DNA from: a virus
Length of the DNA: 38,147 nt
Reading direction: 5' to 3' (one strand)
Virus record (IMG/VR): IMGVR_UViG_2651869533_000065
Coordinates: 1-38,147 of that record
In this document: in pieces, positions 1 to 38,147 of the stretch
How the letters are laid out: each line of letters starts with the position of its first letter
Position numbering within the stretch: position 1 is the stretch's first letter
The notes under the pieces: generated by a model
What the model saw: the letters and a program-made list of their open reading frames with translations, nothing else
What the model was told of the DNA's origin: nothing
The model's database searches: none
Position numbers and translations under genes: made by a program

Positions 1-101
1 CCCCACCTAAGCCACCCTGAAGACCTCCTAACCAATTTGCCATCGTCTCTCCTGTTTAAAATTTTACATATTCCAAGGTAACCTGCGAGTCGGTAAACGT
101 A
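1..101. repeat. Terminal direct repeat, left copy (circular-closure overlap)
   Basis: 1..101 read base-for-base identical to 38047..38147. It contains a copy of the ATG (41..43) of the gene starting at 38089. Confidence 0.95.
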
Positions 102-583
102 ATACCTGAATTGTTGTTAATAATAATCTGCGTTGAAGTCGTATTGACTCCAATATTATTATTAGCCGCACCACCAAAGGTTATCGGGTAACCAACTCCT
201 GTACCCGTATTAGTGGCTGCGCCTGACATAAACATCCATTTCAACGTATTGGTTACGGTTATACCATGGTTTACCGCTGTTACACCAGCCCCTAAAGCAC
301 CAGTATTTATAGACTTTTGGAAGCCAGGTCGTAGCTCAAGAGAGTTGTTGTCATTGGGGTTGAAATAGAGTTTGCCATTAACAAATTCTTCATTGATATA
401 GTACCCACTACACTTAGCATTCAATACAATGGCTATGGTATTAACGTTCTGATAAAGCCGCACCAAAAGCTCTTTGAACTCGGGGCTTCCTACCTCTACG
501 TCATAAAGACGGGATATGTCCCACACATTGGTAGTTGGTACGAATGAACCAGTGTTAATCTGCTGATCAGGTATATATGCCAT
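56..583 (-). CDS. Virion (tail-associated) structural protein, 175 aa
   Basis: ORF with SD AAGGGGG 4 nt before ATG 583 and a 9-nt gap to the upstream nozzle-like gene. Gly/Thr/Asn-rich beta-type composition. It is the last gene before the internal-protein genes across the circular junction. Confidence 0.7.
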   Translation of the reverse strand: MAYIPDQQINTGSFVPTTNVWDISRLYDVEVGSPEFKELLVRLYQNVNTIAIVLNAKCSGYYINEEFVNGKLYFNPNDNNSLELRPGFQKSINTGALGAGVTAVNHGITVTNTLKWMFMSGAATNTGTGVGYPITFGGAANNNIGVNTTSTQIIINNNSGITFTDSQVTLEYVKF

Positions 584-592
584 CGTTCCCCC

Positions 593-2833
593 TTATTGGA
601 ATCTATAACTGGTTGGCTGTGCGTATATACACATCGCATGCAGAACGAAATCATCCTGCCTAATGTTGATATCCCTCATTTGGGCATCATTCAATATCAG
701 CTGTAGTTGTACAACTTCACCATCAGCTTGGAAGTAGACTGGATGCCATACACGAACAGCCGTTGCCTCAAAAGGTATCGGTGCTGCCGCTGTCGTATAA
801 GGGAAGGTGTCCAGAGTGCCTGTACCCAGCAGAACGCCATTGCCTGCACTATCTTCTAAAAGCGGGGTATCAGCAGTTGATACATAGAAATCTACTTGAA
901 TCTGACCTGTTGCAGTCTTATCAACCATGAAATCAACTTTGGAGATATAGGCGTTCCTGCCACTTTTGGCATAGAAGTTATACTCCTTAGTGCTGATAGA
1001 TATCTGACTTACTCTGGCTATTAATCCACCGCCATTGTAAGTACCGGTAAGGACAACCCCTGCATCTATTTCTATTGTGTTAGGATCAATCCTTCTAATC
1101 ACCTGGAATATCTGATTATTGAGTAGACTAGAAGCATCAGACCACACAGCGCCCTGTATATAGACATAGTCTTCTTCTCTGAGGTTATGCTGGATAACCG
1201 TCAGCGTTGTGACCAGATTCGGCATTGGAGTCGTTATATTAGAGATCTGTAAAACAGCAGCATTGGTAGTCTCTTCAGCGTCACAGATAAAGGTGTAGCC
1301 TTCCTGGTTGCCTGCGATTACCTGCCTGAAGAGAGACTGAACAGAACCACTATCCCAACCATCAGAATCATCCCATGAAACTGTCTCAGAGTCCCACGTA
1401 ACGCCTATAGTTGGTTGGAAGTATCCAAAAACTGTAATAGAGTCGTCATTAAATGCCCATGTTCCTGTTTTATAGTTGAGTACAAGCACTCGAGTAGGGT
1501 AAGGATAGTCGGCACTCGCGTCAGTGTCTGGAAGAGACCAATAGACCATCTCCACAAAGAAATCACGAACTCCATAAACCCTCTCTACGCCTCCATCAAC
1601 ATTATGAATCTCAAACACTTCATCAGGTATCTTGTCATCTATACGTTCCACATTGGAACCATTACAAGCATGGATACCTACGTTACCTACACCGATACAG
1701 ACTTTGTCGAAGGGGATAATACTGTTGGTCGACTCTGCACCAAGCTCGGTGTTAATTTGTTGCCATGTGAAGGGATACGCTTGGTTGGCTGTATAGACAA
1801 GCTCCCATGTCGATCTCTCAAAGAATACGATGAGACGATCCTTAACGAACTCTGCCGTTACAATAGATTCTGTCGTTGAAGCATCTATAGCGTTACCTTT
1901 GTTGGGCAGATCTTGGCGCCATGCAGTAGAAGCCAATGGATCGCCAACCTGAGAGAATCGCGCTCTGTTAACATAATTGGTACCAGGCAATGAATTAGCT
2001 GGTCCTTCCCATGTATTAAGAGCCACCAATCTATTCTTAAAAGTGACGAGTATGCGTGCACTATTTAGAAAGTTAGGCGTAGCATCAATTTGAGGGTTGA
2101 AGTTATTCCAGCTTCCACCAAAGAAATACCGCATAAAGTTCGGTTCAAGCTCATTGAAATTGGTAACGTAGAACACTCTGTCTGATGCATTCGTACCGGA
2201 CCAGGTAGTGCTCCAGAAAAACTGTGAGTTGTCTCCCGTCCATACCGCAGCTCCTGGGGTAGCTTCAGTGGCCAATCTTTCCCAACCACTTGTGTATTGA
2301 TAGGCATAACGAGTGTCAAAACCAATAATAAACTCATTATTGATACTGCTTTGTTCATAGGTTAACAATCCCATCACGGGTAGATTAGGGTAGAAATAGA
2401 CTATAGTACCATTGGGTAAACCGGTGCTTGTTATATTGAATGCTGATGTGGTCAGATTGTAGGTAGCTGTAGCCACCGATCCATCAGTACGCAGCATTTG
2501 TTGAGCGCCGCCAGCAGGATTAAATACCGTAAATACTATATTAGAAGCACTAAACGCCTGTCCTATAGCAGGAGTAAATCCAGCATCAAGAGCTATAGTT
2601 CTCACGCTGCCTGATAGAGAGCCACCAGCGATAACGCCAACGTTTATTCTAAATCGAGACAAGAGAGAACTGCTCCCAAGCCAGCGAGAGCCAAATCGTT
2701 TCCTTACACGCCCCCGAAAGACATAAGCATTATTGAGCTCAGAAAATGCTTCATCAGGGATCAACCAGGGTTTATGGTCTGTTTGAAGACCACTCTTCTC
2801 GTCGTATGGGGCAATAAAAAAACGATCTGCCAT
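593..2833 (-). CDS. Putative tail nozzle / tail tubular protein B-like, 746 aa
   Basis: The N-terminus SGLQTDHKPWLIPDEAFSELNNAYVFRGRVRKRFG parallels the T7 gp12-type N-terminal motif as I remember it. Size and position after a 195-aa gene mirror T7 gp11/gp12. Not searched. Confidence 0.55.
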   Translation of the reverse strand: MADRFFIAPYDEKSGLQTDHKPWLIPDEAFSELNNAYVFRGRVRKRFGSRWLGSSSLLSRFRINVGVIAGGSLSGSVRTIALDAGFTPAIGQAFSASNIVFTVFNPAGGAQQMLRTDGSVATATYNLTTSAFNITSTGLPNGTIVYFYPNLPVMGLLTYEQSSINNEFIIGFDTRYAYQYTSGWERLATEATPGAAVWTGDNSQFFWSTTWSGTNASDRVFYVTNFNELEPNFMRYFFGGSWNNFNPQIDATPNFLNSARILVTFKNRLVALNTWEGPANSLPGTNYVNRARFSQVGDPLASTAWRQDLPNKGNAIDASTTESIVTAEFVKDRLIVFFERSTWELVYTANQAYPFTWQQINTELGAESTNSIIPFDKVCIGVGNVGIHACNGSNVERIDDKIPDEVFEIHNVDGGVERVYGVRDFFVEMVYWSLPDTDASADYPYPTRVLVLNYKTGTWAFNDDSITVFGYFQPTIGVTWDSETVSWDDSDGWDSGSVQSLFRQVIAGNQEGYTFICDAEETTNAAVLQISNITTPMPNLVTTLTVIQHNLREEDYVYIQGAVWSDASSLLNNQIFQVIRRIDPNTIEIDAGVVLTGTYNGGGLIARVSQISISTKEYNFYAKSGRNAYISKVDFMVDKTATGQIQVDFYVSTADTPLLEDSAGNGVLLGTGTLDTFPYTTAAAPIPFEATAVRVWHPVYFQADGEVVQLQLILNDAQMRDINIRQDDFVLHAMCIYAQPTSYRFQ

Positions 2834-2834
2834 G

Positions 2835-3422
2835 TTACACCCCTATTGCAAGATATTGGAAGTTAACTGGTCCAAATGATCCAGTCGATGTCCTGCGAGA
2901 TGCATAAACAGAAAACTGAGTGTAAGGCGCTAAGAAATTGTTCAATCTCACAAACCCATCGCCATCAGAAGTTTTTACGTAGGCAGTCGTAACCTGCATA
3001 GAGAATATGTTAGTAAAGGCAGGGATATTGGAACCTGTTGGGAATGTCACTGTCGTCAGACCGGTTGCGCTCGTATGTCCCCACTTCAATAACAGTCCAG
3101 AAGGCAAATAACTCCACCCAGACGAAGCCAAAAGTCCTCCGGTGAACTCAACTACTGACCCGCTACTTTGTCTTCTCCAGGCCATTTCTGGCACGTTGGT
3201 AAGAGAAGAGGTTTGAGAGAACAGCGCTATCTCACCAGCAGCTGTTGCAGGAGCAGGTGACTGCACGGGCATAGTTACTTTGTTATGCTTGCCTTGACCA
3301 GTAAGGTTGTATCCAATGTGATCAACTGCAAAAGCGGTATCAATCACTGAAAAGTTCTGATTGATCGGTACGCGGGTTACCCCTAACGTTTGCCCAGTAA
3401 GGGGCACATTATTCAATGCCAT
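2835..3422 (-). CDS. Virion structural protein, 195 aa (tail adaptor or fibre-collar-like)
   Basis: ORF packed 1 nt from the nozzle-like gene. The C-terminal LLLKWGHTS...FQYLAIGV resembles C-terminal domains of short fibre/collar proteins. Function is tentative. Confidence 0.6.
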   Translation of the reverse strand: MALNNVPLTGQTLGVTRVPINQNFSVIDTAFAVDHIGYNLTGQGKHNKVTMPVQSPAPATAAGEIALFSQTSSLTNVPEMAWRRQSSGSVVEFTGGLLASSGWSYLPSGLLLKWGHTSATGLTTVTFPTGSNIPAFTNIFSMQVTTAYVKTSDGDGFVRLNNFLAPYTQFSVYASRRTSTGSFGPVNFQYLAIGV

Positions 3423-3431
3423 GTTATCTCC

Positions 3432-4472
3432 TTAATAAGGCCAGCCGCCAGGTCCAAACCATCCAAATCCATAATTCTTACCCTGCGTATAGATCGTCAC
3501 TGTTCTTTCATTAGCCTGGATACAGAGCGTGGTTCTCAGCACCAATCTTTCCTGCGTCTTAAACTCAGGCATAATCTGTTGAACTGAATCGAGGTCCATA
3601 CGATCTTCAAATATCTTTTTAGCAGCACCATACGCGATATATTGCCACCATTGCTCTAACTGCGGCACGTCCGTAGTGTTGATCAATTCTGTAGGCCTCA
3701 TATCAACTTCGATCTGAATAGAGTAGGTCTTGTCAGGAACTGGTCGTATGGTGAATTTATTATCGTAGTACAGCATTCCCAAGGGCTTGCCTGGCTGGTA
3801 GAGAATTCCTTCAAACCATATAGGTGCCGCAGTCTGCGTGATTTGTGGGAACGTTATTACATATTGTCCGGTAACATAGTTTATGTAATTATTTGGGTTC
3901 TGTGTTGTATCAAACGGCGCCACTAATGGAACGTCAGCCTGGGTTAAGTTGCCTATGAGGTTGTTTATAGGCACATCAACCATGATCATCGACGTTCCAT
4001 CAGTGTTCAAGCAGTTAAAATTAACACTGTTTTGTAAGATAAATGGTAGCCCAGTCGATGGAGCAGCAACTCTTCCGGTAAATGGACCAGATGTGTTGTC
4101 ACCCCTTAACAGCGTATCTGCAATCGTATTGGTTTGAGGCCAATAACCATAGAAGACATCACGCCATTGCGTATAGAAAGATTGTATTCCTGCCATAAAC
4201 ACAGGCGGATGGACTGCTACATATCTATTCTTAAAGTTATACAAAGGGTCCGTTACGACAGTGGTGTTGGTATCGTAGACATCTACACCTGGTTGCGTAT
4301 AGAACGTGAGCAATGTTCTCAGCGAGAACAAGCGCAAGTGCTCGGGGAAATCGTACAAAATAAACGTATTGATATAGTCATCTAGCTGCTCATTAGTCAA
4401 CTGAGACAGAGACGGACTTCTCGTTATTCTACGCACCTTTGTACGTATAGCTTGCAAGGTAGAATTCGCCAT
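3432..4472 (-). CDS. Virion structural protein, 346 aa (putative head-tail adaptor or tail protein)
   Basis: ORF with GGAG 8 nt before the ATG, sitting in the late-gene run between head and tail genes. No motif I can name. Confidence 0.6.
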   Translation of the reverse strand: MANSTLQAIRTKVRRITRSPSLSQLTNEQLDDYINTFILYDFPEHLRLFSLRTLLTFYTQPGVDVYDTNTTVVTDPLYNFKNRYVAVHPPVFMAGIQSFYTQWRDVFYGYWPQTNTIADTLLRGDNTSGPFTGRVAAPSTGLPFILQNSVNFNCLNTDGTSMIMVDVPINNLIGNLTQADVPLVAPFDTTQNPNNYINYVTGQYVITFPQITQTAAPIWFEGILYQPGKPLGMLYYDNKFTIRPVPDKTYSIQIEVDMRPTELINTTDVPQLEQWWQYIAYGAAKKIFEDRMDLDSVQQIMPEFKTQERLVLRTTLCIQANERTVTIYTQGKNYGFGWFGPGGWPY

Positions 4473-4523
4473 TACTCAACTCCACACCCTAAGGGTCCTT
4501 TATTTGAAAAAATTAACACAGTC

Positions 4524-4922
4524 TCATGGGTAGGGTAAAACGTTCTGTGTCGCCTCCGTTAGCAGTTCATTTATCTCTCCGAACGGTACAACTTGAGCAG
4601 GTGTTCCAAAGTGTCCTGGTTCAAAAGCAGGCACCACGAATGGATCAAAGTTTGTAGTATCGATAGGTAGAGTGAACTGAGTAGAATTAACAACCGTTAT
4701 CGGCCCATATGAACCATTAACCTGTACCATGCCAAATCCATCAGGCACATAAAGCCTGACAATTAACCCCGTCTGATATTGATGATCGCCAGGATTAATG
4801 CCATCAAATGTCGTCGTTATCAAAGCATTGTCAGACTGCGTTATGGTAAGGATATTACGCATCGCGCGCTGGAATGTTGGGAACTGAACGCCATAATAAT
4901 TAGGTGTATTTGGTATGGCCAT
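4524..4922 (-). CDS. Small virion protein, 132 aa, sharing a beta-barrel-like module with the 341-aa protein
   Basis: The track start at 4928 is a GTG abutting the SD. ATG 4922 lies 5 nt after AAGGG. The C-terminal GTPAQVVPFGE matches FTPAQVVPMGE in 5492..6517. Confidence 0.7.
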   Translation of the reverse strand: MAIPNTPNYYGVQFPTFQRAMRNILTITQSDNALITTTFDGINPGDHQYQTGLIVRLYVPDGFGMVQVNGSYGPITVVNSTQFTLPIDTTNFDPFVVPAFEPGHFGTPAQVVPFGEINELLTEATQNVLPYP

Positions 4923-4930
4923 GATCACCC

Positions 4931-5428
4931 TTATGGAGAAACGGTTACTTCAACAAGATTGCTTGGATACATATCAGCATCGTCATCCATATACTCTAGA
5001 GAGTGGAATGCGTAACGGTGAACCTTTCTCGCTTGTTGAAGCGAATTGGTTTGCAATCTTCCATCTGGGTTACTTGCGCCACGAATACCTGTTTGACCAA
5101 ACTCACCTTGCAGATGCTGGTACTCTTTGTAGTAACAGTTATTGTTTAAGTGGCGAGCTACGCCGCGAGGAATTCTATAACGCTCTCCATCACATAGTTC
5201 ATAGATAACGTTTTCATCGCCTGGATAGAACTTATAGCTAAAAAGAACCGCGCCTCTGCCACCATTAGATGCAGGGTTTTCTAGGTTCTTAAAGACACCA
5301 GTCACGAGCTCAGCGTCACGATCGCGCATCTTTTGGATCTGCCGAGAAAGTTCTTCCTTGGTGACCTTATTAGTACGACCGACTCTGGCTTGGGCTGCAG
5401 TAGCTGGTTGGATTTCTGGCTTCTTCAT
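4931..5428 (-). CDS. Hypothetical late (virion-module) protein, 165 aa
   Basis: ORF with SD AAGGAA before ATG 5428 and a basic N-terminus. It follows the hairpin at 5458..5483. Confidence 0.7.
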   Translation of the reverse strand: MKKPEIQPATAAQARVGRTNKVTKEELSRQIQKMRDRDAELVTGVFKNLENPASNGGRGAVLFSYKFYPGDENVIYELCDGERYRIPRGVARHLNNNCYYKEYQHLQGEFGQTGIRGASNPDGRLQTNSLQQARKVHRYAFHSLEYMDDDADMYPSNLVEVTVSP

Positions 5429-5457
5429 AATTTTCCTTTCATTGCTTACTACTCATA

Positions 5458-5483
5458 GGAAGGGCACCCGAAGATACCCTTCC
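5458..5483 (-). terminator. Hairpin after the 341-aa abundant-protein gene
   Basis: GGAAGGG-12 nt-CCCTTCC, a perfect 7-bp stem starting 8 nt past the stop at 5492. There is no clean U tract, so it may be a partial terminator or an mRNA stabiliser. Confidence 0.45.
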
Positions 5484-5491
5484 CACTTTAA

Positions 5492-6517
5492 TTACCGATT
5501 ATCAACCATGAATGACTTACCAGCGACCCAGTAAATTACATCGTTAGCAACACCGGCAGGAGAGCTTGCTCCAGCTACGAGTTGAATACCGATATAAGCT
5601 GTGTTGACAGTAGAATCACCAAGGATGTTAGCACCCAACAAGAGCGCTTCAGCTGTGTTTTCACCCATAGGAACAACTTGTGCTGGAGTGAATCCAGGAG
5701 CAGTTGTCAGAGGGAATGCAAACGCAGAGAAACCTGAAACATCTTGATCAATAGTAATGGTGTTGGTTACGCCATCTGCATCAGCAGCGCCGATTGCAAC
5801 GATGGTAGCTTGTACGCCATCTAGAGCAGTCATACCGTATGCCAAAGCAGTAACGGTAGGAATGATCAATCTGACAACTTGGCCTACTGTATACGAGTGC
5901 GTTACAGACAAGGTCACAATTGCTTGTGCGCTGTTTGAAGGATCAACTTCAATCTTGGTTATGTAACGTGAACTTGGATAGAAATAGGGGTTGTAAGGGA
6001 TACGACGGAAGGTACCTGCGCCTGGGTTAGCGCTTGCTATTTGAGCCATGTACGCCAGCGTAAAACTTACACCTGCGCTAAGAGCCCCAATAGTAAAGTC
6101 TAATCCGCCCAATTGTTGCGCACCAACTGTGTTGAATATACGAACAATATCACCATTGCTAAGTGATGCAGTGTTAGCAGTATTCACTACAGGCGGGTTA
6201 CCAGCTGTTATACCAGTAAGAGCCAACGAAGGACCAGGTAAGTTAACTGAAGAATCTACTAAGTAGAAACCTGAGTTAGCGGCAATTTGAGCTTTAGCTA
6301 AAGCGTTAGTTGCAGCGGTTTTTGTATAAATGTCGCCACGGCCTTGCGTGTATCCACGCTGCCAGTAGAATTCTGCGCCTGTGCCAGCGCCAGCAGCATA
6401 TGATACTGTTTGGTTCTTAACCCACATCCAGTCCAAATCAGACCTTAGTTGGATTACTACATTGGCACCGGTAGAAGTGAAACGACCTTGATTAGTTCCT
6501 GAAAAAACAACAGACAT
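5492..6517 (-). CDS. Second abundant virion protein, 341 aa (putative capsid decoration or major surface protein)
   Basis: Starts 9 nt after the capsid gene with SD AGGAGAA. Ala/Gly/Thr/Val-rich. Contains two copies of a small module (NGDIVRIFNTVGAQQLGGLDFTI; VGQVVRLIIPTV...LDGVQATIVAI). Followed by a hairpin. Confidence 0.6.
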   Translation of the reverse strand: MSVVFSGTNQGRFTSTGANVVIQLRSDLDWMWVKNQTVSYAAGAGTGAEFYWQRGYTQGRGDIYTKTAATNALAKAQIAANSGFYLVDSSVNLPGPSLALTGITAGNPPVVNTANTASLSNGDIVRIFNTVGAQQLGGLDFTIGALSAGVSFTLAYMAQIASANPGAGTFRRIPYNPYFYPSSRYITKIEVDPSNSAQAIVTLSVTHSYTVGQVVRLIIPTVTALAYGMTALDGVQATIVAIGAADADGVTNTITIDQDVSGFSAFAFPLTTAPGFTPAQVVPMGENTAEALLLGANILGDSTVNTAYIGIQLVAGASSPAGVANDVIYWVAGKSFMVDNR

Positions 6518-6526
6518 CGTGTTCTC

Positions 6527-7471
6527 CTATCGTAGCGTACAACGCATGTTGGTGATCCATAAATCATTCAATATGCGAGGAACTTCGGCGAAAACATAGC
6601 CAATTGTTACATTCTGAAATAAAGGGTCAGAAAATACAGGAGGTCTATAAAGAAATCTTGCCGAATAATTATCCTGTTCGACGCAAGCTAGAGCTTCCAT
6701 ACCCTGAACAAAAACGTTATACACGTCATTGCCTAAAGCAGATGCGTTTGGAGACACGCTCGCAACTGAACTAAGCATGAATCTTACATTATTTACGTTC
6801 CCCCATTCTGAGCGAAGAACCCGATTGTCATTCGGATAGTTCCACTTAGAGATGAAGCCGTTAATGTTGTTCAAGTCCTTAGACAGCTTGGTGTGACCCA
6901 ATGCTAGATATGCATCGCGTACAGGGCCTGTTCCAAACTTGTCTTCTCCGCCGATAGTGTCGAGGATCATCCATGCATCGTTGGTTAACAATGTAGAGGT
7001 GACTTCATCAATATCAGAAAGAGAAAGATCTGTTGGAAGGTCGCCGTTGTTTCCGCCAGTACAATTGTAGATAGAAGCTGTCGAAGCTAACATGTCTCTG
7101 GTCAATTGGTCTTCGGTCATACGGAGCGATAAGCCGAGTAGTTCAGCTGTTTCATTCAATACAGGGTCTTGGTTTTGCAAAGTTACCTGTTGGTTGATTG
7201 CAACATAGAGTCCGTAAAAACTCATGGTCGCATCGATATCAACACGGTTTAATGGCGTTGCTGGAGGGGTTGCGCCGCTGGGCCCAAGTGGGACTGGAGC
7301 AGTTGGCAATCTATCGTAGCGCGCCATACGTAACGTTCTTCCACCCTTAGCAGGCAAACGTTTTGCAAGAGCGCCTAGCTTCATGATCAGGTTAGGGGTT
7401 CTAACCGACAGAAGGACGTCATCAAAAGTTTGCTGTACAGGCGCAGGAAGCGTTGTAGGTGTAGTTATCAT
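6527..7471 (-). CDS. Major capsid protein, N4-gp56-like (HK97 fold), 314 aa
   Basis: SD AGGAG lies 7 nt before ATG 7471, so the track start at 7492 would include the SD. The pattern GGRTLRMARYDRL...PL..V.I.ATMSFYGLYVAI...DPVLNETAELLG...EDQLTRDML fits the N4-gp56 capsid family as I recall it. Sits downstream of the scaffold gene. Confidence 0.75.
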   Translation of the reverse strand: MITTPTTLPAPVQQTFDDVLLSVRTPNLIMKLGALAKRLPAKGGRTLRMARYDRLPTAPVPLGPSGATPPATPLNRVDIDATMSFYGLYVAINQQVTLQNQDPVLNETAELLGLSLRMTEDQLTRDMLASTASIYNCTGGNNGDLPTDLSLSDIDEVTSTLLTNDAWMILDTIGGEDKFGTGPVRDAYLALGHTKLSKDLNNINGFISKWNYPNDNRVLRSEWGNVNNVRFMLSSVASVSPNASALGNDVYNVFVQGMEALACVEQDNYSARFLYRPPVFSDPLFQNVTIGYVFAEVPRILNDLWITNMRCTLR

Positions 7472-7535
7472 ACACACACTCCTAAAGTACAAACGTATAT
7501 AGATTAAACAGATTGTATTTTGCCCTTATGCCAAC

Positions 7536-7555
7536 TTTGCAATGGCCGTTGCAAA
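7536..7555 (-). promoter_or_regulatory. Perfect hairpin or palindrome in the capsid leader
   Basis: TTTGCAA-TGGCCG-TTGCAAA: 7-bp stem, 6-nt loop, about 65 nt upstream of the capsid ATG. Confidence 0.5.
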
Positions 7556-7580
7556 ATTACCTTAGGGGCGATGTATGAAA

Positions 7581-7670
7581 GTGGCGAGCTTCCGTAACGC
7601 CGAATTTGTGAGTGGCGAATTCACGTAACGCCGAATTTTGTGAGTAGCGAAGTCACGTAACGCTGAGCAC
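7581..7670 (-). repeat. Three head-to-tail imperfect 31-32-bp repeats in the scaffold-capsid spacer
   Basis: Copies are 7581..7611, 7612..7643 and 7644..7670: GTGGCGA-N5-CGTAACGCCGAATTT(T)GTGA, with the third copy diverging at its end. Each unit can fold GGCG-11 nt-CGCC. Confidence 0.9.
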
Positions 7671-7700
7671 AGTATAGAAAAACTTTTGAGCAAAACGCAA
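7671..7700 (-). promoter_or_regulatory. Putative sigma70-type promoter for the capsid transcript
   Basis: The minus strand reads TTGCGT-18 nt-TATACT, immediately after the terminator U tract. The predicted start falls inside repeat 3. Confidence 0.4.
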
Positions 7701-7705
7701 GACGC

Positions 7706-7743
7706 AAAAAAAGGGCTAAGCGGAACAACTAACCGCTTAACCC
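7706..7743 (-). terminator. Rho-independent terminator after the scaffold gene
   Basis: The minus strand reads GGGTTAAGCGG-TTAGTTGTT-CCGCTTAGCCC followed by TTTTTTT. It is preceded by a second hairpin, TTTGGG-6 nt-CCCAAA, at 7753..7770. Confidence 0.8.
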
Positions 7744-7776
7744 CCCTGAAGATTTGGGAATCGACCCAAATGCAAA

Positions 7777-8517
7777 TTAAGATTTGTACATCTTAGCCTG
7801 TTCTACCTGACGACGCAATTGATCCTTGCGATCCTCACTTAAGATACGACGATCATAGTCACCAACACGAGTCAAAGGAGTCTCGCTCGATTGAGGAGAA
7901 ACGTTGGCAGAAGAACGAGGTTTGCCCTTATTGTCTTGAACGCGCTTATCTAATTCTTGATACTGGTTCTCAAGAACACCACTTGTCTTGATCAGTTCAT
8001 ACCCAATATCGCCACGATCAAAGATATCATTGCTAGCATAGATAGCTTTATAGAGGGCAGGTTTTTGAGTAGCGAGTCTTTCGAGGTTCTCTTTAGTTAC
8101 TACGCTATCAAAATCGCTGTACTTGGACCTAAGTCTCATCTCTGCTTGGGTAAGAGCATTCTGTTGATGATACTCTTCAAACTGCTTCTTAGTGTTCTTT
8201 ATCTCTTGCTTGAGAGTTTTGACATACTTTTTGAGGTCTTTGCCTTCAACATACGCATCATCGCCAAGATTGAAGTCGAAATCATCAGGATCAGCGATCT
8301 GCATTTTGGTGGTTTGCTGTTGCGACATGTTCATTTGGACCATGCGCTCTAGTTCCTGAGCTCTGCGTTCAGCATTTTCAGCACGTTCTCTTAAAACGCG
8401 ATGGCTTGCCTCTTTTTGAGCCTCTTTTTGTGCATCTATCTCTTGCTGAGATGGTTGCGCTGGTGATTGCTCAGATGGAAAGGTGTGCTCAGCTGCTGGA
8501 TTCAATTCATCAAACAT
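7777..8517 (-). CDS. Putative scaffolding protein, 246 aa
   Basis: Acidic, Gln/Glu/Lys-rich, coiled-coil-type sequence directly upstream of the capsid gene. SD GAGGAG precedes ATG 8517. Confidence 0.65.
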   Translation of the reverse strand: MFDELNPAAEHTFPSEQSPAQPSQQEIDAQKEAQKEASHRVLRERAENAERRAQELERMVQMNMSQQQTTKMQIADPDDFDFNLGDDAYVEGKDLKKYVKTLKQEIKNTKKQFEEYHQQNALTQAEMRLRSKYSDFDSVVTKENLERLATQKPALYKAIYASNDIFDRGDIGYELIKTSGVLENQYQELDKRVQDNKGKPRSSANVSPQSSETPLTRVGDYDRRILSEDRKDQLRRQVEQAKMYKS

Positions 8518-9026
8518 GCATTCTCCTCATTACTTATCTTTATTAACGCGTCTATCTTCTCGCCGTTCTCTTTTTTGACCCATTCTAGCAAAGATCCGTT
8601 CTCCATTAAGATGACGAACTTGGCTATATCGGCAGTTTCTTTGTCCGTTAGATACTTAACCTGATTGTTGATGATATGGTAGTAGAGAATAGAGTCTGGA
8701 ATAGACCACATAAACTCTAACTGATCAGAGAAAGACTTGTATTTCCACACTGACTGCTTGTAAACAGGTGTTGGACATGATTTACGGGCTAAGGTGATCA
8801 CTTTAGGCTGTCTCAGAACGCGATCGACGGTAGTGATCAGAACAACATAGAAGTCTTTTCCTCGGTAACCATCTTGGTTCTTGGCCTTTGCAGCAGTATC
8901 GACAAGTTTCTGAGCTATATCAGGTTCCATCGAGCGACGATACTCAATAATATCGTCCTCAAAATCAAGGCCTAAGGCATCGTGCTCACGAATTACCTGG
9001 CCCGCTAATTTTTTATTTGGGTCCAT
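8502..9026 (-). CDS. Hypothetical late protein, 174 aa
   Basis: ORF with SD AAAGGAG before ATG 9026. Overlaps the scaffold start by 16 nt. It is the first gene after the cargo island. Confidence 0.75.
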   Translation of the reverse strand: MDPNKKLAGQVIREHDALGLDFEDDIIEYRRSMEPDIAQKLVDTAAKAKNQDGYRGKDFYVVLITTVDRVLRQPKVITLARKSCPTPVYKQSVWKYKSFSDQLEFMWSIPDSILYYHIINNQVKYLTDKETADIAKFVILMENGSLLEWVKKENGEKIDALIKISNEENACLMN

Positions 9027-9056
9027 TACTACTCCTTTGATTCAGTGGATAGTGTA

Positions 9057-9071
9057 CGTATAGCACAAAAA
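9057..9071 (-). promoter_or_regulatory. Extended -10 promoter restarting late transcription
   Basis: The minus strand reads TTTTTGTGCTATACG (TGn + TATAC). The 14-mer TTTTTGTGCTATAC recurs exactly at 35701..35714 (+). Confidence 0.5.
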
Positions 9072-9167
9072 GATTAACCATGTCGAACTACTAGCATTTT
9101 TTGTAGATATAGGTAGCCTTTCATGCACAAATGAATTAACCTATGGGGCAGGAAAAGCGATGTATAG

Positions 9168-10121
9168 ATGAGGCATTTTCAAGAAAATAATCTGTATAGA
9201 AATCTCGTATTGTATATTTTAGTGTCCTTTGATATACTATATGGGATTTCTATACGTGAACAAAACCAAGAAAAGAGCCCAGTGGAAGTAACTGCAATTC
9301 TCGTAAAAGCATTCACAAAGAATATAGATGCCGGAAACCCTGCCGGAGTGATCCTCGATGCTGACTGGCTTTCAGATGTACAAATGCAGTCAATTGCTTC
9401 GCGTTTGGGATTTTCTGAGACGGTGTTTGTATCTGAATCAAGACAAGCAGAATGCAGACTTAGATACTTCACTCCTATATGCGAAGTAGATGCTTGTGCG
9501 CATGCCACCATAGCTGCAATGCATGTTTTGGAATCAGACAGGGTCGATTCTTATGAAAACAACAAAGGAACACACTCAATAAAACGAGAGTGGGATGGGA
9601 ATATTGTTCTAACCCAAGAAAAACCAACCATTGGCGACAAAATTTCTAAGAGAGCAATAGCCAAACTATTGGGCATATCCCACAAGAAGATTCCTCTCGA
9701 ATGGGACTGTAGGGTCGTATCTACAGGTGTACCGAAACTTATAGTTCCTATTGCCGATCTAAAGACACTTCATGAGATCAAACCAGACTTAGAGGCAATT
9801 AAGAGTTTTTGTGCATATTACCCTTGCAAGGGTGTGTATCTTTTTACCACAGAAACTATAGATGAACACTCAGATGCTCACACAAGACAATTCAATCCTT
9901 TGTATGGTATCGATGAAGATCCTGTAACAGGTGTAGCTGCCGGTGCCTTAGGAGCCTATTTTGCTTATATGGGAATGATAGAACGCTATTACGACATAGA
10001 GCAGGGTGACTGTATGGGCAAACCAGGAAGAGTTCGTGTATACACAGACGGATGGACAAATATGCCTGTTAAGATATCAGGCCAAGCAGTTATATATGGT
10101 GAGCGTGTCCTCACGGTATAA
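9168..10121 (+). CDS. PhzF-family isomerase-like protein (DAP-epimerase fold)
   Basis: Motifs DAGNPAGV, GFSETVFV (catalytic Glu context) and RYFTP..EVDACAHATIAA match the PhzF family. The start is ambiguous: ATG 9168 adds a hydrophobic 38-aa extension, while in-frame GTG 9282 gives a canonical N-terminus. Confidence 0.85.
   Translation: MRHFQENNLYRNLVLYILVSFDILYGISIREQNQEKSPVEVTAILVKAFTKNIDAGNPAGVILDADWLSDVQMQSIASRLGFSETVFVSESRQAECRLRYFTPICEVDACAHATIAAMHVLESDRVDSYENNKGTHSIKREWDGNIVLTQEKPTIGDKISKRAIAKLLGISHKKIPLEWDCRVVSTGVPKLIVPIADLKTLHEIKPDLEAIKSFCAYYPCKGVYLFTTETIDEHSDAHTRQFNPLYGIDEDPVTGVAAGALGAYFAYMGMIERYYDIEQGDCMGKPGRVRVYTDGWTNMPVKISGQAVIYGERVLTV
9210..9238 (+). promoter_or_regulatory. Putative promoter of the PhzF-like gene
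   Basis: TTGTAT-17 nt-TATACT. It lies inside the ATG-9168 extension of the ORF, which favours the GTG start at 9282. Confidence 0.45.
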
Positions 10122-10150
10122 AAAAAGGGCCCCCAGTTTCCCAGGAGCCC
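10120..10150 (-). terminator. Rho-independent terminator of the oxygenase gene
   Basis: The minus strand reads GGGCUCC-10 nt-GGGGCCC (one G.U pair) followed by U7. The stem is weaker on the plus strand, which has no U tract. Confidence 0.75.
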
Positions 10151-10170
10151 CCAACCAATAAGTAAGCAGT

Positions 10171-11229
10171 CTATTTATATTCGTTCAACATGAAGTAGCA
10201 GCGTTGCAACCAGCGCCAGTTATTCTTGTCGATTTTGAATGCATCACGAGCATGCATAACTTCCCAGTTGTTAAACAGAAGAAGATCGCCTTTGCTTAAA
10301 GTAACGCTGATTTTGCTAGAGTCGAAGAACTCTTTTGATTTCAGTAAGTCAGTTAGATAGGTCACTATTTCTTTAGCTCTATCATTAGCACCTTCTACAC
10401 GATCCAGATTAGCGTTAAAGCGATATATTCGCTCGCCATCGATCTGTTCTAGAATAGGTAGGGTAATGAGTCTTCTTTCTTTTCCTTCAAAGCTAGGACC
10501 AGATTTCATGATGAATTGGGAGATCTTCATCTCTTCAATCATGTCTTCTTTACCGTCAGCTTTGATAGCAGCAAGAATGTCATCTAAGAACAACATGCTT
10601 GTGCTTACCTTTGGATCGCCACGCAGGCAAAGCAAAGAGAAGAACTTAAGTGGTTTAGGTGAGTACACATTTTCTGTGTGTGCGAAGAAGGGGATTTCAG
10701 ATCCGTTGCTTGATGCTACAGATTTTGACTTGGCATCATCGCGGGGGATGATTTGGTTGATATATGTGCCATCTTTCTCGTTCTCATCAAAGTCAGGATA
10801 TGAATCCAACATTGAGCAAAGGCCGAGCAGTGTGCATTCGCTTGCGTAACCCTTACCATTCACTTCACCAGTTACTGGAGGTCTAATTCCATTCTGGGGT
10901 GTCTGGGGTATTACGTTGTCGATTGGCATATTATGTACAACAAGAGCTGTTGGCACATTGGTATGACGCATATTGTAGATGATGTCTTTTAGGTCTTGTG
11001 GGAGAACAGCTTCTAAAGCCGCTTTAGCTGCGACTCTGTAGTGGTCCCAATTTTTGTAAGCATCTTTGGTTTCAACGTTTATCAGTTCGTTGAAGTCCTT
11101 TGATACTTGTTCGTCCAAGGTATAGTCGAGTACGGTTTGATTATGAATCTTCGTGATCTTAATGTGATCCCCACCCAAAAGAGTGATAGGTAAAATCAGC
11201 GCAGCAAGAGAGAGTCCCTTATGGTTCAT
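10171..11229 (-). CDS. Clavaminate-synthase-like Fe(II)/2-oxoglutarate amino-acid beta-hydroxylase (VioC/AsnO-type), 352 aa
   Basis: FFAHTENVYSPKPLKFFSLLCLRGDPKVST carries the HxE facial-triad segment, and LLFNNWEVMHARDAF...RWLQR carries the distal His/Arg. Both match the arginine/asparagine hydroxylase subfamily as remembered. Hydrophobic N-terminus MNHKGLSLAALILPITLLGG. SD AAGGA. Confidence 0.8.
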   Translation of the reverse strand: MNHKGLSLAALILPITLLGGDHIKITKIHNQTVLDYTLDEQVSKDFNELINVETKDAYKNWDHYRVAAKAALEAVLPQDLKDIIYNMRHTNVPTALVVHNMPIDNVIPQTPQNGIRPPVTGEVNGKGYASECTLLGLCSMLDSYPDFDENEKDGTYINQIIPRDDAKSKSVASSNGSEIPFFAHTENVYSPKPLKFFSLLCLRGDPKVSTSMLFLDDILAAIKADGKEDMIEEMKISQFIMKSGPSFEGKERRLITLPILEQIDGERIYRFNANLDRVEGANDRAKEIVTYLTDLLKSKEFFDSSKISVTLSKGDLLLFNNWEVMHARDAFKIDKNNWRWLQRCYFMLNEYK

Positions 11230-11366
11230 AATGTGTCCTTATGAATATATGGTGTGAAATATGATACTTACTTTGAGTTTCGAAGCACGTGAGATGGATA
11301 GGCATAAAAGCATCTAGAATACAGTGTTTGCCTAGTTGGGTTCCTTTTGCCCTTGACTCATAATTC

Positions 11367-11394
11367 AATTTATGGAAATAAAAAACGTTGTCAA
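11367..11394 (-). promoter_or_regulatory. Putative promoter of the oxygenase gene
   Basis: The minus strand reads TTGACA-16 nt-TAAATT. This implies a leader of about 130 nt. Confidence 0.45.
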
Positions 11395-11401
11395 GAGCCC
11401 A

Positions 11402-11429
11402 TTGCAATTAATGTAAATTCACATAGAAT
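11402..11429 (+). promoter_or_regulatory. Putative promoter, divergent partner of 11367..11394
   Basis: TTGCAA-16 nt-TAGAAT. Its -35 box is 7 bp from the -35 box of the opposite promoter. Confidence 0.45.
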
Positions 11430-11529
11430 AATACACTCAAAACTAGCTCTGAATCGCATATCAAGATATAGTATGACTGTTCATGAAATTGTGTGTGTTT
11501 TGAGCGTAACTCCTTGAACACATATCCTA

Positions 11530-11566
11530 CCCTCAGGCGACTCACTCTCTCCTGGGGGTTTTTATT
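11530..11566 (+). terminator. Intrinsic terminator inside a leader (attenuator or sRNA 3' end)
   Basis: CCCTCAGG-13 nt-CCTGGGGG (8 bp, one G.U pair) followed by TTTTTATT. It ends 12 nt before SD AAGAGGA and ATG 11579. Confidence 0.65.
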
Positions 11567-11578
11567 AAGAGGATCATA

Positions 11579-11791
11579 ATGCATCCAGAACTTTATTTTA
11601 AAATAACCAGTGAGTATCTAGAGATAGGCAGAGGAGACAATAGTTGCAAACTCTATTACGCTATTACCTTAGCTGAACGTGACCCAGTCCTTAATGAGAT
11701 AGCTAATCAATTAGATGTGAAGATGATTGATCTTATTAAGCTGCTATATGAATTCTACAGATATTTTCCAGGTCCAGGCAGGACTTGTTAA
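11579..11791 (+). CDS. Hypothetical protein, 70 aa
   Basis: ORF with SD AAGAGGA 6 nt upstream. No recognisable motif. Ends at the shared hairpin. Confidence 0.5.
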   Translation: MHPELYFKITSEYLEIGRGDNSCKLYYAITLAERDPVLNEIANQLDVKMIDLIKLLYEFYRYFPGPGRTC

Positions 11792-11799
11792 CAGAAAAT

Positions 11800-11828
11800 C
11801 CCCTGGCCAGATTAACTCCAACCAGGGG
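11800..11828. terminator. Hairpin shared by convergent genes
   Basis: CCCCTGG-15 nt-CCAGGGG, between the stops at 11791 (+) and 11853 (-). Confidence 0.5.
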
Positions 11829-11852
11829 AAACCAAGAAAGAGAGGATAGCAA

Positions 11853-12089
11853 CTATTTTTTCTTTTTAGGGATCTTTGCGCCAGACTTTCTAGCTTCACT
11901 TAAAGCGATAGCTATAGCCTGTTTAGGATTCTCTACCTCTGGACCATGTTTCGAGCCAGAGTGCAACTTGCCTTCTTTAAACTCGTGCATAACTTTCTCA
12001 ACCTTCTTTTTACCTTTTGAAGGCTTCTTTTTCTTTGCAGGAGCTTTAACTTTAGGCATCTTTTTAACATGTTTTTTCTTATGTTCCAT
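11853..12089 (-). CDS. Lys-rich protein with DUF6496-like C-terminal domain, 78 aa
   Basis: VMHEFKEGKLHSGSKHGPEVENPKQAIAIALSEARKSG matches the DUF6496 signature as I recall it. The N- and C-termini are poly-Lys. Its SD (TAAGGA) overlaps the stop codon of the peptidase gene. Confidence 0.75.
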   Translation of the reverse strand: MEHKKKHVKKMPKVKAPAKKKKPSKGKKKVEKVMHEFKEGKLHSGSKHGPEVENPKQAIAIALSEARKSGAKIPKKKK

Positions 12090-12098
12090 TATTAATCC

Positions 12099-12941
12099 TT
12101 AATTGTGTTTCCATGAGACAGAAAACGATTTACCATCAACTGATAGAGGCGAAGCAACTGCTTTCACAACGCCTTGGGGTGATACCATATCCATATTCTC
12201 ATTAACCCATGAGGTATTATTGATAGAGCCCAATATGTTGGTCATCACGCAAGAGCAGTTGAATATTTGAGCATTGCCGAAGTTAGAGAGAGGTAGAGTG
12301 GTATTTAACCATGGAGCCTCAAGAATCCACTCCGCGCATACCCTGTCCAACTCCACGGTCGAAAAATAGGGAATCACCGAGTAAACACGCTTGGTGTCAT
12401 TAGTGATCATCATGATAAATAGACCGGTACCAACAGGCAATATGTTTGGTAGTGAGACATAGGTCACTGAAGCACTGATGTTATCACCAGGCTCAACAGG
12501 GAACCCAACAAGCATGTTACTGCCAGCAGGGAACATCTCCCACCATGCATAATGTATTTGTTGACCGTTCAACCAATCATGCTCTGTGCCTAGCTGTTCA
12601 ACTGTTGAGCTACCAGAGCCATCAATACCTACCCATATAGAGCAGTTAGTGTTGACCGATGATCGCTGGACAGTAGGAACTACCCAAGATCCTGACACCT
12701 TTGTAACGGCATGGAGCGTTGGTTTAGCTAAGCTACCCATCTTTGCTACATAACCGCACCAGTTATCACTCGATGAGGCGTTCATAATGCGCTGGTTGCC
12801 TGGCAAGCAAGGACATGGTCGTTTGCTAGAAGGGCGGTCACACTTCTTGGACTTACATACTAAATGTTTATAGCCATGCTGGTGATCAGCGACTAATGTG
12901 GTACCAATTGTTAGTACCAATAAGGCTAATTTTAAGATCAT
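12099..12941 (-). CDS. Secreted glutamic peptidase, family G1 (eqolisin, Pfam Peptidase_A4-like), 280 aa
   Basis: Motifs in order: NWCGYV, SIWVGIDG, VEQLGTE (catalytic Gln context), YAWWEMFP, AEWILEAP (catalytic Glu context). Start moved to ATG 12941 (SD AAGGAGAAGT), giving the signal-like N-terminus MILKLALLVLTIGTTLVA. Confidence 0.8.
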   Translation of the reverse strand: MILKLALLVLTIGTTLVADHQHGYKHLVCKSKKCDRPSSKRPCPCLPGNQRIMNASSSDNWCGYVAKMGSLAKPTLHAVTKVSGSWVVPTVQRSSVNTNCSIWVGIDGSGSSTVEQLGTEHDWLNGQQIHYAWWEMFPAGSNMLVGFPVEPGDNISASVTYVSLPNILPVGTGLFIMMITNDTKRVYSVIPYFSTVELDRVCAEWILEAPWLNTTLPLSNFGNAQIFNCSCVMTNILGSINNTSWVNENMDMVSPQGVVKAVASPLSVDGKSFSVSWKHN

Positions 12942-12951
12942 ACTTCTCCTT

Positions 12952-12977
12952 GAAAAGGGGAGCTTTTTACACTCCCC
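12952..12977 (-). terminator. Hairpin between the 49-aa ORF and the peptidase gene
   Basis: The minus strand reads GGGGAG-9 nt-CTCCCC followed by TTTT. It could instead be a 5' stabilising stem of the peptidase mRNA. Confidence 0.4.
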
Positions 12978-12983
12978 CATATT

Positions 12984-13133
12984 TTACTGAGCTGAAGACG
13001 AATCACGGAACCATTCTCTGATCTTTTCATCAGTTGGTCTCTTTTGATTATCCTGACGCTTGTCCTTTGGAGTCTTCAGGATTCGATAGGCTATTTTCAT
13101 AGCTTTGCTATTGGGCCTGATTTGTCCTGGCAT
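12984..13133 (-). CDS. Small basic protein, 49 aa (below the ORF-track cutoff)
   Basis: Hand translation gives MPGQIRPNSKAMKIAYRILKTPKDKRQDNQKRPTDEKIREWFRDSSSAQ. SD AAGGAG lies 6 nt before ATG 13133 and overlaps the stop of the upstream gene. Confidence 0.5.
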   Translation of the reverse strand: MPGQIRPNSKAMKIAYRILKTPKDKRQDNQKRPTDEKIREWFRDSSSAQ

Positions 13134-13142
13134 AAGATCTCC

Positions 13143-13493
13143 TTAGTACTTCTTAGGCTTCATCTCGCGACCAAGGTCCTTGTAGTCTTCATGCATTTGC
13201 TTTTCAGCGCCATAGAATAGATCTTCAACATAACCCATGTTGTAGTTATTAGCTTTTGGCCAGTACTCATCTATCACTTGGCGTGGGAGCAGTGCAGGAG
13301 CTGACATATCCTCTTTGATCATAGCGCCATCGCGTGCCATCATCTTGCGGGATTCTTTACGTCCTGAGTATGATTCACGAGACTCTAAACCTTTTACAGT
13401 GTTAGGAACTGGATCGCTATTATCCATGCGACGTGTCATAGCCTCCTGTTTGTTGCTACGACGTCTTTCTTCTTCGTAATATCTTTTAGCCAT
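13143..13493 (-). CDS. Hypothetical charged protein, 116 aa
   Basis: ORF with SD AAGGAG before ATG 13493, immediately downstream of the portal gene. Confidence 0.75.
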   Translation of the reverse strand: MAKRYYEEERRRSNKQEAMTRRMDNSDPVPNTVKGLESRESYSGRKESRKMMARDGAMIKEDMSAPALLPRQVIDEYWPKANNYNMGYVEDLFYGAEKQMHEDYKDLGREMKPKKY

Positions 13494-13541
13494 GGTGGCT
13501 CCTTCGTTAGAAAATGCGCTGTTACACGCAAGGGTTCGCCT

Positions 13542-15587
13542 CTATCTAACCAATCCAGAACCATTCTGATTGGGTCGAGGATTTCTTTCAGTAGTGAGTC
13601 GTGGTGACTCTTCAACTTCCATCATTCTATGGAGGGATACTATCTTATGAAGTTGATCGATGTCTATGTTCTGTATCTCTTTTATTGCTTTAGCAAAATT
13701 GAGCAATGCCATCTGATCGTCTTTGATCGCTGCTGCACGGCGTTCTTCAGCCAATGCCTTATTTTCATCGATACGACTGAAGCGCTCTGCACCAAGACCT
13801 TGGTCAGCAACTGAACGAGCTTGAGCCAATTGCGTACGCGCTTGTTGCTCTTGGATCTGAGCCTGCATTTGCATTTGTTGCATTTGTTGCGCTTGTTGCT
13901 GTTGTTGCTGCATTTGTTGCAGGATCTTGTCCTTGTCTTGGATGGTAGCTGATTCAATAAGCGCAGAATCTGGAATAGGCACACCCATCTCTCTAAGCTG
14001 CATAAGCTGAGCAAACTGCATCTGCTTTTGAGATTCAGTGTTGAAGCCCATCTCTACCATGCAATGATACTTACCGAATGCCTTGTTATAGAACAATGGA
14101 GCTGGCTCTTCACCTTCAAGTAGATTCTTGACCTTGCCTGGCGTGTAGTTAGCCTGCATTATCTTCATGACGAGTTCGCCAAGAAGGTTCTGAGAGTAGT
14201 CTAGACGATCAAATATAGGCTGTAGCGTCGTTAAACCAGCGCCTTGACGTAATGCACTCAGAATGCCGGCTTTGTCGTCTAGGGCACTTCCCATAAGCTC
14301 TTCGTTGACACCAGACACAAGGTTCATCTCTTTTGAGAAGGTATCTTGGAGTTCGAAGAAGTATTGCGGGATGTTAGGTGGTGCAATCTGTACGATATCA
14401 GTCATCGCCGCTTCTTCTTTAAGCGGTATAATTCTTCCTTGTCCAGTTTGAAATAAATGTTTAACGTCGACTGGAGCATTCTCTTTAAATATCCAACCTG
14501 AATTTACTACGCTTTCTGCGGCGTCCGCTGACAAGATCACGCGACGGTTAAAAAGTATTTGCGGGTCCCGAAGCGATCGACAGATGCCTTGTATGCGCGA
14601 ATAGAAGTAAGGCATCATGTTATTGTAATAACCGAGAACGGGAACGAACGGATAGCAATCTATGTTCATTGGGTTTGGTCCGTCGTAGAAGACTTTATCC
14701 TGAATCATGATCGCCAAGCGTACGGTAGGAATGTCCTGCTCTATCATGGTTATTTCAGGATAGTGAGCCAAGAACGTATCGATATCTACATTATCCTGAT
14801 TGGTGATTTCCCACGTTTCGCCCGTGTTCTTATCTACAAGCAGTTTCTGTTTTCTATAATCCCTATAATAGTACTCATCGTAGGCCAGTCTATTCTGTTG
14901 AGTTTGGCCGTAACTTTCAGGCATGTATTGAAAACGACCATCTCGCCCTGTCCCTGTAGGGTTTCCTGGAAGTTCCATGATCTCGTCATACCTGTCTGGC
15001 ATCAATGCAGCTGCTGCACTATGCGATAGGTAGGATCGTCTCCAAACGAATGAACAGTCTGATAGGTCTGGCTTACGAAAGTATGGATCTATGAAGAAGC
15101 TATTGTAAGACAGGTTATCGATCTTAATATCACCTGAAACAGGGTCATTGCGATAGTCTAGATAGGCATGAAGAAGGTTCATGCCGGTTATACAAGCACC
15201 TTGATGGAAGGCTTCGGAGATGGTTTCGTAGACACCTTCACGCTTATATATACCCAGAATTGCTTTGGTGAGCTGATCAGAGGTCTTTTGGTCACCATTT
15301 TCTAGAGGAATGACGACAGTGGACTTGCGGTTACGGCGCTGATAGCCCGAAACCATGTTACACAGAGGACGAGTACGGTTGAAATACCACGATCCTCTAT
15401 TATTGTTGGGTAGCGATTGGTTTAACTCGGCCATTAAAGAGGTATCGCCTGCTTCAAGACGAGTATCGATAGTTGCTTCGGTCCAATAAACTTGCCAAAT
15501 AGCTTGGTTGGCGGTGTAGTCTGAGTCTATCTTCTTTTTTATAGCCCCATAACTATCATTTAAGTATTCAGGCTGCCGCATTAACAT
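13542..15587 (-). CDS. Portal protein, 681 aa, with C-terminal poly-Gln tract
   Basis: It has the expected size and lies downstream of the terminase. SD GAGGAG lies 7 nt before ATG 15587, and the track's first five codons (MRRKN) are that SD. Family call rests on position and size, not a motif. Confidence 0.75.
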   Translation of the reverse strand: MLMRQPEYLNDSYGAIKKKIDSDYTANQAIWQVYWTEATIDTRLEAGDTSLMAELNQSLPNNNRGSWYFNRTRPLCNMVSGYQRRNRKSTVVIPLENGDQKTSDQLTKAILGIYKREGVYETISEAFHQGACITGMNLLHAYLDYRNDPVSGDIKIDNLSYNSFFIDPYFRKPDLSDCSFVWRRSYLSHSAAAALMPDRYDEIMELPGNPTGTGRDGRFQYMPESYGQTQQNRLAYDEYYYRDYRKQKLLVDKNTGETWEITNQDNVDIDTFLAHYPEITMIEQDIPTVRLAIMIQDKVFYDGPNPMNIDCYPFVPVLGYYNNMMPYFYSRIQGICRSLRDPQILFNRRVILSADAAESVVNSGWIFKENAPVDVKHLFQTGQGRIIPLKEEAAMTDIVQIAPPNIPQYFFELQDTFSKEMNLVSGVNEELMGSALDDKAGILSALRQGAGLTTLQPIFDRLDYSQNLLGELVMKIMQANYTPGKVKNLLEGEEPAPLFYNKAFGKYHCMVEMGFNTESQKQMQFAQLMQLREMGVPIPDSALIESATIQDKDKILQQMQQQQQQAQQMQQMQMQAQIQEQQARTQLAQARSVADQGLGAERFSRIDENKALAEERRAAAIKDDQMALLNFAKAIKEIQNIDIDQLHKIVSLHRMMEVEESPRLTTERNPRPNQNGSGLVR

Positions 15588-15772
15588 ATTTTTTCTCCTC
15601 AAATTACTATGTATTGCCTAATAGCGCAGAACATAGCATTTTTTGTGCCCTTTCTTCTATAAGCTCTTAATGAGGATCACGATAGCTATAATTATGAGAA
15701 TGTCGGTTGAGTTCATAGAGCACCTATATTGAAGTCTCTATCTGGATCTAGCTTTACAAACATCATTAACTC

Positions 15773-15928
15773 CTATGATTCTCTATATGCGGGGATGTAA
15801 TCCTTCAAATACTCCAGCTTCTTCTCGAGGTCTTGTATCTGTTTTTCAAGATCGGCTACCCTCTTGCACAAGAATTTGATCTCGTCATGGTGAATTTTTT
15901 GATAAAATTCAATGTCACTCGTCTGCAT
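15773..15928 (-). CDS. Small coiled-coil protein, 51 aa (below the ORF-track cutoff)
   Basis: Hand translation gives MQTSDIEFYQKIHHDEIKFLCKRVADLEKQIQDLEKKLEYLKDYIPAYRES. The ATG lies 1 nt after the stop of 15930..16244. Confidence 0.5.
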   Translation of the reverse strand: MQTSDIEFYQKIHHDEIKFLCKRVADLEKQIQDLEKKLEYLKDYIPAYRES

Positions 15929-15929
15929 C

Positions 15930-16244
15930 CTAGTACTCTTCTGGGAAATGGTTTGTAGGGTTAACTTCTTGCCTAAACTCTTTGATTTTCATCATTTCTT
16001 TTAGGTATTGTCGCTTTACCTCTCTGGTGGCGAAATCGTAGAAACAGAATAGATCTATAGATAGTTGATGAAGAGTCATCTTATCCCAATTTGATAAGCA
16101 ATTGCCCACATCGTAGCTATATTTATTGTACAAATGCTGAGGATCATTTTGCTCAGAGAACTCTGCTACTTCTATTTCGGTTATATCGCCCTTGTCGTTC
16201 GTATTAAACAGTATGCGTATGTCTTTTTTGTTCAGTAACTCCAT
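15930..16244 (-). CDS. Hypothetical protein, 104 aa
   Basis: ORF 8 nt downstream of the terminase gene. No motif recognised. Confidence 0.75.
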   Translation of the reverse strand: MELLNKKDIRILFNTNDKGDITEIEVAEFSEQNDPQHLYNKYSYDVGNCLSNWDKMTLHQLSIDLFCFYDFATREVKRQYLKEMMKIKEFRQEVNPTNHFPEEY

Positions 16245-16252
16245 ATCAATCC

Positions 16253-17623
16253 TTATCTTCTATCGTATCGCGGATCATCTCTGAAAAAGCGTGGCAGATC
16301 CGCTTGATTACTGCCATACAATGCTTGTGCCTTTGCCCTATCGAAATCTTCTGGGCCTCTGCCCTTCTTGGTACGATGTATTGCCATGCACATATACCTC
16401 AAAGCATCAGCGTAATGGTTTGCCCATGACTTAACAGGCTTAGGAAGATACATCTGCTTGGCTTCATCCCACTCTTTACGGTAGTTCTCTAATGCGTCTA
16501 TTAAAGATCTACACTTCTCTTGATCTATCCAGAATTTATTAAAATGGGTCCAAACGTTTTCAATACCATCAATGACACCAACTTGATCAACAAGGGTAAA
16601 ATCAAGGCCCAATTGGCGCGCTTTCTCATAACGCGTGACTGCTCCTCCCCCCCACTCTCTCACCTTAATATCATGTGGAGCAAAATGCTTAGCATAGATA
16701 TAGGGTTTATCTTTCACACACTTAACATAATAATCTAATCCCAAGTTATTATTAGACAAACAGTCTATTATCCGGATCACAGACCCGTCTCCAACGACAT
16801 TAAAGAAGATTATCGTCGTGGCGTCATTGACACCGATATCCCAGGCCGTATAGGTAACGAGTCCTGGTTCCCATGGCACATGACCGATCTGGCCTCTAAG
16901 TTTCAATGCATCGAGATGAGCACCATAGAAGCTTCCAGAAATCCCGCGATCCCAACTACACTCATACTCCTGGAGGTATAATCCCTCATCCATTTGAGAT
17001 CGTTCGTTATCCAACACATCGGGCGGAATATGCCCTATCTCGCTAGCCTTATGAACGAATATCTTCCATTCGGGTAGCTCCTGAGCAATCTTCCATAGTT
17101 GCCACATATGGTTCTTGCCTCGAGGCGTTCCAACTATTGCACACCATCCTCCGTTTGCCGCCAAAATTGGCCGTATGAACGAGAAAATATCTGGTGGCAT
17201 GAGACTAAACTCACTCAGTATTACTGCGTAAGGATTGGTTCCTACAAGCGAGCTGTCGTAGGTATCGCCTCCCAAAATTTGTAGGATTGATCCGTTGTGA
17301 AAAGTAACCTTCATTTCAGATGAGTTAACGCCTTTAACAAGCTGTGAAGGCAGGTAATCTAAGAACTTAGTCCCATCAATTGCAATCGCATCGAAAATAC
17401 ATCGACGTCCTTGCCCGTAAGTCGGGAGCACATAGAACACTAAGCATGTACGTTTGATGCATTGCCTTATCGCTAAGTTCCAGAAGAGAATATCTTTACC
17501 GGCTCGCCGCGAAGCTATATACAGAACACGCTTAGATCTGCCCTCTTCTATCGTGTCCCAGATCTCTTCTTGGTACCAACGCAGTGAGAACTTATCAAGC
17601 TCTACTTGTACTTCTACATTCAT
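16253..17623 (-). CDS. terL: Terminase large subunit, 456 aa
   Basis: Walker A-like ASRRAGKD, Walker B-like YAVILSEF, then VGTPRGKN and a C-terminal nuclease-type region (WDIGVNDATT). Adjacent to the portal gene. Confidence 0.9.
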   Translation of the reverse strand: MNVEVQVELDKFSLRWYQEEIWDTIEEGRSKRVLYIASRRAGKDILFWNLAIRQCIKRTCLVFYVLPTYGQGRRCIFDAIAIDGTKFLDYLPSQLVKGVNSSEMKVTFHNGSILQILGGDTYDSSLVGTNPYAVILSEFSLMPPDIFSFIRPILAANGGWCAIVGTPRGKNHMWQLWKIAQELPEWKIFVHKASEIGHIPPDVLDNERSQMDEGLYLQEYECSWDRGISGSFYGAHLDALKLRGQIGHVPWEPGLVTYTAWDIGVNDATTIIFFNVVGDGSVIRIIDCLSNNNLGLDYYVKCVKDKPYIYAKHFAPHDIKVREWGGGAVTRYEKARQLGLDFTLVDQVGVIDGIENVWTHFNKFWIDQEKCRSLIDALENYRKEWDEAKQMYLPKPVKSWANHYADALRYMCMAIHRTKKGRGPEDFDRAKAQALYGSNQADLPRFFRDDPRYDRR

Positions 17624-18116
17624 GCTTGCATAACTCCACTTCTACGTCGTATTTGTCTATCAAGCGTAATGCGGCGCTTATGGGATATATTCCCTCAGCT
17701 TCAGCAACTGCTGCGATAAGATCTCCGCCTTTCTTACACTCCATGCACCACATAACCTTTTTTAGAGGATTAACCTCCAATGTTCCTCTATTGCACCAAG
17801 GACATTCAGCACGAAAGATCTTGGTCTTGGTAATTCTCTCGGAAAGAGGAACACGCAGATAGAATCTGACAGCTTCGTTGAAAGGGACAGATGCTTTTAT
17901 AGTATCGAAGATGTCTTGTATGCAGCGAGAAGCTTTCGAGTCTTGCTCGAAACCACCATTTTCCTCGAACCATTTAGTGATCGCATAGTCTTTGCCAATC
18001 ATGCCATATTGTTCATCGCGTCTGGCAGGACAATTGGGACACTTAAGTTGCCACAGATCTGGCGCTACTTGAGGGCACTCGTATTCTTTCTTACAGGTGT
18101 AGCATGTAGATGTCAT
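17595..18116 (-). CDS. Double zinc-ribbon protein with primase-type CHC2-like finger, 173 aa
   Basis: N-terminal CYTC...CPNC. The C-terminal CPWCNRGTLEVNPLKKVMWCMECKKGGDLIAAVAEAEG resembles the DnaG zinc-binding domain without a catalytic core. Overlaps the terL start by 29 nt. Confidence 0.6.
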   Translation of the reverse strand: MTSTCYTCKKEYECPQVAPDLWQLKCPNCPARRDEQYGMIGKDYAITKWFEENGGFEQDSKASRCIQDIFDTIKASVPFNEAVRFYLRVPLSERITKTKIFRAECPWCNRGTLEVNPLKKVMWCMECKKGGDLIAAVAEAEGIYPISAALRLIDKYDVEVELCKHECRSTSRA

Positions 18117-18385
18117 TTGAGATCCTCCATTAATTGATTAGCCACCTCTTGCCTGGCAGCTATCTCTTCTGGAGTTCCGGGCTCTTGGTAGGTATCCATA
18201 AAGCCTATAACACAGCGTTTACATTGTTGATCCGTCTCAGAGTTAACGCACTCACTACACTTCTGATCCTTCATGTCGCAGAGGGTGATCAGATTGAGGT
18301 GAAAGAAGTCTTTATACTTAATATTAAGCTGCTGTAAAAGAGCACGAAGCTCATTAACAAGCTGCTGTTCTAAATGTTCGCTCAC
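18113..18385 (-). CDS. Small Cys-containing protein, 90 aa
   Basis: ORF overlapping the next gene by 4 nt. Contains CSEC...CKRC, a possible zinc ribbon. Confidence 0.65.
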   Translation of the reverse strand: MSEHLEQQLVNELRALLQQLNIKYKDFFHLNLITLCDMKDQKCSECVNSETDQQCKRCVIGFMDTYQEPGTPEEIAARQEVANQLMEDLK

Positions 18386-18408
18386 TACTATCCTTTTTAG
18401 AGATTATG

Positions 18409-18600
18409 TTAGATAATTAATTCGTGAATCTTTTTAAACAACTCTAGATTCTTCTCGTATTGCTCGTCTTCAGAATGATACCTCGCAGTAAATAGTTTTC
18501 CGTGATCCCAACACAAAGAGAACCACTTATTATCAAGAATCGAGCACCCACACTTTTTTACAACACATCCACAATTGTTATCACATTTCGCCATTGTCAC
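18409..18600 (-). CDS. Small Cys-rich protein, 63 aa
   Basis: ORF with KCDNNCGCVVKKCGCS at its N-terminus. Confidence 0.6.
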   Translation of the reverse strand: MTMAKCDNNCGCVVKKCGCSILDNKWFSLCWDHGKLFTARYHSEDEQYEKNLELFKKIHELII

Positions 18601-18649
18601 CCCTAATATTGCGGTAGATTTACCCTAAACACCTTCAGTCAGCTTTCCA

Positions 18650-19228
18650 TCAGTTGCCTCTTTTTTGTCGACGACTTGATTTAGGAGCTTTTGTAGATAT
18701 AGACCATTTAGGTATCGAGGCTTCCATTTCATCAAGCTCAATAGCCGCTTGCTTGGTCCGTTCAGAATACACAGCCAACTGCTTCTGGAGATCTTTTATC
18801 TGCTCTTCATAGCTATCAGTAACACATTTACGCGAACCAAGGTCATTAAGAGCCTGATCGAGTCTTTTACCGCGTAGCTCTACTTCTTCTTTTAGGGCCT
18901 TATTTTCTTTCTCGAGCTCTTCCAGTTGCTTACACTTGAGAGTCATCTCTTCCATCAAGTAGATATTACCTTTGCGTAGCTGTTCCATGGCAGTATCGTC
19001 GTAGGTGACGCCATTCTTGAGCCGCTCTATCTCTCTTTCTAGTACGCCAACTTGATAGTCATAGAGGGCTTTGCCTTCTTGAACTTGGTTAACTAAGCCA
19101 GAGATACTTTCTTTATACTTCTGAAGTGTGTCAGAATCGTGCTGCCTAAGGCACTTGAGCGTCTCTATCTCATTCTTACAGTTGCCGTAATGGAACAACA
19201 TAAGGCTCCTAAAAAGGGTAATCATCAT
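18650..19228 (-). CDS. Coiled-coil protein, 192 aa
   Basis: Long heptad-like Glu/Lys/Leu-rich sequence. TAATG overlap with the upstream gene. Confidence 0.7.
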   Translation of the reverse strand: MMITLFRSLMLFHYGNCKNEIETLKCLRQHDSDTLQKYKESISGLVNQVQEGKALYDYQVGVLEREIERLKNGVTYDDTAMEQLRKGNIYLMEEMTLKCKQLEELEKENKALKEEVELRGKRLDQALNDLGSRKCVTDSYEEQIKDLQKQLAVYSERTKQAAIELDEMEASIPKWSISTKAPKSSRRQKRGN

Positions 19229-19581
19229 TAGTCTTTCTTATCAAAGGACATGTTCATAAGTGCGCGAAACTCTGGTGAATAGCTTGCTTCTCTTTCAGCA
19301 GCTTCTTCATTGCGACGTCTTATGATGAGCTCATTTATCTCGGTACCAAACTTCTTTATGTCAGCACGTCTCTTTCTCTTGCGATCTAGAAGCAAAAGCT
19401 TGACCTGATAGTAGGCGTCATAAAGATCTTGATGCTCTTGAATCCACAACTTTAAGGAGTCGTATTTGAAGCCATTCTCTGTACAGAAGTCACGTATACG
19501 TAACGAAGTCTCTTTAGTTGCCCAGCGTTCCATTAAGGCTATGAATGGAATACGCATCTCTACACTCTGCATCGGTTTCAT
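19228..19581 (-). CDS. HTH protein, small-terminase-like N-terminal fold, 117 aa (paralogue of 19578..20078)
   Basis: SLRIRDFCTENGFKYDSLKLWIQEHQDLYDAYYQVKLLL follows the pattern S(L)..FC...GI....L..W....PEF..AY..AK, which I associate with HTH-type TerS proteins. Confidence 0.5.
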   Translation of the reverse strand: MKPMQSVEMRIPFIALMERWATKETSLRIRDFCTENGFKYDSLKLWIQEHQDLYDAYYQVKLLLLDRKRKRRADIKKFGTEINELIIRRRNEEAAEREASYSPEFRALMNMSFDKKD

Positions 19582-20078
19582 AGTTCGATCTCACTCATCT
19601 CTTGTTTGCTAACGACTCTTGGTTTTCCGGTATTGATAACAAATGTGTGTGGTTGCTTTTCCTCTTCCTTCTTCATGTCTGAGTGGTACTTATTGATTGC
19701 TAACCATTCTGGATCATACATATGCATATCTTTGTAAGCATAAGCTCCATCTAATTTCTTATTCATAGAACCTAATCTTCTATGGCATGCAATATTGAGT
19801 TTCATGTCTGCATAAGCTTCATGAATATCTGGGTATACTCTGTCCCATTCTCTTAAAGTTCCATAAGGGATCTTATACTCCATGCAGAATTGTAAGACCT
19901 CTAGTGATGTAGATTTCTCTGACCATACTTGCATTGTTCTAATGAGTCTTTGTCTCCATTCATCCTTAGAACAATAGATAGATAGAGTTGTTTTATCCAC
20001 ATAGTCACACCAGCTTCGAGAATTCGACAATAATCCATTATCTACGTTAGGGTTGAGGCTTTCTGATTTCTTTGCCAT
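19578..20078 (-). CDS. HTH protein, small-terminase-like, 166 aa (paralogue of 19228..19581)
   Basis: SLEVLQFCMEYKIPYGTLREWDRVYPDIHEAYADMKLNI shows the same pattern as its neighbour. The two genes overlap by 4 nt. Confidence 0.5.
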   Translation of the reverse strand: MAKKSESLNPNVDNGLLSNSRSWCDYVDKTTLSIYCSKDEWRQRLIRTMQVWSEKSTSLEVLQFCMEYKIPYGTLREWDRVYPDIHEAYADMKLNIACHRRLGSMNKKLDGAYAYKDMHMYDPEWLAINKYHSDMKKEEEKQPHTFVINTGKPRVVSKQEMSEIEL

Positions 20079-20513
20079 TTACTCTACCTCTGTTATGGTA
20101 ATTTCCGTTCTTGGCAGCCAATCATACACCTTTTTCATGGTCATAGAACAGACTATTCTGTCATCAACAATGATCACATCCTTCATAGCGTCCAATAAAA
20201 ACTTAGTAAGATTATCCAGATCAACAGGACCTACGTGATAGAGAGATTTGAGTTTATCTTGCTTAGCTTTGGGAATGTTCATGTAGAATGTGATGTCTAT
20301 GTGAATGGCTTTATCAAATAATGGCTCTTCACCGTGTTGGTTGATGAGATAGAGTCCAAAGTTAAGCTTATCTTTGGCTTGTGCGTCAAAGTATCTGTTA
20401 CCATTACGCGCTGCTCTTTGCCAGGCTATGGGTTTTACTTTGATAATGTATGATTTGCTTCTCACTACACCACTCCTAGTCGTATATTTCCTCGAAAACT
20501 TCATCACCATCAA
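20079..20513 (-). CDS. rusA: RusA-family Holliday junction resolvase, 144 aa
   Basis: PVDLDNLTKFLLDAMKDVIIVDDRIV ... EITITEV matches the RusA acidic catalytic motifs (D.DN..K...D....DD..V). Confidence 0.8.
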   Translation of the reverse strand: MMVMKFSRKYTTRSGVVRSKSYIIKVKPIAWQRAARNGNRYFDAQAKDKLNFGLYLINQHGEEPLFDKAIHIDITFYMNIPKAKQDKLKSLYHVGPVDLDNLTKFLLDAMKDVIIVDDRIVCSMTMKKVYDWLPRTEITITEVE

Positions 20514-21729
20514 CAGGTGAATATGTCAGGTTATCCCAGACAACTTCATCATGCGCTATTTGTGCACAGACTATCTGATCTTTTACTTCTGTCACTACCC
20601 TTTGTTCTATAGATTCCTCTACTCTATCTATACCCCACTTGCTCATATCAACCATCAAACGCCTTCCTAAATCGAGCCACTCAGGATTACCTGCAAGATA
20701 GGCACGCTGTTTGGCAATATCTTCTGGAGTATCAAGCGCTATTCTTTGTTGAGACTTGGCTCTCTCTAGAGCAACCAATTCATCCTGCTTAGAAGCTTTC
20801 TGTTGCGGCTTAGCTGCTGGTATATCCATAGGCTTGGCAGCGAGTATGAGTGTAGGATCTTCTGGCATAGAGTTCTCAACAGCCAATCTGTGCATCAAAC
20901 TCCAATCAGGAGACTTGTTATTCTTCTTGCACCACTCATTACAGACAGACCCAAACCATTTGAATAGATCTTGTTTTGGACTCTTGCTTGCCTTAAAAAC
21001 GGTCAATGCATGAAATAGTGCTTGGTCTGGATAGGCGCTGAGTCTAATCTGGCCCCATTTAGTGAGATTCAGTGTTTGCGTTACGGATTTCAGTGTAGGT
21101 GTGATCCACGCTGGTTGCTCCATCTTGCTCTCTTTCTTCGTTGTAAGTCTCTTTTCCCGTCTACTCTCTCTATTCTCCGTTGGATAAAGATGTGGAGGTA
21201 GATATTCTCTTCTCTTTTGAGCCTCGGCATAGATAGAATAGACTTTTAAAAAGAGATGTTCGGGTTGTGCTTCAGTAGTTTTTGTATAATTAATATCCTT
21301 TAAACAATATTGTACGCCAAACCTGGGTCCTACCTGTATAGGGGTGAATGTAATCCCTATGGCAAAGGCTAGATTTTTGAAGAATTTGTAGCATGCCAAG
21401 ATGCGACCTTTTTCTTTAAAGGCAAGCTCGGTCAATTCATAGCGGCACACATCATAATTGTTTATTTGGGAGCGTATCTTTCTAATAAGACCCTCTTTAT
21501 GCCAAATACCCAACTGACGATTAGTGTCCCTTAAGGAGACCTTAGACTTGAGAGCGATAGTTTCTTGTGAAACAATAATGTTATTGCCGTAGATAGTGTG
21601 ATAGTTGAATAGGGTACGCATAATGCTTATCGCGTTTCTACTTTTTGTAGAAATATCGATAGATAAGCCATTATTTTCAACAGAAGCTTGCAAAGATGGT
21701 GATGTTTGGTAACATTTATCTATAAACAT
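20476..21729 (-). CDS. Putative replication initiation protein (winged-HTH N-terminal domain), 417 aa
   Basis: It is the largest early protein. The N-terminal SQETIALKSKVSLRDTNRQLGIWHKEGLIRKIR looks like a wHTH. It heads an operon after a 205-nt spacer and lies next to rusA. Function is inferred. Confidence 0.45.
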   Translation of the reverse strand: MFIDKCYQTSPSLQASVENNGLSIDISTKSRNAISIMRTLFNYHTIYGNNIIVSQETIALKSKVSLRDTNRQLGIWHKEGLIRKIRSQINNYDVCRYELTELAFKEKGRILACYKFFKNLAFAIGITFTPIQVGPRFGVQYCLKDINYTKTTEAQPEHLFLKVYSIYAEAQKRREYLPPHLYPTENRESRREKRLTTKKESKMEQPAWITPTLKSVTQTLNLTKWGQIRLSAYPDQALFHALTVFKASKSPKQDLFKWFGSVCNEWCKKNNKSPDWSLMHRLAVENSMPEDPTLILAAKPMDIPAAKPQQKASKQDELVALERAKSQQRIALDTPEDIAKQRAYLAGNPEWLDLGRRLMVDMSKWGIDRVEESIEQRVVTEVKDQIVCAQIAHDEVVWDNLTYSPVDGDEVFEEIYD

Positions 21730-21934
21730 AAATGCCTCCTGGGTTTCGGTCTGAAACTTTGAAGTTTGTGCATTTGGTTCCTTTTAGTTGATAGAAGCGA
21801 GACACCCTGAGAAAGTAAACGCTGCTATTAATGAAATAAAATTTATAGTGGATAGTAAAACACGATCTAGAAAATATTCAAGTCTGAATAGTGTCTGATC
21901 GTGCAGTAACGCAAGCAAAAGTTAATGAAGGGCA

Positions 21935-22528
21935 TTAGTTTTCACTGGTGTCCTTATCTTTTAAGTTTGGTATCCAAAGAAGTTTCCCATCAACATACGG
22001 ATAAAGTTTTATCTCTTTCTTACTGTCTCCGATGGTCATAGATAGAGGCAACTGTTTGCTTAGGACAACATGAGAAGGAGCATATTGTGGCTTCTTCCCC
22101 AAACTATTATCAATAGTTATCCAACGAATGGGAATACGATCAGGATCATCTGGTATATTGGGAAATATTAGTTTCGTATCACGAACAAAGTAACATGAGC
22201 CTCCATAGTAACCATTACTAGAGTTACGAAACTCAACATCAATGTGTCCCTTAGCAGTTATTAGGGTGTATCCATAAACCTTAACGCAGTCATCATCTCC
22301 ATTGATAGCGCCTTCATCTTCCGTTTCAGGCTTTTCTACCATGCCAATGATTTTTTCACCAGCAAGGTTCTCTTGGTTGGTAACAGACTCAAACCAAGAA
22401 GTAGAACAACAATCCCCATCCGCGCAGAATACAAAGTGTTTATCACTATATCCATTGATGAAGACAATATATGTTTTATCTTCGTCCATATAGATATAGC
22501 GTACAGTCTCCCAAAATAGCTCTTTCAT
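21935..22528 (-). CDS. Hypothetical protein, 197 aa (DGDCCSTSWFE motif)
   Basis: ORF. The N-terminal domain carries a conserved-looking CC..SW motif and SNGYYGG. Function unknown. Confidence 0.75.
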   Translation of the reverse strand: MKELFWETVRYIYMDEDKTYIVFINGYSDKHFVFCADGDCCSTSWFESVTNQENLAGEKIIGMVEKPETEDEGAINGDDDCVKVYGYTLITAKGHIDVEFRNSSNGYYGGSCYFVRDTKLIFPNIPDDPDRIPIRWITIDNSLGKKPQYAPSHVVLSKQLPLSMTIGDSKKEIKLYPYVDGKLLWIPNLKDKDTSEN

Positions 22529-22543
22529 TGCTCTCCCTTTGTG

Positions 22544-22858
22544 TCAACAACAGTTTTCACATCCACTCCAAACTTCTTGAATCATGTCATCTAGTTCTTC
22601 ATCAGAGCAACAGCTATTAGAATTGGCCAGGAGCTCCATTTCAACAAGAGCCGACACATACGCATGGACCATGTCTTTCTCGCGATCGTCGAGCGATTCT
22701 ATTGATCTAAGGACCACATTCAAGCGATTATATTGCTCTTCATTCTCTATGCGACAGCTTTCCAAAAATAGCTCTACATTGTCGTAGAAATCGTAACGAG
22801 AATAGGCAGAATAGAGAGGGGTACTAATTAGAGAGAGGAATAAAACGAGCGTCTTCAT
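22544..22858 (-). CDS. Small secreted Cys-rich protein, 104 aa
   Basis: Start moved to ATG 22858, giving the signal-like MKTLVLFLSLISTPLYSAYS. The C-terminus carries SNSCCSDEE and SGCENCC. Confidence 0.55.
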   Translation of the reverse strand: MKTLVLFLSLISTPLYSAYSRYDFYDNVELFLESCRIENEEQYNRLNVVLRSIESLDDREKDMVHAYVSALVEMELLANSNSCCSDEELDDMIQEVWSGCENCC

Positions 22859-23048
22859 CACGGTCCTTTTTAGACTTTGGTAGTTTAGGGATATCACCAG
22901 TAAATATAATATAATGCGTAATAGATCTGATAGGTATTGGGCAGTTTTTTTCATCAAACCAGATATCAACAATATGCCCATCGGTTATCCACACAGGACC
23001 CAAAGGTATCCTTTTCGTTCTACTTATCTTGATCCACTTCATCTTCAC
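22824..23048 (-). CDS. Hypothetical protein, 74 aa (DUF551-like N-terminus?)
   Basis: ORF beginning WIKISRTKRIPLGPVWITDG. Overlaps both neighbouring genes. Confidence 0.5.
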   Translation of the reverse strand: MKMKWIKISRTKRIPLGPVWITDGHIVDIWFDEKNCPIPIRSITHYIIFTGDIPKLPKSKKDRDEDARFIPLSN

Positions 23049-23403
23049 TTTCCTTACAGTGCTCAGTGCACAGGTGTGAATTCTCTAGTTGAACAGTTTC
23101 TTTCTCGCAATAATGGTATTTATCATGGGGATACGCATGTATCTCAAAGACAAACATCTTTCCAGATTTTTCTAACTCTTTCATCTTCTTTACCGTGGAA
23201 TAAAACCAATCAGTGAGTTCAAATCCATCAACCCAATAAGACTTTGCTTTCTCCTCTGGTGTATCAAAACAGTAATCAGTACATATGTATGTTATATCTT
23301 TCTTGGGATCCAAAGTAGTAGCGAAACTCATCGTCAAATCTCTGGTTTCTACCTTGATCCAAAAAGGTTTAATCGAATCTTGAGGGTATTCTTTTTTGCT
23401 CAT
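23020..23403 (-). CDS. Hypothetical protein, 127 aa
   Basis: ORF 1 nt from the upstream gene. Acidic C-terminus. Confidence 0.7.
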   Translation of the reverse strand: MSKKEYPQDSIKPFWIKVETRDLTMSFATTLDPKKDITYICTDYCFDTPEEKAKSYWVDGFELTDWFYSTVKKMKELEKSGKMFVFEIHAYPHDKYHYCEKETVQLENSHLCTEHCKESEDEVDQDK

Positions 23404-23404
23404 G

Positions 23405-23785
23405 TTAAACCTCTAAGTATGCCCAGCGAGTTATAGCATCCATTGATGCTGTTAGTTCTTTTTTATCTACAAATTTGGGGATGTTGTCATAGAAAAGACC
23501 AATAGAATCTTGATGCGCTTTGTGAGATTCCTTATGCTCTTCAGCCGTACAACAATACCCATCTATCGCATAGAACAAAGCACCCACAAGAGAAATATTT
23601 TGTTCATACGCATCCATAAAAGGAAGCGATTCATCAAGCAGGGCATAATACTTAATATACACGCCAAAATTATGCCCAGGACGGTAATTATATTTAGGCT
23701 TTAAAGTCATATAGGTGCCACCATCAACGATGATTCTTCTACATGATTTTCCAGGCCAGAACTCCTCAGCATCAAACCATTGCAT
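23405..23785 (-). CDS. Hypothetical protein, 126 aa
   Basis: ORF 1 nt from the ERF gene stop. Confidence 0.7.
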   Translation of the reverse strand: MQWFDAEEFWPGKSCRRIIVDGGTYMTLKPKYNYRPGHNFGVYIKYYALLDESLPFMDAYEQNISLVGALFYAIDGYCCTAEEHKESHKAHQDSIGLFYDNIPKFVDKKELTASMDAITRWAYLEV

Positions 23786-23786
23786 G

Positions 23787-24407
23787 CTATTTCCTGTTCT
23801 TTGCTATATATGCTTTAACACCAGCAAACTTTGAGCGCTTGAGGTGCGATAGATCTTCTACCTCATTGAACCCTTTTATGGCCGTAAACAGTGTTCCTGC
23901 ATTAGCACAGGCCTTTAAGTCAGCAGTAAGTATTGCGAGTTGCTCTTGTGTTATACATGGTTCTTCTTGGGCATCTCTTTGTTCGATATACTTCCGCTCT
24001 GACTCTCCATCATCATCTTCGGTAGGTATGGCGCATAGAGATAGAACTGAATACTCTTTCATATAGGTATTAGCTTTACCCTTTTCCTGGTTGCCAGGCT
24101 TTTCACTTTCAAGGATGCGACAATCTTCAAGGTACTGGCCAGACAGCGTATGAACCAAACGAGTATGAAGGCATTCGACCCTATCAACAGGCCTAGCAAA
24201 GTGCCAGATGATAATGTTGTTCTTCGCCAATGCTCCTTCAACCGCATGATAGATATCCTCTATCTTTGCATATTTACCAAACTGGTTGTTCTTACCGCTC
24301 ATTCCTGTAGCGATGAACTCTTGCTTAGCCAATAAAAAGGCAGCCGCAAGAGCTCTTATATCGTCAGACATTGAAGCGCTGTTACTCTTTATTGTCTGGT
24401 GTTCCAT
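23787..24407 (-). CDS. erf: ERF-family single-strand annealing protein, 206 aa
   Basis: GKYAKIEDIYHAVEGALAKNNIII...HTLSGQYL...GKANTYMKEYSVLSLCAIPTEDDDG fits the ERF core (KYA.L.DI ... H.SG ... TY.RRY.L..L.GI..EDDDG). Confidence 0.75.
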   Translation of the reverse strand: MEHQTIKSNSASMSDDIRALAAAFLLAKQEFIATGMSGKNNQFGKYAKIEDIYHAVEGALAKNNIIIWHFARPVDRVECLHTRLVHTLSGQYLEDCRILESEKPGNQEKGKANTYMKEYSVLSLCAIPTEDDDGESERKYIEQRDAQEEPCITQEQLAILTADLKACANAGTLFTAIKGFNEVEDLSHLKRSKFAGVKAYIAKNRK

Positions 24408-24732
24408 AATATAGTTCCTGTGCAGGTAGATTTAGTTTCCTCAGTAGGACATTCTTTTCAGCAAACATCGCTCTCAATTGATACTTAAGAGAGGAGATCT
24501 GGTCGCGCAAAGCCCCTTCTTCCTTGAAGTTCTTATAGTAGCTATCGCAATCTTTCTTGTTTAAGTGCTCGACTTGCGTTTGTGCAGCGGCAAGCTTGGC
24601 ATTCAAGGAGTCTCTTTCCTTCAATAACTCCCCTATCTTTTTATCCAGCTTCTCATTCTTTAAGAACTGTTGTTTAAGACAGAGAGTCAGCCGCTTATTA
24701 TTAGCTGTTAGCTCTTTGAGTTCCGTCTTCAT
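24382..24732 (-). CDS. Coiled-coil protein, 116 aa
   Basis: ORF with a heptad-type Lys/Glu/Leu sequence. Overlaps its neighbours by 26 and 32 nt. Confidence 0.65.
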   Translation of the reverse strand: MKTELKELTANNKRLTLCLKQQFLKNEKLDKKIGELLKERDSLNAKLAAAQTQVEHLNKKDCDSYYKNFKEEGALRDQISSLKYQLRAMFAEKNVLLRKLNLPAQELYYGTPDNKE

Positions 24733-24997
24733 CCTTCTTCCCTTCTACTACGCTTATAATCTGATCGATGAAACAACCAAAAGCTTCGTCATCTTCTAAT
24801 TCAGGAAAGTGCTTATACACTTCATAGGGGCAGACTACATTCATCACCTCAGCAGCGGCCATGTAGACAATATCAATAAGCTGATCATCACAGCTTTCAT
24901 CCATCATCTTGTCGGTCATCTTCTCAAACGTTTTGAGCGTCATAAGCGCATCTTCTACAAACTTCTGCGTGTTTGTATGCTCGTGCGGACATTCCAT
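24701..24997 (-). CDS. Strongly acidic early protein, 98 aa
   Basis: ORF with SD AAGGAAG. It is the second gene of the minus-strand early operon and contains many Asp/Glu runs (ELEDDEAF, KKDEDG). Confidence 0.7.
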   Translation of the reverse strand: MECPHEHTNTQKFVEDALMTLKTFEKMTDKMMDESCDDQLIDIVYMAAAEVMNVVCPYEVYKHFPELEDDEAFGCFIDQIISVVEGKKDEDGTQRANS

Positions 24998-25013
24998 ATT
25001 AGTTCACTTCCTT

Positions 25014-25220
25014 TTACGCTACTGGATCGTTTTTTGATACCCATTCATCAACAAAAGCTTTTATTTTTCGAGCTGTCTTCATGGAGCAAGATGTAGGATT
25101 GTTCTTGATGCGTGCTAATGTTTGATAAGCAATTCCTAACTCCTTAGATAGATCCATATACGAAATAAACTCCCGATTCCGTATATCCTCAAGACGCTCT
25201 ATGTATTCTTTTATTGTCAT
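25014..25220 (-). CDS. Cro/XRE-type HTH transcriptional regulator, 68 aa
   Basis: ISYMDLSKELGIAYQTLARIKNN is a canonical HTH. It is the first gene after the divergent promoter region. Confidence 0.8.
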   Translation of the reverse strand: MTIKEYIERLEDIRNREFISYMDLSKELGIAYQTLARIKNNPTSCSMKTARKIKAFVDEWVSKNDPVA

Positions 25221-25261
25221 TATCCTCTTTCGTTTTTAGCTCCTATTTAACTATCATGTAT

Positions 25262-25289
25262 ATTATACCATTATATCATCATTAGTAAA
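25262..25289 (-). promoter_or_regulatory. Early leftward promoter
   Basis: The minus strand reads TTTACT-16 nt-TATAAT (perfect -10), 42 nt upstream of ATG 25220. Confidence 0.55.
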
Positions 25290-25294
25290 TATAG

Positions 25295-25322
25295 TAGACA
25301 AACCTATCTAATCCTTTATACT
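25295..25322 (+). promoter_or_regulatory. Early rightward promoter
   Basis: TAGACA-16 nt-TATACT. Its -35 box is 5 bp from the -35 box of the leftward promoter. TTTAACTAT boxes sit at 25246..25254 and 25323..25331. Confidence 0.5.
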
Positions 25323-25403
25323 TTTAACTATAGAAATCTATGTTAAACCGATTCATAGGGAGCGAGCCATGGAGCTGGATCAAAGAAAACGAATAGGTAG
25401 AGA

Positions 25404-25676
25404 ATGAAGCAGAGCATCAAGGAATTAGCAGGCAATCTGCAAAAGAAGATAGATGAAAGACTTGCGTACTTTGTTAGGTTGGGAGCCAAGCTAAAAGCTC
25501 TAAACCAAGAAGCAGAGGAGATACATAAAGAAATGGCAGATGTAGTTTCAGAACTGGAGCCAGTTGAGTCTTTGGTCTATAATCAAAACCCGCAATTGGT
25601 TCCGTTGTTTGATGAATTGAAGCGTGTTTACTTAAAGGATGATGAAGATGGATTTAATACAGAAGCTAACGAATGA
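25404..25676 (+). CDS. Hypothetical acidic coiled-coil protein, 90 aa
   Basis: ORF. Its ATG overlaps (ATGA) the stop of a 12-codon uORF at 25369..25407 that has its own GGGAG SD. Confidence 0.7.
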   Translation: MKQSIKELAGNLQKKIDERLAYFVRLGAKLKALNQEAEEIHKEMADVVSELEPVESLVYNQNPQLVPLFDELKRVYLKDDEDGFNTEANE

Positions 25677-25950
25677 ATTAGATGCAGAAATGAACCGTGT
25701 GTATACCGAGTATACCGAGTTTCACAAAGAGCTTGATAAGCATCGAGGCCAACCATTGGGAGAAACCAATCTCGATGAGGTAAATAGAATCCTGAAAGAG
25801 ATACAAGAACGGTTTGCGGCTCTTTATCCTGCGTATCACTTCATTGCAGCACGACATCAATATGTATCAAACGCGGTCAACTCTTACAACGAGTTTATAG
25901 AGACCATAAAGAAAGCAGGCGCACAGCAACATGACGAAGTTAAAGCGTGA
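25639..25950 (+). CDS. Hypothetical protein, 103 aa (start may be ATG 25648)
   Basis: ORF. AAGGA lies 8 nt before ATG 25648. Overlaps the upstream gene. Confidence 0.65.
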   Translation: MMKMDLIQKLTNELDAEMNRVYTEYTEFHKELDKHRGQPLGETNLDEVNRILKEIQERFAALYPAYHFIAARHQYVSNAVNSYNEFIETIKKAGAQQHDEVKA

Positions 25951-26530
25951 CAAAACGTCACAGGACCAGGTTCAGTCCGTGACAAAACCTCACGACCTTG
26001 AGCAAGATAAACCAATGACCCTCGAGGACAGAGTAAGATATTTTCCCAACATAGAAGAATGGGGTGAGGGAGAATGGCTTAGCGAAGTAGGAGTTAGCAT
26101 ACCAGTGCTCTATGAATATAAAGGATACGAGTGCTATATGATACGGAGCAGCGTCACTGGATCTTGGTGTGGGTATGTCTCAGTATCTATGGATACCAAA
26201 GAACGACTAGGGGATGATTTTCTTAAGAGTCTCGATGTTCATGGCGGAGTTACCTGGTATGAACCAAGATTACCGACACAAACCAAAGAGCTGGAAAATC
26301 AATTCTGGATAGGGTTTGATTGTTCTCATTATGGTGACCTTATGCCGCGTATGGAAAAAGTTAACCAGATAATACGGGAATCAATGCCAGAATTTAAGGC
26401 CATAGAGGAAAAATACAAAGATATTGTTGGCCATTGGCATAAACCTACCTATAAAAACATGGCATTTGTTCGCAAAGAGATAGAGAGCATGGTAGATACA
26501 ATAGCATTTCATATGGACCTGGGGCTGTAG
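25931..26530 (+). CDS. Hypothetical protein, 199 aa (HGGVTW ... WIGFDCSHYGD motif)
   Basis: ORF. The motif pair resembles a widespread uncharacterised phage protein family I recall but cannot name. Confidence 0.7.
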   Translation: MTKLKRDKTSQDQVQSVTKPHDLEQDKPMTLEDRVRYFPNIEEWGEGEWLSEVGVSIPVLYEYKGYECYMIRSSVTGSWCGYVSVSMDTKERLGDDFLKSLDVHGGVTWYEPRLPTQTKELENQFWIGFDCSHYGDLMPRMEKVNQIIRESMPEFKAIEEKYKDIVGHWHKPTYKNMAFVRKEIESMVDTIAFHMDLGL

Positions 26531-26920
26531 ATGGAGTATTTAACGATCATACAATTAGCCAACCAACTCATACTGCTATTTCTAGCTTTTGTTTGGTGGG
26601 ACATGTACCGCATGAAAACAAAACAGTGCTCTAGGGTCCATAAATTATGCACTACATTAAATGACCAGAATCTAGAACTACGAAAACAGAATGCTGATCT
26701 GGTTCTTGAGTTGGCTGTAGTAAAGAAGATCTATGAAGGATGTCGTGATGCCGAACGAGACACAGGCGTAAAGGTTGATTTCGACGGGAATATTCAAATC
26801 ACACGAGTCGCCGAAACGAGCCAAGAAGCTACAGCCCAAATAGACGAGATAAATAGAATAATAAATGAGCGAATAAAAAAGGAAGTTAATGAGACCACTG
26901 CTAGAACCGGGGAACTATAA
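26531..26920 (+). CDS. Type-II membrane coiled-coil protein, 129 aa
   Basis: N-terminal TM segment (IIQLANQLILLFLAFVWW) followed by coiled coil. The topology is i-spanin-like, but the gene sits in an early-type operon. Confidence 0.6.
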   Translation: MEYLTIIQLANQLILLFLAFVWWDMYRMKTKQCSRVHKLCTTLNDQNLELRKQNADLVLELAVVKKIYEGCRDAERDTGVKVDFDGNIQITRVAETSQEATAQIDEINRIINERIKKEVNETTARTGEL

Positions 26921-27383
26921 TTTTACCTACAACCAAGAATATTTATTAACGAAGCTCTTCTCTTTAGATATTTATGCCAATCTCTTTTGGGGATTTTGGT
27001 TTGCTGTTTTTCTCGGAATAGCCGTCTATGTTGTTATAAAAATAATACGCAACAAAAATCTTCAAGAGAAAGAGGAACGGCAAGAAAAGCAGAACTATCT
27101 CAAGCAACAAGAACAAGAGAAAGTAGAGCGCTTCAAACAACAAGAAAAGGATGAAGTATTTTCTCAATTCCATGAAATATGTCGCCTTATGTATGAAGAT
27201 CTCCACGTATTCAAGCGTCCACAGAAAATGGTTAGACAGATGTATTACCATGAACTGAAAGACTTGATACAGAAGATGTCTAGAATGGAAGCATACATGC
27301 GCAAAAACTATAAACATTTGATTCCAGACTACGAATTCTATCGAGACAAATTTATAGAGGAAGAGAAAAATGGAATTGAGTAA
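26889..27383 (+). CDS. Membrane coiled-coil protein, 164 aa
   Basis: TM segment LFWGFWFAVFLGIAVYVVIKII followed by a Gln/Glu/Lys-rich helix. Overlaps the upstream gene by 32 nt. Confidence 0.6.
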   Translation: MRPLLEPGNYNFTYNQEYLLTKLFSLDIYANLFWGFWFAVFLGIAVYVVIKIIRNKNLQEKEERQEKQNYLKQQEQEKVERFKQQEKDEVFSQFHEICRLMYEDLHVFKRPQKMVRQMYYHELKDLIQKMSRMEAYMRKNYKHLIPDYEFYRDKFIEEEKNGIE

Positions 27384-28047
27384 TATTTACCGATCGTCGG
27401 AGATCAACCAGATCATGGGAGCACTGTCGAAGGCGCAGGGAAGCTATAAGCCCCTTGTGGCCAACCAGGATGCCACAGGAGGAAGGTTTGCTAATCTTCA
27501 AGCAATCTTATTAGCCGTACGAGAATCGTTGGCTACAAACGGTCTAGGCTTCTTCCAATTCATAGAACTGCTTGATGAAGGATCGGGTGCTGCACTTTTA
27601 AAGACAACCATCGGTCATGAGTCGGGTCAATACATAACTTCCTGTGCTCGTGTGGTTGCTGGCAAGACCGAACGCCAGACAGGCAATATCTACGAAATCC
27701 ACAAACGTTTACATGCTTTGATGCTCTTGGGCATAGCACCTTCTGACAATGACCCTATTGCCTTTGATGATAATGGTGAAATACTAGCCGAACAACATCT
27801 GATATCTCAGTTGCGCAAGCCAGACTCTCCAGCAAGAGAAGAGATAGATAGAACCGACGTTATAAATAAGACTCAGTATCAGGAACTTTTGATTGAGCTT
27901 GATGGGTTTGAGAAGATCGCCAAAGACATTATGGACTCTCATGGCATTACTACGTTAGCTGATTTACCAGCCGGTGAGTACCACAGAGCCCGTGCTAAAA
28001 TATTGAGAATCAAGAAAATTGAATCTGAGTATCAAAGAAAGAATTAA
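27370..28047 (+). CDS. Second ERF-like single-strand annealing protein, 225 aa
   Basis: GRFANLQAILLAVRESLATNGLGFF...HESGQYI...IYEIHKRLHALMLLGIAPSDND parallels the ERF core. Its C-terminal part has the same layout as 23787..24407. Confidence 0.55.
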   Translation: MELSNIYRSSEINQIMGALSKAQGSYKPLVANQDATGGRFANLQAILLAVRESLATNGLGFFQFIELLDEGSGAALLKTTIGHESGQYITSCARVVAGKTERQTGNIYEIHKRLHALMLLGIAPSDNDPIAFDDNGEILAEQHLISQLRKPDSPAREEIDRTDVINKTQYQELLIELDGFEKIAKDIMDSHGITTLADLPAGEYHRARAKILRIKKIESEYQRKN

Positions 28048-28280
28048 TGAACAAGGGGAGCGCTATGTCAGTGTCCAAGAAGAAAGCAGTTAAACAATCT
28101 ACCTTGGTCAAACGGCCTAGTACTATATGTCGGCGTAGCGCTCCTCATATCTATGATCAAGCCCCTCAGGGCACCAATTGCATAGTAAACAACAAAGAAC
28201 TTTACATTCAGACATCTCCGGACGAAAATAATCCTTGTTGGGTGTTGATGGGTGATTATAAACCGTCGGCAACGTTGTAG
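28047..28280 (+). CDS. Hypothetical basic protein, 77 aa
   Basis: ORF with a TAATG overlap with the upstream gene. Confidence 0.6.
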   Translation: MNKGSAMSVSKKKAVKQSTLVKRPSTICRRSAPHIYDQAPQGTNCIVNNKELYIQTSPDENNPCWVLMGDYKPSATL

Positions 28281-28310
28281 CAGAAAGGCCTAAAATGAAA
28301 GGACTGATCT

Positions 28311-28586
28311 ATGAAGTTCTTGTTGTTTTCTCTGTCATTGCCGTTTTTCTGCTTTTGTTCGGACAAATCAGATCGGCTACCTGACGTAAATCATGATAAT
28401 GTCACTAACAATATAACCATCACAAACAACTCTCCCGCTCCTTCGCCAAGACCTGTGCGCATATTACATGCTGGGCCAAAGCATCCTAAAGTTGAAGCTG
28501 CTCATCAAGAAATACTGAGGCAACAAGACGATGATTTTGTCACGTGTTGCTGTTTCTTTAAGATGAAAAAGCTTCCATTACATTGA
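28311..28586 (+). CDS. Small exported or membrane protein, 91 aa
   Basis: Signal-like MKFLLFSLSLPFFCFCS with a non-canonical lipobox. C-terminal CCCFF. It is the last gene of the rightward operon. Confidence 0.55.
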   Translation: MKFLLFSLSLPFFCFCSDKSDRLPDVNHDNVTNNITITNNSPAPSPRPVRILHAGPKHPKVEAAHQEILRQQDDDFVTCCCFFKMKKLPLH

Positions 28587-28651
28587 AAATCCCGCCCACC
28601 ACGGTCTGCATACCAAGGTGAACGGGAAAAAAGAAGAGAGTAGCATGAAGC

Positions 28652-31003
28652 CTAAGTTAATTTACTCTCAAGTTCAGCAACTCTCGCAGCCAACTTCTTG
28701 AGTTCGTTCAGCAACAATACAGGTAATTCATGATATTTAACAGTCTCTGGTAGACCTTCTTTATCATGCACCACAAGTTCAGGGAACACTGCATCCACTT
28801 CTTCGGCAATAAGACCTAACTGTTGTTTATAGTTTTGATCTTCCTTCCAAGAGAAAGTGACTGGTTCAAGCTTCATCAAACGATCAGAGACAGAACCCAT
28901 AGGTTGTATAGAGGTTTTATATCTCATAGAAGAAGAGACTGTGCCCAATTGACCAGCCGAGTCTATCAGTACAGCAATCGCATCTGCTACGCCTGTTGTT
29001 CGTCCTCTAATACCTTCTATAAAGCATCGAGTTTGAGGCGTTCCAATACCAGATTTTGCGCCAATACGGGTAGTGTTATTGTCACCTACAACACCAGTAC
29101 CATAACCAATAGCTATATTATTAGAATCACTGGTCCGCCAGTCCGTACCTGCGGTATAGCCAATTGCAACGTTGTTGCTACCAGAAGTAATACCATTGCC
29201 GGCGCCAATGTTTGAACCTGTACCATGACCCAGCAATACGTTTCCGTCCCCGGAAGTAATGTAAAGCCCAGCCACGCCACCAATTGCTACATTATGAGGC
29301 CCCGTGGTTATTGCCTGAAGCGGGCCAGCACCGATACCGATATTGCCAAAATATGCAGGGGCAGTCAGAGTTCTGTTACCAGCGTCAGGACCTATAAATA
29401 GGTTAGCGCCATTTGCAGATGACCCACCTGGATAGTTGTGCATATCAAAACCGGTAAAGCCAGTTCCATTAGATGCAATATGTACTGCAAAGAAGTTATT
29501 GAGACCAGCAACACCAGGGTCATTGATCAAAATATTACCTGTTTCTGAACCTGTAAGATTATTTCCAGCATCAGCCCCAATGACTATATTTTCAGAACCA
29601 GATCCTACCATTGCAGAAAATGATCGGGTACCTAGGACCGTATTGTCCGTACCCGACATAGATAAATTGCCAGAAGCCTTACCGATAATTGTGTTTCCAT
29701 CTGAGTCAGTCACATCGAGTTGAATCGTATTAGAAGATCCTGGAGCCGATATAACAACCGAAGAGCCACATCCAAGTGATGCGTTTTGAGCTTTGACATT
29801 AACCACACCGCTAAGGTTAGGCGTTGCCGTTCCCGCATCGGTTGGAAATGTCTCTGCCCCAGATATAAATGACGCTGCAGGGTCTATTCTAAATCCTGAG
29901 AAATAGGTGACGATTGGAGAGGAAGGCATTGCTCCAGCGATACCAACCGTTTTGGCATCGCTACCACCTCCAATACTGACCTGTAATCGCGCTGTATCGC
30001 CAGATGACATTTGAGTATTAAGGGATACCTGCACAGTAAGAATATTATCGCCATTCTTAACGTTGACAGCCTTTTTAAGATCGGTTTCAAATCCCAGCGT
30101 AGTAGTGGTTATCAAGATATCACTAAACACTTGGTCAGTTATGTTATAAAGACTGACATACGCGTCGAAATGATAGATACCATCTGAAGGAGCTGTAAAG
30201 GTCCCAGTGGCATTATTGTAATCAGACGAGATGTCGTACAATTCAGTATCGCATATAACAAATGGAAAGCTGCCATCACCAGTAGAGTTAGGTGCATTTA
30301 CCGATTGATATGCCGCAAAACTACACAAAGGGACGGGAGTTCCTGCTGCAGAAATCGTCACCGTATGACCTGAAGCCGATACTGATATCCCACTTGATCC
30401 TGCAAACGTAAGAGCGCCTGCCACTGGTATAGCGGTGCCCGTTGCAGGATTGGTTATGAAACTCGAAGCAATGTCTGCTGATGGGGTTATAGTTAGAGTA
30501 GAGGTTCCTGGATTACCCGCAACAGAAATAACTCCTGTGCCAACGACATTAATATTACCCGCCGTAGGGGCCACAGCGCCTCCAGAATTGCCGGTAAGCG
30601 TTTCGACTGAAGGTGTACCCGGGATTGCAGAAACGGTGAGCGTATTCGATCCTGGATTGCCTACGATATCTATCGTGGTGCCATCGCCAACTACATTGAT
30701 ATTCGAATTCACGTCAGGAAATACGGGACCCCCTGAGTTTCCTGTAAGCGTCTCTAGGTCTCCAACGCCTAGCTGAACCCAATCGGCAAGAACTCCTTTT
30801 GATTGAGAATTACCAGCAAGGGATACGAGAACCCACACGCGTTTTATATCTTGAGCGCTACTATCCAGCCATAAGTCACCAATAGATACATTCTGTGTAT
30901 CATACTGTGTTGGTGGTCTATCATTAAATGTCCAATTTGGTGGTTGATTCGCATTGGTACCGGTATACGAGGTGCCTTGCTTGCCACCTAATCTATTGCT
31001 CAT
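28652..31003 (-). CDS. Tail fibre with internal C1q-like domain and C-terminal S74-type intramolecular chaperone domain, 783 aa
   Basis: The C-terminus SSMRYKTSI...LEPVTFSWK...LGLIAEEVDAVFPELV...YHELPVLLLNELKKL is the auto-cleaving chaperone signature. The middle part TGTFTAPSDGIYHF...TYFSGFRI is C1q-like. It also has Gly/Asn-rich beta-helix-type repeats. Confidence 0.85.
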   Translation of the reverse strand: MSNRLGGKQGTSYTGTNANQPPNWTFNDRPPTQYDTQNVSIGDLWLDSSAQDIKRVWVLVSLAGNSQSKGVLADWVQLGVGDLETLTGNSGGPVFPDVNSNINVVGDGTTIDIVGNPGSNTLTVSAIPGTPSVETLTGNSGGAVAPTAGNINVVGTGVISVAGNPGTSTLTITPSADIASSFITNPATGTAIPVAGALTFAGSSGISVSASGHTVTISAAGTPVPLCSFAAYQSVNAPNSTGDGSFPFVICDTELYDISSDYNNATGTFTAPSDGIYHFDAYVSLYNITDQVFSDILITTTTLGFETDLKKAVNVKNGDNILTVQVSLNTQMSSGDTARLQVSIGGGSDAKTVGIAGAMPSSPIVTYFSGFRIDPAASFISGAETFPTDAGTATPNLSGVVNVKAQNASLGCGSSVVISAPGSSNTIQLDVTDSDGNTIIGKASGNLSMSGTDNTVLGTRSFSAMVGSGSENIVIGADAGNNLTGSETGNILINDPGVAGLNNFFAVHIASNGTGFTGFDMHNYPGGSSANGANLFIGPDAGNRTLTAPAYFGNIGIGAGPLQAITTGPHNVAIGGVAGLYITSGDGNVLLGHGTGSNIGAGNGITSGSNNVAIGYTAGTDWRTSDSNNIAIGYGTGVVGDNNTTRIGAKSGIGTPQTRCFIEGIRGRTTGVADAIAVLIDSAGQLGTVSSSMRYKTSIQPMGSVSDRLMKLEPVTFSWKEDQNYKQQLGLIAEEVDAVFPELVVHDKEGLPETVKYHELPVLLLNELKKLAARVAELESKLT

Positions 31004-31012
31004 TACTACTCC

Positions 31013-33052
31013 TTAACAGACTAGATATCCTGAAAATTGACTAAAGTATTGACCACCATCTGCACCCAATATCCCCACGGTCTTAGTACCTCCATCCACT
31101 TCAATATTCATAGATAGAGCGGTTCCCGCTGTCACATATGTAGTAAGGCTGCCCGATAAGGTTGTAAGCCCACCAAATGCACTAAGAGAGAATGGGTTGG
31201 CTATTATAAATGTTGCAGGTAATGCAAGACCGCGCATAAGGAAATTAGCCGATGTATGAGCTGCTCCCACATTTGACAAGGTTATTGCGCATTGGAAATT
31301 ATAGACACCAGATACGGGCGCCGTAAAGATACCAGTCCCCGTATTGTAACTACTGGCTTGATTAAAAAATACCGAATCGAATACTATAGGGAAATATTGA
31401 GTGTTATCCCCTGTCACATTAGAAAGACTCGTATTGAGATAGGCTCCGAATGCAGGCTGAGTAGTATTCTGCAAGTATCCTGAACTGCTTATGGTTACAC
31501 TAGAATTATCAAAAAGAGCAGAACCAGTAGTACCATCCCATGTCGAAATAGCACGGTCTGTAGAAGATCCTGGCCCTGTTACGCCACCACCACCGCCGCT
31601 GCTTATAGGACCAAGCAAATATCCAGAAAACGATGTCGCATAGCCACCGGTATCAGTGATACCTAACAGATCTATACTGTCGCTCGCTCCAAAGAATACA
31701 CGGATAGCACATTTAGCTGTTTGACCAGCGGTTAACTCGACTATGTTGGTATAGGCTCTTAGAAACCAATTATTAGCCTGAAAGCCCTGCAGGTAAGGGT
31801 TGTAGCTTTCATTTTGAAACGTACCAGCTGAAGTTCTGAGCTGAGTATTGCCTGAAATCATTGCAGGATCTGTTCCCTGCATCCAAAACGAATAGGTGAA
31901 AGAATATGTTCCATCAACCGGAGCTGTAAATGTATCAACAGAGAAACCGCCACCATCATTGAATTCCACGGTGTCAAAAGCAATGACATAGTCAGTACCC
32001 GCACCTGTGACGTTATTAGAAGTTGCAGTTAATGTGGCAAAGAATGCTACAGGACTATTGTTACTGGCTGCTATTGTTATTGTATTAGCTCCGGGAGTGA
32101 TGGATATCCCTGAACCGGCAGTTAGTACTGCAGTGCCTAATTGATCGCCAGATTCAGTCACTACCGTCGCTACCGAACCAACATTGACCCCATCAATACC
32201 TGCTATATAGGTAGATGTTTGATGAATATTACTACCTATACGTATAACTCCTGACTCCCCTATGACCCCATCATTGGCTATAGCAATATTGAAAGACTCA
32301 TTGCCATTGTAATTACCGCCACCATTGAAACCTATACCGATATTAAAATCTCCGGTCGCTACGCTTTGCAACGCTTGGCATCCTAAAGCAGTATTACCTC
32401 CCGCTCCTGCGACTTCACCTGCCAACGCAAATGCACCAACCCCTGTTGAGTTAGCGCCATCTACATGTTGAAATCCGGCATATGCCCCAATAAAAGTACA
32501 GCTTGAAGCATTTGTTAATGACTCGCCCGCATTTTTGCCATAACCAACGTTGAAATCTCCTACTAGTGATGTTGCATTTGAACCGAGCAACAAATTGTCC
32601 GTTAAGCCAAAATCTAATGTTATAGTCCCCGCAGAGCCCGCAAATACAGGTGTTGAATTAGCAGTAACAAGATCTATATCTCCTGTTTGAGCTGGTCCGG
32701 TATTGCCAGTAATCGACGTAACGCCACCTGGAGAACTCGTAATAGTAACGGTATGGCCAGAAGCTGATACAGTTGTTCCTCCGGCTCCTGCAAAAGTAAG
32801 AACACCCGCTACAGGAGTGGCTGTTCCTGTTGCTGGATTAGTTATGAAACTATCGGCAACTGCGCCAGTAGTTGATACTGTTAATGTATGAGTTCCGGCA
32901 TTGCCAGCTACCTCTATCGTAGTTCCATCGCCAACCACATGAATATTGTTTGAGCCGTCAGGTCCGACAGGTCCCCCTGTGTTTCCCTGAATCGTCTCTA
33001 CAACCGATCCTGGTGCAAATGTGTTGCGATTTAGTATTCCCGCTTGAGACAT
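31013..33052 (-). CDS. Tail fibre with two tandem C-terminal C1q/TNF-like head domains, 679 aa
   Basis: IVFDSVFFNQASSYNTGTGIFTAPVSGVYNF matches the C1q PROSITE-type pattern F-x5-N-x4-Y-x6-F-x5-G-x-Y-x-F. Both domains end in FSGYL. The N-terminal modules are shared with 28652..31003. Confidence 0.8.
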   Translation of the reverse strand: MSQAGILNRNTFAPGSVVETIQGNTGGPVGPDGSNNIHVVGDGTTIEVAGNAGTHTLTVSTTGAVADSFITNPATGTATPVAGVLTFAGAGGTTVSASGHTVTITSSPGGVTSITGNTGPAQTGDIDLVTANSTPVFAGSAGTITLDFGLTDNLLLGSNATSLVGDFNVGYGKNAGESLTNASSCTFIGAYAGFQHVDGANSTGVGAFALAGEVAGAGGNTALGCQALQSVATGDFNIGIGFNGGGNYNGNESFNIAIANDGVIGESGVIRIGSNIHQTSTYIAGIDGVNVGSVATVVTESGDQLGTAVLTAGSGISITPGANTITIAASNNSPVAFFATLTATSNNVTGAGTDYVIAFDTVEFNDGGGFSVDTFTAPVDGTYSFTYSFWMQGTDPAMISGNTQLRTSAGTFQNESYNPYLQGFQANNWFLRAYTNIVELTAGQTAKCAIRVFFGASDSIDLLGITDTGGYATSFSGYLLGPISSGGGGGVTGPGSSTDRAISTWDGTTGSALFDNSSVTISSSGYLQNTTQPAFGAYLNTSLSNVTGDNTQYFPIVFDSVFFNQASSYNTGTGIFTAPVSGVYNFQCAITLSNVGAAHTSANFLMRGLALPATFIIANPFSLSAFGGLTTLSGSLTTYVTAGTALSMNIEVDGGTKTVGILGADGGQYFSQFSGYLVC

Positions 33053-33062
33053 GAATTACTCC

Positions 33063-33416
33063 TTATACCTGTGAGGCATAAACTATGGTGACATAGAGAT
33101 TGCCTTCAGTAGGATTACTGCTTTCTGATTTAACATATATGCGATCTCCTTGTGGTTGCTCAAGAAGACCTGCCGTGCTTGATTTATTAGAGGCGTAGTC
33201 GTACAAAAAGAAACCATTAGCCGATACTACGTCGTGATTATCAATGCCATTAAGCGAAACAAGAATGTTGGCATCGGTGAAATTAGATACTTTTAATATT
33301 CTTACAGGGTTACTGAAGGGCAAACCGACACTAGCATAGGTGCCTGATATTCCACCAAATGCTATGCTGCGCAAAGGCTCGTAGCGTACCCGAACCGAAC
33401 TAACTAAATTAGCCAT
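33063..33416 (-). CDS. Small beta-rich protein, 117 aa (paralogue of 33426..33752)
   Basis: ORF between fibre genes. The segments GTYASVG..FSNPVRILKV.N....ILVSLNGIDNHD align with its neighbour. Confidence 0.7.
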   Translation of the reverse strand: MANLVSSVRVRYEPLRSIAFGGISGTYASVGLPFSNPVRILKVSNFTDANILVSLNGIDNHDVVSANGFFLYDYASNKSSTAGLLEQPQGDRIYVKSESSNPTEGNLYVTIVYASQV

Positions 33417-33425
33417 ACTATCTCC

Positions 33426-33752
33426 TTAAACGTAGTAGCCGGATACGTAGACTGAACCCGTTCCTGCGGTGCCTTTTACATAGACCTGAGTATTTCTCGG
33501 AAACAAAGCTACTTGCGCATTAGGCTGAGCATTTGCCTGCGAAGGGAGTTCGAAAACAGTATTAGCTGGTATGAACTCATGATCATCTACGCCGTTGTAG
33601 CTAACCGTTATTGCCGTGCTACTGCCATTAATAATGCGAACAAAAAACGGAGGATTAGCGAATCCTAGTCCATTAACAGCCGCATAGGTTCCTGTTACAG
33701 AAGCTGATGCTAGAGAAGATAGAAGTAGAGGTTTTACAGAATTTTGTGCCAT
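33426..33752 (-). CDS. Small beta-rich protein, 108 aa (paralogue of 33063..33416)
   Basis: Start moved to ATG 33752, 1 nt after the stop of the upstream gene. Contains GTYAAVNGLGFANPPFFVRIINGSSTAITVSYNGVDDHE. Confidence 0.7.
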   Translation of the reverse strand: MAQNSVKPLLLSSLASASVTGTYAAVNGLGFANPPFFVRIINGSSTAITVSYNGVDDHEFIPANTVFELPSQANAQPNAQVALFPRNTQVYVKGTAGTGSVYVSGYYV

Positions 33753-33753
33753 G

Positions 33754-33948
33754 TTAAGCCTCTTCCGAAACTGAAGGTTCTGCTGGCTTAAAATTTTGAG
33801 CCGATTGTTGAGCAAGTTCACTCAACTTTTGAAGCATTTCAAATGAAGCGTCTATCGCATTGCCGTAACTAGCCCCAGTAGGCATATATAAAACAAAGGT
33901 ATAACCGCCTTTTTCAACTTCTAAAGATATGTTCTGTTTCATTTCCAT
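33754..33948 (-). CDS. Hypothetical protein, 64 aa
   Basis: ORF with SD AAGGAGAG before ATG 33948. Confidence 0.6.
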   Translation of the reverse strand: MEMKQNISLEVEKGGYTFVLYMPTGASYGNAIDASFEMLQKLSELAQQSAQNFKPAEPSVSEEA

Positions 33949-34031
33949 GTTCTCTCCTTAGATTGTTTATCACAGCCTCCCGATCCCTAAAGACCAGAAA
34001 GCTGTGATGAGTAGTAATGAAGCCTAATTAA

Positions 34032-35615
34032 TTACGCTGCACACGTTACGTTAGTCCATGCACCAACGCCTGTTGCGATATACATACGAGTAACCGCTGA
34101 AGCAGCTGTCGTGTTGTAATAGGTGTCGCCTACGTGTAGTGCAAGACCATTTCCTGGAGCGCCTGCGCCAGTGTAGATATAGACTGGTCCTGGAAGCGCC
34201 AAGAATGGAGCCGAGACCACTACGCCACCTGTACCACCTTGTAGAGTAGTTGTAGAGGTTGTATTGGTAGAACCTACCGTAACTGCCTTGGCAGCCGCTC
34301 CCGTTCCGATCGATATTGTGGTTGCAGCGGCATCAGCAGATATGTTCATAGCACCTGTGCCAGAAAGTATCGTTAATCCAGCTGCGCCAGATCTGAGCGT
34401 GGTTGCTGAACCAGCGTTGGTTGAACCTATAGTCAAAGTCTTGGCAGCATTCGCCGTGGCAATATTGACTGTGGTTGCTGCAGCATCGGCAGAGATATTC
34501 ATTACCCCTGTACCACTTGATATAGCAACTGCTCCGTTGGTTCCAAGGATTGTTACACCACCAGATCCTGATTGAATTGTGGTTGTTGAGGTAGAGTTGG
34601 TTGAACCTACAGTAACCGTCTTGACAGCGGCTGCGACACCGAGATTTATAGTAGTAGCGGCAGCATCTGAACCGAGAGACATGACTCCTGTTCCAGACGT
34701 GACTACAACAGCGCCATTTAATGCTGCTAGACCGATACCACCAGAACCTGCGTTTAGATCAACAGCAGTTGCTCCTGTAAGGTTACCTATTGTAACTGTA
34801 TGAGCGACGGCATCCGCGCCGATATTTATTGCGCCTGTACCTGAAGTGATGTCGACTACACCATTAACTGCACCCATGGCAATACCATTAGTTCCAGCAC
34901 TTATTACCATGCCGCCAGCTGCATTGCCCGCAACAAGATTAACTGCGTTAGCACCTGCTTTTCCACCAGCAATCGTTACGCCGCCAACGGTAGCCACTAA
35001 ATTTATAGCGCCGTTAGATGTTCCTAGGGTGTTGGTAGCAACAATTGTTGCTGTAGCGCCACCACTAGCAGTGAAACTAATAGCTGGGTTGGTATTAGAA
35101 GTAGAAGTGAAACTTATAGCATCAGGGCTTGTGAGATCAAAATCTCCATTTGCAATCAAGTCACCATTAACAGTAACATCTCCGGTAAAGGTCGAGTTTC
35201 CAGTCACGGCAAGGTCGCCACCTACGGTTTCATTTCCAACAACGGCAAGGTCAGCGCCTACGGTGGTTGCACCAGCAGATAAATTACCAAGGGTAGCTGT
35301 GCTTCCTGGAGCCATATTAAGGTCGCCAGCAGAGATATCTACGTCGCCTGCAGTTACCGTAACATTACCTGGATTTACCGTAAGAGAAGTAAGAGTGGTA
35401 GCACCGCCTGAAGTTGCAGCCCATGTGTTAACGCCGCCAGACGAATCACAGAGAACATAAAAATCTTGCGCATTTTGGTCAACCCAAATGGTACCAAGCT
35501 CAGCAGTGTCGGCTGTTGTTGGAGCGCGTTGTTGTACCTGAGGTTCTTGCTGTAATCCAGCTTGCGGGTTAGGGTAGCCGTAGATGGTATTTCTACGATT
35601 TTTTTGTGTAGGCAT
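34032..35615 (-). CDS. Repeat-containing fibre/receptor-binding protein, 528 aa
   Basis: SD AAGGAGAA precedes ATG 35615, so the track start at 35696 is an unsupported extension. Ala/Gly/Thr/Val-rich with four repeats of about 50 aa (SGTG.MN..ADAAATT..I......K..T.GSTN...TT). Confidence 0.8.
   Translation of the reverse strand: MPTQKNRRNTIYGYPNPQAGLQQEPQVQQRAPTTADTAELGTIWVDQNAQDFYVLCDSSGGVNTWAATSGGATTLTSLTVNPGNVTVTAGDVDISAGDLNMAPGSTATLGNLSAGATTVGADLAVVGNETVGGDLAVTGNSTFTGDVTVNGDLIANGDFDLTSPDAISFTSTSNTNPAISFTASGGATATIVATNTLGTSNGAINLVATVGGVTIAGGKAGANAVNLVAGNAAGGMVISAGTNGIAMGAVNGVVDITSGTGAINIGADAVAHTVTIGNLTGATAVDLNAGSGGIGLAALNGAVVVTSGTGVMSLGSDAAATTINLGVAAAVKTVTVGSTNSTSTTTIQSGSGGVTILGTNGAVAISSGTGVMNISADAAATTVNIATANAAKTLTIGSTNAGSATTLRSGAAGLTILSGTGAMNISADAAATTISIGTGAAAKAVTVGSTNTTSTTTLQGGTGGVVVSAPFLALPGPVYIYTGAGAPGNGLALHVGDTYYNTTAASAVTRMYIATGVGAWTNVTCAA
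34209..34856 (-). repeat. Four tandem in-frame coding repeats of about 150-175 bp inside the fibre gene
   Basis: Protein repeat units begin at residues about 285, 334, 393 and 445 of the 554-aa track translation. Confidence 0.75.
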
Positions 35616-35685
35616 AGGTTTTCTCCTTAGAAGTGAAAAATACTGCGGCCACTCTACTAACCAGACCTTCGTGTAAGCAATAAAA

Positions 35686-35715
35686 TGTGTACACAATTGT
35701 TTTTTGTGCTATACT
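35686..35715 (+). promoter_or_regulatory. Promoter of the RHH gene with overlapping palindromic operator
   Basis: Extended -10 TGCTATACT at 35707..35715. The perfect 10-bp palindrome TGTGTACACA at 35686..35695 occupies the -35 position. Confidence 0.55.
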
Positions 35716-35736
35716 GAAAATAAAAAGGAAATAAAA

Positions 35737-35958
35737 ATGACGAAAAGACTCGGCAGGAAAAGACTGGCAATAGATATCCCTGAAGAATTACATGGCGACA
35801 TAAAGCTTTGTGCAAAAGTTAGGAATATAACGATGACCAAGTGGATTCTAAGAGCATGCTATACCCGAATAAAGAATGAGGGTGTTATGGAAAGTAAGTT
35901 AAACCAAAAAGAAGATGAAAATGGAAAAAACTCTGTGCCTTTTGACCTCTTGTCCTGA
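35737..35958 (+). CDS. Ribbon-helix-helix (CopG/Arc-type) DNA-binding protein, 73 aa
   Basis: KRLAIDIPEELHGDIKLCAKVRNITMTKWILRACYTRIKNE has a beta-strand plus two-helix layout. SD AAGGAA precedes ATG 35737. The track start at 35704 lies inside the promoter. Confidence 0.75.
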   Translation: MTKRLGRKRLAIDIPEELHGDIKLCAKVRNITMTKWILRACYTRIKNEGVMESKLNQKEDENGKNSVPFDLLS

Positions 35959-36001
35959 ATGGACTTGCAATGAAAAGAACCATAGTGCCTGCATAGCACT
36001 A

Positions 36002-36035
36002 CTGCTAATACCAAAGATAGCTCTGGTACTAGCAG
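36002..36035. terminator. Hairpin between convergent genes
   Basis: CTGCTAATACC-12 nt-GGTACTAGCAG, an 11-bp stem with one mismatch, between the stops at 35958 (+) and 36053 (-). Confidence 0.5.
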
Positions 36036-36052
36036 CAATAAAATACTTTAAG

Positions 36053-37456
36053 TTACAGCAACCCCTTAAGCAGGTCGCCTAATCCACCACCGCCTAGAGC
36101 TCCAACACCTGCACCAATCCCTGCACCTAGTCCTGTTCCCAGTCCAGGAATAACACTTCCTGCGGCAGCACCAGTTAGAGCACCCTTGGCTGCACCAGAC
36201 AATGTACCTGGCAGAGCTTTTACAAGTTTTCCTGCACCGTATGAAGCAATAGTTCCTAGCCTAGAAGCAGTAGTAGATCTCAACTTTTCAGCAGCTTCCA
36301 ATTCTTTCTTAAACTTCTTGGATATTTCTTTAGCCATTGGCTTGAAGCGCTCATTAACCTGTTCATGGAGATCTTGTGGTGGTTTTCCACCATTCTCTCT
36401 GATTATCTGTCTTTCTATCTTGGCCATCTCTTTTCCACCGCGATAGTAGCTTTTCATCATAGACCAGATGCGAGCTCTTCCTTCGGGGGTATGTTGTAGA
36501 GTAGGGATAGTTTTTAGAAATTGTTCCATCTCAAAGTTAGTGATTCGACCACCATATATATCCTTAGCACCTCTTTGGAAGTTGGCTAAGATCTTATTGT
36601 AGGCTTCTGCTTCACCAGAAAGAAAACCTGGTACATCTTCCCATTCAGCACCCTTCAAGAATGATGCGAATTGTTGCGAAGGAAAGGTTCCACCCTTTTC
36701 TAATTCTTGAGCTTCTTTTATAGATCTAAGAGCTTCACGAGATGCCTCTTCGATACCAAGGATCTTCTCTCTATAAGGGAGCGTATTCTTCCAAGCAGCA
36801 AGGTCTTCACGAGAAGTAAGCTTGTTACGCTCTAGATCTAGTTTCTCTTTCTCTAAGCGCTGGCGAGGAGGAGTAAGGGCTTCCTTTATAAGGCGCGCTT
36901 TTTCCTGATCCATACCAGGTGCTTGTTGAATTTGTTGAGCAGGCTGCGCAACTTCTTGCGGGCCAGGACCAACTTGAGGTTGTCCATTTTGACCTTGTTG
37001 CAGCATGCCCATGAGAGCTTCTCTTGGGATCTCCGCTTGAGACAAAGCCTGTCTAAGCAATGGATTAACATTCTGATTACTAAGAAAGTCAGAAGCATTA
37101 AGATTGCGACCTGGGCCTTGTTGCTGAAGCGCACCCATACCTGACTGTGCGGCTTCTTGCTGTGGCATTCCAGATAGAGGACTAGATTGTCCTTGTCCCT
37201 GCTCTTGATCAAGCTTTTGGCCCAATTCCATTAAGAACCCAGGATTTTGCAAGAGTGTCTTTTGTGTTTCAGCATCTACATTGGTCAAAAGATTGGCGAC
37301 AGAACGCCCAAAAAGAGGCTCCAATCCTTTAGCTACTTGAGCCTTTTCATGATGCTTTTGAACTTGTTCTAATTTTTGTTGAGCCAGTTGCTGAAGACCT
37401 GCACCTAAAGAAGCGCCAAGTCGACCACCAGCATTTGAATCTGCTATTACTTGCAT
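36053..37456 (-). CDS. Putative internal virion / ejection protein, 467 aa, Gln-rich with C-terminal glycine zipper
   Basis: Sits between tail and fibre genes as T7 gp14-16 do. Low-complexity Gln/Gly N-terminal half. The C-terminus reads GSVIPGLGTGLGAGIGAGVGALGGGGLG. Confidence 0.55.
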   Translation of the reverse strand: MQVIADSNAGGRLGASLGAGLQQLAQQKLEQVQKHHEKAQVAKGLEPLFGRSVANLLTNVDAETQKTLLQNPGFLMELGQKLDQEQGQGQSSPLSGMPQQEAAQSGMGALQQQGPGRNLNASDFLSNQNVNPLLRQALSQAEIPREALMGMLQQGQNGQPQVGPGPQEVAQPAQQIQQAPGMDQEKARLIKEALTPPRQRLEKEKLDLERNKLTSREDLAAWKNTLPYREKILGIEEASREALRSIKEAQELEKGGTFPSQQFASFLKGAEWEDVPGFLSGEAEAYNKILANFQRGAKDIYGGRITNFEMEQFLKTIPTLQHTPEGRARIWSMMKSYYRGGKEMAKIERQIIRENGGKPPQDLHEQVNERFKPMAKEISKKFKKELEAAEKLRSTTASRLGTIASYGAGKLVKALPGTLSGAAKGALTGAAAGSVIPGLGTGLGAGIGAGVGALGGGGLGDLLKGLL

Positions 37457-37465
37457 CGTCTCTCC

Positions 37466-38089
37466 TTAACGCTTCTGCATATTTTGCAATGCATTATTCA
37501 ACATATACGACTGATAGAACGATGGGGCCGCTTGAATACTTCCTTGAAGCAAGTTTTCTCCAAAACCAGGCTGACTCTGCTGATAGAAGTTCTGGAATGA
37601 TGGGCTTAGACCTAAAGACAATTGAGCTAAAGCGTTCTGTTGATTCTGTTGACCATATTGCTGTTTCATTGCAGCAAGTTGACCACCTAAACCAGCACCA
37701 GCTTGTCCTAATTGAGAGTAGATATTAGGAGAACTTAAAGCATTATTGCCCATAGACGTAAACCGTTCTGCTATAGAAGGAACGATATTTTGATGGAATT
37801 GGTTCTGGGCGTAGTTAGAGATGTCTTCAAAGCCTGCATAGGGATTCTGTAGGTTTTGCTGGCCCTTACCTAAAAGCATAGATAGAATTTGTTGTTGTTG
37901 GGGATTCAAGGTTTGTACCTGTTTGACCCCACCCTTCTCTCCACCACCAAATAAACCACCTAATAGTCCCAGAATACCTCCGCCTGCTGCACCAATAGCA
38001 GTTCCTATTCCTGGAACAATACTACCAACAGCAGCACCTGCTCCAGCCCCACCTAAGCCACCCTGAAGACCTCCTAACCAATTTGCCAT
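37466..38089 (-). CDS. Putative internal virion / ejection protein, 207 aa, N-terminal glycine zipper, Gln-rich
   Basis: The N-terminus reads GGLQGGLGGAGAGAAVGSIVPGIGTAIGAAGGGILGLLGGLFGGG. The start codon lies inside the terminal overlap. Confidence 0.55.
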   Translation of the reverse strand: MANWLGGLQGGLGGAGAGAAVGSIVPGIGTAIGAAGGGILGLLGGLFGGGEKGGVKQVQTLNPQQQQILSMLLGKGQQNLQNPYAGFEDISNYAQNQFHQNIVPSIAERFTSMGNNALSSPNIYSQLGQAGAGLGGQLAAMKQQYGQQNQQNALAQLSLGLSPSFQNFYQQSQPGFGENLLQGSIQAAPSFYQSYMLNNALQNMQKR

Positions 38090-38147
38090 CGTCTCTCCTG
38101 TTTAAAATTTTACATATTCCAAGGTAACCTGCGAGTCGGTAAACGTA
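38047..38147. repeat. Terminal direct repeat, right copy
   Basis: Identical to 1..101. Confidence 0.95.

Follow-up and report, generated by a model that had tools for sequence, protein, structure and literature searches.

The region between the portal and scaffold genes (positions 9027-13142) of the viral DNA analyzed here, a stretch of 38,147 nucleotides hereafter called the window, is best explained as a moron-type hotspot that harbors host-derived genes, the exported products of which probably act at the interface between a bacterium and a eukaryote; we assign this explanation as a whole a probability of about 60%. The original prediction depicted the region as one cargo island of four self-contained transcription units. 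Judging from comparative maps, the cargo is not one island but fills two or three swap-in slots, which flank a conserved DUF6496 gene.

Head-gene backbone of the phage family

At about 38 kb, the window is a complete, podovirus-like genome that is closed by a 101-nt terminal direct repeat and belongs to a large, widespread family of uncultured phages. The cargo genes have bacterial chromosomal homologues, as would be expected had phage and bacterial DNA been joined in a chimeric assembly, but such an artefact is extremely improbable because of the terminal repeat and because an independent ENA assembly (L165) has the same gene order from p116 to the scaffold. Also, the composition of the window is homogeneous, and another relative, L081, shows an identical hydroxylase-PhzF arrangement with identical junctions.

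Comparative maps, obtained with tblastn on 80 IMG/VR loci and 5 others (about 85 related phage loci), yield the backbone order portal, p116, p49, slot A, DUF6496, terminator, slot B, p174, scaffold, slot C, capsid. The slots vary in length from 71 to 2866 nt (A), from 86 to 4907 nt (B) and from 188 to 3107 nt (C). Clustering of the ORFs from 52 loci gave 106 clusters, only 3 of which are core. The small backbone gene p116 (13143..13493, minus strand), located directly downstream of the portal, has tblastn matches in most of the 80 IMG/VR relatives, and its cluster c0 is found in 48 of the 52 loci. The adjacent p49 (12984..13133, minus strand) encodes 49 amino acids, falls into cluster c2 (30 of the clustered loci) and is 86-88% identical to its counterparts in L081 and L165; it lies within the 9027-13142 interval yet was missing from the gene list of the original prediction. 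The Lys-rich DUF6496 protein (11853..12089, minus strand; PF20106, 1.3e-16) is encoded between the portal and p174 in most relatives that extend that far, including those with a portal identity as low as about 50%. Finally, p174 (8502..9026, minus strand), which opens the scaffold and capsid transcription unit, has tblastn matches in most relatives and is always directly upstream of the scaffold gene in those. By these comparisons, DUF6496 and p49 are core genes of the family rather than cargo. Portal and scaffold, which had been expected to be contiguous, never are in this family: p116, p49, DUF6496 and p174 separate them in the smallest relatives as well.

The unit that runs from the portal to DUF6496 ends in an intrinsic terminator, T1 (11799..11829, minus strand; a 13-bp stem with 7 GC pairs, then TTTTCTGTT), located between the convergent DUF6496 and orf70 genes. 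A hairpin followed by a T-run (dG <= -8) is found after DUF6496 in 32 of 53 loci, including cargo-free ones, compared to 13 of 159 random controls, which marks this break as a natural operon boundary of the phage family by sequence criteria. Terminator-like sites in the region number 8 against 4.0 +/- 1.9 in shuffled sequences, about 2 standard deviations higher, whereas promoter-like hexamer pairs are not enriched (14 against 14.0 +/- 3.5); the promoters discussed below are consensus matches backed by conservation. The predicted restart of late transcription is needed before p174, and the element TGTGCTATAC (~9057-9071, minus strand), conserved in L165 and L051, is a putative promoter there.

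Slot A and the late operon

Slot A contains a gene for a G1 (eqolisin) glutamic peptidase with a signal-peptide-like N-terminus (12099..12980, minus strand; Pfam PF01828, Peptidase_A4, 8.9e-28). The AF2 model (pLDDT 83) is most similar to the PDB folds of scytalidoglutamic and aspergilloglutamic peptidases (TM 0.80-0.83, normalized by target length), and Q129 and E217 are invariant in an alignment of 30 homologues. The listed ORF begins 3 nt past the p49 stop; translation probably starts at M14 (position 12941), given that a fully identical protein, P0039, begins with MILKLALL, and from M14 the gap is about 40 nt. Whichever start is used, no terminator-like site is present in this gap on that strand; thus, the peptidase gene is not autonomous. 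It lies within the late operon, together with which it would be transcribed, and has no signals of its own, contrary to the proposed autonomous unit that also included the backbone gene DUF6496. The gene was detected in only 6 of the related loci, and no homologue was found in 50,697 GenBank phage records.

Slot B: hydroxylase, PhzF and a private insert

Slot B is located at the terminator/promoter boundary after DUF6496. Its first cargo gene (10171..11229, minus strand) encodes a clavaminate-synthase-like Fe(II)/2-oxoglutarate amino-acid hydroxylase (PF02668, TauD, 2e-11) with PDB sequence matches to KDO1, AsnO and VioC; the AF2 model (pLDDT 90) best fits KDO1, AsnO, CmnC and VioC (TM 0.72-0.80). 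Among 30 homologues, H184, H326, R339 and R343 are invariant and E186 is nearly so. With invariant catalytic residues and matching predicted folds, the hydroxylase and the peptidase both look active.

Signal peptides were called from hydrophobicity and alignment. Every one of the 30 hydroxylase homologues has a hydrophobic, signal-peptide-like N-terminus, as do 28 of the 30 peptidase homologues aligned (the other two begin later), whereas only 6 of the 52 ORFs in the window genome have hydrophobic N-termini. The hydrophobic N-terminus of PhzF is an artefact of ORF extension, because the most likely start is GTG 9282, where relatives have ATG and begin with MEVTA.. or MEIAV.., although the reading frame stays open back to ATG 9168.

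The hydroxylase gene is headed by a promoter and leader cassette (11230..11571, minus strand) that includes TTGACA-16-TAAATT (11394..11367), with the -35 hexamer invariant and the -10 hexamer nearly so in the window, L165, L051 and L001. The cassette precedes different, unrelated cargo in different phages, and an nhmmer search locates it upstream of the hydroxylase in L166 too, though in another slot. Such a mobile cassette would drive expression of a signal-peptide-bearing hydroxylase of the free-amino-acid type. Downstream, the strong terminator T3 (10125..10152, minus strand; a 12-bp stem with 7 GC pairs, then TTTTTTATACC) separates the hydroxylase from the convergent PhzF gene. Hence the claim of autonomous, moron-like units is borne out for the hydroxylase, with its conserved promoter-like element and own terminator, but not for the peptidase.

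The second cargo gene (9282..10121, plus strand) encodes a cytoplasmic PhzF/YddE-family isomerase (PF02567, PhzC-PhzF, 4.6e-57; TIGR00654, 4.4e-60) with a sequence match to PDB 3edn (5e-37). As the partner that converges on the hydroxylase, it has a promoter-like element of its own, TTGTAT-17-TATACT (9210-9238, plus strand; conserved in L165), located in a divergent control region (9027..9281) together with the putative p174 element. Hydroxylase and PhzF genes are adjacent in the window, L081, L084, L165, L166 and L170 and also in the bacterial loci L085 and L087; in L082, they are not adjacent. Because this conserved pair is found in bacterial chromosomes as well, it is more than an arbitrary combination made in phages. 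With an export signal on the hydroxylase but none on PhzF, the two do not obviously form a simple two-step pathway within a single compartment.

The remainder of slot B includes a 255-bp insert (11538-11792) that is unique to the window genome and lies between the terminators T2 and T1. In the closest relative, L165, the alignment breaks after 11537 and resumes at 11793, with only 38 nt in between, and no other locus compared covers 11601-11800. The insert contains orf70 (11579..11791, plus strand), a 70-aa ORF with a strong SD (AAGAGGA) and no match in Pfam, PHROG or NCBIfam; in L051, an unrelated 69-aa Cys-rich ORF has the same position and orientation. Private to this genome, orf70 follows a conserved small-RNA-like unit (11424..11564, plus strand) that consists of a TAGAAT -10 hexamer (11424-11429; part of TTGCAA-16-TAGAAT, 11402-11429), about 100 conserved nucleotides, the T2 hairpin (11530-11558) and a T-run. 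This unit aligns in 5 loci, with the T2 stem maintained through compensatory changes at 4 pairs, and matches no Rfam family.

Thus, the ORFs, strands, hexamers and four protein families of the original prediction were all recovered, the family assignments with additional backing from PDB entries in both sequence and fold. Genes in mixed orientation, two strong terminators, readable hexamers and the joint presence of peptidase, hydroxylase and PhzF in the window and two other genomes, L165 and the distant L170, are features expected of a single horizontally acquired 4-kb island, that is, a new auxiliary set of four autonomous morons expressed independently of the late program. However, the comparative maps largely refute this unlikely scenario: DUF6496 and p49 are backbone, the peptidase belongs to the late operon, and the supposedly obligate enzymes occur independently, the peptidase without hydroxylase and PhzF in L001, L051, L057 and L079, and the pair without the peptidase in L081 and L084. 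Furthermore, the pair can differ in slot and orientation in other phages; in L166 and L170, it occupies another slot. Nor is the composition foreign, as the tetranucleotides of the 9027-13142 interval are indistinguishable from those of the backbone. Identities to L165 are mosaic (p116 97%, peptidase 59%, DUF6496 97%, hydroxylase 97%, PhzF 72%, p174 78%). Between fixed backbone neighbors, the presence of the peptidase, hydroxylase, PhzF and orf70 genes differs among close relatives; these four are accessory genes, as predicted, and DUF6496 is not. Under the preferred hotspot explanation, three backbone positions would tolerate insertions (slot A before DUF6496, slot B after it, slot C between scaffold and capsid), and recombination with other phages and with host chromosomes would exchange the cargo.

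Origin, possible functions and known systems

We infer that the source of the cargo is the gene pool of obligate intracellular bacteria resembling Dependentiae (TM6). The peptidase homologues are chromosomal and are assigned to Candidatus Babeliales or Dependentiae; L167, a locus from a Dependentiae MAG, has a GC content of 0.432, compared to 0.429 in the phage; hydroxylase homologues reside in chromosomes of 1.37-1.42 Mb, beside ankyrin and LRR genes; and a family member maps close to one end of a 546-kb contig. Signal peptides are encoded by 44% of the CDS of Chromulinavorax, a Dependentiae isolate in which secreted proteases are viewed as effectors (PMC6561590). Against this host assignment, the bacterial loci with hydroxylase homologues have a GC content of 0.34 compared to 0.43 in the phage, one hydroxylase homologue is labelled Alphaproteobacteria, and the PhzF relatives at 45-50% identity come from CPR and DPANN organisms.

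The exported peptidase and hydroxylase might act on proteins or amino acids of the host cell and so supplement nutrient scavenging or host manipulation by the infected bacterium during phage replication or carriage. Carriage as a prophage is uncertain because no integrase was recognized among the ~30 ORFs tested. An Fe/2OG enzyme outside the bacterial cytoplasm would need 2OG, Fe(II) and O2 there, which counts against this explanation. Alternatively, the cargo could serve the phage itself, with a late exported peptidase for lysis, egress or receptor destruction, and with hydroxylase and PhzF modifying a phage or envelope component, for example, in superinfection exclusion. In every phage with the peptidase gene, this gene indeed runs in the same direction as the late genes p116, p49 and DUF6496 and is closely spaced with them, and the hydroxylase gene shares the late-gene orientation in L081, L165 and the window. 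Nevertheless, this possibility appears rather unlikely: in bacteria, the same peptidase and the same hydroxylase-PhzF pair are found as ordinary genes of the chromosome, away from any phage genes, and the cargo is absent from most family members. A small-molecule substrate can also be argued from R343 of the hydroxylase, which corresponds to the Arg that binds the free alpha-carboxylate in AsnO.

Variable phage hotspots often carry defence systems, and HNH, resolvase, NUDIX and RuvC genes are found in the same slots of related phages. Uncatalogued anti-phage defence or counter-defence cargo is nonetheless very unlikely, considering the metabolic and proteolytic families, the export signals, the standalone chromosomal homologues and the lack of a PADLOC match for any of the eight proteins, a result that also weighs against the phage-serving alternative. 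The combination indeed matches no known defence system and is essentially absent from the 50,697 GenBank phage records.

Each enzyme resembles a characterized family and departs from it. The peptidase shares the Pfam family, beta-sandwich fold, conserved Gln/Glu, pro-region and (predicted) secretion with the scytalidoglutamic and aspergilloglutamic peptidases (MEROPS G1, eqolisins) but, unlike these fungal enzymes, is bacterial or phage-encoded, only ~23% identical, located in a phage late operon and part of a clade with an 8-residue insertion. The hydroxylase has the fold of the free L-amino-acid beta/gamma-hydroxylases VioC, AsnO, KDO1 and GntD, with the H-x-E...H triad, the 2OG-binding Arg and the substrate-carboxylate Arg conserved. 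Yet it is only ~20% identical to them, scores far below every NCBIfam equivalog cut-off, carries a predicted N-terminal export signal, is paired with a PhzF-type isomerase and lacks a surrounding NRPS or antibiotic gene cluster. PhzF is a clear member of the PhzF/YddE isomerases (TIGR00654, 203.6 bits against a cut-off of 76.2) but falls below the YddE equivalog cut-off (197.8 against 386) and, rather than in a phenazine operon, is conserved beside an Fe/2OG hydroxylase.

The arrangement as a whole resembles lambdoid and HK97-like morons, additional genes that are inserted between backbone genes and bring along a promoter and a terminator, in that the cargo is present or absent between fixed neighbors at an operon boundary, and the hydroxylase is preceded by a conserved promoter-like element and followed by a strong terminator. 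In contrast to morons, the composition is not atypical, the peptidase lacks such signals, and promoter plus leader form a shared cassette before different cargo. Phages with comparable variable regions include the APSE phages of Hamiltonella, with a variable toxin cassette, and phage WO of Wolbachia, with a eukaryotic association module. Unlike these, the window lacks toxin, ankyrin and eukaryote-like domains, its cargo consisting of a protease and small-molecule enzymes; its slots lie inside the head-gene cluster, and its host is only inferred. What the window shares with APSE and WO is a variable region at a fixed position in a phage of a (here probable) host-associated intracellular bacterium, with cargo products that seem destined to act outside the bacterial cytoplasm.

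Gene order and cargo slots between the portal and the capsid

The two ends of the window share a 101-nt direct repeat (1-101 is identical to 38047-38147), and the window therefore is a complete genome of ~38.0 kb; a tRNA scan found no tRNA genes in it, and about 30 ORFs scanned against Pfam and PHROG yielded no integrase. The structural genes, encoded on the minus strand, include the terminase large subunit (16253-17623), a P22-type portal (13542-15602; PF16510, 2.6e-66), the 116-aa protein p116 (13143-13493), the scaffold (7777-8517; phrog_8865) and the major capsid protein (6527-7492; phrog_1357). The capsid protein shows 97-100% amino acid identity in relatives with a portal identity of ~83% and a scaffold identity of ~65%, suggestive either of unusually strong conservation or of a sweep or recombination event that affected this gene recently. 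Elsewhere in the genome, two Erf-like single-strand annealing proteins are encoded on opposite strands (23787-24407, minus; 27370-28047, plus), and two tail-fibre-like proteins (28652-31003 and 31013-33052, minus) contain C1q domains (PF00386), in one case together with a Peptidase_S74 intramolecular chaperone. The N-terminus of a 91-aa ORF (28311-28586, plus) located between a plus-strand gene block and the tail fibres resembles that of a signal peptide or lipoprotein (MKFLLFSLSLPFFCFCS...); the ORF may be another accessory gene with an exported product.

Because GenBank phages yielded no megablast match to 12.7 kb of the window and, in a tblastn search with the portal, only relatives of 21-23% identity, related loci were sought in IMG/VR and metagenome assemblies. 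At least 80 loci with portal identities from 48% to 91% were found in IMG/VR, and five more (L081, L084, L165, L166 and L170) came from other assemblies. At 90% identity, the terL cluster alone counts 86 members. When the window proteins were mapped onto all these loci, one invariant order emerged: portal, p116, p49, slot A, DUF6496, slot B, p174, scaffold, slot C, capsid, where the slots are the positions at which cargo genes occur. The length of the slot A interval, measured from the end of p49 or p116 to the start of DUF6496, is 71-2866 nt, that of slot B 86-4907 nt and that of slot C 188-3107 nt. The distance from the portal to p174 (8502-9026, minus) ranges from 0.8-1.1 kb in the most compact loci (L069, L070, L064 and L043) to 5.9 kb, with 4.5 kb in the window; in seven loci (L020, L022, L024, L026, L043, L069 and L070) DUF6496 and p174 are separated by 86-170 nt, compared to 2.8 kb in the window. 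In 52 loci, the ORFs between the portal and p174 fall into 106 clusters, only three of them core.

These maps change the picture of a single island (9027-13142) that splits otherwise contiguous portal and scaffold genes. The two genes are never contiguous in this family, and the cargo of the window occupies two independent slots that flank a core gene. The 78-aa Lys-rich product of that gene (11853-12089, minus) belongs to DUF6496 (1.3e-16, 61.1 bits against a cut-off of 24) and is present in most of the relatives that reach that far, down to ~50% portal identity; accordingly, DUF6496 is a backbone gene of the phage family rather than cargo. The 49-aa p49 (12984-13133, minus), located between p116 and the peptidase gene, is likewise conserved and present in 30 loci, whereas the peptidase, a 70-aa ORF (orf70) and the hydroxylase-PhzF pair are variable across the related phages. 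Gene-by-gene identity between the window and its closest relative, L165, swings from 97% to 59%, a sign of recombination at gene boundaries.

Cargo elsewhere in the family includes signal-peptide ORFans, DUF6321 and DUF5872 proteins, RuvC, HNH endonucleases, a resolvase, and a thymidylate-synthase-like protein together with a NUDIX protein. The most common slot B cargo in the relatives is cluster c3 (L008 13207-14205, minus, and 11 other loci), a protein of ~300 aa with a signal peptide and a long, hydrophobic, Gly/Ala/Thr/Val-rich C-terminal half without a Pfam match, which usually is accompanied by a ~67-aa membrane peptide encoded on the strand opposite to the late genes. The slots of relatives also are often filled by small Lys-rich proteins (DUF6321, DUF5872 and others) or duplicated DUF6496 genes (for example, L017 9221-9935, L062 12427-12777 and L084 8529-8768), which looks like a set of small basic proteins adjoining the portal. 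In many relatives the capsid gene is in two or three pieces or the gap between scaffold and capsid extends to 1-3 kb (L081 14246-15633, L166 7362-9177, L171 17169-18511; also L021, L024, L032 and L035), suggesting insertions of the intron or homing-endonuclease type and a third cargo slot near the capsid.

In tetranucleotide composition, neither the island nor any single cargo gene stands out from backbone windows of its own size: 0.25-0.64 of these controls have a distance as large as the observed one or larger. The cargo genes are therefore long-standing members of the phage gene pool and not recent imports.

An operon boundary and a portable promoter

A consensus scan of positions 7400-13700 yielded 14 promoter-like sites compared to 14.0 +/- 3.5 in shuffled sequences, so that hexamer matches alone carry no weight; the hexamers of the original prediction are all present at their places, and their value rests on conservation in relatives. 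Terminator-like sites number 8 versus 4.0 +/- 1.9 in shuffles. Two of them are strong: T1 (11799-11829), which follows DUF6496, and T3 (10125-10152), which lies between the convergent hydroxylase and PhzF genes. A hairpin with a T-run within 110 nt downstream of DUF6496 is found in 32 of 53 loci compared to 13 of 159 positions drawn at random from these loci, and this hairpin is kept even where p174 comes only 85-170 nt later. DUF6496 therefore ends a transcription unit, and p174, scaffold and capsid must start a new one. An element TGTGCTATAC ahead of p174 is conserved in the window, L165 and the IMG/VR locus L051; the alignment upstream of p174 covers a number of loci too small for defining a family-wide promoter. 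An insertion at such a terminator/promoter boundary would leave both flanking operons undisturbed, which would be a sufficient explanation for the slot B hotspot.

Upstream of the hydroxylase gene, 340 nt (11230-11571, minus) are conserved in L165, L051, L001 and L166. In this block, an invariant TTGACA -35 element is followed, after a 16-nt spacer, by TAAATT or TAAAGT as the -10 element. The gene downstream differs: hydroxylase in the window, L165 and L166, ThyA-like and NUDIX genes in L051, and a secreted ORFan in L001; in L166, the promoter element has moved together with the hydroxylase to another slot. This conservation ahead of differing cargo is the best support for the autonomous promoter that the original prediction assigned to the hydroxylase, which stands as a promoter predicted from sequence.

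On its plus strand, the same block contains a TAGAAT -10 element, ~100 conserved nucleotides and a terminator, T2 (11530-11558 plus a T-run), with a stem maintained by compensatory changes in five loci. The resulting unit of ~125 nt (11424-11564, plus) looks like a small-RNA gene divergent from the cargo promoter; an Rfam search of 8400-13600 yielded nothing meaningful, and this candidate has no family match. The gene orf70 (11579-11791, plus) follows. L165 aligns with the window up to 11537 and again from 11793 with 38 nt between, so that T1 and T2 are back to back in L165 and orf70 sits on a 255-bp insert private to the window. At the place of orf70, L051 has an unrelated 69-aa Cys-rich ORF in the same orientation. 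The ORF proposed as a self-contained unit is real and has a strong Shine-Dalgarno sequence (its product has no family match), but it lies downstream of T2 and its expression would need read-through.

Taken together, the four proposed transcription units resolve into a backbone gene with a late-operon passenger, a conserved two-gene module that has a portable promoter, and a small private insert. We consider this region to be an accessory-gene hotspot with several slots, located at a natural operon boundary, an architecture that is well supported (probability of about 0.8). If so, it provides a clean natural example of an internal operon boundary, terminator then promoter, that serves as a recombination-tolerant cargo slot and is headed by a portable promoter and leader cassette.

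The cargo enzymes

All four family assignments of the original prediction (PhzF, hydroxylase, G1 peptidase and DUF6496) are upheld by Pfam and, for the enzymes, by PDB or fold matches. The peptidase (12099-12980, minus) belongs to PF01828 (8.9e-28, 97.6 bits, cut-off 22.3), and its model (pLDDT 83) is closest to scytalidoglutamic and aspergilloglutamic peptidases (Foldseek 2ifr, 1s2b and 1y43, TM 0.79-0.83 normalised by target length). Neither Q129 (VEQLGTEHD) nor E217 (AEWI) varies among 30 homologues. The latter residue lines up with the fungal AEWIVE motif, whereas Q129 is offset by 2 residues from Q53 of scytalidoglutamic peptidase in the HMMER alignment, so that their equivalence needs a small indel. 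As listed, the ORF starts 3 nt past the p49 stop, and DUF6496 follows it after 9 nt, which places the peptidase, tightly packed between these two genes, in the late operon; a 100% identical protein, P0039, starts at M14 (MILKLALLVLTIGTTLVA/DHQ...), and this start would leave a p49-peptidase gap of ~40 nt, as in L165. In slot A, the peptidase is found in only six related loci (L001, L051, L057, L079, L165 and L170), and also on many further contigs of 35-38 kb. The peptidase indeed is accessory; the proposal that it forms a self-contained cargo unit with DUF6496 fails on both genes, the former being a late-operon passenger and the latter backbone. A strongly hydrophobic N-terminus is found in only 6 of the 52 window ORFs, the peptidase and the hydroxylase included.

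The hydroxylase (10171-11229, minus), a CAS-like Fe(II)/2OG enzyme of the VioC/AsnO/KDO type, belongs to PF02668 (2e-11) and has PDB sequence matches to the L-lysine 3-hydroxylase KDO1, AsnO and VioC. Its AlphaFold (AF2) model (pLDDT 90) has KDO1, AsnO, CmnC, VioC and OrfP as top Foldseek matches (E 6e-23 to 1e-17, TM 0.72-0.80). The H-x-D/E...H iron triad and the 2OG-binding arginine are present and align with the AsnO and KDO1 motifs: among 30 homologues, H184, H326 and R339 are invariant, E186 is conserved in at least 90%, and R343 is kept as well. By alignment to AsnO, R339 is the 2OG-binding arginine and R343 the one that holds the alpha-carboxylate of the substrate, and because of the latter match the substrate is likely to be a free amino acid. 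The scores fall far below all NCBIfam equivalog cut-offs (the best is GntD with 70.6 bits against 345; VioC, 43.8 against 418.6), and the specific substrate therefore cannot be named. A hydrophobic N-terminal segment is present in 30 of 30 homologues. A profile search of genome contigs yielded only three true relatives; matches in Pelagibacteraceae were set aside as distant TauD proteins.

The PhzF protein (9282-10121, plus) is assigned with confidence to PF02567 (4.6e-57, 194 bits, cut-off 27) and TIGR00654 (4.4e-60, 203.6 bits, cut-off 76.2), with 3edn and YddE as the nearest PDB entries; no phz genes (phzA-G) of a phenazine operon are present in the window or any related locus. Its promoter-like hexamer pair is weaker than that of the hydroxylase but is conserved in L165. 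Export through a hydrophobic N-terminus was considered for PhzF and rejected: the relatives start at an internal position with MEVTA or MEIAV, and the GTG (9282) of the window is replaced by ATG in L165 and for the proteins P0204 and P0205. PhzF thus appears to be without a signal peptide.

In the window and the related loci, the neighbour of PhzF is always the hydroxylase. The two genes are adjacent in the window, in L165 (hydroxylase 97% and PhzF 72% identical) and in L081 (70% and 48%, respectively), occur in tandem in L084 (portal 54% identical), and lie between scaffold and capsid in inverted orientation in the distant relatives L166 and L170. Pairs also are found on bacterial chromosomes, next to LRR genes (L085) and next to ankyrin genes in a 1.37-Mb chromosome (L087), whereas the bacterial locus L082 has a hydroxylase without a PhzF gene nearby. 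In L085 (8097-9422) and L082 (11255-12586), the hydroxylase is followed by a conserved 441-443-aa signal-peptide protein without a Pfam match, which may be a third pathway member. The hydroxylase and PhzF thus are functionally linked, yet they probably are in different compartments. Literature searches for PhzF-like proteins with a hydroxylase, for DUF6496, and for glutamic peptidases with bacteriophages found nothing relevant. If the reading of the cargo given below holds, an exported CAS-like hydroxylase and a PhzF-type isomerase form a conserved and so far uncharacterised pair in reduced-genome bacteria and their phages, with chemistry that is testable in vitro.

The putative host and comparison with known systems

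Dependentiae (TM6) are a widespread, almost uncultured phylum of obligate intracellular parasites of protists. The evidence that the phage has a host in this phylum is indirect but consistent in direction. Annotations describe the peptidase homologues of 38-50% identity as G1 endopeptidases from Candidatus Babeliales or Dependentiae; these homologues are chromosomal in MAGs of these groups, in ordinary settings: near T2SS genes in L163, in a 1.47-Mb chromosome in L164, and near ArgRS, EF-Ts and RRF in L167, which has a GC content of 0.432 versus 0.429 for the phage. Homologues of the hydroxylase are found in ~1.4 Mb chromosomes rich in ankyrin and LRR genes. Against a Dependentiae host, the bacterial loci with the hydroxylase have a GC content of 0.34, one hydroxylase homologue is labelled Alphaproteobacteria, and the PhzF relatives at 45-50% identity are CPR and DPANN proteins, which makes PhzF uninformative as a host marker. 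Neither tRNA nor att evidence links the phage to a host. We regard this host assignment as evenly balanced. A route to identifying the host is offered by L171 (ERZ25039540 contig_3191, 513618-534421 of 545982), 12-32 kb from the end of a 546-kb contig, which encodes terL, portal (55% identical), p116, peptidase (53%), DUF6496, p174, scaffold and a split capsid gene and is probably a prophage. The literature search found no description of a phage of this phylum. Signal peptides occur in 44% of the CDS of the Dependentiae isolate Chromulinavorax, and secreted proteases have been read as host-directed effectors (PMC6561590).

Most likely, the cargo provides auxiliary functions that derive from the host, an intracellular bacterium similar to Dependentiae, and are exported from it; any particular biochemical role can be proposed only tentatively. 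A more far-reaching and rather doubtful possibility is that this is a phage of Dependentiae in which the head-operon slots serve as an effector shuttle of Sec-exported enzymes among phages and host chromosomes, with action on the eukaryotic cell. The shuttled enzymes would include an acid G1 protease and a new amino-acid-modifying hydroxylase-PhzF pair. Should this hold, the window would provide a first handle on Dependentiae phages and their traffic in host-interaction enzymes; should it fail, the region would be a moron or AMG hotspot of the ordinary kind, unusual in its enzyme content. As in morons, the cargo lies between backbone genes that adjoin in related genomes. With regard to the own promoter and terminator expected of a moron, the genes differ: the hydroxylase has the conserved, promoter-like TTGACA-16-TAAATT upstream and a 12-bp terminator downstream, PhzF has its weaker hexamer pair, and the peptidase has neither. 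Unlike in morons, the nucleotide composition of the cargo is not distinct from that of the surrounding genome.

As originally proposed, the set does not correspond to a known defence system: PADLOC-DB matched 0 families for 8 proteins at E <= 0.01. The enzymes are scarce among GenBank phages: the G1 peptidase is absent, TauD is represented by one distant protein, and PhzF-like genes of 30-35% identity occur in 17 records. Although its enzyme repertoire is not that of phage WO or APSE, the window would resemble these phages, if the effector-shuttle reading is true, in a three-level interaction of virus, bacterium and protist.
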